DNA of 64,000 nt from Acidobacteriota bacterium (GCA_963666215.2 CAXWPL010000005.1:1115818-1179817), one strand, 5' to 3'. Shown: positions 1 through 64,000, counted from the stretch's first letter. The notes: a model not told the origin generated them from the sequence alone. Numbers and translations are program-made.

Positions 1-276
1 CTGCAGTGAGCGCAGTCGACGCCGCAGCGCCGGCCACTTGGCTGGACTGCGGAACCAGCGCGGCGGCAGCACGAGAACGTCGTCAATCACCGGATGCTGC
101 TCGAGCAAGGGCGCGGAGTCTGGCTCGACGGCCCAGGCGATGAACGCATCGGGCCACTGGCGCCGCAACGCGACCGCCATCGGGATCGTCTGCACGCAAT
201 CACCCACGTGGCTGAGCCGGGTGATCAAGAAGCGCGGCGCGTCGGCCAAACGGCGATCCTCGGAGGATGGTGGCAA
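1..276 (-). CDS. glycosyltransferase family 9 (heptosyltransferase-like), N-terminal part; gene runs off the left edge
   Basis: The reverse frame ending at nt 1 reads ...PRFLITRLSHVGDCVQTIPMAVALRRQWPDAFIAWAVEPDSAPLLEQHPVIDDVLVLPPRWF. This matches the typical GT9 N-terminus (I-x-R-L-S-x-x-GD followed by P-x-A-x-I-x-W-x-V-E). It is absent from the ORF track because it is open at the edge. There is no ATG or GTG; TTG candidates lie at 276, 249 and 228. The upstream in-frame stop is at 348-346. Confidence 0.55.
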   Translation of the reverse strand, partial: MPPSSEDRRLADAPRFLITRLSHVGDCVQTIPMAVALRRQWPDAFIAWAVEPDSAPLLEQHPVIDDVLVLPPRWFRSPAKWPALRRRLRSLQ

Positions 277-404
277 AGGGTCGATGGGGCAGATGGGGTG
301 ACAGGAGCGACCGCGTAACGCACGCGACGAGATCTCCTCGCGGCGCTAGGCCATCTCCATCGAGGTAGGCCAACAGTAGCAGCGCCGTCTGCGGCCAGCC
401 AACG

Positions 405-949
405 CTAGGCCGCCGTGGCCGACCGATCGCGACCCATCAGAAGGGCGCCGAAACCTGGCAAGAACGCCACCGTCCAGCACAGGAAGAACCAGATGTAGAA
501 CGGCCCCGGCGAGATCGAGCCGAACCAAATCCCCGAGATCGAGTAGAAGGCGATTCCGGAAAGCAGCGCCGCAACGCAGCCACGCGTCAGTGCGCGGCTC
601 ATCGTCTCGCCGTCGTCTGCCAGCGCCCGGTTGAGGATGGCGAAGGCGATCCACAGCCCCATCCAGGCAACGAACATCGCCGCGACTCCAACCACGCCGT
701 ACAGAACATAGAAAGCGGCAGCTGCCGCGATGCCAATGGCGAGCCCCCCAGCGCCCCCAGCCAAGCTGCCCGCGGTCGACCGGCAACACGGCCGAGCACC
801 ATTCCGAGGGCCGCCAACACGAGGCCACCATGCACCACGCCGTACACGGCACGATGCTCCAGCTCACCTGCCGCCCAGAAAGCGTCGGCGAACGTGCTGA
901 CAAAAGCCAGAGCAAGACTCGCAACGATGGTCTGCTTGATTCCGCTCAA
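405..949 (-). pseudogene. small polytopic membrane protein, apparently frameshifted near 770-790
   Basis: A TTG at 949 is preceded by GAGGAA. That frame (track ORF 599..1027) is hydrophobic up to ...LAALGMVLGRVAG and then becomes Arg/Trp/Cys-rich. The second frame (track ORF 405..764) continues with membrane-like AGGLAIGIAAAAAFYVLYGVVGVAAMFVAWMGLWIAF... to the stop at 405. Confidence 0.45.
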
Positions 950-1336
950 TGGTTCCTCACCGCTTGAAGGTTGATCCGTCGTGGGGCGGTATCCGGGATT
1001 GTGGGCCCCGGTCGCGGCGGCGGCCACCGAGCCGACCTCGCACCTACCGGTTCAACGGTGTCCAGGCCCGGCGCCAAGTGCAAGAGGGAGATACCGCGGT
1101 GAGGTCCAATCGCGGGCCTGTCGGGTCGTAGCTGGCCATCGATCGCGAGCACCGCGCGGAGGAACATCACAAGAGTCGCCCCGAACCGCTCGCTGACGAT
1201 GACCTAGCCTGCCGGCTCCTGGCCGCATCGAAAACCTCCTGCCGTCAGTTGACCAGACTGCCGATCGCCCGGTAGCTTTCTTGCTGCCTGGGTATCGCAC
1301 GCCGGCGCAAGCCCTCTGCGTCGAAAGGAAGATCTC

Positions 1337-2200
1337 ATGTTGCAGCCGCCAACCAGCCGCTCCAGTCGTTTCGCCGGTTCCGTTTTTTCAGCCGTCGCTC
1401 TGCTCCTGGTCACCGCCGCAAGCACAGGAGTCGCTGCCGCGCCGCAGCAGGAGATGGTTTTCAAGCTCGCCACGGAACGGTCGATGTCGATCGACGGCGC
1501 GGTCAGCGCCCGCACGACGATCTACGACGAGGTTCAGCGGCGCTGGGTGCCGCTGCAAGAAGCCACGCATAACCCGTTCGCTGCGGCTCCTGGTGCTGAG
1601 CTGATCCGAGCCTCGGCCGACGAGCTCCCCTACCAGCGGCTGCTGGTCCAGCAAACCGTGCGCACGCAGAAAGCGGGGCAGCGAGCACAGCGGTGGACCC
1701 CGCTGCTCAAGTCTTGGCTGCCCTGGATCACCACGACCATGAACCGCTACTTCGACCGGCGGCGCGGTAACCCCCGCATCCCGCAGATGGACGGGCCTCA
1801 GGGGAACAAGCAGGTCGCCTGGAAGCAGCTGGCCGTGGGTAGGGAGAAGGAGGAAAGCGACCAGATGAACTTCAACGGCCGCCACGACCTCACCCTGCTC
1901 AACAACAACGACAACATGTTCGGCCGTGGCACCGCAGAAGTTCCGAATCCGGTTGTCAGCGGCGTTCGACTCGACACCATCTCATGCGTCATCAACCAGG
2001 GAACGGGGATCGAATGCGAGCGCCGCAACACCGAGGGTGACGTCCACTTCGCCACGCGCCAGATACTGGCAAACGGCTCGGTCTGGCCCGGGTTCTTCGA
2101 GGATCTCACGATCAACCGGCGGCGCGTCTTCTTGCTGTCGCAGCTGCTGTTCATCGTCGGGCACGACCCCGACCTGTGGGTGCACGACTACAACGGCTAG
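1337..2200 (+). CDS. hypothetical secreted protein (signal peptide, no family recognised)
   Basis: ATG at 1337 is preceded by GAAAGGAAG. The N-terminus SRFAGSVFSAVALLLVTAASTGVAAAPQQ looks like a Sec signal. The amino-acid composition is diverse and unlike off-frame high-GC ORFs. Confidence 0.6.
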   Translation: MLQPPTSRSSRFAGSVFSAVALLLVTAASTGVAAAPQQEMVFKLATERSMSIDGAVSARTTIYDEVQRRWVPLQEATHNPFAAAPGAELIRASADELPYQRLLVQQTVRTQKAGQRAQRWTPLLKSWLPWITTTMNRYFDRRRGNPRIPQMDGPQGNKQVAWKQLAVGREKEESDQMNFNGRHDLTLLNNNDNMFGRGTAEVPNPVVSGVRLDTISCVINQGTGIECERRNTEGDVHFATRQILANGSVWPGFFEDLTINRRRVFLLSQLLFIVGHDPDLWVHDYNG

Positions 2201-2230
2201 GGGACCATCAAGCCCAAGGCACTCGCCAAC

Positions 2231-2800
2231 GTGAACAGCAACACCAACAAGGAGCGTGTCGCGCGCGACAAGCTCCTCAACCTCGCCACACCAACCGAGC
2301 CGGCACCGCGAAGCGCCTCCGTGGCCCCGCGGATGGTGCCCAAGGCCAACTCGCTCTTCAATTTGGCGAAAGGGCGGCCCACGTTCGACCCCACAAAGTC
2401 TTTCCGAAGCAACGCCTTCGCCCAGGAGGCTTGGATCGCGACCGACCTCAAGGGACCGAGCTCGAAGCAGAAAATGACCATGGTGATCAGCGACGCCCGG
2501 CCTGCCGGCACCGCCCCACAAGCGGGCCAGACCATCGTCACCGTGCGCGGCTTCTCGGTCGACCGCGACATCTCGCTGTCGGACGGGAGAGATGCGACGC
2601 GCGACTACCTGGCCTCCAACCTGGCCGTCGGCGACCTCGACGACTGGAACACCATCGCCGCCTGGGTGCGGCGCAACGGCACCCCGTCGGCCGGTTTCGA
2701 TCGCGTGCTCCAGGTCTTCATCAAGGTGACCGGCCGCGATGCGAACGGCGCCAAGAAGTCGGTGAGGCGCAAGTACCGACTGGGCATCGACAACCCCTAG
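2231..2800 (+). CDS. hypothetical protein, co-oriented 30 nt downstream of 1337..2200
   Basis: 189-aa ORF with a GTG start at 2231. Composition is balanced (K/N/D/T-rich segments). I recognise no domain and the start codon is uncertain. Confidence 0.5.
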   Translation: MNSNTNKERVARDKLLNLATPTEPAPRSASVAPRMVPKANSLFNLAKGRPTFDPTKSFRSNAFAQEAWIATDLKGPSSKQKMTMVISDARPAGTAPQAGQTIVTVRGFSVDRDISLSDGRDATRDYLASNLAVGDLDDWNTIAAWVRRNGTPSAGFDRVLQVFIKVTGRDANGAKKSVRRKYRLGIDNP

Positions 2801-2830
2801 CCGGGAAGCAACCGCGACGCGCCGGTGCTC

Positions 2831-4324
2831 CTACCGCACCAGGTGCAGCTCCGTCTGACGGCGCAGCATCCAACGCATCTCGCCATCGGCGGTAATCTCG
2901 GCCTCCTCCTCCATCATCATGCGCACCGGCTGGTTGTCCCATTCGGCCACCGGCGTGGTGGCCTGCAGCTCGGTGGAGAACCACATGCTGGGAAGAACGG
3001 GCACGTCGCCGCGACCCGGAACACCCTCCTGGTAATCCCACAGGCCGATCAGGGGACCGGCGCCGTGACCGTGGTCGCCAATCGGGTGGGTGTACATCGT
3101 CCCGTCGATGCCCTCGGCGTTCATCTTTTCGAGTACGGCGTAGAGAACCTCGTTGCCGGACATGCCCACCTTGGTCGCCTCGAGGAGGATGTCCTGGAAG
3201 CGTTGGGAGTTCGCTAGGGCGTGCTTGAGGCCATCGGGGGCGTCGGTCTCGCCTTCGCGCAGCACATACCCCATGTGCTGGGTGTCGGTGGCCATGCCCA
3301 TGGCGACGATGCCAAAGTCGCAGTGCAGCACATCGCCGCGCTGGATGACCGGTGAGCCATCGTGCTCGGCGCCGCCGGTGCCAACCTCGCTGTCGGTAAC
3401 ACCGCGACGCTGGATGCTCACAGAAGGCTGGAACCAGGTGCCGAGGCCCATATCGTTGACCCTCTGGCGCATCCACCACACAACGTCTGCCGTGGTCGTC
3501 TCGCCCGGTTCGATGACGAGATTCGAGAAGGCGGCCGAAATGACCTCGTGGACAATCGCCTGCAGGCGACGATAGGCCGGCGTCATCGAGGGCACTCGCG
3601 TGGCCAGGTAGTCGATCGCTAGCCGCCCGTTGCGCACCACCCGGCCGGCGTACTCCGGACCGAGCGCTTCTCGCATCTGCTCCCACTCCCCCGCCGTCAG
3701 GCCGTCCGAGAAGTTGTGCTCCTGGTCGATATTGACGGCGATGGCCCGCGGATCGCGCTCGCGCACGAGCTCGCCGAACAGACGCCATTGGCCGGAGCCC
3801 CACAATTCGGCCTGCACGTCGTCGCGGTCGGTGGCCGCGCTCGATCGGTAGGCCTCGTACAAGCCCCCCTGTGACGTTCCGCCGAGTGCCACGCGCTCTA
3901 CGCCGGCATCGGCACCACGGTCGAAGAAAACGTAGATCGTGCGCCGGCGTGCCGCGAAGGTCGTGGGCGAAACCAGGGCGCGGAAAACCGGATCCTCGTT
4001 GTACTCGCGCATCGACAGAACCCACATGTCGACACCGTGCGCGCGCATGATCTTCGGCAGGTTGACCTCGAGCCGCTCGCGCAGCCATTCCTGCTGGATC
4101 GCCGCCTGCTCGCGCAAGGTGCCGAACAGGCGATTGGAGTGGTAGACGCCGGTCTGCTGGGCAGCTGCCCGGGGAGGCATGAGGAACGTGTCAGCTCCGA
4201 CGAGTGCGGCCGAGATCAGCAGACCCAGCGAGGCCAGGCGCCCTATCGCGAGCCGAGACCGCGCGATCGGGCGGGCGGCGTGGAGATCGGCAAGGCGGCG
4301 CGGCGCGGCGGAAGGACGGTCCAT
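2831..4324 (-). CDS. M24-family Xaa-Pro aminopeptidase-like metallopeptidase, secreted
   Basis: 497-aa ORF with an N-terminal hydrophobic segment (LASLGLLISAALVGA). The C-terminal pita-bread fold motifs VLHCDFG, HPIGDHGHGAGP and WFSTELQ are present. Confidence 0.85.
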   Translation of the reverse strand: MDRPSAAPRRLADLHAARPIARSRLAIGRLASLGLLISAALVGADTFLMPPRAAAQQTGVYHSNRLFGTLREQAAIQQEWLRERLEVNLPKIMRAHGVDMWVLSMREYNEDPVFRALVSPTTFAARRRTIYVFFDRGADAGVERVALGGTSQGGLYEAYRSSAATDRDDVQAELWGSGQWRLFGELVRERDPRAIAVNIDQEHNFSDGLTAGEWEQMREALGPEYAGRVVRNGRLAIDYLATRVPSMTPAYRRLQAIVHEVISAAFSNLVIEPGETTTADVVWWMRQRVNDMGLGTWFQPSVSIQRRGVTDSEVGTGGAEHDGSPVIQRGDVLHCDFGIVAMGMATDTQHMGYVLREGETDAPDGLKHALANSQRFQDILLEATKVGMSGNEVLYAVLEKMNAEGIDGTMYTHPIGDHGHGAGPLIGLWDYQEGVPGRGDVPVLPSMWFSTELQATTPVAEWDNQPVRMMMEEEAEITADGEMRWMLRRQTELHLVR

Positions 4325-4394
4325 TTCGACGACTCCGAGAGATTCTCGTTGCGGGGAGAGGGAAGCTCAGCCGAGCTCCGGGTGTCGTTGGCCA

Positions 4395-4422
4395 TCGACG
4401 GCCAAGCGCGGCCATGTAGAAT
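4395..4422 (+). promoter_or_regulatory. candidate sigma-70-type promoter (TCGACG-16 nt-TAGAAT) for the 4495 gene
   Basis: TAGAAT lies at 4417-4422 and TCGACG at 4395-4400, in the divergent intergenic region between the M24 peptidase and the membrane protein. This rests on pattern match only. Confidence 0.25.
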
Positions 4423-4494
4423 AGCGCGCCGTTGCGGCCAATCTCGCAGGTCACACGAGATGTCGTGGCATGCGCAGCGCGAGGAGGCTCACAG

Positions 4495-5052
4495 ATGCAC
4501 AACGAACCGCGGCGCGGGCGCCAGCTCGTCGACTGGAGCTCGGTTCTCTGGGCCGGGCTCGGCGCCGGCACGCTCTTCCTCTTGCTGAACCTGTTCGTGA
4601 CGCCGCGCTTCGCTGGCGGGAACGCCTGGACGATGTTGCGGATGCTGGCGTCGCTGGTTCTCGGCGAGGGCATCGTGGCGCCCCCGGCGACCTTCAGCGC
4701 AGCGGCTCTCGGCGTGGGTCTGGCGGTCCACGCCACGCTGTCCCTGGCCTTCGCCGCGCTACTGGCGATTGTCCTGCACCGCTGGGGCCTGGTTGTAGGT
4801 ATCGCTGGCGGCGCGTTACTCGGTGTTGCGCTCTACGCGATCAACCTCTTCTCACTAACCCTTTGGGCTCCGTGGTTCTTCGCGCTCCACAGCCCGGCCT
4901 TCCTGGTTAGCCACGCACTGTTCGGCGCCTCTGCGGGCGGCCTGTACGAGGCGCTCGAAGTGGAACTGTTCGCCAACGACGCCGAGCCGGCAACCGAGCT
5001 CACCGCCGTCGCGACCCCCTCGCACTCCAGCGGAAGCGAGAGGAAGCCTTGA
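4495..5052 (+). CDS. hypothetical integral membrane protein
   Basis: ATG at 4495 is preceded by GAGGAGG (the track ORF starts earlier, at 4432). Several hydrophobic helices are present (LWAGLGAGTLFLLLNLFV, LAFAALLAIVLH, GIAGGALLGVALYAINLF). Confidence 0.6.
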   Translation: MHNEPRRGRQLVDWSSVLWAGLGAGTLFLLLNLFVTPRFAGGNAWTMLRMLASLVLGEGIVAPPATFSAAALGVGLAVHATLSLAFAALLAIVLHRWGLVVGIAGGALLGVALYAINLFSLTLWAPWFFALHSPAFLVSHALFGASAGGLYEALEVELFANDAEPATELTAVATPSHSSGSERKP

Positions 5053-5059
5053 GGAAACC

Positions 5060-5965
5060 ATGAGGCGCCGCGTCGTTGTCCGGCGAGCCTACCCGCAGCG
5101 CTACGGGCCGCAGATGCAGGCCAGCGCTTTCGGCCGCCGGCCGCACCTGAGCGCGTTTCCACGGGTCGGCCGTAGCGGCGGTGGCGGCCGGCTGCTCATC
5201 GGGCTCGTCATGATGGGCTTCGCGCTTTTCTCCTACTTCGCCTCGAGTGAATACAACCCCGTCACCGGCGAGAATCAGTACATCGGCCTGACAACCCACC
5301 AGGAGATCGCACTCGGGTTGCAGGCGGCGCCCGACATGATTCAGCGGCACGGCGGCCTGCACCCCGACGCGCAGGCGCAGGCGGTGGTCGACAGGTTGGG
5401 CGACGAGCTGGTGCGTGCCAGCGTCGCTAGCCAAACCGACTGGCAGTTCGACTTCCATCTGCTCGCCGACCGCGAAACGATCAACGCCTTCGCGCTACCC
5501 GGCGGCCAGGTATTCATCACTTGGGCGCTGTATTCACGCTTCGAGACCGAAGGACAGCTCGCCGGCGTGCTCGGCCATGAGATCGGGCACGTGGTGGCGC
5601 GGCATTCGGCGCAGCGCATTGCCAAGTCGCGCCTCACGCAAGGCTTGACCGGCGCTGTGGCTGTGGCCAGCGAAAGCGCAGGATCGGCGCAGATCGCGGC
5701 GGTCCTCGGCCAGCTGCTGAACATGCGCTACGGACGTGAGGACGAGCTGCAGTCGGACGAGTTGGGCGTGCAGGTCATGGCCGACGCGGGCTATGACCCG
5801 CGCTCGATGGTTGCGGTCATGGGCATCCTCGCCGAGGCCAGCGGCGGGGCTCGGGGACCCGAGTTCTTCAGCACCCATCCCAATCCGGAGAATCGAATCG
5901 GCCGCATCGAGGCGACGATCTCCGAGCGCTTTCCCGCCGGCCTACCCGACGACCTCCGGCGGTAG
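5060..5965 (+). CDS. M48-family zinc metallopeptidase
   Basis: The HEIGHVVARH (HExxH) motif is present, with a downstream E/D-rich helix, one N-terminal TM segment (LLIGLVMMGFALFSYF) and a typical M48 C-terminus FFSTHPNPENRI. Confidence 0.85.
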   Translation: MRRRVVVRRAYPQRYGPQMQASAFGRRPHLSAFPRVGRSGGGGRLLIGLVMMGFALFSYFASSEYNPVTGENQYIGLTTHQEIALGLQAAPDMIQRHGGLHPDAQAQAVVDRLGDELVRASVASQTDWQFDFHLLADRETINAFALPGGQVFITWALYSRFETEGQLAGVLGHEIGHVVARHSAQRIAKSRLTQGLTGAVAVASESAGSAQIAAVLGQLLNMRYGREDELQSDELGVQVMADAGYDPRSMVAVMGILAEASGGARGPEFFSTHPNPENRIGRIEATISERFPAGLPDDLRR

Positions 5966-6475
5966 TGGCACTGCCTCGCGGGCTCCACCTGTCATCGGTG
6001 CGCAATCCGTGGCTGCGGATCGCGATTGTTGCTGGGCTGCTGCTGGCCGGCTGGGTGGCCGAGGTCGGGCTGCCTGGCTTTCGAGGGGGCGCCGACGGTA
6101 ACGGCGGAACTGGCGACACCAGCGAAGCCACGGCCGACAATACGACGATCGTCGAGGCGTACCGCTCCGGAACCTCGAATGTCGTTGTGGAGGGGGTCGG
6201 GACCGTCGAGCGGTTGTTGGGCGACGATGTGAGCGGCTCGCGGCTCGCGCCACCAGCGCTTTATCCTGCGGGTTGCGCCGGACCACACCGTGCTCGTGAG
6301 TCACAACATCGATCTTGCCGAACGCGTTCAGGGCCTCGCCGCGGGTGATCGGGTGGAGTTCCGCGGTGAATACGAGTGGAACGACCGCGGCGGCGTCGTT
6401 CATTGGACGCATCACGACCCGCAAGGAGCGCGACCCGGGGGCTGGCTGCGCCACCGGGGCCGGACCGTACGCTAG
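5965..6475 (+). pseudogene. DUF3465-family protein disrupted by a 7-bp tandem duplication
   Basis: The N-terminal half (track ORF 5965..6348) reads well up to ...VEGVGTVERLLGDDVSGSR. The C-terminal half lies in another frame: HQRFILRVAPDHTVLVSHNIDLAERVQGLAAGDRVEFRGEYEWNDRGGVVHWTHHDPQGARPGGWLRHRGRTVR (its latter part is track ORF 6290..6475). The junction is GGCTCGC GGCTCGC. Removing one copy gives ...DVSGSRHQRFIL... in a single frame. Confidence 0.7.
6235..6248. repeat. 7-bp perfect tandem duplication (GGCTCGC x2) causing the DUF3465 frameshift
   Basis: Read directly: GGCTCGC at 6235-6241 and again at 6242-6248. Confidence 0.9.
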
Positions 6476-6655
6476 CAGCCCGTGGTGGAAGTGTGGTGGG
6501 CCTGGCGACAGGGTCTTGCGAGGCGGAGGCGAGGATAGAGGAGGAAGCGATGCTCAAGGCATCGTTGACGACGAACGACGAAGCATACGACCGCGGGCCC
6601 CTGTCGGATCTTTGCATAGGGGGGTTACCGCCACACTTCCACCACGGGCTGCTAG
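6472..6655. repeat. 28-bp inverted repeat (27/28) enclosing 128 nt; MITE-like element or long-stem RNA
   Basis: The left arm CTAGCAGCCCGTGGTGGAAGTGTGGTGG (6472-6499) is the reverse complement of the right arm 6628-6655 with one mismatch. The outermost CTAG on each side can also be read as a 4-bp target duplication around a 176-bp element (6476-6651). The interior carries GAGGAGGA (6538-6545) plus ATG (6550). Confidence 0.5.
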
Positions 6656-6697
6656 AGAGCCGCGCCGCCGGAGTGCCCTACTGGCGAAGCGCCCGCA

Positions 6698-7651
6698 TCA
6701 GGCCGCGGCGAGATCTGCCGCCGCTGGGTCTGCTCGGCCGGCCTCCTCAGCCAAATCCCCGAAGTTGATCAGCTGTGCACCGCAACGCTCCAGCGCTCGA
6801 TGAACCACCGGATCCGTGAGGGCCAGGAGCTCTTCGTTCCAGCGATAGCCCCAGTCGGCGAAGTCGGGGCGCGGCGGGCCGTCGCCGCGAGCCGGGTGCA
6901 CCGACAGCTCGGTGACCCCCGGTCGCAGGCCCGCGATGCGCTCCACCAGGCCACCGGCGTCGATGTTGCCGGCGCCAACGTAACCAACGAAACGATCGGG
7001 GAACAAGAATCCGCGCCGTTTCGCCACACGGGCGGCGCGCACGGCGCAGGTCCGCAATCCCAAGCCCGTGGCACGGCGCGCCCATCCCGCGTGACCGACT
7101 GGGCGTTTCTCGAGTGGAATCCGCAGGCAACGCAGACTCTGGCGGCTCATCTCCTCGAGGACAATCTCGATCACACCCGGCAGCACGTGAACGTGGTCGT
7201 GCGAGTCGAGGTGAGTGAGCGTCAGTCCGAGCTCGGTGGCCCGCTGCAACTGCAGGCGAATCTCCGCTCTCAGCTCCTTGGCGTTGATGCGACCCGCCAG
7301 CCAGCGCAGCGCGAATCGTTGCCCATTGCGATGCATACGCGGTCGCAGCACGTCGACCAGGCGATCGCGAGAGCGGCTGTCGTCGGCGGAGTCGGTATCG
7401 AGCAGGCTTGAAACGGTGTCGGGATCCGACAGCGGAGGCTCGTCGACCAACGTCAGATGAAGGCCAACGCCAAGCTGGGGGCAGGCGCCCGCCGCGCGAA
7501 CGGCAGCCTCGGCCGCCGGGCCCGCCACCGAAAGTGTGGTGCTTGTAAGGTAGCCGTGGGTGTGGGCCTCGAGAACGCCCTCGTTGATCGAGGCGGCGAG
7601 CCCGAAGTCGTCGCCGTTGATGATTGCGCGAATTCCGCGGTCGGTGGTCAT
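6698..7651 (-). CDS. ChbG/HpnK (YdjC-like) family carbohydrate deacetylase
   Basis: The N-terminus IINGDDFGLAASINEGVLEAHTHGYLTSTTL and the later HLDSHDHVH are the YdjC-family signatures. Confidence 0.8.
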   Translation of the reverse strand: MTTDRGIRAIINGDDFGLAASINEGVLEAHTHGYLTSTTLSVAGPAAEAAVRAAGACPQLGVGLHLTLVDEPPLSDPDTVSSLLDTDSADDSRSRDRLVDVLRPRMHRNGQRFALRWLAGRINAKELRAEIRLQLQRATELGLTLTHLDSHDHVHVLPGVIEIVLEEMSRQSLRCLRIPLEKRPVGHAGWARRATGLGLRTCAVRAARVAKRRGFLFPDRFVGYVGAGNIDAGGLVERIAGLRPGVTELSVHPARGDGPPRPDFADWGYRWNEELLALTDPVVHRALERCGAQLINFGDLAEEAGRADPAAADLAAA

Positions 7652-7809
7652 GCGCGCCGCCGGTACGGGGTCGCGAAGCGCAGCGGACCCGAACGAATCT
7701 CGACGGAGGCCGCCCCGAGGAAGTCGTGCGGCACGCCCAGGATCTCGCGCGACGCCTCGACCTCGCTGCAGATCGGCGCGATCATCGAGGTCGACGTCTC
7801 GCTGCGCAT
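7648..7809 (-). CDS. small hypothetical protein (53 aa) translationally coupled to the ChbG/HpnK gene
   Basis: ATG at 7809 is preceded by GGAGTGGGA. Third-position GC is very high throughout. The stop overlaps the downstream start as ATGA (7651-7648). I recognise no family. Confidence 0.45.
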   Translation of the reverse strand: MRSETSTSMIAPICSEVEASREILGVPHDFLGAASVEIRSGPLRFATPYRRRA

Positions 7810-7979
7810 TCCCACTCCATGAACAAACTGTCCGCAGGCCAAAAGAGCACCCATTCGGCGCTCGTTCTGGCCCCCAGCCTACCGCCGCAAGGGTGTGTAT
7901 CCGGAGCCCAAAGTGCCCCCCCGGAACTCGATTTCGGCAGCCTCACGGGCCCGGCGAGCCCGCGCGCACGGTTTGCCAC

Positions 7980-7994
7980 CCCGTGGCCCACGGG
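7980..7994. promoter_or_regulatory. 15-bp perfect palindrome CCCGTGGCCCACGGG upstream of kup
   Basis: Read directly. It lies about 80 nt upstream of the kup GTG, in the divergent intergenic region. Function is unknown. Confidence 0.2.
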
Positions 7995-8072
7995 TTATGA
8001 ATGCGCGGCGGCCGCGGGCTCGGTCGAACGCGATTTCCGAAACGTGATGGGTAGCGCAACGCTGGAGCGCGA

Positions 8073-9968
8073 GTGAGTCACAGCCCACAACACGGTGAGG
8101 CGGGGCGACGCGAAGATCTCGCGTTGGCGCTGGCCGCGCTGGGGGTAGTGTTTGGCGATATCGGCACGAGCCCGATCTACGCCATCCGCGAGTCGTTCCA
8201 TGCATCCTACGGCATCGCGGCCAGCGCCGAGAACATGCTCGGAGTGCTGTCGCTGATTTTCTGGTCGCTGATCATCGTCATCACGATCAAGTACCTGGCG
8301 CTGGTGCTGCGCGCCGACAACCGCGGTGAGGGCGGCATCATTGCGCTCACGGCACTGGTCGCGCCGCCCAACGAGCACACCGGTGGCCGCCGCAGGGTGC
8401 TCGTGCTACTGGGTCTCTTCGGCGCCGCGCTGCTGTACGGCGATAGCATCATCACGCCCGCCATCTCGGTGTTGTCGGCCATCGAGGGGCTCGAGATCGC
8501 CACCCCGCTCTTTCAGCCGTACATCATCCCGATTACCGCCGGGATCCTGGTGGGGCTGTTCTCGATGCAGCGTCGAGGCACCGCCGGCATAGGCGCCATC
8601 TTCGGGCCCATCACGCTCGTGTGGTTCCTCACGCTGGCACTGCTGGGCACCATACAGCTGGTACAGAACCCTGGTGTTCTGGCCGCGCTCAATCCTCTGC
8701 AGGCGTACGACTTCTTTGCGCGCAACGAGATCCGAGGACTGCTCGTGCTCGGCTCCGTGTTCCTGGTGGTGACCGGCGGCGAAGCGCTGTACGCCGACAT
8801 GGGACATTTCGGCACAAAACCGATCCGCATGACCTGGTTCGCAATCGTCTTACCGTCGTTGCTGCTCAACTACTTCGGCCAAGGAGCTCTCATCCTCCGC
8901 GACCCCGAGGCCATCGAGCACCCGTTCTTTCTGATGGCACCGAGCTGGGCACTTTACCCCCTGGTGGCGTTGACCACTTGCGCCACCGTGATCGCCTCGC
9001 AGGCGGTGATCTCGGGGGCCTTCTCGTTGACCCGCCAGGCGGTGCAGCTCGGTTACCTGCCTCGTTTGCGCATCGACCACAAGTCCGACAGACACGCCGG
9101 ACAGATCTACATTCCGTCGGTCAACTGGGCGCTGATGATCGCCTGCATCGCGCTGGTGCTCGGCTTCCGCAACTCGAGCAATCTCGCCTCGGCCTACGGC
9201 GTGGCCGTGACCACCGACATGGTGTTCACGACGATTCTGTTTGCTGTGGTTGCCCGAAGCCGTTGGCGATGGGGATACTTGCTCCTGTTCATCGTCATCG
9301 TGCCTCTGTTCATCGTCGACGTCGCCTTCTGGAGCGCCAATATCCCGAAGATCCCCAGCGGTGGCTGGTTCCCGCTGCTGATCGCCGGTGTCATGTTCGT
9401 GTTGATGACCACCTGGAACCGTGGCCGCAAGATCCTTGGCCGACGGCTCAACGAACGCGTCGTGCCTCTGCGCCCGTTCCTCGAGGGTCTGGCCGCAGAC
9501 CCACCGATCCGCGTACCCGGCACCGCGGTCTTCATGGCCTCGAGCGCCGACGGAACGCCGCACGCGCTGGTGCACAACGTGAAGCACAACAAGGTGCTTC
9601 ACGAGCGCATCATCTTCCTCACGGTGGCTACCAGCGACGTGCCTCATGTTCATGAGCAGAATCGTGTCGAGGTACAGCCCGTCGGCGACGAAGGCTTCTA
9701 CCGCATCGTGCTGCACTACGGCTTCGCGCAGGACCCCGATGTACCGAGTGCGCTGGCGTCGATCAACCTGAACGGATCCGCCGTCGACGTGGAGGAAACA
9801 ACGTTCTTCCTCGGCCGCGAGAACCTGATCTCGACACCGGCCCGCGGCATGGCGACGTGGCGCGAAAAGCTGTTTGCTCGCATGTCGCGCAACGCTCGCG
9901 GCGCCACGCTCTATTTCCGCATCCCGCCGCACCGCGTGGTCGAGCTCGGAACCCAGATCGAGCTCTAG
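8073..9968 (+). CDS. kup: KUP/HAK/KT-family potassium uptake protein
   Basis: 631 aa. The N-terminal LAALGVVFGDIGTSPIYAIRESF signature is present, followed by about 12 TM helices and the conserved cytoplasmic C-terminal domain (HNVKHNKVLHERIIFLTV). Confidence 0.9.
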   Translation: MSHSPQHGEAGRREDLALALAALGVVFGDIGTSPIYAIRESFHASYGIAASAENMLGVLSLIFWSLIIVITIKYLALVLRADNRGEGGIIALTALVAPPNEHTGGRRRVLVLLGLFGAALLYGDSIITPAISVLSAIEGLEIATPLFQPYIIPITAGILVGLFSMQRRGTAGIGAIFGPITLVWFLTLALLGTIQLVQNPGVLAALNPLQAYDFFARNEIRGLLVLGSVFLVVTGGEALYADMGHFGTKPIRMTWFAIVLPSLLLNYFGQGALILRDPEAIEHPFFLMAPSWALYPLVALTTCATVIASQAVISGAFSLTRQAVQLGYLPRLRIDHKSDRHAGQIYIPSVNWALMIACIALVLGFRNSSNLASAYGVAVTTDMVFTTILFAVVARSRWRWGYLLLFIVIVPLFIVDVAFWSANIPKIPSGGWFPLLIAGVMFVLMTTWNRGRKILGRRLNERVVPLRPFLEGLAADPPIRVPGTAVFMASSADGTPHALVHNVKHNKVLHERIIFLTVATSDVPHVHEQNRVEVQPVGDEGFYRIVLHYGFAQDPDVPSALASINLNGSAVDVEETTFFLGRENLISTPARGMATWREKLFARMSRNARGATLYFRIPPHRVVELGTQIEL

Positions 9969-9974
9969 CAAACG

Positions 9975-10397
9975 TCAGCTCGACGTCGGAGTCCGCGGCA
10001 GCGGCGGCAACCGATCGTCGGGGTCGCGCCACCGAGCTCGAGTGAGGTAGTCGAGCGCCAGGCAAAAGCCGTAGCGCTGCCGCATGGTCGCCGCGACAGC
10101 ACCTATCAGCAGTGCAAACGCGCCGACAAGCAGAACCAAGTTGCTCGGGTAGAGCTCGAAGTACACGACCGCGATCACCGGCAGGATGAAAGCAGCGCGG
10201 TCGACGACCACGAGAAAAATCCAAGGGTCGCCCTGATTTCGCAGATAACGCAGCCCGCAGCTGGAACAGGTCTCGCGAACCTCGACCCAGCGCCTGGGCA
10301 GGAACAAGGACACGTGGCCGCAATGCGGACAACGGCCGGCGAGGCCACGGAGCAAAGCCGTGCTCACCGCCGTGCGGCGATCAGAGTCGGTTGCCAC
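9975..10397 (-). CDS. DUF983-family zinc-ribbon membrane protein
   Basis: GRCPHCGHVSLF ... CSSCGL (CxxC...CxxC) is followed by two hydrophobic helices. Confidence 0.75.
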   Translation of the reverse strand: MATDSDRRTAVSTALLRGLAGRCPHCGHVSLFLPRRWVEVRETCSSCGLRYLRNQGDPWIFLVVVDRAAFILPVIAVVYFELYPSNLVLLVGAFALLIGAVAATMRQRYGFCLALDYLTRARWRDPDDRLPPLPRTPTSS

Positions 10398-10525
10398 GGT
10401 AGGCTGCGGCTACAGCTCGGCGGTGGCCAGAAAGCGCGGCGGCTGTCGCAGCTGTGTGGCGCGCTCGAAAGGGTGCGCCAGACGGACCAACTTCGGCTCG
10501 CTCCAGGCGCGACCGAACGCGACGC

Positions 10526-11446
10526 TCACCTACCGAGATCTTCGGGGGTTCCGAGAGGACGGGCAAAGACCTCCATGTGCCGGACGCGCTCGTGCAGCTG
10601 ACGGAACTCAGGAACGGTCAGGGCGCGCAGCGGGGGGCGCACGTCACCGCAGTCGACACCCACCAGCGACATGATCGCTTTGCCGGCTCGCAGCGTACCG
10701 AACTCGCGCATGATTCGGAACAGCTCGGTCGCCTGAGTCTGTGCATCGCGAGCCGCGGCCACGTCGCCGCGTTCGAACCGATCGAGCATCCTCCGATAAA
10801 CTGGCGCCGCGTAGTTGAAGCTGGCTCCAACCGCGCAGGTGATTCCATGGGCGAGCCCCGACAGCATTCCTTCGTCGGCGCACAGCACCCGAAATCGCGA
10901 AGCCAGCGGCAAGCACGACTGCAACGAGCGGGCGTCGGGATTCGCCAGAATGACGCCGGCAAGCGAGGGCACTCGCAGGCTCCCCCACTCGAGCAGATGG
11001 TCGGGCGCGATGTGCACGCTGTTGAAGGCCGGGGCGTCGTAGAAGTAGAAGGGAAGGCCGCCGGCGGCCTCGGCGATGGGCGCGAGGTACTCGATGAGAT
11101 CCTCGACCGATCGCGGACCGTAGGCAATCGGAGCCATCGCCGCGACGGCAGCCACACCGGCGCGCTCGGCTTGTCGCGCCAGCTCAATCGCGTCGGCCAA
11201 ACATTCGTGCCCGATGTGGGCGAACACGGGGAAGAGCCCCTCGCCGGCACCGGCCCACGTCTCGCAAAGTCCGCGCCGCTCGGCGATGGTCAGTGAATGC
11301 CCCTCGCCGGCGACTCCACCGACCATAACGCCGGAAACACCGCTCTCTCGATAGAGCTTCAACATTTCGGGAACGGCAAGAGCGTTGATGCGTCCGGTGG
11401 CGGCGAACGGCGTGTAGGCGGAGGCGATCAACCCTTCGAATGGCAT
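10526..11446 (-). CDS. DapA/NanA (dihydrodipicolinate synthase / N-acetylneuraminate lyase) family protein, apparently lacking the Schiff-base lysine
   Basis: The start MPFEGLIASAYTPF at 11446 overlaps the upstream stop as TGATG (the track ORF extends to 11602). The TIM-barrel family pattern is clear (GVMVGGVAGEG, PFYFYDAPAF). The G-x-K position reads LAGVILANPD and the GxTGE threonines read VAGE. Confidence 0.8.
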   Translation of the reverse strand: MPFEGLIASAYTPFAATGRINALAVPEMLKLYRESGVSGVMVGGVAGEGHSLTIAERRGLCETWAGAGEGLFPVFAHIGHECLADAIELARQAERAGVAAVAAMAPIAYGPRSVEDLIEYLAPIAEAAGGLPFYFYDAPAFNSVHIAPDHLLEWGSLRVPSLAGVILANPDARSLQSCLPLASRFRVLCADEGMLSGLAHGITCAVGASFNYAAPVYRRMLDRFERGDVAAARDAQTQATELFRIMREFGTLRAGKAIMSLVGVDCGDVRPPLRALTVPEFRQLHERVRHMEVFARPLGTPEDLGR

Positions 11447-13494
11447 CAGCGACCAGCCTCGTGGGCGCCCATGCCGGCTCCGGCGACCTCGGAGCTCCGG
11501 CTCGACGGCAGCAACAACTGGCGACCGGCTGCAAGTTGCTCGTCGAGCTCCTCGAGTCGAAAACGCACGCTCACGATGTACGGCTCCTCGCCGGCGGTCC
11601 AATGCCCGTAGCTGGTCGCGACGATCATGCCCCGGTCGGGCCCACCAGCCAACAACTCAACGCCCGGGTAGGCGGCGTCGGCATCGACCAAGTTGTCCAT
11701 CAACCGAACCCGGTACTCCCCCTCGCGGCCGGCGATGATGTCGTCGTAGTGGCCGACTCATCCCACCCAGTCACCCTTCGTCGGGCTGTCGCGTGTGGTG
11801 TCTCGAAAGGAAATGAATAGCCGCCCGTCGGGAGCGTACACCGCGGCATGGCGATCGCCGGTGAGCGCGGCCGGAAGCTCGCGAGGCGTGCTCCAAGTCT
11901 TCCCTTCATCGTCCGAAAAAATCACGAACGAGTTGCGCGTCCGCGAGTTCTCCCGCAGCAGCAGGGCCATCTGGGAGCCGTCGGGCGACCGCACCAGTCC
12001 CGGCTCGCACAGTTGGGCCGCTGCATGCGTTGCGATCACCTCGGGCTGTGACCAGCGCCTTCCGGCGTCGCTCGAGGTCGTCTGATACACCCAGAACTTG
12101 CGCTGACGCTCGCCGCCAGCACGGATGAACCGGCCGTCGTCATGAAAGAAGGCGGTCAACCGACCCGAGGAGTCCGATGCCGCCAGCGATGCCATGGCCA
12201 CGATGCCGCCAAAATCACCGATGGGCTCGAGCTCGGACCAGGTGGCTCCCTCGTCGTCGGAGCGCGCCATGCGGATGGGATGCAACCCAGAGAACAACAG
12301 CAGCCGGTTGCGGCCACCGTTACCCGAGCGCCGCGGCACGCTGTAGATCGTCGGTGTTTCGCGCGACGTGGCAAAGCTCAGGGGCGTGGGCAATCGCTCC
12401 GACCACGTCGCGCCACCGTCGTCTGAGCGCTTCACGACAATGGCGCCGGTGCCGTGTCCCTTGGGGTAGACCGCAAGCATGGTGTGTCCGTCCGCCAAGA
12501 GCACCGTGTCTGGATGACCGAGGTACTGATTGGCCTCCCGATCGACGACGACCTGACGAGCGTGGTCACGCGCCAGGTCGACGACAGGAATACCGAAGCC
12601 CGGCGTCATCCCCGAGCGTGCGGCGATGGTGCGCGAGATCCGAGCACGCTCGGCAGCCCGCAACACCGGATCGGCCAGAAGCTGCGCGATCAACGCATGC
12701 CCACGATCGCTCGGGTGCATGCCATCGGCCAGGAGCTCATCTGTGGAAGTCGGGCTGGGGCCGGTTCCTTCCGACGACTCATACTCCACGAACGTCTGGA
12801 AAACGTCCACGAGCTCCACATCCTGGCGCGCCGCCACCTGACGCACGACCTCGGCGTAGTCACGTAGCACGACGTTGAGTCCCCACCGGTCGTCGAGATC
12901 GTAGGGCGGGAAGCGCCACTTGCGGCGCAGCTGCGGGGTCCAGAGCAACGGGTTCGGCGTCAGCAGAACCGGCTCGGCCCCCTGCGACCGGGCTATGCGG
13001 ACGTAGTACTCGAGAAGCTCGGCGAACCGCGACTGGCTGACGAAAGGATCGGTGCGCCGCGCGCGACCATCGACCGCCGCGTCGTTGATGCCGAACTGAA
13101 TGAGCACGATGTCGGGATCGCGATGCAGGACGTCGACATCGAATCTGCGACGAGCGGCCTCGAGGGTCTCACCCGGTCCCGCGGCATTGAAGGAGGTCGC
13201 TTCCACGCCCCGATCCCGCAGCAGCTCTGCCAGGCGCTCGTCGTAGGCGCGCTCGACGCCGTCGAGCGCCGCCACCGTGGAGTCGGCAAATGCCACCACG
13301 CGCAACGTCTCCTGTGCAGACAGGCGCGCCGCGGCGGCACTGGACGCGGGTGGAACCCCGGGAACCGCGAGCGCCAGCAGACCGACCACCAGACACCCCT
13401 TCGTGCCGACGACCTCGGCGATGTGGCGGGCGCCAGATCGCCGCGCAGTCGATAGCGCTGTCGATTGCGGAGATGGCGCCCATCCCGAGGTCAT
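11446..13494 (-). pseudogene. SGNH/GDSL esterase - BNR sialidase fusion interrupted by one in-frame TGA (11760-11758)
   Basis: Track ORFs 11758..13494 and 11446..11703 are in the same frame (2049 nt in total). The N-terminal part has SGNH motifs (VVAFADS, QFGINDA, DGMHPSDRGH). Four BNR repeats follow (SDDGGATWS, SDDEGATWS, SSDAGRRWS, SDDEGKTWS). Across the stop the sequence reads TKGDWVG*VGHYDDIIAGREGEYRVRLMDN...YPGVELLAGG...IVATSYGHW...PYIVSVRFRLEELD, a typical sialidase-fold C-terminus. Confidence 0.75.
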
Positions 13495-13901
13495 AGCGGC
13501 TCCGATTCGATCGTCACCGCATCGATCTCGATGGTCTTGCCGTCCGGCCCCACGGGCCCAAACCAGCGATCGACGCGGCCACGAGCGAATTTCCTCATCT
13601 TCGGAGTCACCATCGATGCCACCGCGGCGAGCGCCAGCACGAGAACACCGAGGTCGTCGGTAAATCCCGCCCCCGGGATCAGGTCCGGAATCGCGTCGAT
13701 GGGCGAGATGAAGTAGCCGAGCGCGCCGACAATGGTCGTTTTGGCCCAGGCTGGGGTTTCCGGGTCCTTCAGCACGAGGTACAGCAGAAGCGCCTTCTCC
13801 ACCACCTCCTTGCCGGCGGCGCGCGCATAGCGCGACATCTTGGCATTGAAGCTCTCGTCGTTGTACCTCGAGGCGTACTTCGCGCTGCTCCGGTCACTCA
13901 T
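13491..13901 (-). CDS. DUF1232 (YkvA-like) membrane protein
   Basis: The start MSDRSSAKYASRYNDESF is at 13901 (the track ORF is longer). The motif ALGYFISPIDAIPDLIPGAGFTDDLGVL is characteristic. The stop overlaps the sialidase-fusion start as ATGA. Confidence 0.7.
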   Translation of the reverse strand: MSDRSSAKYASRYNDESFNAKMSRYARAAGKEVVEKALLLYLVLKDPETPAWAKTTIVGALGYFISPIDAIPDLIPGAGFTDDLGVLVLALAAVASMVTPKMRKFARGRVDRWFGPVGPDGKTIEIDAVTIESEPL

Positions 13902-13903
13902 CG

Positions 13904-14623
13904 TCAGCGGTCCAATGAACGCTCGCGTATGCGCAGGCCTCGCCAGCGCACCTTGATGCCGCCACCGTCGTGGATTTGCAGCGCGATCGAACCGGTGGCC
14001 GCGCCGATCTTGTCGTCGGTGAGATCGATCATCTCGACGCCGTTGAGCCATGTCGTCACGTGACCAGCCACCACGAGGAGTCGCATCTCGTTCCACTCGC
14101 CCATACGCAGCGCACCATCCTTGGCCGGTTCCGGTTGGATCAGCCATCCGCGCCCGTACGACTCGTAAATGCCCCCGGTAAAGCTGCCGGGTGGAGCAAC
14201 TTCGGCCTGCCAGCCGGTGATGCGCGTGCCCTCGATCGACGAACGGAAGAAAACGCCGCTGTTGCCATCGGCCTCTTGCTTGAATTCGACGACCAGCTCG
14301 AAGTCGCGATACTCGCGTTCAGTAGCAAGATAGCCGTAGGCAGCGTCGGGCCCCGACTCGCAGACGAGCTCGCCCTGAGCCGCGTCGTCTGGGTGGTCCA
14401 CGTACCAGAGCTCGGTGCCGTGGATACGCCAGCCGCTCAAGTCGACGCCGTTGAAGAGAAGTTGCCAGCCGTCCTGCCCGTCGAGATCCTGAGCCACCGC
14501 TGCCACCTGGCTCGCCATCGGCAGAAGAGCGAGCAACGCCAGGCCGCTGACCCGTCGCGAAGCGCGGGCGATGGGCGTCACCCTTCTCGGGCAGGATGGC
14601 CGCGCACAGGACGCCACGCGCAT
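13904..14623 (-). CDS. DUF1080 (3-keto-disaccharide hydrolase-like, concanavalin-type) secreted protein
   Basis: A signal-like N-terminus is followed by GWQLLFNGVDLSGWR ... NSGVFFRS ... LNGVEM ... GSIALQIHDGG ... RGLRIRE. Confidence 0.8.
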   Translation of the reverse strand: MRVASCARPSCPRRVTPIARASRRVSGLALLALLPMASQVAAVAQDLDGQDGWQLLFNGVDLSGWRIHGTELWYVDHPDDAAQGELVCESGPDAAYGYLATEREYRDFELVVEFKQEADGNSGVFFRSSIEGTRITGWQAEVAPPGSFTGGIYESYGRGWLIQPEPAKDGALRMGEWNEMRLLVVAGHVTTWLNGVEMIDLTDDKIGAATGSIALQIHDGGGIKVRWRGLRIRERSLDR

Positions 14624-15448
14624 CTACAGCGGCCGGATCTTGACGTTGCGGTACGACACCTCGCCGCCGTGATCCTGAAGCCCGATCGACCCGCTGCGCG
14701 CCATTCCGTGTTGCGGAAATGGCGCGAACTTGCTCGCCGCCACGAGCTCTTTCCAGGCGTCGCTCCAGAGCTCGTACTCGACGGCCTTGTTGCCGTTGAG
14801 CCAGTGCTCGACGTGCCCGTCGTTGATCACGATACGGGCGTGGTTCCACTCGCCGGCGCGCTTGCCGTACTTCTCGGGAGCGGCGTGCAGGTCGTAGTTG
14901 TCGCCGGTGAAGTGCTTGTCCATATCCTCCGCGTCAGCCCAGGCGTCGTCGTCGAGAACCTGAAACTCGGGTGCGTTGTGCCAGATAGCGGCCCCGGGTA
15001 TTTCCTGAACCAGGTACAGGATGCCGCTGTTGGATCCTTGGGCAACGCGGAACTCGAGGCTGAGCTCGAAGCTGCCGAACGAGCGCGCGGTAACGACGTC
15101 GCTGCCCTCCCCCTCGGCCTCTGTTCCCTCGGCCAGGCCGTTAGGCGGAACGAAGCTCAGCGTACCGTCGACAGCCATCCAGCCACTGTCCACGCCGCTT
15201 CTCAGCTCGCCGCCGTTGTAGTGGCGCCACCCCTGTGTGCTCTCTCCGTTGAACAGGAGCTGCCAGCCCTGCGCGATCTCTTCGCTGGTGAGAACGTTGT
15301 GCATCGTCCCCTCCTCGCCAGCGGGCGGTGTTGCCGACGCATCGGCGGCGTCCGGGGCGTCGCTCTGGGGCGTCTGCGACGCGCAGCCGAGGCTCGTCAT
15401 GGCGAGCACAATGAGCACCCTGACAAGCGCCAAGGACACATTCTTCAT
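14624..15448 (-). CDS. DUF1080-family lipoprotein
   Basis: The start MKNVSLALVRVLIVLAMTSLGCAS (lipobox) is at 15448. Then come GWQLLFNGESTQGWR ... NSGILYLV ... LNGNKAVEY ... GSIGLQDHGGEVSYRNVKIRPL. The start overlaps the upstream stop as TGATG. Confidence 0.8.
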   Translation of the reverse strand: MKNVSLALVRVLIVLAMTSLGCASQTPQSDAPDAADASATPPAGEEGTMHNVLTSEEIAQGWQLLFNGESTQGWRHYNGGELRSGVDSGWMAVDGTLSFVPPNGLAEGTEAEGEGSDVVTARSFGSFELSLEFRVAQGSNSGILYLVQEIPGAAIWHNAPEFQVLDDDAWADAEDMDKHFTGDNYDLHAAPEKYGKRAGEWNHARIVINDGHVEHWLNGNKAVEYELWSDAWKELVAASKFAPFPQHGMARSGSIGLQDHGGEVSYRNVKIRPL

Positions 15449-16881
15449 CAGGTCACCACTCTCATGTTCTCGGAATCCCACTTTGTGATCCGGTCCTCGA
15501 AGTAGCTGTCGTTGCACAGCAACGCCGGAGCAGCGGCGCGATAGCCGAAGGTTGCGTCTTCGACGAGTGCCGATCCGTCGCCGGCGCGGACCGCGTCGAT
15601 GAACCTTTGCCAGTGGTCGTAGTGAGCGCCGAGGTAGCCCTCCTCGGCGCGCCACACAGGCTCGGCGGGTGGCCGCATACGCTTGCGCTCGTAGCCCATC
15701 CCCATCCCCGACTCTGCCATCGCAGCCGCCGTGAACGCGTCGGGCGCAGGAACCGGTGCGTTGCGATAGACAACAACCTCATCCCACTTCACGTCCATCG
15801 CGCCCTCGCTACCCACTAGTCGCAGGAAGGTCGTGCCCGAGGTGCCATCCACGAAGTTGACGCGCAGCGACAGATTGAACGCCGGGTGTGAGGCCGACTC
15901 GGGGTAGTCGAACATGCCGAGCAGCACGTCGGGCACCTCGCGCCCATCCTCCCAGTAGCGCAAACCGCCCGTAGCAATAATCGAGCGTGGCCCGTTCGAC
16001 GAGATAACGAAGTTCAGGCTCGAGAAAAGATGTACGAACAGGTCGCCCGAGACGCCGGTACCGTAGTCGCGATAGCAGCGCCAGCGGAAGAAGCGCAGCG
16101 GGTCGTACTCGCGTCGATGCTCGGCATCCAACGGCTCCTGGTAGCGCTGCCAATCAACGGTGGCCGTCGACTGGTCGTCGGGAATCGTGTACTGCCAGGC
16201 GCCAACCGGCGAGTTGCGCGCCCAGAAGCCCTCGGCGTAGTTGAGCTCGCCGATTACACCCTGCTGAAAGAGCTCCCTGGCTTTCTCGTTGCCGAGAGAA
16301 GACAGACCCTGACTGCCCACCTGGAAGACTCCCCCGGTCTCGCGCTGCGCCGCGACCACGTCGGCCCCCTCGGCGACGTGATGCACCATGGGCTTTTCGC
16401 AGTAAACAGCCTTGCCAGCGCGCAGCGCGTCGATGGAAATTTGTCTGTGCCAGTGATCAGGCGTGCCGACGATCACAGCGTCGATATCGGGACGAGCCAG
16501 CACCTCGCGGTAGTCGCGCGTAGTGAACAGATCGGCACCCCAGCGCTCGCGGGCGCGCTCTAGTCGGCCGTCGTAGAGATCACACGCCGCCACCACGCGG
16601 GCTCCGGGCACGGTGTCTGCGGTATCAGCATTGGCGCTGCCCATGCCACCGGCGCCGACCACGGCAATCTGCACCTGATCGTTGGCCTGATGGCGAACCC
16701 GACCTGCTGAGCGCGCCAACGTGCCGGTTGCGGCCTCGGTCGTACCGGCAAGACCCTCGGGAAGACTCAGCGGAGCCACCAGCGCCGCGCCGGCAGCTCG
16801 ACCGAGGAATTGGCGCCGATTCGAAGGAGTCGGAGAACACGAGGGGCTCGAAGGATTCGGCGGACGGCGTGGTTCGCTCAT
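15448..16881 (-). CDS. Gfo/Idh/MocA-family oxidoreductase with twin-arginine signal
   Basis: The TAT motif NRRQFLGRAAGAAL is present, with Rossmann IAVVGAGGMGSANA and the typical C-terminal alpha/beta domain. GGAG lies 6 nt before the ATG. Confidence 0.85.
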   Translation of the reverse strand: MSEPRRPPNPSSPSCSPTPSNRRQFLGRAAGAALVAPLSLPEGLAGTTEAATGTLARSAGRVRHQANDQVQIAVVGAGGMGSANADTADTVPGARVVAACDLYDGRLERARERWGADLFTTRDYREVLARPDIDAVIVGTPDHWHRQISIDALRAGKAVYCEKPMVHHVAEGADVVAAQRETGGVFQVGSQGLSSLGNEKARELFQQGVIGELNYAEGFWARNSPVGAWQYTIPDDQSTATVDWQRYQEPLDAEHRREYDPLRFFRWRCYRDYGTGVSGDLFVHLFSSLNFVISSNGPRSIIATGGLRYWEDGREVPDVLLGMFDYPESASHPAFNLSLRVNFVDGTSGTTFLRLVGSEGAMDVKWDEVVVYRNAPVPAPDAFTAAAMAESGMGMGYERKRMRPPAEPVWRAEEGYLGAHYDHWQRFIDAVRAGDGSALVEDATFGYRAAAPALLCNDSYFEDRITKWDSENMRVVT

Positions 16882-16903
16882 CGGTGCTCCATCTGGATCT
16901 CGA

Positions 16904-17653
16904 TCATTTCGAAGCGGAGATTGAGGATGGGGTACTGGCGCCAGTGTCGCGACGGACGGTCTCTGCTGGCGGCTGCGCCGCGCCGGCGAGCTGCTGCAAC
17001 TCGGCTACCGGGCGCACGGGATCGATGCGAAAAGTGCCCGTGCCGAGCTCGACGGCCGCGCGTGGGAAACGCTCGCCGCCAATGAGCAGCGCCGTGGTGA
17101 CGCCCCCCTTTCGTTCAAGCTCAATACGACGACCGGCTAGCGGACCGCTGTCGATCTCCCCGAACTCTCGAATATCGCGCGCGTCTCCGTGTTCTTGCGC
17201 CTCAGCCGATTCGCCAGCCGGCCCCGAAGTCGCGTCGGCAAAATCGATTGCTGCCGCCGACGCCGCGTCGGCGCCAAGTTGCAACCTCAGACGGACGTCC
17301 GTCTCGATGATGTACGCGGGCAACTCACCGGAGGATCCCTTCCAGCTGTACAACCCGATCCACGCCGACAGCTCTCCGGCAGCGGCGGGCGCGCTACCGA
17401 GCTCTCCCAGCGGCCGCGCGGCCGGCTCTGAGTCGCCGGACATTGGCTGGGCAGCGGCCAGATCCTCGAGCACGCCGGCGACATCGGCAACGCCGACGCC
17501 GGAATCCGACGGGATCGCGCCACAACCCGCGAGCACGGATAGTACGAAGAGTCCGAAGAGTCCGAGCGACGCGGTGGTTCGTCGCCAGTGGCGTCGGCGA
17601 CGGAGGCGGGCGCGAGAATCAGGAGCGGTACCAGGCGGGCAGCGACGCTTCAC
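16904..17653 (-). CDS. hypothetical lipoprotein
   Basis: GTG at 17653 overlaps the ADH stop as GTGA. The signal/lipobox is SLGLFGLFVLSVLAGCGA. I recognise no domain and the composition is Ala/Gly/Glu-rich. Confidence 0.5.
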   Translation of the reverse strand: MKRRCPPGTAPDSRARLRRRRHWRRTTASLGLFGLFVLSVLAGCGAIPSDSGVGVADVAGVLEDLAAAQPMSGDSEPAARPLGELGSAPAAAGELSAWIGLYSWKGSSGELPAYIIETDVRLRLQLGADAASAAAIDFADATSGPAGESAEAQEHGDARDIREFGEIDSGPLAGRRIELERKGGVTTALLIGGERFPRAAVELGTGTFRIDPVRPVAELQQLAGAAQPPAETVRRDTGASTPSSISASK

Positions 17654-18705
17654 GGCTCGAGGACGACCTTCGTGCATCCGTCGAGTTTTTCGTCGAACAT
17701 CCGGTAGGCTTCGGCGCCCTCGGCCAGAGGCAGGCGATGCGAGATCACACGCGTGATGTCGAACGCCCCGCGCTCCGCCTCGAGCACGATCGGCACCAGA
17801 CGCTCCATGTAGGTGCGCGCCGGGCAACGGCCGACCCGGTACGTGAGGTTCTTGTCGTAGGCCTCGGTGGGACCGAAGGCAATCGTTTCGTCGGTGTGCA
17901 CACCCACAACAGCAATCGTTCCGCCCGGCCGTACGAGCTCGATAGCCGTGCGCTCCGCGGCGAAGCTACCGACCGCTTCCATGACCGCGTCGGCGCCGCG
18001 CCCGTCGGTGGCGTGCTGGATCGTTTCGACCACGTTCTCGGCGCGAAAATCAACCGGCACGGCACCCGCCTCCTGCGCCAGCTCGAGTCGCTCCGCAACA
18101 CCGTCGATGGCATAGATGATTTCGGCACCAAGAGTGCGCGCGGCATGGATAGCGAGGATCCCCACCGGCCCGCAGCCGATAACGGCGTGAACACCCTCGG
18201 GCGTCACGCCCGCCATGTCGGCGCAGAAGTAGCCCGTCGAGAACACGTCGCCCAGCAGCAACGCCTGTTCGTTGGAGATGCCGTCGGGAATTGCCGCCAG
18301 AGTGGAGTTGGCCAGGGGAACACGCACGAATTCGGCCTGGCCCCCATGCAGCCCTTGTCCGTCACCAACCCAGCCAAACAGCTGACCGTGCGGACAACGA
18401 CAGGTCAATCCGATGCGGCAGTAGTAGCAGCCGCCACAATTCGTGGTGAAGGGGCTGAAGACTCGATCGCCGATCTGTACCGAGCTCACCTCGGGCCCGG
18501 CCTCGACAATCTCGCCGACGAACTCGTGGCCCATCACGGCGCCATAGTCCAGCCCCTCCTCGCGCTCGTGATACGGATGCAAATCGGAGCCGCAAATCCC
18601 CGCGAGATCGACCTTGACGATGACGTCGGTCGGAGCCTCGAGCGAGGGTTCGGGCACGTCCTCGTGCTCAACTGTGCGGTAGCCGGCAAAGGTGATTGCG
18701 TTCAC
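17650..18705 (-). CDS. zinc-dependent medium-chain alcohol dehydrogenase family protein
   Basis: GICGSDLH, GHEFVGEIVE and a structural-zinc Cys cluster CGGCYYCRIGLTCRC are present, with Rossmann VIGCGPVG. The likely GTG start is at 18705 (the track ORF runs to 18753). Confidence 0.85.
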   Translation of the reverse strand: MNAITFAGYRTVEHEDVPEPSLEAPTDVIVKVDLAGICGSDLHPYHEREEGLDYGAVMGHEFVGEIVEAGPEVSSVQIGDRVFSPFTTNCGGCYYCRIGLTCRCPHGQLFGWVGDGQGLHGGQAEFVRVPLANSTLAAIPDGISNEQALLLGDVFSTGYFCADMAGVTPEGVHAVIGCGPVGILAIHAARTLGAEIIYAIDGVAERLELAQEAGAVPVDFRAENVVETIQHATDGRGADAVMEAVGSFAAERTAIELVRPGGTIAVVGVHTDETIAFGPTEAYDKNLTYRVGRCPARTYMERLVPIVLEAERGAFDITRVISHRLPLAEGAEAYRMFDEKLDGCTKVVLEP

Positions 18706-18869
18706 GCCGGCCGAGTCTAGCAGGCCGTTGTGGAACCGTGGAGGACATGCCACGCCAGCGAGTCAGAACCACAACACACGGCCAATCCCCACGCTACCGA
18801 ATAGAATCTCCCCGCCCGGAATCACCTCGCCGAAAGCGCGCTCAGCGGCCGCCGCCGTGGACGTATGCC

Positions 18870-20063
18870 GTGGGAAACACGCTCGAACTTGCCGAAACCT
18901 CCGCGCACGTCGCCCTGGTTGCTGCGCTCTGCCGCAACGACGAAGCGGCGTTCGTGCGGCAGCTCGACACGGCGCCGCTCAACGAGCCGGCCTTCAACGC
19001 TTTCATCTCCGATCATCAGCTGGCCGGCCTGCTCTGGTGGCGTCTCGAGAGCTCTGCGGCGCGCCAAGGGCTGCCGGCCTCGACGTGGGAGCTGGTGGAG
19101 AACCGCGTGCGCAATCAAGTATGGCGCTCGGGCCGCTGCGCCGAGGAGCTCGCGAGGCTATCGGCCGCCTTCAGCGAAGCCAACGTGGACCTGCTGACGC
19201 TCAAAGGTCTGGCACTCAGCGTGCGATACTACGGCGCCTCCGAACGGCGTCTCTTCTGGGATCTAGACCTGCTGATCCAGCGCGCCGACGTGGCGCACGC
19301 GCTGCGGATCCTGCACGAACACAACTTCATACGCGCGACCACGAGCGGGCTCAGCGACAGCGTCACGACGCGAGTTACACACGCCATGGAGCTGACCGAC
19401 GGGAAGATCCGCATCGACCTGCATTGGACGCTCAACAAACATCCGTCGTTTCGCGTGGATCACGAGGCGGTTTGGGCGAACAGCGAGTCGATCGAGGTCA
19501 ACGGTCAACCGGTGACTGTGCTGTCGCCCGAACATGAGCTCGCCTTCTGTCTGACGTCAGCCGCGGGCGACGTACACCGCCATCGGCTGCGACTGCGCTC
19601 GTTCGTTGATGTGCATCGAATGATCACCGCACGTGGAGCCGAACGCAGCTGGGCCGGGTTTCTCGCGCGCCGAGAACCTGAGAGCACGGCGGGTGTGTGC
19701 GAGGGTGTGCTCAGGCTGTTCTACAGGCTGCTGGAGCCCGCGTCTTCGGTGTCGCTGGACACGGGGACGACGGGCATTGCTGGCGCTGAGGACGGCAGGC
19801 GCATGACGCCGACCACGCAGATTACACGGTTAACAAAGAGGAAGCGGAGCAGGCGCCCATCGCGAGACCACGCGCTGCGGCTGCTCATGCCGTCTGCGCT
19901 CGGGCTCCGGGGCAAGCTCTGGGCCGCTGGTTTGCACGAGGGCGGGCGTGCTCGCTACCTCGCTGGCTGGATGCTCGCGGCACCACTGCGCATCATGGCG
20001 CACGGCCCCGCGGCGACATGGCAACGAATGACGGCTCCTCTGAGGCGACGGCGCAACTCCCGA
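18870..20063 (+). CDS. uncharacterised nucleotidyltransferase (NTP_transf_5-like) family region; the ORF runs on in frame into a regulator remnant
   Basis: The pattern LLTLKGLALSVRYYG...RLFWDLDLLI...IDLHWTL... is characteristic of the family. The start is uncertain (GTG 18870 chosen; the track ORF opens at 18696 and would overlap the divergent ADH start). Confidence 0.6.
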
Positions 20064-20653
20064 GTCGACGTCCGCTTCATCGCCACGAGCAACCGGCCGC
20101 TGTCGGAGCTCGCGTGCGGCCGCGGCCTGCGTCTCGACCTCTTTCACCGGATCGCAGCTTTCGTGATTCACCTGCCGCCGCTGCGCGAGCGGCCTGAAGA
20201 CACCGTCGACTTGACCGCCTACTTCCTGCTTCAACTCGCCAGCCTCCATGGCGCCGAGCGTAAGCTCGCACCGGGGGGGGGATGGACTTACTGCTCCGCC
20301 ACCCGGTGCCCGGCAACGCGCGCGAGTTGCGCAACGTGTTGCTCCGCGCCTACGCCTCGACCGAGGGCAAAACAATCTCGTCGGAGACGCTCGAGCACGC
20401 ATTTCTGCCTGGCTGGGGCCAAGCCGAGCAAGACTTCCGAACAACGTCCAAGAGCAGCGCGCCCCTACGGACGGTCATCCGCGACCATCTTCGACACACT
20501 CTGGCTGTGGCCGACTTCAACCTCTCGAAGGCGGCGCGCATCCTGGAGATTCCGCGAAGCACGCTGCAGCACTACTTGAACAAGTACGAGGTCGACACGA
20601 ATACGGCCGCTGCGAGCCCTGCGCCCGATGTGCGCCTGCGCTCGAGGGGATAA
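20064..20653 (+). pseudogene. C-terminal remnant of a sigma-54 enhancer-binding protein (end of AAA+ domain + Fis-type HTH), frameshifted at a G9 tract
   Basis: VDVRFIATSNRPLSELACGRGLRLDLFHRIAAFVIHLPPLRERPEDTVDLTAYFL is the distal AAA+ region. After the G-run the next frame reads MDLLLRHPVPGNARELRNVLLRA ... FNLSKAARILEIPRSTLQHYLNKYEV. Walker A/B and GAFTGA are absent upstream. Confidence 0.7.
20273..20281. repeat. homopolymeric G9 tract at the frameshift point of the EBP remnant
   Basis: Read directly (CC GGGGGGGGG ATGGAC). A G10 or G7 tract would join the two frames as ...APGG(G)MDLLLRHP. Confidence 0.9.
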
Positions 20654-20655
20654 TT

Positions 20656-20683
20656 TTGATCATCAATCGCCCTTATTGATCAT
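20656..20683. promoter_or_regulatory. direct repeat TTGATCAT x2, 20 bp apart, in an AT-rich spacer upstream of the AraC-type gene
   Basis: TTGATCAT occurs at 20656-20663 and 20676-20683. Each contains the palindrome TGATCA. The surrounding 20654-20760 is conspicuously AT-rich for this genome. Confidence 0.25.
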
Positions 20684-20837
20684 TCTGACGAGCTGACTCT
20701 CGAAAATAGACAGCGTTCCAACGAATTTCTTTCGTAAAAACCGACAATCGGCTGTTGTTAGGGGTAGGACGGGCCTCCAAATCCGTCTGCTCACGCGTCG
20801 GATTCCGGTACACCCGGCGCTCACGCGGCCGCCGCCC

Positions 20838-21281
20838 ATGTTGGGTCCACAACAGCCGACGCCAGTTCTCGAGCGCCAAGGCCATCGGCCGCTCTCCGGA
20901 CGCGAGCTTGCCGCCCGAGCGCGGTCGCACATCCACACGGCGTACGACTCCCCTCTCGGCTGCGACACCGCGATGATCGCCGACGCCCTCCAGGTATCGG
21001 CCTCACACCTCTGCCACCAGTACCGCAAGGCGTACGGAGCCACGATCGGCAACGAGGTCCGGCAGCTGCGCATTGCGCGCGCCAGGAATCTTCTGGCCAC
21101 CACCGACATGCTGATGAAGGAGGTGGCGGCGGCGTGTGGCTACTACAGCAACACCTACCGTACGTTCCACGGCGCCTTCCGGAGCGTAATGAAGATGTCC
21201 CCGCGCGAATACCGGCGTGGAGTTTTCGAAGGGCGGATTCAGCCGGATCATTCGCCCGACCTGCAGTCTCGAGTGAGCTAG
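20838..21281 (+). CDS. AraC/XylS-family HTH protein (DNA-binding domain only)
   Basis: IADALQVSASHLCHQYRKAYGATIGNEVRQLRIARARNLLATTDMLMKEVAAACGYYSNTYRTFHGAFRSVMKMSPREYRR is a complete double-HTH AraC module. It has only about 40 aa of N-terminal extension. Confidence 0.7.
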   Translation: MLGPQQPTPVLERQGHRPLSGRELAARARSHIHTAYDSPLGCDTAMIADALQVSASHLCHQYRKAYGATIGNEVRQLRIARARNLLATTDMLMKEVAAACGYYSNTYRTFHGAFRSVMKMSPREYRRGVFEGRIQPDHSPDLQSRVS

Positions 21282-21309
21282 ATCCGGAACGTCGATCTGC
21301 GCGAGCAAC

Positions 21310-21344
21310 AACGCCGCGCGAGCAACAGCGAGCGACGCGGCGTT
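21310..21344. terminator. hairpin between convergent genes (9-bp stem AACGCCGCG / CGCGGCGTT, 17-nt loop)
   Basis: Read directly. There is no U-tract, so an intrinsic-terminator role is only a guess. Confidence 0.3.
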
Positions 21345-21365
21345 ACACCGGTTGCGCTCTAGCTC

Positions 21366-21743
21366 CTACTCCAGAAGCTGCGACGCCTGGTCGGCATTGG
21401 CAACGGCCAGCACGAAGGCGGCCGCTCCGGGGGTGGGCTCGCTCACGCTGTAGGCGTAGTCGATGTTGATCCCCGCCTCACCGAGGGCGCGCGCGATTTC
21501 CGCCAGATTTCCGGCCTCGTCGGGAACCACCAGCCGCAGCACATCGGCAATCTGGTACCGGAAGCCGTGCCCGTCGAGGATTTCAATCGCGCGGTCGACG
21601 TCGCTCACCAGCAAGTGCGCGATGGAGACCCAAACGCCGAACCCCTCGATATTGACACCGCTCTGTCCGAGCAGCTCAGAAATCGACCCGAGCGTGCCAG
21701 GCTCATCGGCAACTCCAACTCTGAGCTCTCGTGCGGCTGGCAT
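21366..21743 (-). CDS. ACT-domain protein
   Basis: The start MPAARELRVGVADEPGTLGSISELLGQSGVNIEGF is at 21743 (the track ORF is longer). Two ACT-like beta-alpha-beta-beta-alpha-beta halves are present. Confidence 0.7.
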   Translation of the reverse strand: MPAARELRVGVADEPGTLGSISELLGQSGVNIEGFGVWVSIAHLLVSDVDRAIEILDGHGFRYQIADVLRLVVPDEAGNLAEIARALGEAGINIDYAYSVSEPTPGAAAFVLAVANADQASQLLE

Positions 21744-21948
21744 TGCGGCTCCGGGCTGGTCGGCCGCGACGAGACGTCCGCGAGCCGGCGACGTGCAGCG
21801 AATTCGGAGAGTTCGCAGTGGGCCCATGCTATCAGGGCCTCCTGCCCAGCGGCACAGGTAGAAATCGTTGGAGGACGCGAAGAAGCACCCGGACAGCGGA
21901 CAGCAAGAACGCCCCGCTGAGTCCACAGCACAGGCGCGCGTGGCGGAA

Positions 21949-23538
21949 TCAGGCGCCGCCGAGAACCACGTGCGCGGCGTTGCGGCCCGGCAACCCGTTG
22001 AAGCCACCACCGCCGTGGGTCCCACCGCCACACAGAACAACCCCACCAGGGCCGAAGTGGCGAAACATGCCCGGTACCGGCCTCATATAGAGAAGCTGAT
22101 CGAGCGCGAGGTCCGCATGCAACAGCCCACCGCCGGCCAGACCGTAGGTCTCCTTGATCGCCCGAGGGGTCAGGATATCGGTGGCGAGCACACCGTCGGA
22201 AAATCCGGGAGCCAAGCGCTCGAGACGCGTGGTTGCGCTGGAAACCACCTCCTCTTGCAATCGAGCGTCCGCCGCTTCGTCGTCGCGATACGGAACGTGG
22301 TGTACCCATACAGAGACCACATGTCGGCCGTCCGGCGCCAGGCTGGGGTCGGCAACGCTCGGAGCCTGCACCTCGAGGCAACCTTCGGCAGAGAACGAGC
22401 CGTACTTGTGGGCATCCGCGCCGCCCTCGATCGCGTCGATCTCGGCGCCGAGGAGGAGCGTACCGCTCCACCCTGCCCGATCGCTGCCGCGCATGTCGGG
22501 CAGCTCCGAGAGCGCGAAACGTACGTGCGCACTGCAACCGCGCGAGCGTATCTCGCCGAATGACCGCCTCAGCTCAGGGGCGATGTCGCCCTCGAAGAGC
22601 TCGAGCAGCGTGGTACGCGGGTCGAGTGCCGACACCACGACGCCGGCAGAGATCTCCTCGCCACTCTCGAGCCGGATTGCCGTGGCAGAACCCTCGCCGG
22701 GCGCGTCGCTCGAGGTCGGACCCACAAGAATGCCGTCGACGCGAGCCTGGGTGCGAAGCTCAGCGCCGTGTTCAATGCAGGCGGCCGCGAGCGCGTCGAC
22801 CACCGCGCCGGTGCCGCCGATCGCCGGGCGTGGTCCGCGCAACAGGCCGCCGCCACCGCCGGCGGCGCGCTGGTGGAGCAAGCTCAATGCCGTGCCCGGC
22901 GCTCGCGGGCCGAGGTGGCTGGCACGCAGCGCCGAAGCGGCGATGGCACCACGAAGTGCGGGGCTGGAAAAGCGTTCCTCGACGACGTCCGCGATACACA
23001 TGGGAGTCAATCGCAGCGCCGCCCGCATCTCTTCGGTTCCGAGACGCTTGAGCTGCAGCCCGGCGGCGAGCAGAGCGAACACGTCGCCGACGCCGCGAGG
23101 CGGCAGCGGCGCCAGCGGTCGGGACATTACGGGCTCGAGCGCCTCCGTGAGTCGGCGCACGAAATCGTCGGTCTTGATGAGCTCCCTGGCGTCGGACTCG
23201 CTCAGCGGCGTCACCACGGAGCCGCCGTCGGCCTGCAGCTGGGCGCTCAGCTGCTGGCCATCCTCGCCCATCACCGTCAACGGCCCCGTTGGCAGCAGGC
23301 GGAGACCATGAGAGTCGAGCGCCAGCTCCGAGTGGACCCGTGGATGCAGGGTTCCCACGCCGGGCCACACCGCCGAGCAACGGAAGCCGGGGTGGAACTC
23401 GACCGTCTCCGCCGTACCACCGAGACGGTCGCGTGCTTCGAGCACGAGAACCCTGCGACCTGCGCGAGCCAAGTAGGCGGCGCACGCCAACCCGTTGTGC
23501 CCGCCTCCGATGACAACGACGTCGACTCGCGAGCTCAC
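21949..23538 (-). CDS. phytoene-desaturase (CrtI)-like NAD(P)/FAD-dependent oxidoreductase, paralog 1
   Basis: VDVVVIGGGHNGLACAAYLARAGRRVLVLEARDRLGG is the dinucleotide-binding motif. The C-terminus is GGGTHGGGGFNGLPGRNAA. GTG at 23538 overlaps the upstream stop as GTGA. Confidence 0.8.
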   Translation of the reverse strand: MSSRVDVVVIGGGHNGLACAAYLARAGRRVLVLEARDRLGGTAETVEFHPGFRCSAVWPGVGTLHPRVHSELALDSHGLRLLPTGPLTVMGEDGQQLSAQLQADGGSVVTPLSESDARELIKTDDFVRRLTEALEPVMSRPLAPLPPRGVGDVFALLAAGLQLKRLGTEEMRAALRLTPMCIADVVEERFSSPALRGAIAASALRASHLGPRAPGTALSLLHQRAAGGGGGLLRGPRPAIGGTGAVVDALAAACIEHGAELRTQARVDGILVGPTSSDAPGEGSATAIRLESGEEISAGVVVSALDPRTTLLELFEGDIAPELRRSFGEIRSRGCSAHVRFALSELPDMRGSDRAGWSGTLLLGAEIDAIEGGADAHKYGSFSAEGCLEVQAPSVADPSLAPDGRHVVSVWVHHVPYRDDEAADARLQEEVVSSATTRLERLAPGFSDGVLATDILTPRAIKETYGLAGGGLLHADLALDQLLYMRPVPGMFRHFGPGGVVLCGGGTHGGGGFNGLPGRNAAHVVLGGA

Positions 23539-25148
23539 GACACGTCGCCCAAGACAACCTCGGCGGCAAGCTTGCCAGGCGCTCCCATCACGCCGCCGCC
23601 GGGATGTGTTCCCGAACCGCACATGTACAGCCCCGCAACCGGCGTGCGGTAGTCGGCCCAGCCAGCGAGGGGACGCAGGAAGAAGAGCTGCTCCAGCGTG
23701 AGCTCACCGTGGAAGATGTTGCCCTCGGTGAGTCCGAAAGTGCGCTCCAAATCGAGCGGCGTAACCACCTGCCGATGCAGCACGAGCTCGCGGATGTTGG
23801 GCGCCAGCTCGGCGAGCGTATCGAGAACGGCGTCGCCGAGCCCGTCGCGGCAGTCGTCCCAGTGCCCCTCGCGCAGGTCGTACGGGGCGTACTGAACGAA
23901 GCAGGACATTACGTGCTTGCCGGGCGGCGCCATCGAAGGGTCGGCGAGCGTAGGGATCACGACGTCCATATAGGGCCGACGCGAATAGCGACCGTATTTG
24001 GCGTCGTCGTAGGCGCGCTCGAGGTAGTCCACGGAGGGGCTCACCGAGATCGCCCCGCGCAGGTACTCGAGTCGAGGAATGTGCCCCGGCCCGCGCAACC
24101 GTTCGAGGCAGGTGAACTCCGGCAACCCGTCGAGCGCCAAGTTCACCTTGGCTGAGGAGCCACGGATCTTGTAACGAGCCACCTGCTCCAGGAAGTCTTC
24201 GTCGAGATGGTCGGGCCCAACCAAGCTGCCGAACGTGCGTCGCGGGTCGAGGCTGGAAACCACGCAGCCTGCCTGCAGCTCATCGCCGTTCTCGAGCACC
24301 ACGCCAACGGCGCGCCCAGAGCGCACCAGCACGCGATCGACGCTGACCTCGGTGCGTATCTCCGCGCCGAAACCTCGCGCCGAGGACGCGATGGCCTCCG
24401 ACACACTACCCATGCCGCCGCGCGGCAGTCCCCAGGCGCGAAACTGTCCGTCGAGCTCGCCCATGTAGTGGTGCAGCATCACATAGGCGGAGCCCGGAGA
24501 GCGCGGTCCCAAGAAGGTGCCGATGATGCCGCTTGACGCGAGCGTGCCCTTGAGCGCCTCGGTCTCGAACCAGCGATCGACATAGTCGGCCGAGCTCATC
24601 GTCATCAGCTTGGCGAGCTCGTTGAGTTGGCCAGCGCCCTCACGCATGAACGAACGTCCGACCCGGGCGTGACGCGCCAGATTCAGAGGCGATGCAGAGG
24701 TAGCGTCGGGGGGTATGGTCGACATCATCGGTCGCACGGCCTTCGCCATGTGATAGAGCGTGCGGCCGAACTCCCCGTAGGCGTCGGCGTCGAGCGGCGA
24801 GTGACGATGCAGCTCGCGATGCGTCTCAGCGGCATCGTGCCATCGCATCAGATAGTCGCCCTCGGCCATCGGTGTGAGCGTGCCGTTGAGCGGCAGCAGC
24901 TCGAGACCGAACTTCGGCAGGTCGAGGTCGCTGATGATCTCGGGTCGCAGCAGGCTCACGACGTAGGAGCACACCGAGAACTTGAAGCCCGGGTACACCT
25001 CCTCGGTCACCGCGGCGCCGCCCACCAGGTGGCGGCGTTCGAGCACCAGAACAGATCGGCCGGCACGCGCCAGATAGGCGGCGCAGATCAACCCGTTGTG
25101 CCCTCCGCCGACAATGATCGCGTCGTACTTGCGGGTCACGAGTGGCAC
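23535..25148 (-). CDS. phytoene-desaturase (CrtI)-like NAD(P)/FAD-dependent oxidoreductase, paralog 2
   Basis: YDAIIVGGGHNGLICAAYLARAGRSVLVLERRHLVGG is present, with C-terminal GSGTHPGGGVMGAPGKLAA. The start is uncertain (GTG 25148 or 25139, or ATG 25235). Confidence 0.8.
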   Translation of the reverse strand: MPLVTRKYDAIIVGGGHNGLICAAYLARAGRSVLVLERRHLVGGAAVTEEVYPGFKFSVCSYVVSLLRPEIISDLDLPKFGLELLPLNGTLTPMAEGDYLMRWHDAAETHRELHRHSPLDADAYGEFGRTLYHMAKAVRPMMSTIPPDATSASPLNLARHARVGRSFMREGAGQLNELAKLMTMSSADYVDRWFETEALKGTLASSGIIGTFLGPRSPGSAYVMLHHYMGELDGQFRAWGLPRGGMGSVSEAIASSARGFGAEIRTEVSVDRVLVRSGRAVGVVLENGDELQAGCVVSSLDPRRTFGSLVGPDHLDEDFLEQVARYKIRGSSAKVNLALDGLPEFTCLERLRGPGHIPRLEYLRGAISVSPSVDYLERAYDDAKYGRYSRRPYMDVVIPTLADPSMAPPGKHVMSCFVQYAPYDLREGHWDDCRDGLGDAVLDTLAELAPNIRELVLHRQVVTPLDLERTFGLTEGNIFHGELTLEQLFFLRPLAGWADYRTPVAGLYMCGSGTHPGGGVMGAPGKLAAEVVLGDVS

Positions 25149-25305
25149 CGGCGACAGTAGCAGCGGGTCGGATACGTCCCGCGAGGAAGGGCAGCCCTGA
25201 GGGCAGCGAAATAATCGCTTTCGAGGCGGCAGCATCGTACCGTATCGGCCACCTCGTCGCGGCCCGAACAAGGCCGCAGCCTCACTCTGCGAGACTTCAA
25301 AATCG

Positions 25306-26499
25306 ATGGCAATAGGAACTCCCTTTCATCCACGCACTCTGCCTCTGTCGCACGCCATGGACTGGCGACTGTGGTCGGGCTACTACGTCGCCGCCAACTA
25401 CAACGAGTTCCACCATCCCGAGTACGCGGCGATCCGAAACGCCTCGGCGCTCATCGACGTCTCGCCGCTGTTCAAGTACGAGGTCCGAGGACGCGACGCA
25501 CAGCGCCTCGTCGATCGCGTCTTCACACGCGACTTCTCGAAAATCGAGCCTGGGCAGGCTGTCTACACTCCTTGGTGCGACGACGCTGGGCATCTGGTGC
25601 AAGAGGGCACGGTGTTCCGCCTCGAGGACGAGCGCTTTCAGGTCAACGCCGCGGAACCGGCACTCGCCTGGCTGCATCGCAACAGCGTTGGGCTTCGGGC
25701 CGAGATCGAGGACGTCTCCACGCGCATCGCGGCGCTGTCGTTGCAGGGCCCGACGTCGCGTTCGATCCTCGCGGCAGTCACCGATGGCGAGCCCGACGTA
25801 GCGGCGTTGCGCTTCTTCCGCATTCTTCACACGCGCATCGGCAGCACGCCGGTGATGATCTCCCGCACGGGCTACACCGGCGACCTCGGCTACGAGATCT
25901 GGCTCGAAGCCGATTCCGCGCTGCGAGTATGGGATGTGCTCATGGGCGGCGGCAAGGACTATGGGCTCACGCCATGCGGCCTGATGTCGATGGACACGGC
26001 CAGGATCGAAGCTGGATTCATGCTGATCGGGGTCGACTACGTCGGTGCCGAGTACGCGCTCATCGACGCCGACAAGTCGAGCCCGTACGAGCTCGGGCTC
26101 GGATGGTCGATCAAGCTCGACAAGGGACCGTTCGTCGGCCGCCAAGCGCTCGCTCGCGAGCGGCAGGCGGGAAGCGCCTGGTCGTTCGTCGGCCTCGAAA
26201 TCGAGTGGGCGCCGCTGCAAACCATGTATGCACGCGACGGGCTGATGCCTGACCTGCCGCTCGAGCCTTGCCGCGAGCCGGTGCCGATCTACTCCGGCGG
26301 CCGACAGGTCGGCCGTGCCACGACGCGCGTCTGGTCGACGCTGCTGAAGAAGTATCTGGCCCTGGCAACCGTTGAGACACCGTTCGCTGCCCCCGGGACC
26401 CCGCTCGAGATGGAGGTCACGGTGCACTACGAGCGCGAGCGAGCGCCAGCGCAGGTCGCGGCCCTGCCCTTCTTCCGACCCGAGCGCATGCGGGCCTAG
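25306..26499 (+). CDS. aminomethyltransferase (GcvT/glycine-cleavage T) family protein
   Basis: ALIDVSPLFKYEVRGRDA, LSLQGP, RTGYTGDLGYEIW and the C-terminal barrel are present. Confidence 0.85.
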   Translation: MAIGTPFHPRTLPLSHAMDWRLWSGYYVAANYNEFHHPEYAAIRNASALIDVSPLFKYEVRGRDAQRLVDRVFTRDFSKIEPGQAVYTPWCDDAGHLVQEGTVFRLEDERFQVNAAEPALAWLHRNSVGLRAEIEDVSTRIAALSLQGPTSRSILAAVTDGEPDVAALRFFRILHTRIGSTPVMISRTGYTGDLGYEIWLEADSALRVWDVLMGGGKDYGLTPCGLMSMDTARIEAGFMLIGVDYVGAEYALIDADKSSPYELGLGWSIKLDKGPFVGRQALARERQAGSAWSFVGLEIEWAPLQTMYARDGLMPDLPLEPCREPVPIYSGGRQVGRATTRVWSTLLKKYLALATVETPFAAPGTPLEMEVTVHYERERAPAQVAALPFFRPERMRA

Positions 26500-26507
26500 C
26501 GGGGCGC

Positions 26508-26765
26508 ATGCGCGCCTGGAAGAAAACCAACAGGAACGGCCGCGTACGGTTTCAGGTCAAAGTGAACGCCGGCGCCAAGGGCGACAGCGTGCGGATGTTG
26601 GCACCTGGGTACTACCAGGTTCGCACCAGCGCGCCCCCCGAGGGGGGCCACGCCAACCGGCGTGTGCTCGAGCTTCTGGCAAGGGAGCTTGCCTGCGAGG
26701 TTGCCGCGCTGCGTATCGTGCGGGGGGCAAGGAGCGCACTCAAAGAAGTCGAGCGGAGCCCCTGA
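26508..26765 (+). CDS. DUF167 (YggU-like) protein
   Basis: VKVNAGAKGDSV ... SAPPEGGHANRRVLELLARELACEVAALRIVRGARSALKEVE fits the YggU pattern. Confidence 0.75.
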   Translation: MRAWKKTNRNGRVRFQVKVNAGAKGDSVRMLAPGYYQVRTSAPPEGGHANRRVLELLARELACEVAALRIVRGARSALKEVERSP

Positions 26766-26855
26766 CCCCGTCAGCCGTTGACTCCCAGGCGCGCGACCAC
26801 GCGAGTCGGCCGTGGGCCGCGGCCCGGAGCCCGGCGGCTCGCTCGCAGAAGGAGA

Positions 26856-27536
26856 TCAGACGGGAACCGGATGGCGTGCCAATCGGGTCGCCAGCCACAG
26901 GCCCCACGGACCCCACATCAGGTAGCTCAAGCGCGCGGGCACGGCGCCGTCAGGCGCTTGCCAAACCACCTGAAGAGCCAACGCGGCGAGTGCCGCACTG
27001 GCGCAAATGAGCGAAAAGGCGCCCAGAGCGCGCCCGCCGACGAGCACAGAACCGGCCGACGACGCTGGCTGCGGCCGGAACGCAAGATAGCCCCCAACCA
27101 CCAACCACCAGGCCGCCACTGCCGAGACTGCCAGAATCTCGCTCAGCAAGATCGGCCAATCCAGCAGGTCGGCCACCAGCCCGGCGCCTGAGATCAGAAA
27201 GCCCATGGCACCGAGAAGAGCCCAATAGCGCAGATGACGCGCGCGCTGCGGAAGCTCGGAGTTGGCGCCCAGCGCCATCGACGCGCCCGCCAAGGCGAAG
27301 CCCGCGGCGGCGAAGCCCATCCCGACGAGGATTCCCCCACTCCCGCCGAGGTGGAACGGCATCAGCACAGTCGACAGCGCGGCCAGCAGGCCGCCTACGA
27401 GCGCGGCGCGCGCTCCCGGAAGTCCCCACCCCGTGCGCGCGATCGCCGCCTCCGGTTTCCCGCTGGCGCCGAGCGCCTCGATTATCGCGGGATCCGGGCC
27501 CGACGATCTCGAACTGTCGTCGTCTTTGCTTTCCAT
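26856..27536 (-). CDS. hypothetical integral membrane protein
   Basis: 226 aa with about 6 Gly/Ala/Leu-rich hydrophobic helices. I recognise no family. It is the last gene of the minus-strand string that begins at 34406. Confidence 0.55.
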   Translation of the reverse strand: MESKDDDSSRSSGPDPAIIEALGASGKPEAAIARTGWGLPGARAALVGGLLAALSTVLMPFHLGGSGGILVGMGFAAAGFALAGASMALGANSELPQRARHLRYWALLGAMGFLISGAGLVADLLDWPILLSEILAVSAVAAWWLVVGGYLAFRPQPASSAGSVLVGGRALGAFSLICASAALAALALQVVWQAPDGAVPARLSYLMWGPWGLWLATRLARHPVPV

Positions 27537-27656
27537 GATGGATCGGGCGGCGACGCCAAAGCGCCGCGTGTCCGACCGCGAATCCTAGCAGATCCCGCTC
27601 ACGGAGCGCCCACTCCAGCCACCAGGCGGCGACTCGCGAATCCCCGGACTTCCGAA

Positions 27657-29930
27657 CTACGCCAGCAGCAGAAAGGCCGCGGCAGACGAAGCCACTTGAA
27701 TCGTGAAGTTGTCGAGCCCGTGATTGCTGAAGGCCTCGACGGCGGCGCCGAACAGGCCACATGCAAGACCACCCATGAGCGCCGTGATCGCCGGCATGCC
27801 GAAGGCTAGCAAGCCGGCCATCGCTGCCACCGAACCGCCCGTAAAGACGGCAAGAGATCCTTCGAGCGTGCGGTGGGCGGGCACGCCGGCGAGCGATGGA
27901 ACCCGATAGTCGTGTCGCCCCCAGCGCGCGCCAACCGGCTCACCAAGAGCGTCCCCCCAGCCGCATACCAGATAGCCAATGAAGGCGAACTGCGGGAACA
28001 GCAGGTTGCTCAGGAGCCCGCCCGCGGCAGTGGTCACCATCGGCACGAGGATAAAGAGCGAGCGCCGCGGACGGTCGCTGTCGCGGGCCATCGACTCGTA
28101 GAAGGCGAAGCCGTCTCCTCGCCACACCGCGAACATCACGCAGCTCGTGATCACGATACCGAAGAGCATGACGCTCGGAAGCCCCAACGTCAGCTGAATC
28201 GCGCCTGCCATCGTGAAGATAAGAAAGTGGAAGATCTTGCGGGTGTAGGAGGTTTTGACTCCCTTGGTGACCCGTAGCCAGCCGGCCAACGTCGCGGCAA
28301 ACAATCCGTAGAACAAGAACGCCACGCTCAGCGCGGCCAACACGCCGACCGACGGGACCACCGCGGCGTAGGTGGCGGCAGGATCGGTCATGAAGCCCAT
28401 CAGCAGGCTGCCTGCGCTGAGGGCATGCGCGACTCCGGGCGCCGGGGCCACTGTCGAGGCTTGCGCCTGCCGCTGCGGACCCTCGCGCAGCGCCTGCGCG
28501 ATGCGGGCCTGCAGCCCTTCGAGTGCCGGACCGTAGACGTACCAGGGCCCGCCCTGCGCAAGAGTGCCGACGAGCTCGGTCGAGTACTCCTCGAACGCCT
28601 GCCACTCGAGCGGAACACTCCGGGCGATCTCGCGATCAACATCGGTGTCAGCTCGCCGCTCTCCAAGGTAAACGATGCCGCGTACGCCCCGACGATGCAG
28701 GTAGGTCCCGAACTCCGGACCATCGGGACGCGGACCCGTGGCAACGTTGGCCCCTATCAGCTCGACCTGCCCGCCACCCATCGGCTCGCGAAAGAGCTCC
28801 GGCGGCAGCGGAGGCAGATCGCTCTCATAGGCGAGCTGGAACGCTTGTGTGGCGGTCGAATTGGGGAGAAAGGCGTGCACCGCCAGCGGCCGCGGCAGCT
28901 GCTTGACGCGGCGCGCAGCGGCGAGGACGACCTGCGGGTCGTAGCGCTGCCAGGAAACCGGCAAAGCGGAGTACGGCACCTCGAAGTCTGCGAGCGCCTG
29001 CTCCTCCTTCTCGATCCAAGGACGATCCTCTGGATTGTCCGGGTCGAGCAGCGAGACGACGTGCTCGAGCTCGCCGGCCAGGTAAAACGCGAAGAGCTCC
29101 TCGTCGGTGGGGAACGGAGTGACGAACACACCCGGCTCGAGCTCGACAATCGGACCGCGTTCGAACGCTTCTTTTTTGCCGAGCGAGTACGCCGTCTCGG
29201 CAGTGTCTGTTTGCGCCTGCTTGGTGATTCTCTCCACGAGATTGCGAACCACCCCGACACGGTCGCGGCCCAGGTAGCAGTGGACGTAGTAACGACCGGT
29301 CCCCGAGGTCGCGAGGCTCTTGATCTTGGCCAGTGAGTCGACGTTGTCGCTCACCCACGGCAGCATCGGCGTGTGGATGAGCTCCAGACCCGCTTCAGCG
29401 ATCGCGGCGCGCTCGTCGGCGAGCAACTTGGGCTCGAATGGGACCACCGCGGGATGGAGCAGGCTGATCACACCGGTGTAGCCCTCGTCGCGCAGCGTGG
29501 CCAGCCTGTCGGCGTCGGGATACGGGCCGAAGGTGAACCGCGACACCTCGCTAACCTGAGTTGTCTGCAGGCCGATCATCACGGCCGGCGTCATCCAGAG
29601 CCACATCGTGGCGCCGGTAACGAGCACGAGACAAACGAGGGTCGCCACGGTCGCGTGCATTCCGCTGGAGCCGAGGCGGCGCGTGATCACCCAGCTCAGC
29701 AACGCTGAGCCGACCACAAACAGCCCGATGATGGCCATCACGCCAACGTTCTCGACGCCGTCGCCCCACTCCGCCGAGCGCGCTCGTTCGGTGAACCAGC
29801 GAACCGGGCCGAGCAGCGTCATCGATCCGGTAACGAAGCCGATCGGCCCCCAGACCGCGAAGAACGTCGCCCAGCAGGCGAGCTTGGAGCGCTCGCGCGG
29901 CTGATCGACCGTGATCAAGGTTGTGCTCAT
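27657..29930 (-). CDS. multidomain membrane protein: N-terminal TM block, three tandem PTP/DSP-like modules (only the first with a C-x5-R loop), C-terminal polyprenol(dolichol/phytol)-kinase / CdsA-superfamily membrane domain
   Basis: Module 1 has the P-loop YYVHCYLGRDRVGVV (HCX5R). Modules 2 and 3 align to it but read AVHAFLPNSTAT and WYVYGPALEGLQ. The C-terminus reads YTRKIFHFLIF ... GYLVCGWGDALGEPVGARWGRHDYRV ... RTLEGSLAVFTGG. Confidence 0.7.
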   Translation of the reverse strand: MSTTLITVDQPRERSKLACWATFFAVWGPIGFVTGSMTLLGPVRWFTERARSAEWGDGVENVGVMAIIGLFVVGSALLSWVITRRLGSSGMHATVATLVCLVLVTGATMWLWMTPAVMIGLQTTQVSEVSRFTFGPYPDADRLATLRDEGYTGVISLLHPAVVPFEPKLLADERAAIAEAGLELIHTPMLPWVSDNVDSLAKIKSLATSGTGRYYVHCYLGRDRVGVVRNLVERITKQAQTDTAETAYSLGKKEAFERGPIVELEPGVFVTPFPTDEELFAFYLAGELEHVVSLLDPDNPEDRPWIEKEEQALADFEVPYSALPVSWQRYDPQVVLAAARRVKQLPRPLAVHAFLPNSTATQAFQLAYESDLPPLPPELFREPMGGGQVELIGANVATGPRPDGPEFGTYLHRRGVRGIVYLGERRADTDVDREIARSVPLEWQAFEEYSTELVGTLAQGGPWYVYGPALEGLQARIAQALREGPQRQAQASTVAPAPGVAHALSAGSLLMGFMTDPAATYAAVVPSVGVLAALSVAFLFYGLFAATLAGWLRVTKGVKTSYTRKIFHFLIFTMAGAIQLTLGLPSVMLFGIVITSCVMFAVWRGDGFAFYESMARDSDRPRRSLFILVPMVTTAAGGLLSNLLFPQFAFIGYLVCGWGDALGEPVGARWGRHDYRVPSLAGVPAHRTLEGSLAVFTGGSVAAMAGLLAFGMPAITALMGGLACGLFGAAVEAFSNHGLDNFTIQVASSAAAFLLLA

Positions 29931-30025
29931 CGCCCCGTACCCTTCATGGTGTCGCGTGGCTGTCGGTGGCCTGCCGTAATCTGTTCTTCGACGGCGCCGA
30001 TGACGACGCCAGCTTTCAAGAAGTC

Positions 30026-31324
30026 CTAGAAGCGGCGCTCGAGCCCGACGCCGAAGTTGAACTGCCGTCGGTCACGACTGAAGGCGAGCTTCTCCCACGA
30101 GTAGCCCGCGCTGAACTTGAACATGAACAAGCCGCCAAATGCCTTCTGGCCGCGAAGCGCTACCTTGCGCGAGTCGAATCGAGCCAGGTCGATCGTGCTG
30201 GTGATCTCGCCCGGCGACGAGCCGGTGCCGGCGGTAACGCCCAGGTAGTTGTCGGGGCCGCCGAAGTAGCGCCGCACGGTCAGGTTGTACGACTGCGAAG
30301 TCCCCTCCGACTTCGGCGTGATGTACGGGCGCAGCGAGATCCAGTAGTTGCCCTGGTACTTCGCGATGGTGCCGGTGTAAATCGTCACCTCCGACGACTC
30401 GAACTGCAGCCAGCGGAACCCGCCCGACAGCTCGACGCCGTGCGGCAGGTTCGCGTACAGCTCGCCACCTACCCTGTTCTTTGGAAAGAACCGATGCGAC
30501 GAGTAGCCGTAGTTGACGTAGGCGTAGAGGCCCTTCGCGAGACGGGGATAGGCATCAATCTCGTACTGTGCCGTGTCCTCGCGAAACCGGTTGGCGTAGT
30601 TGGCGCGCACGATCACCGAGCCCCTGCTCGTGCGATGTCCTAGAGCGAACGATGCCTGGTGCCACGGATTCGAGAAGGAGTCGATGTCGGTGAAGCCGTA
30701 CGTCAGCGAAGCTTTGCTGCGCATGCCGACCTGGCGCACGCTCTCCATGAGCTTGGCAGCATCCGCATCGCCAGGACTCACCCGCAGCAGCTGGTCGAGG
30801 GTCACTGCCGCGTCCGACAGCCGCCCCAAATCTCGTTCGGCGCGCGCCTTGCGCAGCAGGAACTTCTCGCTGTTGGGTTGGCGCCGAAGACCGTCGACGA
30901 GCGCGTCGAGCGCCCCGCCAGGGTTGTCGGCCCAGAGCTCGGTGTCGACCAGAGCGACCCGCGCATCGGCGAAATCGGGCTTGGCGCGCAGCACAATCAG
31001 AAACTGCTCACGCGCCTCGTCGTACTGCCGGTCCCAGGCGTGTACCCGGCCCAGCAGAACGCGAGCGTCGTGGTGCGAAGGCTTTGCGGCCAGGATCTCG
31101 CGGCACAGCGCACGCGCCGCCTCACGCTCGCCCGCGAAGGCCAGGCGTCGCGCCTCGTCGAAGGCATCGTCGGGTGCCGCACTGGCCACGAACAGGGGTG
31201 AGATCACCGCCGCTGGAGTTGATGCAAGGGCGGCGCTTGGCGCCGAGAGCAGGAGCACAGCCAGCAGCCCGAAGATGGTAGAAACGCCAGCGGCGCGCGC
31301 TGGCTTGGGTGTAGCGCTGATCAT
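30026..31324 (-). CDS. outer-membrane protein: signal peptide + TPR region + YaiO-type beta-barrel
   Basis: ATG at 31324 is preceded by GGAGG (the track ORF opens at 31378). The TPR-like helices include AREQFLIVLRAKPDFADARVALVDTELWADN. The C-terminal half has alternating aromatic beta-strand patterns and ends ...FNFGVGLERRF (terminal Phe). Confidence 0.7.
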   Translation of the reverse strand: MISATPKPARAAGVSTIFGLLAVLLLSAPSAALASTPAAVISPLFVASAAPDDAFDEARRLAFAGEREAARALCREILAAKPSHHDARVLLGRVHAWDRQYDEAREQFLIVLRAKPDFADARVALVDTELWADNPGGALDALVDGLRRQPNSEKFLLRKARAERDLGRLSDAAVTLDQLLRVSPGDADAAKLMESVRQVGMRSKASLTYGFTDIDSFSNPWHQASFALGHRTSRGSVIVRANYANRFREDTAQYEIDAYPRLAKGLYAYVNYGYSSHRFFPKNRVGGELYANLPHGVELSGGFRWLQFESSEVTIYTGTIAKYQGNYWISLRPYITPKSEGTSQSYNLTVRRYFGGPDNYLGVTAGTGSSPGEITSTIDLARFDSRKVALRGQKAFGGLFMFKFSAGYSWEKLAFSRDRRQFNFGVGLERRF

Positions 31325-31403
31325 GGTCAACCTCCTGGATCTGATCACTTTTCTCTGGGATTCGTTGCTTGGATTCACGCCTGTTCGCGCGGCCGCGCGA
31401 TCC

Positions 31404-32837
31404 TCAATCCTCGACAGCCGCCGGCTCCGCGTTCGCTGAGCGCCACGGCGCGGAGCGCCGCATGTCGCCCCAACGACCGCGTACCCCGAACAGCCACTGC
31501 AGGCTGGCGACGAGCCTGAACACCGCGATGAGCTGGCGGTATCCGAAGTTCTCGAGCATCGCCGCTGCGAACAACACGAGCACCTCCTTCGAGCGGCTGT
31601 AGACCTTGAAGGAAAGCTCTTCGAGCAGCAGACCCATCAGCGACAGCAGGGTGCCAAGACCGATCGCCACCACGAGGAACAGCAGCATCACGGTCGGGCT
31701 GACGTAGCCCAGATACCAGCCGACCACCATGTACAGATAGCCGGCAACCTCGACGATCGGCGCCAGACATTCGCCGAAGAGCATGAACGGCAAGCCAAGC
31801 CAACCGACGACACCGGCGCGGCGATTGAAGAACATGCCGCGGTGGCGGAAGAGAGTCTCCGTGAGCCCGCGCTGCCAGCGCATACGCTGCGCGGCGAGCG
31901 TCTTCAAATCACGTGGCACCTCGGTCCAGCAAATGGGCTCGGGAACGAACGTGATCTTGTAGGGGCGACCGCTCTCGCGTAGCTGGTGGTGCAGCCGCAC
32001 GGTCAGCTCCATGTCCTCGCCCACGGTCTCGCGATCGTAGCCGCCGGCATCAACGACCGCGTCACGGCGGAACAACCCGAACGCACCCGAGATCACCAAC
32101 AGCGACCCAATCTGCGCCCAGCCCAGTCGCCCGAAGAGGAACGCGCGCAGGTATTCGACGATCTGGAACAGCGGCAGCATGCGCGACGGCAGCCCAACTC
32201 GGATCACGTGCCCGTCACGTACCTGGCAACCGTTGGCGATGCGCACGGTTCCGCCTACGGCAACGGTTGTGGAATCCTCGATGAACGGCAACACGACGCG
32301 TTTGAGGCTTTGCCGCTCGAGAAAAGAGTCGGCGTCGATGCTGCAGAACAACGGGTACCGAGAGTTGTTGATGCCAGCGTTGAGCGCGTCGGCTTTGCCG
32401 CCGTTGTCCTTGTCGATGACGCGCAGCGCCGGATGGTCACGCGAGTGGTAGATCTGATGGACCGTCTCGCTGTGCAGCTGGCGGCGATACACCTCGGGGG
32501 CTGGCTCGAGATCGAACTCCTCGATCAGCGCGTCCAGCGTGCGATCCGTCGAGCCGTCGTTGATGACGACCACCTCGTGCTCGGGGTACTCGAGTTGCAA
32601 GAGTGAGTAGACCGAAGTGACGATCGTTTCTTCCTCGTTGTAGGCAGGGACCAGCAGGCTGATGGGCGGCTCCAACCCGGTGTAGCTGACGTGAAACCGC
32701 TCCAGGCTCGTCTCCTCGAGGTGGCGAAACACCCTGAAGACCGCCAGATAGTTGAGCAGCAGATAGAACCCGTTCACCACGACGAAGTAGAGGAGGAAGA
32801 ACCACTCAACGGGGCCGATCGTCGATACGAAGCTCAT
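31404..32837 (-). CDS. processive-type family-2 glycosyltransferase (PgaC/IcaA/YaiP-like polysaccharide synthase)
   Basis: N-terminal TM helices are followed by LLVPAYNEEE, VVINDGSTD, GKADALN, SIDADS, GAFGLFRR, GEDMELT and QRMRWQRG (QxxRW), then 3-4 C-terminal TM helices. The start overlaps the upstream stop as ATGA. Confidence 0.85.
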   Translation of the reverse strand: MSFVSTIGPVEWFFLLYFVVVNGFYLLLNYLAVFRVFRHLEETSLERFHVSYTGLEPPISLLVPAYNEEETIVTSVYSLLQLEYPEHEVVVINDGSTDRTLDALIEEFDLEPAPEVYRRQLHSETVHQIYHSRDHPALRVIDKDNGGKADALNAGINNSRYPLFCSIDADSFLERQSLKRVVLPFIEDSTTVAVGGTVRIANGCQVRDGHVIRVGLPSRMLPLFQIVEYLRAFLFGRLGWAQIGSLLVISGAFGLFRRDAVVDAGGYDRETVGEDMELTVRLHHQLRESGRPYKITFVPEPICWTEVPRDLKTLAAQRMRWQRGLTETLFRHRGMFFNRRAGVVGWLGLPFMLFGECLAPIVEVAGYLYMVVGWYLGYVSPTVMLLFLVVAIGLGTLLSLMGLLLEELSFKVYSRSKEVLVLFAAAMLENFGYRQLIAVFRLVASLQWLFGVRGRWGDMRRSAPWRSANAEPAAVED

Positions 32838-33904
32838 GCGGCGATCGCCTCCAGGCCCATTTCATCGATGACTTGCGCGAGGATGTCGCGAGCAAATCGA
32901 TCCACTTGGGCGCCTTGCAGTGCCACAAGCGCCTGTGAGCTCACGGAGGGGAGCTTCGCAATCGCCTGCGCGGCCCGATATCGCACCCAGTAGCGCTCGC
33001 TCGCCAGCTTCCCCGCCAGCATGGCGACATCCTTGTACGTGCCAAGACGACCCACCGCGGTGATGGCGTGCAACTGCACCCGCCAATTCGGGTGATCGAG
33101 GTGGTTGCGCACCACGTACAGTCCGTCGGGGTGTGCCAGATGTCCGAGCTGGTAGATGCCGGTCGTGATGACCTGCTGATCGTCGGTAGCGAGCAGAATC
33201 TCTTTGATCACCTGCACGGCGGCGCGCCGCTCGGCCGCCTCGAGGTACAGCATCAGCAACGGCTGGAAGGCCACCTCGGCCCGCTGGATGGTCTCGACGA
33301 GGGGCTGCGTGACGACATCCGCCCCAGCCTCACGCAGCAGCGCAAGCACGCGTGCCGGCGACCAGTCGGCGCGCGACGCAATCAGGGGCAAGATCAACGG
33401 CAGCGCCTCGCGAGGATTGATGCGCAGTAGCGCATGCGCGGCGGCGAGTGAGATGTATGGATTGGTCGACCTGGTCAGCGGTCGCAAGCTCCGCCTCAGG
33501 TCGCGATCGTGCAGATGCCCAATCGCCTGGATCGCCATCAACCGCTGCCGGACACTGCCGTGCCGCAGCGCCTCCTTGGCGTGCAGATCGATTCCACACA
33601 GGCGCCCCGCTTGTGCGAGATTCACGCGTGCGTCACCGGCGACGAACTCGTTGAAGTACACCCACAGGGGAAGCACCTCGACGGCCTCCTCGGCGGTGAG
33701 CTCGGGCATGCTCGTCGGGTACTCCAGAAGTGCCTCGGTGAACAGCGGCCTCCACCGCCCAACATGCAGCTCGCGGCGCGCGGCGCGCCGCTGGTTGCTC
33801 ACACGCAGGTAGAGAATCGTCCCCAGTAGGATCGACGTGCAGAGCACAACCAGGACCGCCGCGCAGAGACCGATCCAAATCATGATTCCAGGAGTGGCGA
33901 CCAC
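32834..33904 (-). CDS. HEAT/armadillo-repeat protein with one N-terminal TM helix
   Basis: GTG at 33904 lies 9 nt after AGGAGA (the track ORF opens at 33979 and would overlap the receiver gene). The TM helix is IMIWIGLCAAVLVVLCTSILLGTILYL. Repeated helical pairs follow (VRQRLMAIQAIGHL, YISLAAAHALLRI, WRVQLHAITAVGRL, WVRYRAAQAIAKL). Confidence 0.7.
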   Translation of the reverse strand: MVATPGIMIWIGLCAAVLVVLCTSILLGTILYLRVSNQRRAARRELHVGRWRPLFTEALLEYPTSMPELTAEEAVEVLPLWVYFNEFVAGDARVNLAQAGRLCGIDLHAKEALRHGSVRQRLMAIQAIGHLHDRDLRRSLRPLTRSTNPYISLAAAHALLRINPREALPLILPLIASRADWSPARVLALLREAGADVVTQPLVETIQRAEVAFQPLLMLYLEAAERRAAVQVIKEILLATDDQQVITTGIYQLGHLAHPDGLYVVRNHLDHPNWRVQLHAITAVGRLGTYKDVAMLAGKLASERYWVRYRAAQAIAKLPSVSSQALVALQGAQVDRFARDILAQVIDEMGLEAIAA

Positions 33905-33923
33905 GGCTTCGACTCTCCTGCGG

Positions 33924-34406
33924 TTAGGCGACGCGGGTCGAGGCATCCGGCGAGACCGCCGAGGAAGCGCTCGAGGCAATCAGCGCGCCTACTCGAGCGA
34001 TCAACTCCCGAGGTCGGAACGGCTTCGTGACATAGTCGTTGGCACCGGCCCGAAACGCCGCCACCATGTCCTCCTCCGAGGATTTGCCCGACAGGACAAT
34101 CACCGGCACCGACTCCCAACCCCGCGTCGCGCGGATCGACTTGACCACTTCGATGCCGCCGACAAATGGCATCATCACGTCGACAACGACGAGCGCCGGC
34201 GGAGGCCCTGTCGAGACCCGCGTGATGATCTGCTCACCATCCGCGTGGGGCTCGACCTGGTAGCCTTCGCGAGCGAGCAGGTACTGCAGGACGTAGCGCA
34301 TGTTCACGTCGTCTTCGGCAAGTAGTACCAACGGGTTAGGTCCGCTCTCGACGCCCGCGGGCCCAGACGTGTTGCTAGCCATTTCTGTGCCTACTTGTCG
34401 TTCCAT
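33924..34406 (-). CDS. single-domain response regulator (receiver only)
   Basis: LLAEDD, VVVDVMMP (phospho-Asp), VIVLSG and NDYVTKPF are present. AGGGAG precedes the ATG at 34406. Confidence 0.8.
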   Translation of the reverse strand: MERQVGTEMASNTSGPAGVESGPNPLVLLAEDDVNMRYVLQYLLAREGYQVEPHADGEQIITRVSTGPPPALVVVDVMMPFVGGIEVVKSIRATRGWESVPVIVLSGKSSEEDMVAAFRAGANDYVTKPFRPRELIARVGALIASSASSAVSPDASTRVA

Positions 34407-34515
34407 GGGACTCCCTAGAGGCTCGAGCGTTGAATTTAGCAGTGATAGCCGCCTAATACATATCTAGAAGCGTTGTTAGTCTGTTCTAGTCACGATCATT
34501 TATCTGGACCTATTC
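34407..34515. promoter_or_regulatory. AT-rich divergent promoter region between the EPS-type operon and the IMPase gene
   Basis: GC drops sharply here (…TTGAATTTAGCAGTGATAGCCGCCTAATACATATCTAGAAGCGTTGTTAGTCTGTTCTAGTCACGATCATTTATCTGG…). Individual -35/-10 elements were not assigned. Confidence 0.35.
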
Positions 34516-35337
34516 ATGCATAAAGTTGATCACCATAAGTCGCTCCAGTTCGCGGTAGAGATGGCTCATGCAGCAGGCGATCTGACCCTGAGGACCTTCC
34601 AGGGCGAAGTCGCCACCGAGCGCAAGCCCGACCGAACCCTGGTGACGGCCGCCGACCGCGGTGCGGAGATGCTGTGTCGCGACATGATCGAGAAGCGCTT
34701 TCCGGACTACGGCATCCTTGGGGAGGAGTTCGGAGAAACGCGGCCGGGCGCAGAGCTGCGCTGGATTCTCGATCCAATCGACGGCACCAACTCCTACGTC
34801 CGCGGTGTGCCGCTGTACGGCGTTCTGATTGCCCTCGAGGACTGCCGGGCGGGCAAGGTGGTCGCGGGCGTGATCCATTTCCCGGCGCTTGGCGAAACCG
34901 TCTCGGCCGCGGCTGGTGCCGGCTGCTGGTGGAACGACCGCCGTGCAGCGGTCTCGGGCGTCAGCGACCTCGACTCGGCGCTCGTGTTGACCACCGACGC
35001 CGAGCGCGTGTTGAGTCGACACCGCGAGGGCTGGGAGCGGCTTGGCGATCGCGCCGAGCTGGCTCGCACCTGGGGCGATTGCTACGGACATGCGCTGGTC
35101 GCCACGGGCCGCGCCGAGGCGATGGTCGATCCGGTACTGGCGATCTGGGACGCTGCTCCGCTGCAGATCGTCGTTGAGGAGGCCGGAGGTGTTTACACCG
35201 ATTGGGATGGCGGTCGCAGCTATCGCGGTGCCTCGGGCATCTCGACGAACGCCGCGTTGGCCGACGCGGTGCGCGATGCTCTAGGCGCGGCGCGACCGGC
35301 TCCCGAGCTCCCAGCCGCTGATAGCCGCCGCGGATAA
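34516..35337 (+). CDS. inositol-monophosphatase family protein (HisN-type histidinol-phosphatase-like)
   Basis: GEEFG, WILDPIDGTNSY and WDAAPL are present. Confidence 0.8.
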   Translation: MHKVDHHKSLQFAVEMAHAAGDLTLRTFQGEVATERKPDRTLVTAADRGAEMLCRDMIEKRFPDYGILGEEFGETRPGAELRWILDPIDGTNSYVRGVPLYGVLIALEDCRAGKVVAGVIHFPALGETVSAAAGAGCWWNDRRAAVSGVSDLDSALVLTTDAERVLSRHREGWERLGDRAELARTWGDCYGHALVATGRAEAMVDPVLAIWDAAPLQIVVEEAGGVYTDWDGGRSYRGASGISTNAALADAVRDALGAARPAPELPAADSRRG

Positions 35338-35356
35338 CGGCCAAGCGCGCGCGCGA

Positions 35357-36544
35357 ATGGCACAATGCGTTTCCATGGAAACGGAATCGGGTCTGGAACT
35401 CCTCGTACGTCCGCGGGTTGAAGATACGTACCTGCGCGTGCTCGTGGCGGAGGAAGATCCTGAGCTACGGGCACTGCTGGCGGCGACGCTGTCGCAGTTC
35501 GGCTTCGGCTGCCAGGAGGCGAGCAACGCCATCGACGCGCTGGCGATCCTGCGCGACGCAGCCGCCGAACGGTCCGACACGTCGGCAATGCCACGGCCCG
35601 GCTCAGACCGCAGCGGAAGCGACGCATATGCCAGCCTGGTCTGCGAATTCGGCCTGGTGATCTGCGACGTGCGTATGCCCGACGGTGACGGATTCTCTTT
35701 CCTCGACGAGGTGCTCGCCAGCTATCCGGACGTTTCCGTGATCATGCTGACCGGGGTTGACCGCAGCCGCGTTGCCGTGGAGTGCCTGCAGCGAGGGGCG
35801 ACCGAATATCTGGTCAAGCCGGTCGATATGGACGACCTGATCGTTGCGGTTCACCACGCCCTCGAGCGTCGGCGTCTGTTGCTGCAGAACCGCCTGTATC
35901 AGACCAAGCTCGAGCGTATGGTGCAGGCGCGCACCCATGAGCTCCGCCAGACGCTTGGGCGATTGCAACAGACCTACAGCGAAACGCTCGCAGCGCTGGC
36001 TACCGCCCTCGACGCCCGTGAGCAGGAAACCGCCCATCACTCGGAGCGAGTGGCGCGCGACTGCCAGCGCCTGCTGCAATGCTTGGGCGTGGAGGATGAC
36101 GAATCGCTCACGGTGACCGGTCAAGGTGCGCTACTGCATGACATCGGCAAGATCGGCATCCCGGATTCGATTCTGCTCAAGCCTGGCCCTCTCGACGACG
36201 CCGAATGGCGCGTAATGCGGCAGCACCCGTCGATCGGGCACGAGATCTTGCGCGGCATCGAGTTCCTCGAGCCTTCGCTCGAGCTGGTGCTGCATCACCA
36301 AGAGAAATTCGACGGAAGCGGCTACCCCACGGGCCTCGCGGGCAACGAGATCCCACTTTCCGCGCGCGCCTTCGCGGTGGTCGACGCCTGGGACGCGATG
36401 ACCCATGCGCGTCCATATCGCCAGCCGATGTCGGCCGGCAAGGCAACCGCTGAGTTGATCCGCTGCGCAGGCAGCCACTTCGACCCACAGGTGGTCGACA
36501 CGTTCTTGGAGATGAAACGAACCGAAGGTGTGCTCTCCATCTAG
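35357..36544 (+). CDS. response regulator with HD-GYP output domain (RpfG-like c-di-GMP phosphodiesterase)
   Basis: The receiver has VLVAEEDPEL, VICDVRMPDGDG and EYLVKP, with a ~25-aa Ser/Asp/Arg-rich insert before the phospho-Asp strand. The output domain has HHSERVA, LLHDIGKIGIPD and HHQEKFDGSGYP. Confidence 0.85.
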   Translation: MAQCVSMETESGLELLVRPRVEDTYLRVLVAEEDPELRALLAATLSQFGFGCQEASNAIDALAILRDAAAERSDTSAMPRPGSDRSGSDAYASLVCEFGLVICDVRMPDGDGFSFLDEVLASYPDVSVIMLTGVDRSRVAVECLQRGATEYLVKPVDMDDLIVAVHHALERRRLLLQNRLYQTKLERMVQARTHELRQTLGRLQQTYSETLAALATALDAREQETAHHSERVARDCQRLLQCLGVEDDESLTVTGQGALLHDIGKIGIPDSILLKPGPLDDAEWRVMRQHPSIGHEILRGIEFLEPSLELVLHHQEKFDGSGYPTGLAGNEIPLSARAFAVVDAWDAMTHARPYRQPMSAGKATAELIRCAGSHFDPQVVDTFLEMKRTEGVLSI

Positions 36545-36587
36545 TGGGCAACCCCGGCGAGCAGCGTTGAGCGGCGCGCCGCGCGAG

Positions 36588-37862
36588 ATGGCGCCCCGGC
36601 GAGAGCTGTTTGCCTGGTGCACGTTCGACTTCGCCAACTCCGGCTACACCACCGTCATCATCACGGCGGTTTTCAACGCCTACTTCGTTGCCGTTGTAGC
36701 CGAAGGGCGTCCCGAAGCGACCTTCCTCTGGACGCTCGCATTGGCCGTCTCGTACACGCTCGTGCTGGTGAGTGCCCCCGTGGTTGGCGCCATCGCCGAC
36801 TTCTCGGCAACCAAGAAGCGCTTTCTCGCCTGGACGACCTCGCTCTGTGTTCTATCGACGGCGGCGCTCTATCTGGTCGGCCCGGGCGATCTGTGGCTTG
36901 CGGCGGTGCTAATCATCCTTTCCAACACCTTCTACGCCGCCGGTGAGAACCTCATCGCCGCCTTCCTACCGGAGCTGGCACCGCCGGAAGATCTCGGACG
37001 GCTCTCCGGATACGGCTGGGCCTGGGGCTACGTCGGCGGGCTGCTCTCGCTCGGTCTTTGTCTCCTGTACCTCCGCTGGGCAGACAGCAGCGGTATCGCC
37101 ACCGTCGACGCGGTACCGGTCACCAATCTGATTGTTGCCGCGCTCTTCGGGCTGTCGGCGCTGCCGACCTTTCTGTGGCTGCCGGAGCGCAGCAAGCAAG
37201 CCACGCTCGGCAGCGCCTCGAAGTATGTGGCGATGGGATTCGCGCGCCTGCGCAACACCTGGCACGAGGCACAGCGATTCGCCGACCTGCGCCAGCTGCT
37301 CGTTTGCCTGTTCACCTACCATTGCGGGATCAATGTGGTCACGACGCTGGCGGCGGTCTTCGCCCAGCAGACGCTCGGCTTCAGCACCGAGGAAACCATC
37401 CAACTGGTGCTCGTGGTCAACGTCAGTGCCGCGGCTGGAGCCTTCGTGTTTGGCCCGATCCAGGATCGCATCGGATCGAAGAAGACGATCGCCATCACTC
37501 TTGTGCTGTGGACGATCACGGCACTTGGCGCGGCGGCCGTACAGAACAAGTGGCAGCTGTTGGTCATCGGCAACCTGGCCGGCCTGGCGATTGGTTCGAG
37601 CCAGTCGGCGGGGCGCGCGATGGTGGCACTGTTCGCGCCGGCCTCGAAGACAGCCGAGTTCTTCGGTCTGTGGGGCCTGGCGATCAAATCGTCGTCGGTG
37701 GTCGGACCGCTGACCTATGGACTGCTCACGCTGCTGACGGGCTCTCACCGGCTGGCGGTGGTCGTGACGAGCGTTTTCTTCATTGTCGGGCTCGTGCTGC
37801 TGCGCCCCATCGACGAGGCGCGCGGACGGCGCGCCGCACTGGCCTACGACGAAGCCGGCTGA
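36588..37862 (+). CDS. MFS transporter (UMF1/Atg22-like)
   Basis: The start MAPRRELFAWCTFDFANSGYTTVIITAVFNAYF is at 36588. About 12 TM helices are present. Confidence 0.8.
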   Translation: MAPRRELFAWCTFDFANSGYTTVIITAVFNAYFVAVVAEGRPEATFLWTLALAVSYTLVLVSAPVVGAIADFSATKKRFLAWTTSLCVLSTAALYLVGPGDLWLAAVLIILSNTFYAAGENLIAAFLPELAPPEDLGRLSGYGWAWGYVGGLLSLGLCLLYLRWADSSGIATVDAVPVTNLIVAALFGLSALPTFLWLPERSKQATLGSASKYVAMGFARLRNTWHEAQRFADLRQLLVCLFTYHCGINVVTTLAAVFAQQTLGFSTEETIQLVLVVNVSAAAGAFVFGPIQDRIGSKKTIAITLVLWTITALGAAAVQNKWQLLVIGNLAGLAIGSSQSAGRAMVALFAPASKTAEFFGLWGLAIKSSSVVGPLTYGLLTLLTGSHRLAVVVTSVFFIVGLVLLRPIDEARGRRAALAYDEAG

Positions 37863-40800
37863 TCGCTCGGCTGGAGGACCGGCGCGGTAACGCGTCGCGA
37901 CCGCTCGTCGACGCAGTAGCGGTTCTTTCCCGACGTCTTGGCGGCGTACATGGCCTCGTCCGCGCGTCGAACCAGGTCCTCGTGGAGCTCTTTCGAATAG
38001 CGCTCGGGCGTACCGACGGCTGCCACACCCACCGAAATCGTCACCTGGGCGCGCGCCCCGTTGAGCTGCAGCCGCGTCCGCTCCACGTCGGCACGGATCT
38101 TCTCGGCCAGGAGGCTGGCACCGTTCACTCCGGTGTTCGGCAGCATGATGGCGAACTCCTCGCCGCCGTAACGCGCGGCCAGATCGCTGGCGCGCACGCC
38201 ATAGGCCAGACGCGCGGCGATGCGGCGCAGCGCCTCATCACCTGCGGCGTGACCCAGCCGGTCGTTGATCAACTTGAAGTTGTCGAGATCGATGACTAAC
38301 ACCGACAGCACCCCGCTCGCGCCAAGGCGCGACATGCGCCGCAGCTCGCGCTCCAGGTTCTCCATGAAAAAGCGACGGTTCGGCAGGTTCGTGAGCTCAT
38401 CGGTAGTCGCCATGCGCTCGAGCAAAGCGTTCTTTTCGACCAGCTCGCGTGTTCGCCGATCGACCATCTCACGCAACCGCAACCGCTCTTCCTCGACGCT
38501 GCGAACGCGACGCGCCACCCAGGCCGCAACCAAGCCCAGCGCGAGCAACACACCCAGTCCACGGAACCAGGCCGTTTCGTGGAGCGCCGGACTTGACTCG
38601 AAGCTCACCTCCGCGGGCACCGCGCTCCAGATCCCGTCGGGCGATATCGCCTGCACCTGCAGCGTGTAGTCGCCCGGCGCCAGGCCGGCGAAGCTCACCC
38701 CCACCTCACGACTCGGGCTCGACCAGCGCTCCGAGCGCCCCAACAGCCGGTAGGAGTAACGCATGCTCTCCTGATCGCGGAATGACAGCGCTCCAAACTC
38801 CACGCGCACGTCGTTGACATCGGGAGACAGCTTCAGCGCATCATCACCGGGCCGCCACGCTGCCATCTCGCCATCCACGAAAACCGCGCGCACCAGTACC
38901 TTCGGGGCGGCCGACACCGACGGCCCACTCTGGTCGCCTTGGAAGAGCGCAAGTCCCCGCGGTGTGCCAAACCACAGGCCCCCACTGGAGTCGCGTAGTC
39001 CTGCTGCCGGGTTGCCCGCGCTGTCGCCAAGCCCGTCTTGCAGATCGAAGTGCGTGAGCCCCACTTGTGGGTCCCAGCGATCGAGGCCGCGATTGGTGAA
39101 CAGCCACACCCGGCCGCGGCTCCCCACAACAACCTGATGGACGAAATCGTTGGCCAGCCCGGAAAGCGCGCGGGTGAGACGTACGATCTCCCCGGTGGAG
39201 GAAAACCGCAGCGCACCGAGTCCGTTGGTCGCCGCCCACACGGAGCCGTCGTCGCCCGCGGCCAGCGACCAAACGGTAGTGCTCTCGAGCTCGCTGTCGT
39301 CCTCGATTGAAGAGAAGTGCGACCCGTTCTGACGGAAGATGCCCCTCGCCTTGGTCGCAACCCACAGCCGCTGCCTGGAATCGACCACCAAGTCGGCAAT
39401 CCGTACACCGTCGAGATCTTCGCTCCCCGACGGCTTCGTCAGTCGACCAGCGGACAGCAGCGCGAGGCCGGCTGATGTCCCCACCCACACGTCGTCACCC
39501 GACGCGGCTGCAAGCGCCGTGACCTTCTCGGATGGCAGGCCATCGGCGACGCCCCAACGCTGACGCAACCTCCCGGAGCGGCGGCGAACGAGGCCTCTCT
39601 CGGTGCCGAGGAGCATCGAGCCATCTGGGCGTCCCAGCAGCACTGTCGTGGGCTGCGCCGCCGCGGAGTCGGCTGTGGTTCCTTCGAGCCCGGGAACCGT
39701 GCCCACATCGAAGCCGACCTGATGCGGCGACGCCGTTAGCCGCCTCACACCGCCAGGAGTCGATATCCAGATCGCGCCGGCGGAATCCTCGGCGACGTCG
39801 ATGACGGATGGATGCGGCAAACCGTCGGCCAGCGTGAAGTGAGCGAAGTCGCGCCTCGTCAGATGCACCATTCCTTCGTCCGTGGCCACCCAGATGTTGT
39901 CCTCGAGATCGACCAGAAGGGCGTTCGCGAGACTCGACGTCTGACCCGGAACGCCAACGAGCTCCACGCTCTCAAAGCGGCCGCGATGCCGCCGGACAAC
40001 GCCTTGACTCGTCGCCAGCCACAACGACCCGTCCGACTGACGCACTGCGGCGCCAACGACTGGCGGTCGCTCGGCGGCACCGAGCAACTCGCCTCCCCAC
40101 TCCCGCGCTTGGATCGGCTCGAGCCGATCGCCACCTGGCGAAAGCCTCGCCAGCCCGCCCGCGGACCCCGCCCAGATGACGCCGGCGTCGTCTTCGACGA
40201 GCGCCACGACAGGGGACTGCGCCGCTCGGTCGGATCGGGACATCTCGATTTGGCGAAGACGACTGGCGGAGCGGTCGAGCACCGCCAAGCCGGCGGAGGA
40301 CCCCACCCACAATCGTCCGGCCGTATCGAGCAGCAAGGATCTGGCGGGGTCGGAAGGCACGCCGTCGGCGCCCCCCAAGAGGCGCGCCCCGTCGGCCGTC
40401 AGATGCCAGAGCCCTGTCGAAGTCGCTGCCCAGACCTCGCCACCGGGCTCGTCTGTCGCTGAGTCCGAGACCACCAGCGCGTCCACGCGCCCAACCCCCG
40501 ACCAGCCAAAGCCGTCTGTCCAGTAGGTCGACGCATCCCGGGCGCTGTCGGACAGATCGCGAGAACCACCGTCGGGCGCTGCCTCATCACCACCGGCCGA
40601 GGCTGCGGCCTCCGCGACCCGTCGGTCGCCCTGTCCCGCCGGCGCAGACAATGCCGAGCGCGGAGCGAAGAGCATCACGTCGTCGCTCGTGCCCACCACC
40701 ACGCCGCCTCCCGGAAGCGACGCGAGCGCCCCGACCCGGTTGCCCGGGAGTCCGTCGGCGGTCGTGAAGACGCGGAAGGCGCTGCCGTCGAAACGTGCCA

Positions 40801-40966
40801 GCCCCGCCGTGGTGCCGGCCCATACATATCCCTCCTCGTCCTGCGCGAGCGACAGCACCTTGGGAGCCGGCAGTCCGTCGGCAGCCCCGTAGGGAGCCGT
40901 CGTTGCCAGGCGCGCCGAAGGCAAGCAGACCTGTGGCGGGAAGAATCTTTTGCACATTTTTGACAT
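37844..40966 (-). CDS. sensor diguanylate cyclase: beta-propeller (two-component regulator propeller / Y_Y_Y-type) periplasmic region, TM helix, GGDEF domain
   Basis: 1040 aa with many W-x-G/A-T-x-x-G-L propeller repeats. The TM helix is WFRGLGVLLALGLVAAWVA, followed by a coiled coil. The GGDEF domain has RYGGEEF and an I-site RASD five residues upstream. Confidence 0.85.
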   Translation of the reverse strand: MSKMCKRFFPPQVCLPSARLATTAPYGAADGLPAPKVLSLAQDEEGYVWAGTTAGLARFDGSAFRVFTTADGLPGNRVGALASLPGGGVVVGTSDDVMLFAPRSALSAPAGQGDRRVAEAAASAGGDEAAPDGGSRDLSDSARDASTYWTDGFGWSGVGRVDALVVSDSATDEPGGEVWAATSTGLWHLTADGARLLGGADGVPSDPARSLLLDTAGRLWVGSSAGLAVLDRSASRLRQIEMSRSDRAAQSPVVALVEDDAGVIWAGSAGGLARLSPGGDRLEPIQAREWGGELLGAAERPPVVGAAVRQSDGSLWLATSQGVVRRHRGRFESVELVGVPGQTSSLANALLVDLEDNIWVATDEGMVHLTRRDFAHFTLADGLPHPSVIDVAEDSAGAIWISTPGGVRRLTASPHQVGFDVGTVPGLEGTTADSAAAQPTTVLLGRPDGSMLLGTERGLVRRRSGRLRQRWGVADGLPSEKVTALAAASGDDVWVGTSAGLALLSAGRLTKPSGSEDLDGVRIADLVVDSRQRLWVATKARGIFRQNGSHFSSIEDDSELESTTVWSLAAGDDGSVWAATNGLGALRFSSTGEIVRLTRALSGLANDFVHQVVVGSRGRVWLFTNRGLDRWDPQVGLTHFDLQDGLGDSAGNPAAGLRDSSGGLWFGTPRGLALFQGDQSGPSVSAAPKVLVRAVFVDGEMAAWRPGDDALKLSPDVNDVRVEFGALSFRDQESMRYSYRLLGRSERWSSPSREVGVSFAGLAPGDYTLQVQAISPDGIWSAVPAEVSFESSPALHETAWFRGLGVLLALGLVAAWVARRVRSVEEERLRLREMVDRRTRELVEKNALLERMATTDELTNLPNRRFFMENLERELRRMSRLGASGVLSVLVIDLDNFKLINDRLGHAAGDEALRRIAARLAYGVRASDLAARYGGEEFAIMLPNTGVNGASLLAEKIRADVERTRLQLNGARAQVTISVGVAAVGTPERYSKELHEDLVRRADEAMYAAKTSGKNRYCVDERSRRVTAPVLQPSDQPASS

Positions 40967-41239
40967 GCCTAGCCAGGTCCGGACATTTTTGGATATTTCC
41001 GGATAAGCCTAGTTAAGTTTGGACATGATTATCTATGTAATAATTAGCATGTCTGACTATTATTAATCAATCCGATACCTGGATGGCTATCGTCGACGAG
41101 AAATCTCGTCTCCCGAGGAAGCCGCGCATTCCGTGCAATCGCCGCCCCGTTCTTGCTAGACTCCGGCCGCATCCGAAGCCGCTGGGCCACACCGGCTCGC
41201 GCCACGCCGGCGCAGGCCACCCACGAGAAGCACCGATCG
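40967..41239. promoter_or_regulatory. AT-rich divergent control region with repeated TTTGNACAT-like motifs and a TAATAAT-N14-ATTATTA inverted repeat
   Basis: Motifs GACAT/GGACAT/GGATAT recur from 40951 to 41026. The inverted repeat is at 41038-41044 / 41059-41065. This is the lowest-GC stretch in the window. Confidence 0.35.
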
Positions 41240-43042
41240 ATGACGGCCGCCACACCCCTTCTGTTGTCCCCTCCGCCCTGCACCTCACACGCTGCCAGGC
41301 GGTCTCCACGGCCAAACCGAGGCGCTTGGACCCGCGGAGCCGCGGCGCTGATGCTCGGATTCGCCGCCCTCGCATGCGCCGACCCCGGACCGCCGCCCGA
41401 TCCGGCCGACCTGGTGTTGCTGCACGGCAAGGTCGTCACGGTGGACGATGAATTGCCGGAGGCGCAGGCAATAGCTGTGTTGGGCGACACCATCCAGGCT
41501 GTCGGCGGCGACGCCGAGATCGAGCGGTACGTCGGAGAAGACACCGAGGTGATCGACCTCGAGGGCAGGCTCGTGATCCCGGGCTTGATCGAGGGGCACG
41601 GCCATCTGATGGGCCTGGGCTCATCGCTGATGAACCTCGACCTGATGGACTCGACGTCGTACGAGGACATCGTCGTGCGTGTTGAACAATCGGTCGCCGA
41701 CCTCGAGCCCGGCGCCTGGCTACTGGGTCGAGGCTGGCACCAGAGCAAGTGGGACCGGGTACCCGAACCCGTGGTGCGTGGATTCCAGACACACGACTGG
41801 CTCAGCGAAGTCACGCCGAACAACCCGGTGTACCTGACGCACGCCAGCGGGCACGCCGGGTTCGCCAACGCCAAGGCGATGGAGCTGGCCGGCGTGACCC
41901 CCGACACCGAGTCGCCACCCGGTGGGGAGATCATCAAGGACGAGGACGGAAACCCCACGGGAATCTTCGTTGAAACGGCCCAGCGCCTGATTCGAAGCGC
42001 GCGTGCGGAGGCCGATGCCGAGCTGAATGAAGAACAACGCTACGAGCGCTCGCGACACGAGCTACGCCTGGCGATCGGCGAAACGATCCGCAACGGCATC
42101 ACGACCTTCCACGATGCAGGCGCGGGCGCCAACACCATCGACCTCTACAAGGACGCGCTCGCGGACGGAGAGCTCGACATCCGGCTGTACGTGATGCTGC
42201 GGGCCGGTGTCGACGAGATGCCCGACTTGCTGCCTCGCCTGCGAGCCATCGGACTCGGCGACGATCACCTCACGGTCCGGGCGATCAAGCTCGGCATCGA
42301 CGGCGCGCTCGGCCCGCGAGGCGCTTGGTTGCTCGAGCCCTACGAGGACGACGTCGGCACCTCCGGCTTCAACACGACACCCATCGAGCGCATCGAACGC
42401 GTCGCGGCTCTGGCGCTCGAGCACGGGTATCAGCTGTGCGTTCACGCCATCGGCGATCGCGCCAACCGCACCGTGCTCGACATCTACGAAGCCGCGTTCG
42501 AGGCCGATCCCGAGGCGGCGCGCGACGCGCGCTTTCGCATCGAGCACTCGCAGTTGCTAGCGCCAAGCGACGTACCGCGCTTCGATGAGATGAACGTGAT
42601 CGCCTCGATGGAAGGCGTCCACGCCACTTCCGACGGCCCCTGGACCCCCGATCGTCTGGGCCACGAGCGCACCCAGGAACGCGCCTATCAATTCCGCGCC
42701 CTCACCGACTCCGGCGCCATCATCATGAATGGCACCGACGTCCCCGTAGAGCGCATCGACCCGATGGCCTCGTTCGCCGCCACCTTCAGCCTGGTCATGA
42801 ACAACGGCGAGGTTCTCAACGAGTCGCAGCGGTTGACGCGGCAAGAAACGTTACGCAGCTACACCCTTAACGCGGCGTACGGCGCTTTCGAGGAGGACAT
42901 CAAGGGCTCCATCACCGTTGGCAAGCTCGCCGATCTGACCGTGTTGTCGGCCGACATCCTTACGGTGCCCACCGAGGAAGTGCTGAGCGCTCGTGCGCTT
43001 TACACCATCGTGGGCGGCAAAGTTGTCTACCGAGCGCAGTAG
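41240..43042 (+). CDS. amidohydrolase-family (Amidohydro_3-like) metal-dependent hydrolase, lipoprotein/secreted
   Basis: The signal is AAALMLGFAALACADPG. Then come LLHGKVVTVDD, LVIPGLIEGHGHL, CVHAIGDRA, and the C-terminal LADLTVLSADILTVP...TIVGGKVVY. Confidence 0.85.
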   Translation: MTAATPLLLSPPPCTSHAARRSPRPNRGAWTRGAAALMLGFAALACADPGPPPDPADLVLLHGKVVTVDDELPEAQAIAVLGDTIQAVGGDAEIERYVGEDTEVIDLEGRLVIPGLIEGHGHLMGLGSSLMNLDLMDSTSYEDIVVRVEQSVADLEPGAWLLGRGWHQSKWDRVPEPVVRGFQTHDWLSEVTPNNPVYLTHASGHAGFANAKAMELAGVTPDTESPPGGEIIKDEDGNPTGIFVETAQRLIRSARAEADAELNEEQRYERSRHELRLAIGETIRNGITTFHDAGAGANTIDLYKDALADGELDIRLYVMLRAGVDEMPDLLPRLRAIGLGDDHLTVRAIKLGIDGALGPRGAWLLEPYEDDVGTSGFNTTPIERIERVAALALEHGYQLCVHAIGDRANRTVLDIYEAAFEADPEAARDARFRIEHSQLLAPSDVPRFDEMNVIASMEGVHATSDGPWTPDRLGHERTQERAYQFRALTDSGAIIMNGTDVPVERIDPMASFAATFSLVMNNGEVLNESQRLTRQETLRSYTLNAAYGAFEEDIKGSITVGKLADLTVLSADILTVPTEEVLSARALYTIVGGKVVYRAQ

Positions 43043-43055
43043 CCGCGAGTAGAAT

Positions 43056-43370
43056 GTGTCGATGGAAGACGCTTCAACGCCTCAGCCGCATGACTCGTCG
43101 GAGGGCCCCGAGATGCGCCGCCTGCTCGAGCCGCTCGAGCTGCAGCGCATCATCGAAGCGGCCATCCCCGACTCCCAGGTGCTGGTCACAGACCTGACGG
43201 GCACGCGCGATCACTACCGCGTGGAGGTGGTGTCGCCGGTGTTCGAGGGCAAGCCGCTGGTGCAGCAGCACCAAATTGTCTACCGGGCGGTGGGCGATCA
43301 CATGACGAACGCCGTACACGCCCTGCAAATCAGGACCGCCGCGAAGATTCCCAAAAACAACCTCCCGTAA
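43056..43370 (+). CDS. BolA-family protein
   Basis: VTDLTGTRDHYRVEVVSPVFEGKPLVQQHQIVYRAVGDHMTNAVHALQIRT is present. The start is GTG 43056 or ATG 43062. Confidence 0.8.
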   Translation: MSMEDASTPQPHDSSEGPEMRRLLEPLELQRIIEAAIPDSQVLVTDLTGTRDHYRVEVVSPVFEGKPLVQQHQIVYRAVGDHMTNAVHALQIRTAAKIPKNNLP

Positions 43371-43391
43371 CTCGATACCAGAGAGCTGAAG

Positions 43392-43769
43392 ATGATCGAA
43401 GCCCTGCAAGAGCAAATCAAACAAGAAATCGCCGGTAGCCGCGTGCACCTCTACATGAAGGGCACACCCGACATGCCGCAGTGCGGGTTTTCAAAGGCCT
43501 CCTGCGACGTGTTTCGCGCCATCGGCGTCGACTTCACCGCCACCAACGTTCTCTTGAATCTCGACGGCTATCGAGCGGCGCTTGGCGCGATGACCAGCTG
43601 GCCAACGATTCCGCAAATCTTCGTCGACGGCGAGTTCATCGGTGGCTCCGACATCCTGATCGAGATGTTCCAAAAGGGCGAGATCCAGCAGATGCTGGCC
43701 ACGACGGGTTCGGCGGCTGCCGACACCGAGCAGGCTGAGCCGGAGGCCGCCGCGCAGCCAGCGCACTAA
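43392..43769 (+). CDS. grxD: Grx4-type monothiol glutaredoxin
   Basis: MKGTPDMPQCGFS (CGFS active site), WPTIPQIFVDGEFIGGSDI. It sits in the classical pairing with BolA. Confidence 0.9.
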   Translation: MIEALQEQIKQEIAGSRVHLYMKGTPDMPQCGFSKASCDVFRAIGVDFTATNVLLNLDGYRAALGAMTSWPTIPQIFVDGEFIGGSDILIEMFQKGEIQQMLATTGSAAADTEQAEPEAAAQPAH

Positions 43770-43818
43770 GTACCCTGGGCAAGAGTCTGGAGCCCGAGCC
43801 GAGAAACAGAGGCCCATC

Positions 43819-44694
43819 GTGCCGCGGCTGGCCGTCCTACTCGAGGCAGCACGGGCGTTCGGCCTGGCTCTGTTGTCGGCAGCCAAGCGCTTCTGGGTGC
43901 ACAACTGCTTCAACGACTGCGCCGCGATCTCTTTCTACGCGATGCTGTCGATTGTTCCCTTCGTGGGACTCGCCACCGCTGTGGTCACACGGCTGATCGG
44001 CCAGCCAGCCTCGGCCATCGGCACCCAGTTGCAGCGAGCTGGCGTGGTGATGCCTGAGTTTGCACCCCAGCTCGACGCCGCCGTCGATACGATGATGCGG
44101 CAGAGTACGAGCATCGGGATTGTGTCGCTCGTCGTCGCCATCTGGTTTTCGGGGCTGGTGTTCTCCTCCGTGCAGACCGCCTTCGACCGCATCTTCCACA
44201 CCACCCACCCGCCGATTTGGGGCACCATCAAGCCGCGCTTGGTGGCACTCGGCGCGGCGGTGCTACTGATTCTGGGGTTCTTCTTCAACACCGCCATGTC
44301 GCTGCTGCGCAGCGTCGATCAGCCGACCGCGACGCGCGCGATCACCTTCGTTGACAACCTGCCATATCGCGCCCTGCTGTCGTCGTTCCTGCTCGACGCG
44401 CTGGTCTTCATGGTGATCCTGTACGCGCTGCCACCGCTGAAAACGAGACCGAGATCGATCATCGTCTCGTCGCTCGTGGGAACGCTCGGGTGGCGTGCTG
44501 CGCGCGTCGGCTTTGGCTACTACCTGGGCTACGCAACCTCACAGATCACGTTCACGGGCTCGGCTGCCGCGGCGCTGATCTTCATGCTGTGGATCTACTA
44601 CGCCGCCTTCGTCCTGCTCTTCTCGGCCGAGCTACTGGCCGCGCTCGATCGCAGCCGGCGAGAGCTGCAGAACGCTCCGATGCCGGCGATCTGA
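43819..44694 (+). CDS. YihY/BrkB-family membrane protein
   Basis: CAAISFYAMLSIVPF is present, with six TM helices and C-terminal YYAAFVLLFSAE. Confidence 0.8.
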   Translation: MPRLAVLLEAARAFGLALLSAAKRFWVHNCFNDCAAISFYAMLSIVPFVGLATAVVTRLIGQPASAIGTQLQRAGVVMPEFAPQLDAAVDTMMRQSTSIGIVSLVVAIWFSGLVFSSVQTAFDRIFHTTHPPIWGTIKPRLVALGAAVLLILGFFFNTAMSLLRSVDQPTATRAITFVDNLPYRALLSSFLLDALVFMVILYALPPLKTRPRSIIVSSLVGTLGWRAARVGFGYYLGYATSQITFTGSAAAALIFMLWIYYAAFVLLFSAELLAALDRSRRELQNAPMPAI

Positions 44695-44737
44695 AGGTGT
44701 GACCATGCGGCGGCACGCCGCTGACTGAGAGGTAGCG

Positions 44738-45583
44738 ATGGCGTACCAACATCTGGCCGGCAAAGTGGCTCTCGTTACCGGAGCGTCGGCGGGCATCGGC
44801 CGGGCGATCGCCGTTGAGCTTGCCCGCCGCACCGGCAAGGTGGCGTTGCTGGCGCGGCGGCGCGAGCGACTGCAGGAGCTGGCAGCGCAGATCGACGGCG
44901 TGGGCGGCGAATCGCTCGTGGTCGCCGGCGACGTCACCGATGACAACAGCGTCGCCGCCGCGGTCGCGGCCGTCGTCGACTCCTGGGGACGAATCGACAT
45001 CCTGGTGAACAACGCCGGCGCCGGAATGGTGGGGCCCCTCGAGACGGCGCCCGTCGCCGACGCCATGGCTCTCTTCAACCTCAATGTCATCGGCGGCCTG
45101 CGCACGATTCGCGAGGTCGTGCCGATCATGCGCCGTCAAGGTGAAAGCGCAGGTGGAGGCGCCGGGGCGATCGTGCAGATCGCCTCGGGCGCGGGCGTCA
45201 TCGGCATGCCGTTCAATGCCGTCTACAGCGGCACGAAGTTCGCCAACGTCGGCATGGCGCAGGCGCTCCGACTCGAGCTGCAGAAGACGGGCATCACCGT
45301 GCATTGCGTGTACCCCGTGGGCACCGAGACCGAGTTCCTCGAAGCCGCCACGCACCACATGGAGGGCCAGGAGTCTCGCCGCTTTTTCTCGAGCCGCACC
45401 TCAGGCAAGCAAACAGCCGAGCACGTCGCCGTCTGCACGGTTCGGGGAGTTGCCCGCGGAACGGCCGATATTTATCCCTACCCGCCGGTGCGAGCTATGC
45501 GGCTCCTGCAAGGGATCGCCCCGCGACTCACGGAGCGCCTCTCCGGGGTGGTCGCGTACCGCGACCGCCTGGCTGGCGACTGA
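44738..45583 (+). CDS. short-chain dehydrogenase/reductase (SDR)
   Basis: ALVTGASAGIGRA, NNAG and YSGTKFA (YxxxK) are present. GAGG precedes the ATG. Confidence 0.85.
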   Translation: MAYQHLAGKVALVTGASAGIGRAIAVELARRTGKVALLARRRERLQELAAQIDGVGGESLVVAGDVTDDNSVAAAVAAVVDSWGRIDILVNNAGAGMVGPLETAPVADAMALFNLNVIGGLRTIREVVPIMRRQGESAGGGAGAIVQIASGAGVIGMPFNAVYSGTKFANVGMAQALRLELQKTGITVHCVYPVGTETEFLEAATHHMEGQESRRFFSSRTSGKQTAEHVAVCTVRGVARGTADIYPYPPVRAMRLLQGIAPRLTERLSGVVAYRDRLAGD

Positions 45584-45682
45584 CCCGCTCACGAGCTCTC
45601 GTGATGCCGCCCACTCCGAGCCAGGGCTGACTTCCCTCGATCGCGGCTCGACTCCGATCCGCAGCGGAGTCTGCGCCAGTAC

Positions 45683-46222
45683 CTAGTTGGGCCTGGAGCC
45701 CTCGAACGTCACGATCGCGGGCTTCCAGCCCATCGGCTCGGCGGCTATGCCGTGCTCGAGGCTTACGATCTCGGCCCGCTCCGGCGTGAACTCGATGAGC
45801 ACGTAGTCGTCGCCGCGGTTGGTGTCGAGATAGAAGGCGTCCCATTCGGGTTTCCAGTGGCTCGCCTTGTCATCGGGGTTGTCGATGATACGAGCACTGC
45901 CTATGAGCGTAACGTAGCCGCCGCCCGCGCGATCGAGGTAGTAGAGCGTGGCCCGCCGGTCGGCGCGGAGTTGGGCGACTTTCCGTGTGCCGCCGTTCGT
46001 TGCCATCCAGACTGTCAGGTCGCTCTCAGGAGGGAACGGATCCATGGCCCGGGCCTTCGGCTGTCCAGATTCGTCGAGCGTGATCAGGGCGCAGTTGCCA
46101 GCGGCGATCATCACCGCGCGGGTCACGGAAACCAGATCGTCTCGCTGCTGCTGGGGCATCGGGGCCTCCTGAGCCGACAGGCCAAGGAGTAGGGCCGGTG
46201 TCGCGAGCGCAAGCGCGCTCAC
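45683..46222 (-). CDS. pyridoxamine 5'-phosphate oxidase-like (general-stress-protein-26-type) FMN-binding split-barrel protein, with signal peptide
   Basis: GTG at 46222 overlaps the decarboxylase stop as GTGA. The signal is SALALATPALLLGLSAQEAP. The core reads CALITLDESGQPKARAMDPF ... VWMATNGGTRKVAQL ... ATLYY. Confidence 0.65.
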   Translation of the reverse strand: MSALALATPALLLGLSAQEAPMPQQQRDDLVSVTRAVMIAAGNCALITLDESGQPKARAMDPFPPESDLTVWMATNGGTRKVAQLRADRRATLYYLDRAGGGYVTLIGSARIIDNPDDKASHWKPEWDAFYLDTNRGDDYVLIEFTPERAEIVSLEHGIAAEPMGWKPAIVTFEGSRPN

Positions 46223-47814
46223 GGAGCGGAATCGATTGCGGGTGTTTGCACACTCGCGGCGGACTCGAGATTGTCGACGGTGTCGGAGCTCTCCCCTCGC
46301 TCGAAATCCTCGAGAGTCTGAGCGATTGCCGCCCGAATGTCGTCGAGCGCCATTTGCATGCGATCCATGTGAGTCCGCATCGAAACGACGCAAACACGAA
46401 TGACGAAGGCTCCATCGAGCAACGTGGCTGTGAGGTACACCCGCCCGCGCGCGTTGATGCGGGCCATGAGGTCGCGATTGAGCCCGTTGAGCACTCCGAG
46501 CGAGGCCCGATCACTGCCGTCGATCCCTGGTGGGACCAGGCGCCACGCGGTGACCGTGACCTGAGGAGCCGCAACGATCTCGACGTGGTCGGTCTCCGTC
46601 AGCCGCGCCGCGATCCAGTCGCTGAGGTCTAACTTCTCGTCGAGGGCTGCTCGGAAAGAGCCGAGGCCGTATAACTTCATCGGCAGCCAGACGCGGAGGC
46701 CGCGGAAGCCGCGCGAGAGCTCGGGCGAGATCTCGCAAAAATCGACCAGGTCGGGGTCGTCTTGAATCGTCGGCATATAGTCGGCACTCACCGAATGAGC
46801 GCGCCGCAGAGCCTCGCCATCACGCACCAGCAGGCAGCCCGATCCATACGGCAAGAAAAGCGTCTTGTGCGAGTCGAGCACGAGCGAGTCGGCTCGTTCG
46901 AGACCTTGCAAGAAATTGCGGCCACGTTCGGTCATCGCGAAAAAGCCGCCGTACGACGCGTCAACATGCAGCCAGAGACTCTCGGCAGCCGCCAGATCGG
47001 CAAGCTCGGGCAGCGGATCGACGGCGCCAGAGTTGGTCGTGCCGGCGTTGCCAACAATGAGGAAGGGCTGCCAGCCATCGGCGCGGTCGCGCGCGATCGC
47101 TTCGGCCATCGCGCCGGCGTGCGCACGAAAAGCCTCGTCGCTGGGGACCGATCGTACGTTCCCGGGCGGGAACCCTGCGAGCATCGCGGCCTTGAGCACC
47201 GAGTGGTGAGTTTGGTCGGAAACGTAAATCGTGCCGCGCAGAAAATCGTCGGGCAAGCGCTCGCGCCGTGCCGTGGCGATGCCCGAGAAGTTGGCGAGCG
47301 ACCCGCCGGAGGTCAGAAAACCGCGTGCCTCGGGCGGATAGCCGACGATCTCGCCGAACCAGCGCACGACGTTGGCCTCCAGCTGCGCCAGTGCGGGGGC
47401 GGCGGCGAACACACCCACGTAACGGTTGACCGCGTCGGCGATGAAGGCGGCTAGCGCCGAGGCGAACAGGCCTCCCCCGGGAATGTAGGCGAGGTACCCG
47501 GGCGACGCCGTGTTGAACGACTTGGGGATCGCACGGTCGAAAAGAAGCTCGAGCAGCGGGCCCAGATCGGATCCGAGCTCAGGAACCGACTCGCGGAGCG
47601 CGCGCGCCACCTCCTCTGCGCCATCGACGTTGGCAGCGCGCTGCTCGCCGAGTGACGCGATGTGCGGCAGCACACGGGCGACGGCGGTGTCGACGAGACA
47701 GCGCATCTCCTCGAGATCGGGCTCGAGCGCGTCCCAGCCACGACCGGCTGGAGGCGACCGTTCGCCCTCGTCTGTTTCGCCCGCCACACCGGCGGCAACC
47801 GTGGCCTCTCGCAT
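46219..47814 (-). CDS. group II pyridoxal-dependent decarboxylase
   Basis: FLTSGGSLANF, VSDQTHHSV, LHVDASYGGF and LDSHKTLFLPYG (PLP lysine) are present. Confidence 0.85.
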   Translation of the reverse strand: MREATVAAGVAGETDEGERSPPAGRGWDALEPDLEEMRCLVDTAVARVLPHIASLGEQRAANVDGAEEVARALRESVPELGSDLGPLLELLFDRAIPKSFNTASPGYLAYIPGGGLFASALAAFIADAVNRYVGVFAAAPALAQLEANVVRWFGEIVGYPPEARGFLTSGGSLANFSGIATARRERLPDDFLRGTIYVSDQTHHSVLKAAMLAGFPPGNVRSVPSDEAFRAHAGAMAEAIARDRADGWQPFLIVGNAGTTNSGAVDPLPELADLAAAESLWLHVDASYGGFFAMTERGRNFLQGLERADSLVLDSHKTLFLPYGSGCLLVRDGEALRRAHSVSADYMPTIQDDPDLVDFCEISPELSRGFRGLRVWLPMKLYGLGSFRAALDEKLDLSDWIAARLTETDHVEIVAAPQVTVTAWRLVPPGIDGSDRASLGVLNGLNRDLMARINARGRVYLTATLLDGAFVIRVCVVSMRTHMDRMQMALDDIRAAIAQTLEDFERGESSDTVDNLESAASVQTPAIDSAP

Positions 47815-47843
47815 GAGGCCGTATCTTCTACTATTGCCTGATC

Positions 47844-48572
47844 ATGTGTGGTCGCTTCACTCTCCGCTCGCCCGCCAACATCCTCGCCGACTACTTCGGC
47901 CTCGACTCGCTCTCCGAGATGGTGCCGCGCTACAACATCGCGCCCACGCAGCCGGTCGGCACGATTGACGTCGACGGTGCGGAAGACGGTAGGCGCCAAT
48001 GGAGGGAGCGCCGCTGGGGGCTGATTCCCCACTGGGCCGACGACGCCAAGATCGGCAGTCGCATGATCAACGCGCGTGCCGAAACGGTTGACAGTCTGCC
48101 GGCGTTCCGCGACAGCTTCCGGCAGCGGCGCTGCGTGGTGCCGGCCGATGGGTTCTACGAGTGGCAGCGAATCGACGATGGCGGTGGCGGCCGCTCGAGT
48201 AACAGGCGGCAGCCGTACTTCCTTCATCTCGCCGACGAGCAGCCCTTCGCCATCGCCGGGCTGTGGGCCAGCTGGCGTAACCGGCGCAAGGACACCCGTG
48301 TCGAGTCCTGCACACTGATCACCGTGCCCGCCAATGAACGTGTAGCCGAGATCCACGGTCGCATGCCGGCCATCCTCGAGCGACAGTCGATCGAGGCTTG
48401 GCTCAACCCGGAAACGCCCTCGAGCACCCTGCTCGACCTGCTACAACCGTGTCGAGCCGACCGCATCGAAACGCGTCCGGTGAGCGCGCTGGTGAACAGT
48501 CCGCACAACGAATCGGCGGCATGCGTCGATTCGGTTACTGCCGCACCGCGGCCTCTCCGCCTGTTCGACTGA
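47844..48572 (+). CDS. SOS-response-associated peptidase (SRAP/YedK family, abasic-site processing)
   Basis: The N-terminal MCGRF (catalytic Cys2) is present, with RYNIAPTQ, MINARAET and DGFYEW. Confidence 0.9.
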   Translation: MCGRFTLRSPANILADYFGLDSLSEMVPRYNIAPTQPVGTIDVDGAEDGRRQWRERRWGLIPHWADDAKIGSRMINARAETVDSLPAFRDSFRQRRCVVPADGFYEWQRIDDGGGGRSSNRRQPYFLHLADEQPFAIAGLWASWRNRRKDTRVESCTLITVPANERVAEIHGRMPAILERQSIEAWLNPETPSSTLLDLLQPCRADRIETRPVSALVNSPHNESAACVDSVTAAPRPLRLFD

Positions 48573-48760
48573 GCTGACCAGCCCGGCCCCCCGGCAGGTC
48601 GTGGTGTCCGAACGGCGATGCCATCGGAGCGCGCTTCTGGACGCGTCCGTCCGCGCTCGCCGAGCTCGAGCACTTTTCGGATTGTCTCGGCCTCGAATCG
48701 ACGTCTACGCTGCGTATCAGCCCGCAACGGAGACCCGTCACCTGTCCAGTGACCTGCGCT

Positions 48761-49774
48761 ATGCATGAACTCGAGCTATTCGCGACCTGCCCGGAATCCG
48801 CCGAGGACGACACCGACTCGTACTTCCGAGCGGTCGTCGACGCGGCCCGGATGAGCGAAGAGACTGGTCACGCCGGCTTTCTCATCGGCGCCGGCTACCA
48901 CCTGCCCGATCCCTGGCTCGTGGCTCAGGTGGTACTCCAGCACACGGAGCACATTCGCCCGATGATCACGGTACAGCCGGGGAACGAGCCTCCCTGGGCC
49001 GTGGCAAACCGCGTCGCTTCGTTGGCGAGACTGCACCAGAGGGGCGTTCACCTGCATCTCACCGCCGGAGGGCTGTGCGAGCACGGTACATCGCCGAGCG
49101 ACCCGCTCAATCGCGAGGCACGTTACGACCGCCTCGTCGAGTTCGGCACCATCGTGCGGCAGCTACTGACCGACTCGGAGGCCACCGTGTACGAGGGCTC
49201 ATTCTACCAACTGTCGCATCCGAGCCTGGCCGCGAACATTCCGATTGACCTGCACCCCGAGTTCTTCATGGCGGCAAGCTCACGGACCGGCAAGCGCGCA
49301 ACGCTGACGCTTCACGCAACCTCCATCGAATTGCCCACCATCGGGTCGCCTCGACCAACCGACGAGCCCGCGGACGCCTCAACGATGCGCGTGGGTGTGG
49401 TGGCGCGCGACACCGAAGCAGGTGCGTGGGATGTCGCTCATCGCCGCTTCCCGACCCACGGAGCCACTCGCGTGCACCGCCGACTCGCGGCCACCCTCAG
49501 TGACTCGGCTTGGCTCCGACAACTCGCTGAGCTCGGTCACGACGAGGGGAATCAGACGCTCTGGATGACGCCGTTCGAGAGCGGCCACAGCTGGTGCCCG
49601 TATCTGGTCGGCGACTACCGTGCCGTCGCGCGGCACCTACGAGGCTTCATGGAGGCCGGCTGCCGCCGCTTCCTGCTCGACGTAATTCCCTCGCGCGACG
49701 ATCTGGCCCACACCCACATCGCCTTCCGCAAGGCGTGGGCGCGACTCGACTCACCGCTCACCATCACCGGCTAG
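48761..49774 (+). CDS. luciferase-like (LLM class) flavin-dependent oxidoreductase
   Basis: The TIM-barrel LLM pattern is present (FLIGAGYHLPDPWLVAQVV ... ITVQPG ... ASLARLHQRGVHLHLTAGG). The likely ATG start is at 48761. Confidence 0.7.
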   Translation: MHELELFATCPESAEDDTDSYFRAVVDAARMSEETGHAGFLIGAGYHLPDPWLVAQVVLQHTEHIRPMITVQPGNEPPWAVANRVASLARLHQRGVHLHLTAGGLCEHGTSPSDPLNREARYDRLVEFGTIVRQLLTDSEATVYEGSFYQLSHPSLAANIPIDLHPEFFMAASSRTGKRATLTLHATSIELPTIGSPRPTDEPADASTMRVGVVARDTEAGAWDVAHRRFPTHGATRVHRRLAATLSDSAWLRQLAELGHDEGNQTLWMTPFESGHSWCPYLVGDYRAVARHLRGFMEAGCRRFLLDVIPSRDDLAHTHIAFRKAWARLDSPLTITG

Positions 49775-49811
49775 CGGGCTCACGCTGGCCGCCTGCCGGC
49801 CCGATTTCGGT

Positions 49812-50852
49812 CTATTGCGGGCGTAGAGCCGTGGCTGCGGCCGCGACAACGGCAGCGGTCACGCCGAGCAGGCCTTCGTCGAGCTGCAGATACGATTCCT
49901 CGCGGCTCAGCTCGCCCGGGTCGAGGCGCTCGAGCATGACGACGTAGACGATCACGTCGTCGCCTTTCTCCCAGAACCCGGTATTGATGCGTACTTGCGG
50001 GTCGCTCGTGAGAGAGCCTCCCTTGGCGTACTGGCGGCCGAGCTCCGGATCGTCACCGGCACGGAGGATCTCTCGCATCGGTTCGTAGAGAGCCGGGTCG
50101 ATCCCGGGGATGTTGCCCGCCGCGATCCCCCGTAGAACAGCGGCAAGCCCTCGCGCTGTCGCCTCGTTGTCGCCGGTGACGTGGCGAGCAGCGAGCATGT
50201 AGCGGCGCGACGCCAGGCCTGCCGCCCACTCCGGAGACCGAGCCCGGAGCCGTTCGGTAACTCGCTCCGGGCCACCGAGAGCAGCCGTCACAACGTTAGC
50301 GGCTGCGTTGTAGACAACATTGGGCACATCATCGCCGCGAATCATCGTGCGCGCGATCTGCCGAGTATCCGCAAACTCGAGGTGACTCTTGATTTCCGCC
50401 CGTTGGGCGTCGTCGAAATGCACCACGGCAGGATGACTGGCGTCGTTGACGACCGATGCAACGATGTCGAGCCGCTGGTCGAGCCCCATCTCGAGCCCGG
50501 CGTCGTCGGCCGTGCGCCCGACCATGTCGAACAACTCGACCATATAAGCCGACTTGATCGCACTCGCGGATGCTCGCCAGACATCCGCGTTGCGCTCATA
50601 CCAGGCCTCGTCCTCGACGCCACCGACCCACACACTGACCTCGATGCCCGACTGGTAGCCGGCGAGAATCGTCGCGATCTCGGCGTCGAGCGTAGCGGCG
50701 TCGCCCGTCGTGGAGTTGAGGCGCGGCGCGGCAGGGTCGGGAGTTGCTGGGATTGGCGGCGCCTGCGCGGTGCCGCAGCCAACCAGGAACGCCGCGCACA
50801 CCGAGCCAAGTACGGCGGAACAACTTGCCCTTGTGAGTTGGCTCGCCGGCAC
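49812..50852 (-). CDS. class-A-beta-lactamase-related serine hydrolase, lipoprotein
   Basis: The lipobox is AAFLVGCG. An S-x-x-K motif (SASAIKS) and a KGGS motif (KTG-like) are present. Confidence 0.65.
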   Translation of the reverse strand: MPASQLTRASCSAVLGSVCAAFLVGCGTAQAPPIPATPDPAAPRLNSTTGDAATLDAEIATILAGYQSGIEVSVWVGGVEDEAWYERNADVWRASASAIKSAYMVELFDMVGRTADDAGLEMGLDQRLDIVASVVNDASHPAVVHFDDAQRAEIKSHLEFADTRQIARTMIRGDDVPNVVYNAAANVVTAALGGPERVTERLRARSPEWAAGLASRRYMLAARHVTGDNEATARGLAAVLRGIAAGNIPGIDPALYEPMREILRAGDDPELGRQYAKGGSLTSDPQVRINTGFWEKGDDVIVYVVMLERLDPGELSREESYLQLDEGLLGVTAAVVAAAATALRPQ

Positions 50853-52117
50853 TCAGCTCGCCCCGTGATAGCGACGGGAAGCGTCGCCGCTCTGGCCCTG
50901 GCCCTCGAGTGGCGGGCCCTCTGGTGGCCAGCGCCCCGACTCGAAGTCGAGCCAGCGCGCAAACAAAGCGTTGGAGTAGTCCAGCATCAGCTTGTCACCC
51001 TCTTCGAGGGTTCGGACGGTCTCCACGAGCACCCTGGGATAGCCGCCGCGGGCCACCGTGATGAGCTCGATGGCGCCGTCGTAGGCCGCTTGGTAGTCGG
51101 TGGCGACGAAACGCACCGTGTCGTCGGCGTAGTCGATGCCAGGAACGCCGTCGAGCATCGCGAGGCTCGCTGGCGCCACCACGCGCACGGCGGCATCGAT
51201 GGGCGTGGTGAGCGTCATGGCTCGAGCGGCAGCGCGATTGCCGATCGCCCGTGCGGCGGCACCTTGCATCTCCGCGTGAACCTCTTCGACGGGTCGCAGC
51301 GCTGCACTCGAGGCGCTGGTGGCCGTCTTCACCGTGACGAATTCGAGCCACGGCATCGTGGCCACGTCGGCGGCAAGCCGATCGTCGCCGGAGCCGAGAT
51401 CACCGGCACCCCGACGCGACCCCACGAGTAACCCATGATCTCGGTCTCGGTGATCTCCATGCCGTTCATTTCAATCGCGATGCCCAGCGTGTAGGTGTGC
51501 GAGGCAAACCCACCACTCCCCGTCTTGGCGTGCATGCCCACCACAGCAACCGCGTCGTAGACCCCCGGTTCGACCAGGTCGACATACTGACGGAAGGGGG
51601 TTTCTCGAAAGACCATTTGCGCGCGAGCGTCGAGCTCGTCGAGCAGCAGATCGGGCTCCGGGTTGCCGCTGCCGTGCGCGTCGACGACATGAACCTCATC
51701 GGCGCCGCCCTGATAGAGCCCCGCGATCACCGCGTTCACGTCGTCGGTGAGATAGCGGCGGCCCCTGACATACTTGTCGGGGTGGGAATATCGGAAGGTC
51801 TCGGTGTCGTCCTGGCCGGCCAGCCCTTCCATGTCGTGGTAGACGAGCACGCGCAACACGCCGTCATCGTCGCTGGCGGGATCGAACAGGGCCCGTCCCG
51901 ACTCCTGCTCGAGCCCGGTCGCCCCGTCCGGGACCTCCGATGTATCCGACGACCCGGGCTGGTTTGATGCGAGCTCCACCACGGTCTCGGGCGCGCAGGC
52001 CGAACTGAACCCGGCCATCAGTGCGAGAGCCGCGACCGCGACCCGCCGCGCCGACGTGGCGTCAGCTCGGTCCGCACCTCGCCGGAGAGCGTTAGCGGCG
52101 CTATTCGTTCGCGGCAC
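50853..52117 (-). pseudogene. M55-family (DppA-like D-aminopeptidase) lipoprotein with a 1-nt frameshift near 51396-51400
   Basis: Track ORF 51329..52117 reads LVYHDMEGLAG ... HVVDAHGSGN ... GMHAKTGSGGFASHTYT ... GYSWGRVGVPVI and then loses homology. Track ORF 50853..51425 continues GSGDDRLAADVATMPWLEFVTVKTA... Inserting one C (ATC-CTC-GGC) joins them. The N-terminus carries lipobox LMAGFSSAC. Confidence 0.7.
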
Positions 52118-52570
52118 GTCGTTGAATCTCCTTGTCGAGGCTCGAGAGCGCCTGCTTGGTCAGCATGCGCCCAGTGGTCTCGAGCAGTCGTTGCCCCAGT
52201 CCCGCGATGCGACCGCCGATCTGCACTTCGACGGCGTAGCGCATCAAGGTCGCCTCGGCTTCGCTTTCCCGTCGTCAACCGCTTCGAGCCGAATCTCGCC
52301 CTCTCCTTCCATGAACCCAACCGGGCCCCGACCCGACATCTTCATGCGATACGACTCCGGTGCGCGCAGCTCCGAGAGCGCCACGCCGCCCTCGAACTTG
52401 CCCTGCACCGGACCGATGCGCATCCCTAGCGACCCCGAGTACTCGTTCTCCGCCGTCTGCTCGAGCTTGCCGAAGCCCGGCAGCGTGGAGCCCAAAACCT
52501 CGGGATCGAGCAACGCCTCCCAAACCCTCCGGCGTGGCGCCTCGAATCGATGTTGCCCGCCGATCTTCAT
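52101..52570 (-). pseudogene. CoxG/SRPBCC-family protein with a frameshift near 52255-52270
   Basis: MKIGGQHRFEAPRRRVWEALLDPEVL...GFMEGEGEIRLEAVDDGKAK stops prematurely (track ORF 52244..52687). The next frame continues AEATLMRYAVEVQIGGRIAGLGQRLLETTGRMLTKQALSSLDKEIQRRAANE to TAG at 52103-52101. Confidence 0.65.
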
Positions 52571-52588
52571 GGCCGCGCATGTTAGTCG

Positions 52589-53929
52589 ATGCCGTACACT
52601 CGGGCACCGATGAGGGTCAAACCCCTCTACCGCATCGATGAGCGCCCACCAACATGGTGGGAGTCGCTGCTGTACGGCTGGCAGCACACGCTGGTCGACA
52701 TCTCGCCTTTCGTGCTGCCGCTGGCGGTCGCCGGAGCGCTCGGAATGAACGCCAGCGAGCGCGCCGAGCTGATCAACTTCTCCCTCGTCGGGATGGGACT
52801 CGCGACGCTCATCCAGACGACGATCGGCAACCGCCTGCCCATCATCCAGGGGCCGTCGGCGACGCTCATCGGCACCCTGGCGCCGGTGGCGGGACAGCTG
52901 GGGGCGCCGGCGATGTGGGGCGGTGTGTTCCTCGGTGCCCTGGCCGAGACGGCGATCGGCGCTTCCAGGACACTAGGCTCGCTGCGACGGCTCTTCCCGC
53001 CAGTGGTATCCGGCGTGGTCATCCTGAGTATCGGACTCTCGCTCGGCCAGCTCGCGGTAAGGCTTTCGGTAGGCGACGGATCGAGCGCCAACTTCGCCTT
53101 CGCGGCGGCCGTCATCACGCTGGTTCTGTTGCTTCAGGTTGGCGGGCGCAACGTGCTCGGCGGCATCCTGTCGCGCGCGGCGATCTTCATCGTTATCTGG
53201 ACGGTCGGCCTCGGTGTTGGCGGCCTGCTGGGCAAGGTTGATTGGGCGCTCGTGTCCGCGAAACCCTGGTTCCAGCTGCCGCGGCTGTTTCCGTACGGCG
53301 GCCCCGGCTTCGGCTGGGAGCTCGGATTCGCCGCAACCCTCGCCGTCTTCGCGGGTTTCTTCGGCTCGATGGTCGAGTCGATTGGCGACTATGTCGCCAC
53401 CTGCTCGGTGGCCGGCGAGCGCTTCGAAAACCGCCACATGAACCGCGGGATCTTCGCCGAGGGTCTGGGTTGTCTGCTCGCCGCCTGCCTCGGCGACCTG
53501 CCGTGCACGAGCTACACGCAGAACGTCGGCATCATCGCGACGACCCGCGTGGCGAGTCGTCACGTCGTCCGGGTCGCCGCGCTGATACTGCTCGCCTATG
53601 GACTCTGTCCAAAATTCGGCGCGCTGCTCGTCGCCATGCCGAGGCCGGTGCTCGGCGGCGTGTTCGTGATCGTCTGCGCCATGATCTGCGCCACCGGGAT
53701 TCGCATTCTCGCTCCGGCGCTCGAGAGCACGGCGAGCCAACTGACGGTCGGCGTCACGCTGGTGCTCAGCGTGTGCCTGCCGCTCTATGTGCAGAGCCGC
53801 CTGGGTCCAGACTGGCTGCAAACGCTACCCGATCTCGCGAGCCTGCTGCTGACGAATGCCGTTGTCCTGGCGGTGCTGACGGCGGTCGGGCTCAACGCAC
53901 TGCTCGGCGAGCACGAACCCCACGCCTAG
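52589..53929 (+). CDS. NCS2-family nucleobase (xanthine/uracil-type) permease
   Basis: LYGWQHTLV, PIIQGPSA and GDYVATCSV...NRGIFAEGLGCLLA...TSYTQNVGII are present, with about 12-14 TM helices. The stop TAG lies inside the IS target duplication. Confidence 0.85.
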   Translation: MPYTRAPMRVKPLYRIDERPPTWWESLLYGWQHTLVDISPFVLPLAVAGALGMNASERAELINFSLVGMGLATLIQTTIGNRLPIIQGPSATLIGTLAPVAGQLGAPAMWGGVFLGALAETAIGASRTLGSLRRLFPPVVSGVVILSIGLSLGQLAVRLSVGDGSSANFAFAAAVITLVLLLQVGGRNVLGGILSRAAIFIVIWTVGLGVGGLLGKVDWALVSAKPWFQLPRLFPYGGPGFGWELGFAATLAVFAGFFGSMVESIGDYVATCSVAGERFENRHMNRGIFAEGLGCLLAACLGDLPCTSYTQNVGIIATTRVASRHVVRVAALILLAYGLCPKFGALLVAMPRPVLGGVFVIVCAMICATGIRILAPALESTASQLTVGVTLVLSVCLPLYVQSRLGPDWLQTLPDLASLLLTNAVVLAVLTAVGLNALLGEHEPHA

Positions 53930-53930
53930 C
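53925..53930. repeat. left copy of the 6-bp target-site duplication CCTAGC
   Basis: It is identical to the hexamer at 54974-54979, immediately outside the IS inverted repeats. Confidence 0.8.
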
Positions 53931-54973
53931 TGTGTTTTCTAAGTAGGTTGTTCACATCGGGGCTCACTTCTGAGATCAATGGGGTTGTTCAAAAGACTCC
54001 ACGACCTCAGAAGGAGCGCCCGATGCAGCTGCATGGTAACGCCCGCACGACGCCGTATATACGCCGAGAGATGGTCCGCCGAGTCCGGGAGCGGGCGGAG
54101 CCCGTGACGGAAACGGCGGCGGCGCTCGGCGTGTCGGCTCGAACGGTTTACAAGTGGCTGGATAGATACGAGCGAGAAGGTGAGGCCGGGCTGCTCGATC
54201 GATCAAGCCGGCCGACGTGCTGTCCGCACGCAACAAGCGCTGGAGTTGTGAGGCAGATCGACAAGCTACGTCGGCGGCGACTGACGGCCTGGCAGATCAG
54301 CCGAAGGTTGGCTGTGCCGCGCTCGACCGTCTCGGCGTGGCTGAAGCGGCTCGGACTCGCCAAGCTTGATGCGCTCGAGCCCAAGCCCGAGATCGTTCGC
54401 TACGAGTACGAGCACCCCGGTGACCTACTGCACCTGGATACGAAGAAACTGGCCCGTATCCGGCGACCTGGACACCGCATCCACGGCGACCGCTCCAAGC
54501 GGGCCTACGGCGTCGGCTGGGAGAACGCCCACGTCGCTATCGACGATCACTCTCGGGTGGCGTACGTCGAAGTGCTGCCCGCCGAAGACCAACACACCTG
54601 CACAGCGTTCCTGCAGCGAGCCGTCGAGCACTTCGCTTCGATGGGAGTAGCGGTGCGCCGAGTGATGACAGACAACGGGCCTGGCTACGTCTCGAAGCGC
54701 TTCAATCGCCTATGCCATCAACTCGAGATCCGGCACATTTACACCCGGCCCTACACCCCCAGAACCAACGGCAAAGCCGAACGCTTCATCCGCACACTCA
54801 AGGAGCAGTGGGCCTACGGCACCTGCTACCAGACCTCAGCTCGACGTACTCGAGCTCTACGGCCCTGGCTCAACCACTACAATCGTCACCGTCCCCACGC
54901 CGGCATCGGCATGACACCGCCGATCGCTCGGCTCTCAGGGGTGAGTTCGTGAACAACCTACCTAGAACTCACA
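53931..54973 (+). mobile_element. IS481-family insertion sequence, complete (1043 bp)
   Basis: The 25-bp terminal inverted repeats are TGTGTTTTCTAAGTAGGTTGTTCAC (53931-53955) and the reverse complement of 54949-54973 (22/25 match). There is a single DDE transposase ORF whose stop lies in the right IR. The element is flanked by CCTAGC direct repeats (NCTAGN is the classic IS481 target). Confidence 0.85.
54023..54952 (+). CDS. IS481-family DDE transposase
   Basis: ATG at 54023 follows GAAGGAG. The N-terminal HTH is ETAAALGVSARTVYKWLDRY. The catalytic region is HLDTKKL ... IDDHSRVAYVE ... TNGKAERFIRTL. Confidence 0.9.
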   Translation: MQLHGNARTTPYIRREMVRRVRERAEPVTETAAALGVSARTVYKWLDRYEREGEAGLLDRSSRPTCCPHATSAGVVRQIDKLRRRRLTAWQISRRLAVPRSTVSAWLKRLGLAKLDALEPKPEIVRYEYEHPGDLLHLDTKKLARIRRPGHRIHGDRSKRAYGVGWENAHVAIDDHSRVAYVEVLPAEDQHTCTAFLQRAVEHFASMGVAVRRVMTDNGPGYVSKRFNRLCHQLEIRHIYTRPYTPRTNGKAERFIRTLKEQWAYGTCYQTSARRTRALRPWLNHYNRHRPHAGIGMTPPIARLSGVSS

Positions 54974-54979
54974 CCTAGC
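54974..54979. repeat. right copy of the 6-bp target-site duplication CCTAGC
   Basis: See the left copy at 53925-53930. Confidence 0.8.
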
Positions 54980-54989
54980 CAGGTGCGGG

Positions 54990-56573
54990 TCAATCGCCGA
55001 ACGTGACCCCCTGCGCCAGGGGCAGCTCGGTGCTCCAGTTGATGGTGTTGGTTTGCCGCCGCATGTAGACCTTCCAGGCGTCGGAACCCGACTCGCGACC
55101 GCCGCCGGTTTCTTTTTCGCCGCCGAAGGCCCCGCCGATCTCGGCGCCTGAGGTCCCGATGTTGACGTTGGCGATGCCGCAGTCGCTGCCGCGATGCGAC
55201 AGGAAGTTCTCGATCTCGCGGATGTTCTCCGAAAAGATCGCCGAAGACAGTCCCTGTGGAACATCGTTATGCAGGGCTATGGCCTCATAGATCTCGTCGA
55301 CCGCCTCGGATGGCGACGCCGCCACGTTGCCATAGCCGATGATGTACAGGATCGGCGCGAAGGTTTCCTCCTGGACGATCGCGGCCTCGTTGGGAGCGCT
55401 CGCGATACACGGCCGCACGTAATGGCCCCCCGGGTAGTCGGGACCGTCGAGCTTCTCGCCGCCGTAAAGGATCTCGCCACCTTCCTCTCGGATGCGGACG
55501 ATGGCGTTCTGCATGTCGTCAACGGCACCATGGTTGACAAGCGGCCCCATCAGCGTCTGCGGGTCACGCGGATCGCCGACGATGATGCCCTCGTAGGCCT
55601 TCACCAGCCGAGCCACGAGCTCATCGCGCACCGACTCGTGGACGATGATCCGGCGTGTCGACGTGCACCGCTGACCGGCGGTACCAACGGCGCCGAACAG
55701 AATCGCCCGCAACGCCAGATCCATGTTGGCGCTCGGCGTGACGATGATGGCGTTGTTGCCGCCAAGCTCGAGAATCGTGCTGCCAAGACGACGTCCAACA
55801 ACCTCGCCAACGTGATAGCCGACCGCGCACGATCCCGTGCACGAGATCAACGGCACCCGGCGGTCGTGCAGCATGCGCTCGCCGACGGCTGAGCCCTTGC
55901 CGATGGTCAACGAAAAGATCGCCGGGTCGACGTCGTTGTCGGCGCAAACCTGCGCGGCGATCTTGGTTACCGCAACCGCCGTCAAGGGCGTCCCGCTGGC
56001 CGGCTTCCACACCGTGCTGTCACCACAAACCGCCGCGATCGCTGTATTCCAGCTCCAGACTGCGACTGGAAAATTGAACGCCGTGATCACGCCAACGACT
56101 CCGAGCGGATGCCACTGCTCGTACATCCGGTGGTCCGGGCGCTCCGAGTGCATTGCCAGCCCGTAGAGCTGCCGCGACAGTCCGACAGCGAAGTCGCAGA
56201 TGTCGATCATTTCCTGCACCTCGCCCTGCCCCTCGGTGGCGATCTTGCCCATCTCGAGGGTCACCAGGGCGCCCAGCGCCTCTTTCTTCTCTCGCAGCGC
56301 GTTCCCGATCTGTCGAACGATTTCCCCGCGACGCGGCGCCGGCACCTTGCGCCACTCCAAGAACGCCTGGTGGGCGCGGTCGACGATGCGGTCGTACTCT
56401 TCCTCGGTGACCTGCTGGACCTTGCCGATCAGCGAGCCGTCGGTCGGGGTGAAGACCTCGAGCACGGGACCGGAACCTAACCACTCGCCATCGAAACCAC
56501 CGAGATTGAGCTCGTGGATACCGAGCGTCTCCAGGGTTGCGTGGGCGGGACGGGCTGCTACGGCTTCCGTCAT
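54990..56573 (-). CDS. aldehyde dehydrogenase, ALDH7/antiquitin-like (alpha-aminoadipic / piperideine-6-carboxylate semialdehyde dehydrogenase type)
   Basis: ATG at 56573 follows GAGGAA. FNFPVAVWSWN, WKPA, ELGGNNA and GTAGQRCTS (catalytic Cys) are present, with the C-terminal GAFGGEKETGGGRESGSDAWKVYMRR typical of ALDH7. Confidence 0.9.
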   Translation of the reverse strand: MTEAVAARPAHATLETLGIHELNLGGFDGEWLGSGPVLEVFTPTDGSLIGKVQQVTEEEYDRIVDRAHQAFLEWRKVPAPRRGEIVRQIGNALREKKEALGALVTLEMGKIATEGQGEVQEMIDICDFAVGLSRQLYGLAMHSERPDHRMYEQWHPLGVVGVITAFNFPVAVWSWNTAIAAVCGDSTVWKPASGTPLTAVAVTKIAAQVCADNDVDPAIFSLTIGKGSAVGERMLHDRRVPLISCTGSCAVGYHVGEVVGRRLGSTILELGGNNAIIVTPSANMDLALRAILFGAVGTAGQRCTSTRRIIVHESVRDELVARLVKAYEGIIVGDPRDPQTLMGPLVNHGAVDDMQNAIVRIREEGGEILYGGEKLDGPDYPGGHYVRPCIASAPNEAAIVQEETFAPILYIIGYGNVAASPSEAVDEIYEAIALHNDVPQGLSSAIFSENIREIENFLSHRGSDCGIANVNIGTSGAEIGGAFGGEKETGGGRESGSDAWKVYMRRQTNTINWSTELPLAQGVTFGD

Positions 56574-56788
56574 CGGGCGTTCCTCGAGTTCTGTTTTTTG
56601 TCGCAGGTGGAGAGCGCCATTATCCGGGCCTGTAGGCAGTTCAGCTAGTCGGCATGATCTCGGAGCCTGCCGCGGGTTCGGAGAGTCGACATACAATCGG
56701 AGGTGCTCGCGAGCATCGTCCGAGCAGCAACAAGTGCGCGAGTGGAGGACTAGCTGTACGAAAAGGCGTCGGATCCAAGGACGGCCGC

Positions 56789-57974
56789 GTGCTCGATAGA
56801 GAGCTGTCGAGCCTCCCCCGCAAGATCGAGGGCTACGACCTCGACGGGTGTGAGCTGACCTTGCGCATCGCCATGTTCTTGCCCCGCCTGAGCAAGCGGT
56901 CGCTGGGATGGCAGGTCGGTAACGATCTGGCTCGGCAGTTTCGCGAGCTTGGCCATGAGTTCGAGCTCATCAGCTGCGCCGGCGATGCTCTGCAAGACCG
57001 ACCCGGATCGACGGTTCTCTCCACCAGCCGGCTCTGGGAATGGGTCGACCGTGTGCTGGTGCCGTTGTCTCGTTGCCCGTGGCTGATCTCCAGCGCCATG
57101 GCCTTCGCCTCGTACCTGAGAGAGCACGGCGATGCCCACGATCTTCTTTACCTGGAAGTTGCCTATCCGCATGCCTCGGCTGGCGCGCTAGGTGCCGCCC
57201 TGGCCGGCTGGAAAGGGCCCCTGGTGATCAAACCCTCGGGCGAGGACACGCTCGTCATCGAGGACGCATCGTACGGGTTTCGGCGCTTCTGGCTGCCACG
57301 CGTGCTTGCACGCTGGACCCTGCGCCGAGCGGCCGCGCTACGCGTGATCTCCCCGTTGATCGAGCCCTATCTGGTCGAGCAGGCGCCAGCGCCCATGCGC
57401 CAGATCATCCCGTCCAACGTTTCGCGCGGCACGGTGGCTGCGGCCCGGGTGGGCGACGACGAGTCAAGGCGCCGCCGAAGAAAGGCCCGCGCCACGCTCG
57501 ACGATGCGCATGGCACCCATGGAAAGACCGTCGTGCTGTCGGTCGGCCGACTTCATCCTTTCAAGGGCCTCGATCTGCTGATCGCCGCCATGCGATCGCT
57601 GCCACACCACCACCTGATGATTGCCGGCCCGTCGTTCAGCATTCGGGGCCTCGGCGATGTGGCCGACTCGCTGCGGCGCGAGGCCGAGCATCAGGGCGTT
57701 GCCGAACGGGTCCAGCTTCTCGGGGCAATTGATGCCGTGCGTGGTCACCGAGACCACCGGAATCTCCCACTGGCTCCCGACACCCACGGTCGGCAGGGTT
57801 GTTCCGCCGAACAATCCGGAAGCCATTGCGGCCGCCGTCCAGGAGCTCACCGCGGGTAACTCCCCGTTCAGTCGCCCGCACGCGCGCGTATTTGTCGAAC
57901 GCTTCGCGCCGGAGCGCGTCGCCGCCGAGCTGGCCGCCCTCTGTCAGTCGGTTGTGTCGGCCAAGCCCGAGTAG
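56789..57974 (+). pseudogene. GT4-type (family 1 fold GT-B) glycosyltransferase with an apparent internal deletion plus frameshift near 57721-57735
   Basis: The first frame reads LRIAMFLP... VVLSVGRLHPFKGLDLLIAAM ... AERVQLLG and then loses homology. The second frame (track ORF 57621..57974) resumes at QLMPCVVTETTGISHWLPTPTVGRVVPPNNPEAIAAAVQEL. The usual ~30 aa between them (…PS..E.FG…) are missing. The start is uncertain (56789, 56861 or 56873). Confidence 0.5.
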
Positions 57975-58136
57975 GAAGCGGCAACGTTACCGCGACCGCC
58001 GTGACACGATCGCGGCGGCGTACAATCGTGCCGTCCACAGATTGCCGGACGCGCCCGAGGCGAGCGACAATCGGAGCCCTAGCTCGTGCCGCTCAGGACG
58101 AACCCGCGCCCTGAGCGGCGACTGAGAGGATGGAAC

Positions 58137-59192
58137 GTGCTGTACGAGAAGGTGTCGGATCTAACGGTGGAGATCGCCGGGTACCGGCTCGAGCCGCGCC
58201 TGCTCGGCGGCACGATGTTCACTCGGCATACTACGACGGTCGTTCTTGAAGGCGGCGGGCGCGTGGGCCGTGGTGAGGACGTCGACTACGACGCGAACGA
58301 CCAGCTCGCGTTTCAGAACGAGGGACTCTCACTGCCGCTCGCCGGCACCTGGACAATCGACAGCTTCTCGCGACACCTCGATGGTCTCGACCTGTTTCCG
58401 ATAGGTCCCGCCCGTCCGGACTACGCGCTCTACCGCCGCTGGGCGTTCGAGAGCGCAGCCCTCGAGCTGGCACTCGAGCAGGCTGGACGGACGCTGGGCG
58501 AAGCGCTGAAGATCGATCCTCGCCCGGTCCGGTTCGTTGTCTCGATGGGGCTGGGCTCGCCCGCCAGCACTGAGGGCGTCGAGCGTTGCCTCGAGAAGTA
58601 TCCGGCGACCCGCTTCAAGGTCGACGTGTCGTCGAGCTGGGACCAGCCGCTGGTCCGCCGCTTGGCCGATCTCGGGGTCATCGACACCGTCGACCTCAAG
58701 GGCCACTACCATGGCGACTTCGAGGGGCCGCCGCCCGATCTCGACCAGTATCGCCTCGTCTGCGAAGGGCTACCCGATGCTGTGGTCGAGGATCCGGCAT
58801 CGACGCCCGAGACCGCCCACCTGATTGAAGCGCACCAGCATCGACTGGCCTGGGACGCGCCGATTCATTCGGTTTCGGACATCGTCCAGCTGCCCTGGAA
58901 GCCGCCGTGGATGAACATCAAGCCGTCGCGCTTCGGCTTCGTCTCGGAGCTGCTGCGAGCCTACGAGTACTGCCAGGGCGCCGGCATCCGGATGTATGGC
59001 GGTGGTCAGTTCGAGCTCGGTCACGGCCGACTGCAGAACCAGGCGCTCGCCAGCCTGTTCCACCCCGATGGGCCCAACGATGTGGCGCCGACCGGCTACA
59101 ACGAGGCCGAAATGGCGATCGGCCTCGAATGCAGCCCGCTGCCCGTGGAGGTGTTCGCCAGCGCGTTCGGGAGCCGCGGAGCCGACGACTGA
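58137..59192 (+). CDS. divergent enolase-superfamily (MR/MLE-like barrel) protein, function unknown
   Basis: GTG at 58137 follows GAGAGGA. The motifs are spaced like the enolase barrel: RFKVDVSSSWD, VDLKGHY, AVVEDP, LAWDAP, MNIKPSRFG, YGGGQFELGHGRLQNQALASL. The assignment rests on motif spacing only. Confidence 0.45.
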   Translation: MLYEKVSDLTVEIAGYRLEPRLLGGTMFTRHTTTVVLEGGGRVGRGEDVDYDANDQLAFQNEGLSLPLAGTWTIDSFSRHLDGLDLFPIGPARPDYALYRRWAFESAALELALEQAGRTLGEALKIDPRPVRFVVSMGLGSPASTEGVERCLEKYPATRFKVDVSSSWDQPLVRRLADLGVIDTVDLKGHYHGDFEGPPPDLDQYRLVCEGLPDAVVEDPASTPETAHLIEAHQHRLAWDAPIHSVSDIVQLPWKPPWMNIKPSRFGFVSELLRAYEYCQGAGIRMYGGGQFELGHGRLQNQALASLFHPDGPNDVAPTGYNEAEMAIGLECSPLPVEVFASAFGSRGADD

Positions 59193-59274
59193 GAGTCCTC
59201 CACCTCCCCCACCGAGGCTACGGCCCGCAGCCCTTGGAACGCCGGGAGCACTGCGGCACCACAAGGCCTCTCGT

Positions 59275-60183
59275 ATGAGCTCGAGCGCCCGCATGCGTCG
59301 CCTTCTGACGCCCGGCGCCCGCTACATGCTTGGCGCAGCTCTGGGCTTCGCGCTCATGGGCGCGCTCGTCAAGCTCGTCGGCCGGCGCATCCCGAGCCAG
59401 GAGATCGTTCTGGCTCGAGCGGTTGTGTCGGTGTTTCTGAGCTATTCGTTCGTGCGCCGCGCCGGGGTGCCGGTGTTGGGGACCCAGCGTGGACTTCTGT
59501 TGCTGCGCGGCACATTCGGCACCTGCGGGCTGATGATGCTGTTCTACGCGTTCACGCGGCTGCCGTATGCCGAGGCCACGGTGCTGCAGTACACCCACCC
59601 CATCTTCACGACGATCTTCGCGGCGATGGTTCTCGGTGAGGCGATCGGCGCCGGCCTGATGATGTCGATTGGTACCAGTCTCGTCGGCGTCATGTTGGTC
59701 ACCAAGCCTCAGGCTCTGCTCGGGCTCATGGGAAGCGTCGGAGGGGAGCTCGACGGGCTCGCAGCGGCTGCCGCCCTTGGCGCCGCAGTTTGCAGCGCAT
59801 CCGCGTACGTGACCGTGCGCCATCTGAGCCGTACCGAAAACCCCCACGTGATCGTTCTCTACTTCCCTCTGGTCGCGGTACCGGCAACGCTCCCGTTCGT
59901 GCTTGCCAACCCCGTCTGGCCGACACCCTTCGAGTGGCTCTGCCTGGCGGGAATCGGCGTTCTCACGCAAGTCGCCCAGATCTGCCTGACCCAAGGGCTG
60001 TCGCTCGAGCCAGCGGGCCGTGCGATGTCGCTCGCCTACGGCCAGATCGTGTTCGCGGCGGTGCTGGGAGCGATGTTCTTCGGCGAGATCCCCGACCTGT
60101 GGACCGCGGCCGGAACCATTCTCATCGTGGGCGGAACGCTGATCGCCGCTCGCTCGTCGGCCAGGGCCCGGGCAACCGAGTAA
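59275..60183 (+). CDS. DMT-superfamily (EamA-like) transporter
   Basis: The start MSSSARMRRLL is at 59275 (the track ORF is longer). Ten TM helices form two EamA-like halves. Confidence 0.8.
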   Translation: MSSSARMRRLLTPGARYMLGAALGFALMGALVKLVGRRIPSQEIVLARAVVSVFLSYSFVRRAGVPVLGTQRGLLLLRGTFGTCGLMMLFYAFTRLPYAEATVLQYTHPIFTTIFAAMVLGEAIGAGLMMSIGTSLVGVMLVTKPQALLGLMGSVGGELDGLAAAAALGAAVCSASAYVTVRHLSRTENPHVIVLYFPLVAVPATLPFVLANPVWPTPFEWLCLAGIGVLTQVAQICLTQGLSLEPAGRAMSLAYGQIVFAAVLGAMFFGEIPDLWTAAGTILIVGGTLIAARSSARARATE

Positions 60184-60213
60184 CCGCCGCGCGTGGAAGC
60201 GCTTCTTGCGGAG

Positions 60214-61629
60214 TCAGCCCAACGGGAGGCCGATCGGCCGAGCCTTTTGCACGATCGCCGCGGCGCCGAGAACCGCTCCCTCTCCGCGCGGCCGACCGAC
60301 GATCTGCAACCCCACGGGCAATCCGCCGCCGTCGAGACCGCACGGGACCGACGCCACCGGGAGGCCGGTGTTGCTGAGCAGGAAGGTCGGTGCCACCCAG
60401 TCGATGTAGGTCTCCATCAGCTTGCCTGCAATCGTTTCCGGGAAGCTCTGCTCGACCGGGAACGGCGGCACCGTCATGGTGGGCGTCACGACGTGGTCGA
60501 AGCGAGAAAACAGCGTCAGCAGTTGATCCCACATCTCGCCGCGCTTCTGCTCGGCGGCGGCGAGCTCTAGCGTCGTCACTTCCAACCCGGCGTCGATGTT
60601 GCCGCGCAGGTTGTCGCCGAACTCGCCTCGGCGATCGAGGCGTCGATGCTGCTGCACCACCATCCAGTGCCCGCGCAGCGCCAGGAAAGCGTCGCGAGCG
60701 TCGGAAAAGTCGAGGTCGATCTCCTCCACGCTCGCACCAGCGGAGCGAAGATCGTCGATCGCCGCTCGGCACACGGCTTCCACCTCTGCGTCGATACCGA
60801 TGCCCGCGATGTCGGGGCAGTACGCCAACCGCAACCGATCCGGCCGGACCGCGGCGAGCTCGGCCGGCAGATCGCGACCGTCGAGCGCCACCCCCAGCGG
60901 CGCCCGGTGGCTCGGGCCTGCCACGGCCTGCACGCCAATCGCCACGTCCTCCGCCGTGCGCGCCATCAGGCCGGTGACCTGCATCGTGTCCCACGGGTAC
61001 TCCGTGGGCCACGTCGGCACCAGCCCGGGAGTCGGACGCAATCCGACGACGCCGCAGAAGGAGGCCGGTATGCGCAGCGAGCCGCCGAGGTCGGTGCCCT
61101 CGGCCAGCGCGATCATGCGAGCCGCCAGCGCCGCCGCACCGCCGCCGGTGGAACCGCCGGCGCTGAGCTCTTCGTTCCAAGGATTGCGGGTCACGCCGAA
61201 AACGTCGTTGAACGTGTTGCCCCCCGTAGCGAACTCGGGCGTGTTCGTCTTGCCCAGCACAATGGCGCCGGCGGCCCGCAGCCGCTCGACCACCACGGCG
61301 TCCTCCGTCGCGACATTGTCGGAGTACAGCGTGCAACCGTAGGTGTGCCTCAGCCCCGCCACCGGCGTGACGTCCTTGATGCCAACCGGCAGCCCGCACA
61401 AGGGCCCTGGCTCCAACCCGCTGGCGAGCTCGCGCTCCAGAGCTTCGGCGTCATCGAGCGCGGACGACGACACCGTCACCAGAGCGTTCAGGCGCCCATT
61501 GTGCTCCTCGACGCGCTCGAGATACGCCTGAACCACCTCGACCGGCGACAGCTCCCGCGCCACGATCCGTCGTCGCGTTTCAGCGGCACCGAGTGCCGTG
61601 ATCTCGCTGGATGTGTTCGTTGTGCTCAC
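60214..61629 (-). CDS. amidase-signature (AS) family amidase
   Basis: GLPVGIKD, GKTNTPEF, GGSTGGGAAALAA and GTDLGGSLRIPASFCG (Ser-cisSer-Lys triad context) are present. The likely GTG start is at 61629. Confidence 0.85.
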   Translation of the reverse strand: MSTTNTSSEITALGAAETRRRIVARELSPVEVVQAYLERVEEHNGRLNALVTVSSSALDDAEALERELASGLEPGPLCGLPVGIKDVTPVAGLRHTYGCTLYSDNVATEDAVVVERLRAAGAIVLGKTNTPEFATGGNTFNDVFGVTRNPWNEELSAGGSTGGGAAALAARMIALAEGTDLGGSLRIPASFCGVVGLRPTPGLVPTWPTEYPWDTMQVTGLMARTAEDVAIGVQAVAGPSHRAPLGVALDGRDLPAELAAVRPDRLRLAYCPDIAGIGIDAEVEAVCRAAIDDLRSAGASVEEIDLDFSDARDAFLALRGHWMVVQQHRRLDRRGEFGDNLRGNIDAGLEVTTLELAAAEQKRGEMWDQLLTLFSRFDHVVTPTMTVPPFPVEQSFPETIAGKLMETYIDWVAPTFLLSNTGLPVASVPCGLDGGGLPVGLQIVGRPRGEGAVLGAAAIVQKARPIGLPLG

Positions 61630-61739
61630 GCTACTCGTCCTGGGCTCATTCGCTGCTCGCGCTAGGAGCGCTGGAACGAAGTGTCGCCTACCTGTCGTCG
61701 ATCGTCGAGCGCTCGTCGCGCCGCAGGAGAGATGCCGCC

Positions 61740-61780
61740 TTGACATGAAATATCCACATCGGACATATCTGTCGTGGATA
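61740..61780. promoter_or_regulatory. TTGACA box followed by inverted repeat TATCCAC-N16-GTGGATA in the amidase/PadR divergent region
   Basis: TTGACA lies at 61740-61745, TATCCAC at 61751-61757 and GTGGATA at 61774-61780. This is a candidate PadR operator/promoter, on pattern only. Confidence 0.3.
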
Positions 61781-61824
61781 AATCACCGTGCGTGCACCCG
61801 ATTCTCCGCGACAGGACCCTTACG

Positions 61825-62181
61825 ATGACGATACCGGCCCGGATCGACCCTGTGACGGCGCCGCTCACACCGGCGGCTTTTCACATCCTGCTGGCGCTGG
61901 TCGACGCGCGGTTACACGGGCTCGGAATCGCCGATGCGGTGGAACAACTCACCGATGGTGACATGCAGCTCGGGCCGGGCACCCTGTACCGGTCATTGAA
62001 GGAGCTCGCCGCCGTCGGCCTGCTGCGCGAAGCCGCGGCGCCCACCGCAGGCGACGATCCGCGGCGCAAGTACTACGAGCTCACCGACCCGGGTCGCGAG
62101 CAGCTCGAGCTGGAGGCGCGACGACTCGAGCGCATCGTCGACGCCGCGCGCCAGCGACGTGTGCTGCAGGACGAGGCTTAG
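61825..62181 (+). CDS. PadR-family transcriptional regulator
   Basis: FHILLALVDARLHGLGIADAVEQLTDGDMQLGPGTLYRSLKELAAVGLL...KYYELTDPGREQL is present. The ATG start is at 61825. Confidence 0.8.
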   Translation: MTIPARIDPVTAPLTPAAFHILLALVDARLHGLGIADAVEQLTDGDMQLGPGTLYRSLKELAAVGLLREAAAPTAGDDPRRKYYELTDPGREQLELEARRLERIVDAARQRRVLQDEA

Positions 62182-62185
62182 GGTC

Positions 62186-62506
62186 ATGCAAGCGATGCTT
62201 GGAGAGGGCAGCCCCGTCAGCATGGGTGAGCGGTTGTACCGAGTGATGCTGTTCGCCTACCCGATTCGATTCCGCCGGCAGTACGGCGCCGAGATGTTGG
62301 CGTTCGCGCGCGCCCGCAGCGCCCGAGCTGCCGGCTCGGGTGAACGATTCGACCGTGTGCGCGTGTGGTGGTTCCTGTTGCGTGACCTGTCGACGAACGC
62401 CTTCGCAGCGCTCGTGGTCGAACATGGCGTTCGTGAGCTCTGGACCCTCGACCGAGACTTCCAGCGCTTCCCGGGAGTTCGCGCAATCGACCCGTTCGCC
62501 GACTAG
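62186..62506 (+). pseudogene. N-terminal fragment of an ADOP/MacB-type permease (permease-prefix region only)
   Basis: MGERLYRVMLFAYPIRFRRQYGAEMLAFARAR...VRVWWFLLRDLSTNAF is the cytoplasmic prefix that normally precedes the FtsX-type TM domains after a PadR gene. The ORF ends about 100 aa in, with no TM or MacB domain. Confidence 0.45.
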
Positions 62507-62616
62507 TAGCCACTCGGCACAGAAAATCGGTAAGGCACCCTCACCGTGACAACGGATGCGGGCAACATTGCGACACGTCGGCCTCCTCGGGTGCAGCAAG
62601 CCGGTGCAGGCCCGCG

Positions 62617-62937
62617 CTACACCTCCACGAACGCGACCGCGCGGCAGAAGGCGGCTTCGCCGCCCTTGAACAGCCACGGGGAGATGCCGATCGTCAGCCG
62701 CTGATTCTGCAGCTCGGGGGCGTTGATCTGCCCACCCAGGTTCTCGACGTGAATGCAATCGTGCGGGAACAGAGCGTTGTGCGTGAGCTGGTAGTCCGAC
62801 TCGGGAAACAGCTCGGCCACGCCCTCGGGTCCGCCTAACTTCTCCTCGCACAGGGCGCGCACACGGTCGCAATGGTTGAACATGCCCTTGCCGAGGAAGC
62901 GGCCGATGGGCAGATTCATCGGATGGTCGGTCGACAC
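62617..62937 (-). pseudogene. C-terminal remnant of a putative-cyclase/arylformamidase (KynB-like) family protein
   Basis: THNALFPHDCIHVENLGGQINAPELQNQRLTIGISPWLFKGGEAAFCRAVAFVEV matches the family C-terminus (…HxxLF…I.ENL.NL…L.ALPL.L.G.DG.P.RA.A). The N-terminal about 150 aa with HxGTHxD is absent, and the upstream DNA is non-coding and AT-rich. Confidence 0.5.
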
Positions 62938-63143
62938 CGCGGCGTGTTTCCCACGGCTCGGAACTATACAACCGGTGCGCGAACACGACTGGTCGGAAAA
63001 AAAAACGAAACCTGGGCCGAACCCGGGGCGTCTCTACAGATACCCCAACGGACTACATTGCATATCGCATAGCCCACAATGCAGACTGTGCGCGTCGAAC
63101 AAACCCGCACCGCCATCGTCCACCACTCGACAGGACGCAGACC

Positions 63144-63470
63144 ATGGCACCGAAGACGCATCTCGGTGAATTCGAGCAGATGCTGCTACTGGCGATCCTG
63201 CGCTGCGGCGAGAGCGCCTACGGCGTCGAAGTCCGTCGCGAGCTCGAAACCTGCACGGCACGCAGTGTGACGCGCGGCGCCTTCTACACCACGCTCGACC
63301 GACTCGAGTCCAAGGGCTACTTGGAGTGGACGACGCGCGCCGTCGACGGCTGGCGTGGCGGCCGACCCCAGCGACACTTCGAGGTGACCGAGGAGGGCCT
63401 GGAACAGCTCCATCGCTCGCACGAAGCGCTGATGAACCTCTGGAGCGGCCTCGAGGTGTTCAAAGCGTGA
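63144..63470 (+). CDS. PadR-family transcriptional regulator
   Basis: LLLAILRCGESAYGVEVRRELETCTARSVTRGAFYTTLDRLESKGYLE...HFEVTEEGLEQL is present. Confidence 0.85.
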   Translation: MAPKTHLGEFEQMLLLAILRCGESAYGVEVRRELETCTARSVTRGAFYTTLDRLESKGYLEWTTRAVDGWRGGRPQRHFEVTEEGLEQLHRSHEALMNLWSGLEVFKA

Positions 63471-63472
63471 CG

Positions 63473-64000
63473 ATGCCCGACCGCAACGCGCAACGCGACG
63501 AGCTCCCGAACCGGCGGCACCAGCACCCATCGGAGCCGTCTCGAGGGCCGCTCCGGCGGCCGCCCGCCGCAGCCGAGAAGCTGCTGCGCCAGGTACTCCC
63601 CGTCGGTCTGGTTGGCGAGACGATCCTCGGAGACCTGCACCAGGAGCTCGAGGAACGAGCCCGACAACGGTGACCGTTCCTCAGCCTTTGGTACTGGTGG
63701 CACGCGCTGGAGCTGGCCGCCCGCTATGCCGCACAAAGCCACCGAGGCTCACACGACCGAATCTCACTGAAGAATTCACCGCACGAATCCATCCACATCA
63801 GGGAGCCCGAACCCGTGACCAGCCTGATTTCCGACCTGCGCTACGGCGCTCGAATGCTGCTCAAGACCCCGCTCGTAACAGGCGCCGCGATTCTCACCCT
63901 GGCGCTCGGGGTTGGGCTGACCGTTCAGACCTTCAGCGTGGTGTACGGCTCGGTGATGCGTGGTCTACCGCTCGAAGCCGACGAGCGCTTGATGAGCGTC
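63473..64000 (+). pseudogene. ADOP/MacB-type (FtsX-like) permease, 5' part, with an in-frame TGA at 63671-63673; continues past the right edge
   Basis: The same frame reads ...AEKLLRQVLPVGLVGETILGDLHQELEERARQR*PFLSLWYWWHALELAARY...LISDLRYGARMLLKTPLVTGAAILTLALGVGLTVQTFSVVYGSVMRG. This is the standard prefix plus first TM of these permeases. The frame is open to nt 64000. Confidence 0.65.

What the first reader, a model, noticed from the sequence alone, without database searches (positions are those of the whole stretch)
30026..34406. Candidate uncharacterised synthase-dependent exopolysaccharide system: receiver - HEAT-repeat TM protein - GT2 synthase - TPR/YaiO outer-membrane barrel
The four genes run from an AT-rich promoter. 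The spacings are a 19-nt gap with an AGGAGA RBS, an ATGA overlap, and a 79-nt gap with GGAGG.
- The GT2 has the full processive-synthase motif set (DxD, GEDxE, QxxRW) between N- and C-terminal TM helices.
- The last gene fuses TPR helices to a YaiO-type barrel. That is the same logic as PgaA, BcsC and NfrA, but with a different barrel family.
- In E. coli K-12, yaiO lies near the GT2 gene yaiP in a cryptic, uncharacterised locus (from memory). The GT2-YaiO pairing may therefore be an old but unstudied secretion module.
- The HEAT-repeat membrane protein has no counterpart in the Pga, Bcs, Alg, Pel or Nfr systems. It could be the regulatory or co-polymerase subunit.
- The stand-alone receiver suggests phosphorylation control.
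- Two further minus-strand genes follow (the phosphatase/kinase fusion and a membrane protein). c-di-GMP enzymes flank the locus.
Basis: partly seen in the sequence, partly recalled or inferred. Interest (0 to 1): 0.7.

Follow-up and report, generated by a model that had tools for sequence, protein, structure and literature searches.

The report
Uncharacterised polysaccharide synthase–export gene module
This is a real, intact four-gene operon (signal receiver, membrane-anchored HEAT-repeat protein, polysaccharide synthase, outer-membrane TPR/YaiO pore) that recurs in hundreds of bacterial species across many phyla and looks like an undescribed machine for making and exporting a sugar polymer, possibly switched on by phosphorylation.

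Summary
Four intact minus-strand genes are present with the stated spacings:
- REC, 33924-34406
- single-pass HEAT protein, 32834-33904
- GT2, 31404-32837
- TPR-YaiO, 30026-31324

The GT2 carries NDGS/DAD/GED/QRMRW between terminal TM helices. Its nearest relative is PgaC, at only 27% identity. An AlphaFold model of the last protein gives 10 TPR helices plus a 14-stranded barrel. Its best PDB matches are BcsC and PelB.

Synteny is strong:
- A HEAT-family motif marks 413 species genomes.
- GT2 follows HEAT in 56 of 56 loci with enough flank, with a 4-nt overlap in 66 of 81 pairs.
- A dedicated receiver is present in 42 of 56 and a YaiO barrel in at least 39 of 56.
- All six contexts sampled from the YaiO side carry HEAT-GT2.
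- Relatives add hybrid kinases, Hpt proteins, a GH-like protein, an LtaS/OpgB-like transferase and a CE4 deacetylase.

E. coli K-12 has yaiS-yaiP-yaiX-yaiO, a HEAT-less analogue.

It fails the membership tests for Pga, Bcs, Nfr and Xag. I found no description of it in the searchable literature.

Best reading: a new variant of the synthase-dependent exopolysaccharide systems. Polymer identity and receiver-to-HEAT gating are inferred, not shown.

The parts
34407..34515 (.). AT-rich divergent intergenic region, the presumed promoter region of the operon
   Evidence: It is 45% GC against 65.9% for the window. It lies between the REC gene and the divergent IMPase gene. The simple scan found no sigma-70 consensus.
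33924..34406 (-). Stand-alone response-regulator receiver (160 aa)
   Evidence: - PF00072, E = 7e-26, with no output domain.
- D32-D33, D76, S106 and K128 are intact.
- Operon-linked orthologues are mostly 38-50% identical across phyla, against mostly 26-35% for other REC domains in the same loci.
- A receiver is present in 42 of 56 loci with enough flank.
32834..33904 (-). Single-pass inner-membrane protein with a cytoplasmic HEAT/PBS-lyase-type alpha-solenoid (356 aa, GTG start)
   Evidence: - HEAT_2, E = 1e-19.
- One TM helix at residues 9-27, followed by an Arg-rich stretch.
- AF2 model at pLDDT 94.6: helix 5-60, then about 9 helix pairs.
- The family has 2058 representatives at 50% clustering with E <= 1e-30, including some giant multi-repeat HEAT proteins. 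A family motif marks 413 species genomes.
- No curated family name exists.
31404..32837 (-). Membrane-embedded family-2 glycosyltransferase, the putative processive synthase (477 aa)
   Evidence: - Matches PF00535, PF13641, PF13632 and Chitin_synth_2.
- Motifs NDGS93, DAD168, GED273 and QRMRW317 are present.
- 27% identical to E. coli PgaC, E = 5e-32.
- Best PDB relative is BcsA, E = 2e-8, with the motifs aligned.
- ATGA overlap with the HEAT gene. The same 4-nt overlap occurs in 66 of 81 related pairs.
30026..31324 (-). Outer-membrane protein: signal peptide, about 5 TPR pairs, and a 14-stranded YaiO-family beta-barrel (432 aa)
   Evidence: - PF19413, E = 4e-60. TIGR04390 scores 188 bits against a 32-bit cut-off.
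- AF2 model at pLDDT 89.4: helices 51-200, strands 203-431.
- Foldseek top hits are BcsC (9b8a, E = 1.6e-11) and PelBC (9h80_M, E = 8e-8). OmpG and PgaA also match.
27657..29930 (-). 757-aa multi-domain membrane protein of unknown function. It is a likely accessory gene of the operon in this lineage.
   Evidence: - It starts 95 nt after the YaiO stop codon, with no terminator-like site in the gap.
- It is conserved directly after TPR-YaiO in L086 and L094/L095, where it is split into 2-3 ORFs. The C-terminal TM domain is 68-73% identical.
- It has an HCYLGRDR (CX5R) motif.
- It gets no Pfam, NCBIfam or PDB match.
26856..27536 (-). 226-aa polytopic membrane protein, a possible last gene of the operon
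   Evidence: - About five hydrophobic segments.
- A homologue lies in the same position in L094/L095, 49-52% identical over part of its length.
- No family match.
35357..36544 (+). REC-HD-GYP protein (c-di-GMP phosphodiesterase type). It is a conserved divergent neighbour; functional linkage is unproven.
   Evidence: - HD_5, E = 3e-36, plus Response_reg.
- The same position is kept in L086 and L094/L095 at 64-69% identity.
37844..40966 (-). Reg_prop/Y_Y_Y-GGDEF diguanylate cyclase. It is a conserved neighbour; functional linkage is unproven.
   Evidence: - GGDEF, E = 6e-45, with Reg_prop and Y_Y_Y domains.
- The same neighbour is present in L086 and L094/L095.

Best explanation
The locus encodes a synthase-dependent exopolysaccharide machine of a family not described so far.

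**Shown here**
- The four genes are intact and tightly coupled.
- The GT2 has the catalytic signature and membrane topology of processive synthases such as PgaC, IcaA and BcsA.
- The last protein is predicted to be a periplasmic TPR arm on a 14-stranded outer-membrane barrel, the architecture used by BcsC, PelB and PgaA.
- The receiver / HEAT / GT2 / YaiO set is co-inherited across many phyla.

**Inferred mechanism**
1. A phosphorelay phosphorylates Asp76 of the stand-alone receiver. In many relatives the relay is encoded in cis as a hybrid kinase plus Hpt. In this window it acts in trans.
2. The phosphorylated receiver docks on the cytoplasmic HEAT solenoid. That protein is anchored by one TM helix and is made in stoichiometric amounts with the GT2 through translational coupling.
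3. The HEAT-GT2 complex is thereby activated. It polymerises a UDP-sugar, most likely UDP-GlcNAc given the PgaC/IcaA/NodC/chitin-synthase affinity. It threads the chain through its own TM channel.
4. The TPR arm captures the chain in the periplasm, and the YaiO barrel passes it across the outer membrane.
5. Lineage-specific accessories trim or decorate the polymer. Here these are the 757-aa and 226-aa membrane proteins. Elsewhere they are a GH-like protein, an LtaS/OpgB-like transferase and a CE4 deacetylase.

The confidence given (0.75) is for the general claim of a synthase-dependent polysaccharide synthesis and export machine. The specific receiver-to-HEAT-to-GT2 gating step deserves about 0.35-0.4.
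For: - **Gene structure and spacing:**
- **Domain content:**
- **GT2 motifs and TM segments:**
- **GT2 relatives:** PgaC at 27% identity and E = 5e-32; BcsA with motifs aligned.
- **Outer-membrane protein:** AF2 model of TPR plus a 14-strand barrel at pLDDT 89.4. Top Foldseek hits are BcsC, PelBC, OmpG and PgaA.
- **HEAT protein:** model at pLDDT 94.6, with an N-terminal TM helix and positive-inside charges. A variant, P0414, has a secreted N-terminal extension before the TM, which confirms N-out/C-in topology.
- **Synteny:** 413 genomes with the family motif. GT2 adjacent in 56 of 56, REC in 42 of 56, YaiO in at least 39 of 56. A 4-nt HEAT/GT2 overlap in 66 of 81 pairs. From the YaiO side, 6 of 6 contexts match.
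- **Receiver:** phospho-acceptor residues are intact. Hybrid HK-REC-Hpt or REC-Hpt-REC genes lie inside related operons.
- **Accessory enzymes typical of EPS systems in relatives:** a GH-like family matching PDB 10yv at E = 1.3e-16; PF00884 LtaS/OpgB-like and CE4 proteins.
- **E. coli analogue:** yaiS (PIG-L deacetylase), yaiP (GT2 with DAD, VED and RWRRW), yaiX and yaiO.
Against: - There is no experimental evidence of any polymer.
- The window itself has no recognisable glycoside hydrolase, lyase or deacetylase, which the known systems nearly always carry.
- The barrel has 14 strands, fewer than PgaA/BcsC (16) or AlgE (18). I could not measure the pore.
- The TPR arm (~150 aa) is far shorter than in PgaA, BcsC, PelB or NfrA. 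Many relatives have a bare barrel.
- About 30% of the sampled loci have no detectable YaiO next to HEAT-GT2. One Burkholderiales clade has neither REC nor YaiO.
- The receiver-HEAT and HEAT-GT2 contacts are inferred from gene order only. No natural fusion was found.
- Foldseek finds only generic solenoids for the HEAT protein.
- The neighbouring HD-GYP and GGDEF genes leave c-di-GMP control open.
- Sugar specificity rests only on family resemblance.
Confidence: 0.75

Rival explanations
1. It is simply a divergent poly-beta-1,6-GlcNAc (Pga/Hms/Ica-type) operon. On this reading the HEAT protein stands in for PgaD and the YaiO barrel for PgaA.
For: - PgaC_IcaA is the best NCBIfam hit for the GT2 (151 bits).
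- The GT2 is 27% identical to E. coli PgaC over 323 aa.
- CE4 deacetylases occur in three related loci.
- E. coli yaiS is a GlcNAc-type PIG-L deacetylase.
Against: - The GT2 scores far below the equivalog cut-off (151 against 422 bits).
- The window has no PgaB-like deacetylase/hydrolase and no PgaD.
- The porin scores 17.9 bits against a 366-bit cut-off for PgaA and belongs to another barrel family.
- 27% identity does not fix the linkage or even the sugar.
Confidence: 0.15
2. The same machine is gated by c-di-GMP rather than, or in addition to, phosphorylation. On this reading the HEAT protein, the GT2 or the receiver is the c-di-GMP receptor, as in PgaCD, BcsA-PilZ, Alg44, PelD and NfrB.
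For: - The REC-HD-GYP and Y_Y_Y-GGDEF genes beside the operon are conserved in three related Acidobacteria loci.
- HD-GYP or GGDEF-EAL genes also lie near L003, L032, L057 and L072.
- All characterised Gram-negative synthase-dependent systems use c-di-GMP (established knowledge).
Against: - No PilZ, MshEN, GGDEF I-site or GAF domain is present in any of the four proteins.
- c-di-GMP genes are absent from most related loci.
- The receiver and Hpt/hybrid-kinase partners are the recurrent signalling components.
Confidence: 0.25
3. The GT2 does not make an exported polymer. It makes a membrane or periplasmic glycoconjugate (a glycolipid, an OPG-like glucan or a short oligosaccharide), and the YaiO barrel is a general or uptake porin that merely travels with it.
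For: - Weak hits to Glyco_transf_21 and other non-polymerising GT2 families.
- The small 14-strand barrel resembles OmpG and FadL as well as EPS porins.
- Some loci lack the barrel.
Against: - The QRMRW, GED and DAD motifs and the C-terminal TM bundle are the processive-synthase signature.
- The TPR-barrel fusion has BcsC and PelB as its best structural matches.
- The barrel is co-inherited with HEAT-GT2 in at least 39 of 56 loci and in 6 of 6 reciprocal samples.
- GH-like and polymer-modifying genes occur in relatives.
Confidence: 0.1

Closest known systems
PgaABCD / HmsHFRS (PNAG) system
   Same: - It has a ~450-aa membrane GT2 synthase with DxD, xED and QxxRW. This is the closest characterised homologue (27% identity).
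- It has a small co-subunit gene coupled to the synthase.
- It has an outer-membrane TPR plus beta-barrel exporter.
   Different: - The window has no PgaB and no PgaD.
- The co-subunit here is a 356-aa TM-HEAT solenoid encoded upstream of the synthase.
- The porin is a 14-strand YaiO-family barrel with a short TPR arm. It is not the 16-strand PgaA family.
- A dedicated receiver takes the place of a c-di-GMP site.
- The equivalog cut-offs are not met.
Bcs cellulose system (BcsA-BcsB-BcsC)
   Same: - The GT2 catalytic motifs align with BcsA.
- BcsC is the top structural match of the TPR-YaiO model.
- Some relatives carry an alkaline-phosphatase-superfamily membrane transferase, which recalls BcsG.
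   Different: - The synthase has no PilZ domain, and there is no BcsB.
- The barrel and the TPR arm are much smaller.
- Sequence similarity to BcsC is negligible: 18.8 bits against an 858-bit cut-off.
Pel system (PelB porin, PelD/PelE/PelF/PelG)
   Same: - PelB is a TPR plus barrel exporter and a top structural match.
- PelE is an inner-membrane all-alpha repeat scaffold, the nearest functional analogy to the TM-HEAT protein (from my own knowledge, not tested here).
   Different: - Pel uses a cytosolic GT4 enzyme (PelF), not a membrane GT2.
- Pel has the c-di-GMP receptor PelD.
- There is no sequence relationship to the HEAT protein.
NfrAB-YbcH and the Xanthomonas xagABCD / Fe-oxidiser sfz-sfb clusters
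   Same: They are GT2-based exopolysaccharide operons recognised more recently (Nfr, sfz/sfb) or still poorly characterised (xag; Tao 2010). They include an outer-membrane partner and a biofilm role.
   Different: - NfrB is 745 aa and nearly unrelated (E = 2e-4).
- The XagB-like Sfz2 proteins are ~690 aa with an N-terminal GspE_N-type domain, and they pair with BcsB-like proteins.
- No Xanthomonas protein appeared among the listed HEAT-family hits.
- I had no xag sequences to compare directly.
E. coli K-12 yaiS-yaiP-yaiX-yaiO cryptic locus
   Same: - It pairs a membrane GT2 with a YaiO-family barrel in one operon. YaiP has DAD, VED, RWRRW and an N- plus C-terminal TM arrangement, and is 27% identical to the window GT2.
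- It also carries sugar-modifying enzymes.
   Different: - It has no HEAT protein and no receiver.
- Its barrel has no TPR arm.
- yaiX is broken by IS2 in K-12.
- Its function is unknown. In the searchable literature YaiO appears mainly as a PCR marker and listed outer-membrane protein.

Membership tests
Synthase-dependent exopolysaccharide secretion systems (general kind) | An inner-membrane processive GT2 synthase with D, DxD, (T/G)ED and QxxRW motifs and a TM channel | tested here: met
   NDGS93, DAD168, GED273 and QRMRW317 are present, flanked by TM segments. They align to the BcsA motifs.
Synthase-dependent exopolysaccharide secretion systems (general kind) | An outer-membrane beta-barrel porin with a periplasmic TPR domain, encoded in the operon | tested here: met
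   The AF2 model (pLDDT 89.4) shows 10 TPR helices and a 14-strand barrel. Foldseek top hits are BcsC and PelBC. The gene is co-inherited with the synthase.
Synthase-dependent exopolysaccharide secretion systems (general kind) | An inner-membrane co-subunit or post-translational activator of the synthase | tested here: inconclusive
   The TM-HEAT gene is translationally coupled to the GT2 in 66 of 81 pairs, and a dedicated receiver is present. No interaction or ligand test was possible.
Synthase-dependent exopolysaccharide secretion systems (general kind) | A polymer-modifying or polymer-cleaving enzyme in the operon | tested here: inconclusive
   None is recognisable in the window. GH-like, LtaS/OpgB-like and CE4 genes are present in related loci.
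Synthase-dependent exopolysaccharide secretion systems (general kind) | Production and export of an extracellular polysaccharide | not testable with these tools
   This needs genetics and carbohydrate chemistry.
Pga/Hms/Ica PNAG system | A PgaC/IcaA equivalog synthase | tested here: not met
   TIGR03937 scores 151 bits against a 422-bit cut-off. Identity to E. coli PgaC is 27%.
Pga/Hms/Ica PNAG system | A PgaB/IcaB deacetylase, a PgaD/IcaD co-subunit and a PgaA porin | tested here: not met
   The window has no deacetylase or PgaD-like gene. TIGR03939 (PgaA) scores 17.9 bits against a 366-bit cut-off.
Bcs cellulose system | BcsA with a C-terminal PilZ domain, BcsB and BcsC | tested here: not met
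   CelA scores 56 bits against a 699-bit cut-off. There is no PilZ domain and no BcsB. BcsC (NF008520) scores 18.8 bits against 858.
Nfr / Xag-type systems | A GT2 fused to an MshEN/GspE_N-type c-di-GMP-binding domain | tested here: not met
   The window GT2 has only GT2-family hits over its 477 aa. NfrB similarity is E = 2e-4. The Sfz2/XagB-like architecture is taken from PMC8250860. Xag sequences themselves were not available.
YaiO outer-membrane barrel family (PF19413 / TIGR04390) | A match to the family models above their curated cut-offs | tested here: met
   PF19413 scores 203 bits against 23.9. TIGR04390 scores 188 bits against 32.
Two-component receiver domains | The acidic pocket (DD), phospho-acceptor Asp, Ser/Thr and Lys | tested here: met
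   D32-D33, D76, S106 and K128 are present. PF00072 scores 91 bits.

The most novel reading that the evidence does not exclude
This would be a phylum-spanning, previously unrecognised class of synthase-dependent exopolysaccharide machine. Its synthase would be switched on by a phosphorelay instead of by c-di-GMP: a CheY-like receiver docking on a membrane-anchored HEAT scaffold. Its polymer would leave the cell through a new exporter family, the YaiO barrels. That would also assign a function to the cryptic E. coli yaiS-yaiP-yaiX-yaiO locus.
Probability: 0.35. Interest if true: 0.8.

Novelty: new variant of a known kind. Interest (0 to 1): 0.68.

Why it matters
Only a handful of synthase-dependent exopolysaccharide systems are known in Gram-negative bacteria: alginate, cellulose, PNAG, Pel and Nfr. 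All of them are gated by c-di-GMP.

This module would add three things:
- a new outer-membrane exporter family (YaiO);
- a new cytoplasmic co-subunit (the TM-HEAT protein);
- apparently a different control logic (a phosphorelay ending on a single-domain receiver).

The module is widespread in soil, sediment and water bacteria: Acidobacteriota, Gemmatimonadota, Nitrospirota and Nitrospinota, Planctomycetota, Bacteroidota, and many Beta- and Gammaproteobacteria. It could therefore account for a share of unexplained biofilm or soil-aggregate polysaccharide.

It also offers the first functional hypothesis for YaiO. In the searchable literature YaiO appears mainly as an E. coli PCR marker.

Cultured carriers exist (Lysobacter, Thermomonas, Aerolutibacter, Lentisalinibacter, Caldimonas), so the idea can be tested directly.

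Tried and rejected
1. **Identity with Xanthomonas xagABCD.** The literature shows that XagB-like Sfz2 proteins carry an N-terminal GspE_N-type domain and pair with BcsB-like proteins. No Xanthomonas entry appeared among the listed HEAT-family hits. I rejected identity as unsupported.
2. **Function of the 757-aa protein.** Pfam and NCBIfam scans of the whole protein and of its domains, and a PDB sequence search, gave nothing significant. My recollection that its C-terminal GDxxGxxxGxxxG-like stretch resembles polyprenol or phytol kinases stays an untested lead.
3. **Rosetta-stone REC-HEAT fusion.** The one longer family member inspected (P0414, 508 aa) has a secreted N-terminal extension, not a receiver.
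4. **Foldseek of the HEAT model.** It returned only generic alphaRep, ARM, importin and PP2A-A solenoids.
5. **Promoter, terminator and RNA scans.** The simple scans found no sigma-70 promoter in the upstream region. The window has no Rfam family.
6. **Literature searches.** I searched YaiO, TIGR04390, PF19413, yaiP, and HEAT repeat combined with PgaC, synthase-dependent or exopolysaccharide. None returned a description of this module. The one promising hit, the Lipocone paper, mentions HEAT only for beta-catenin.
7. **First clustering attempt.** Single-linkage clustering merged the GT2 and YaiO proteins into one cluster. I replaced it with domain-wise jackhmmer labelling.

Full report
**1. 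What is in the sequence**

- The receiver gene runs from ATG 34406 to TAA 33924.
- After 19 nt containing AGGAGA, a GTG at 33904 opens a 356-aa protein that ends at TGA 32834.
- Its stop overlaps the ATG of the 477-aa GT2 (ATGA; 32837-31404).
- After 79 nt containing GGAGG, an ATG at 31324 opens a 432-aa protein that ends at 30026.

The longest-ORF starts (33979 and 31378) are less likely than these starts, which have ribosome-binding sites. The intergenic region upstream of the receiver (34407-34515) is 45% GC in a 65.9% GC window. A simple sigma-70 scan finds nothing there. The window contains no Rfam family.

**2. The four proteins**

*Receiver.* It is a receiver domain only (PF00072, E = 7e-26). 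D32-D33, D76, S106 and K128 are intact.

*HEAT protein.*
- It has one hydrophobic helix at residues 9-27, followed by an Arg-rich stretch. By the positive-inside rule the rest of the protein is cytoplasmic.
- It matches HEAT_2 (E = 1e-19).
- The AlphaFold model is confident (pLDDT 94.6). It shows a long helix at 5-60 and then about nine helix pairs.
- Foldseek and a profile search of the PDB return only generic alphaRep, ARM, importin and PP2A-A solenoids.
- A family variant (P0414) has a signal peptide and ~160 extra residues before the TM helix. This agrees with an N-out, C-in topology.

*GT2.*
- It carries NDGS93, DAD168, GED273 and QRMRW317.
- These lie between an N-terminal hydrophobic segment and several C-terminal ones.
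- They align with the catalytic motifs of BcsA.
- Its best curated family is PgaC_IcaA, at 151 bits and far below the 422-bit cut-off.
- It is 27% identical to E. coli PgaC (E = 5e-32) and 27% identical to E. coli YaiP (E = 2e-12).
- It is almost unrelated to NfrB (E = 2e-4).

*Outer-membrane protein.*
- It matches YaiO PF19413 (203 bits) and TIGR04390 (188 bits), plus TPR families.
- Its model (pLDDT 89.4) has a signal-peptide helix, ten TPR helices (51-200) and 14 beta-strands (203-431).
- The best PDB matches are the cellulose exporter BcsC (E = 1.6e-11) and the Pel exporter PelBC (E = 8e-8).
- OmpG and the PgaA barrel also appear in the list.
- TM-scores are modest (~0.4), as expected for a smaller barrel and a shorter TPR arm.

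**3. Conserved synteny, starting from the HEAT protein**

The HEAT protein has about 60 detectable relatives in the word-indexed search, all unnamed 'HEAT repeat' proteins of ~350 aa. A profile of 21 of them finds 2058 representatives at 50% clustering with E <= 1e-30 among 1.84 billion proteins. That count includes some giant multi-repeat HEAT proteins.

A scan of one genome per species with the family motif [WY]WVRYRAA[QH] found 413 genomes that encode a relative. The 80 best loci were fetched. They come from:
- Acidobacteriota, Gemmatimonadota and Planctomycetota
- Nitrospirota and Nitrospinota
- a cyanobacterium
- many Beta- and Gammaproteobacteria, including cultured Lysobacter, Thermomonas, Aerolutibacter, Lentisalinibacter and Caldimonas
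- two MAGs labelled Bacillota

I called genes with a per-locus codon model and labelled domains with jackhmmer seeded from the window proteins. Among the 56 loci with enough flank:
- GT2 lies immediately downstream of HEAT in 56.
- A receiver is nearby in 42.
- A YaiO barrel is nearby in 39. This is a lower bound, because some ~1-kb gaps were left uncalled.
- Both are present in 32, and neither in 7. Those seven include one closely related Burkholderiales MAG clade.

The HEAT stop and GT2 start overlap by 4 nt in 66 of 81 pairs. The operon-linked receivers are mostly 38-50% identical to the window's receiver across phyla. Other REC domains in the same loci are mostly 26-35% identical. The receiver is therefore a dedicated, co-inherited component.

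Three gene orders recur:
- The commonest is REC-YaiO(±TPR)-HEAT-GT2.
- The Lysobacter/Thermomonas group has HEAT-GT2-TPR-YaiO followed by two more genes.
- The window has REC-HEAT-GT2-TPR-YaiO.

**4. The reciprocal test, starting from the YaiO protein**

TPR-YaiO relatives were found at 31-61% identity. I looked up six genomic contexts:
- L086, an Acidobacteria MAG
- L087, Labilibaculum (Bacteroidota)
- L090 to L093

All six have HEAT-GT2 next to the barrel gene. So the association holds from both sides.

**5. Signalling partners**

In at least eight related loci, the operon also encodes a hybrid histidine kinase of the form HisKA-HATPase-REC(-REC)-Hpt, with CHASE, PAS, GAF or 7TMR-DISM sensor domains.
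- In L091 and L093 a REC-Hpt-REC protein sits directly beside the HEAT gene. In L090 it lies beside the divergently transcribed TPR-YaiO gene.
- This is the signature of a phosphorelay that ends on the single-domain receiver.

In the window no kinase is adjacent. Instead, a divergent block lies upstream:
- an IMPase
- REC-HD-GYP (35357-36544)
- an Atg22-like MFS transporter
- a convergent Y_Y_Y-GGDEF (37844-40966)

This block is conserved with the operon in three related Acidobacteria loci: L086, L094 and L095. Control by c-di-GMP therefore remains possible. However, none of the four core proteins has a known c-di-GMP-binding domain.

**6. Accessory genes**

In the window, a 757-aa and a 226-aa membrane protein follow the barrel gene.
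- Both are conserved in the same place in the close relatives. There the 757-aa protein is split into two or three ORFs, and its C-terminal TM domain is 68-73% identical.
- The 757-aa protein has an HCYLGRDR (CX5R) motif. It gets no significant Pfam, NCBIfam or PDB match, whole or by domain.
- Its N-terminal phosphatase-like module recurs fused to TPRs next to the HEAT gene in four Lysobacter-group loci.

Other lineages carry accessories typical of exopolysaccharide operons:
- A family of 285-580-aa proteins with no Pfam or NCBIfam hit. Its profile matches a 'putative GH97' structure (10yv, E = 1.3e-16). It occurs in about 12 distinct loci.
- A ~780-aa membrane protein with a PF00884 domain and weak LtaS/OpgB similarity, which recalls BcsG.
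- CE4 deacetylases, in three loci.

None of these has a homologue anywhere in the window.

**7. The E. coli lead**

K-12 has yaiS (PIG-L deacetylase), yaiP (GT2), yaiX (an acyltransferase pseudogene split by IS2) and yaiO on one strand.
- YaiP has DGS, DAD, VED and RWRRW motifs with an N-terminal and three C-terminal TM segments.
- YaiO is a bare YaiO-family barrel.

The GT2-YaiO pairing extends beyond the HEAT-containing family.

**8. Most likely mechanism**

Shown: gene structure, domain and motif content, predicted folds, and co-inheritance.

Inferred:
1. A phosphorelay phosphorylates D76 of the receiver.
2. The receiver binds the cytoplasmic HEAT solenoid, which is tethered beside the GT2 and made with it by translational coupling.
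3. The complex polymerises a UDP-sugar and translocates the chain. UDP-GlcNAc is the best guess from family affinity and from the deacetylases in relatives.
4. The TPR arm and the 14-strand YaiO barrel export the chain.
5. The accessory proteins modify or trim it.

I put ~0.75 on 'a synthase-dependent polysaccharide synthesis and export machine'. I put ~0.35-0.4 on the specific receiver-to-HEAT-to-GT2 gating.

**9. Comparison with known systems**

It works like Pga, Bcs, Pel, Alg and Nfr, but it fails the membership tests for each.
- The PgaC, PgaA, CelA and BcsC curated cut-offs are all missed by wide margins.
- There is no PgaB, PgaD, BcsB, PilZ or MshEN.

The Xanthomonas xag and Fe-oxidiser sfz/sfb clusters are the nearest poorly characterised GT2 operons in the literature. 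They differ in two ways:
- XagB-like Sfz2 is ~690 aa with a GspE_N-type domain.
- It pairs with BcsB-like proteins.

I could not compare xag sequences directly.

The literature searches found no description of the HEAT-GT2-YaiO module. Papers mentioning YaiO treat it mainly as a PCR marker or a listed outer-membrane protein. Subscription-only papers were not searchable.

**10. Verdict**

I rate it a new variant of a known kind. It has a new porin family, a new co-subunit and probably a new control input. It is widespread and testable in cultured carriers. Interest: 0.68.

**Caveats**
- The gene calls in related loci are my own.
- Only the best 80 of the 413 loci were examined.
- I could not measure the barrel's pore size.
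- Nothing here demonstrates a polymer.

Noticed in passing
window 27657-29930 (-): This is a 757-aa orphan membrane protein. It has N-terminal TM helices, three soluble modules (the first with an HCYLGRDR CX5R motif) and a highly conserved C-terminal polytopic domain. It has no Pfam, NCBIfam or PDB match. In relatives it is split into 2-3 ORFs (L086, L094/L095). Its phosphatase-like module recurs fused to TPRs beside the HEAT gene in Lysobacter-group loci (L051, L065, L066, L078).
   Followed up: partly
L051 14379-15236; L003 10669-12198; also L037, L042, L060, L061, L065, L066, L070, L071, L073, L083: A family of 285-580-aa proteins lies downstream of GT2 or YaiO. It has no Pfam or NCBIfam hit, but its profile matches PDB 10yv ('putative GH97', E = 1.3e-16). 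It is a candidate unclassified glycoside hydrolase tied to this system.
   Followed up: partly
window 34516-40966: The block IMPase, REC-HD-GYP, Atg22-like MFS transporter and Y_Y_Y-GGDEF is conserved next to the operon in L094/L095. L086 keeps it without the IMPase. In L094/L095 the wider synteny extends to BolA/glutaredoxin on one side and DUF167/ACT on the other.
   Followed up: partly
window 36528-36544 and 37844-37862: The called MFS start overlaps the HD-GYP stop by 17 nt. The convergent MFS and GGDEF genes overlap by 19 nt at their 3' ends. The MFS start may in fact lie further downstream.
   Followed up: no
L064 2647-7803: A Nitrospinota MAG carries two HEAT-GT2 pairs in tandem after REC-YaiO. 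This is a duplication of the core pair.
   Followed up: no
L085 (E. coli K-12 380069-384616): YaiP has RWRRW in place of the canonical QxxRW. The acyltransferase gene yaiX between yaiP and yaiO is split by IS2 in K-12, so the locus may be intact only in other E. coli strains.
   Followed up: partly
L014 and L055: Two MAGs labelled Bacillota/Heliobacteriaceae carry the module. One of them (L014) includes a YaiO outer-membrane barrel. This could be mis-binning or a diderm lineage.
   Followed up: no
P0414: This HEAT-family variant has a signal peptide and a ~160-aa extracytoplasmic extension before the TM helix. Some family members may therefore also sense or contact something in the periplasm.
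   Followed up: no
window 21949-25148 (-): Two adjacent genes encode FAD-dependent amine-oxidase/desaturase-type proteins. They lie next to an ACT-domain gene. A glycine-cleavage T-like gene (25357-26499, +) lies further on. None of these appears related to the finding.
   Followed up: no
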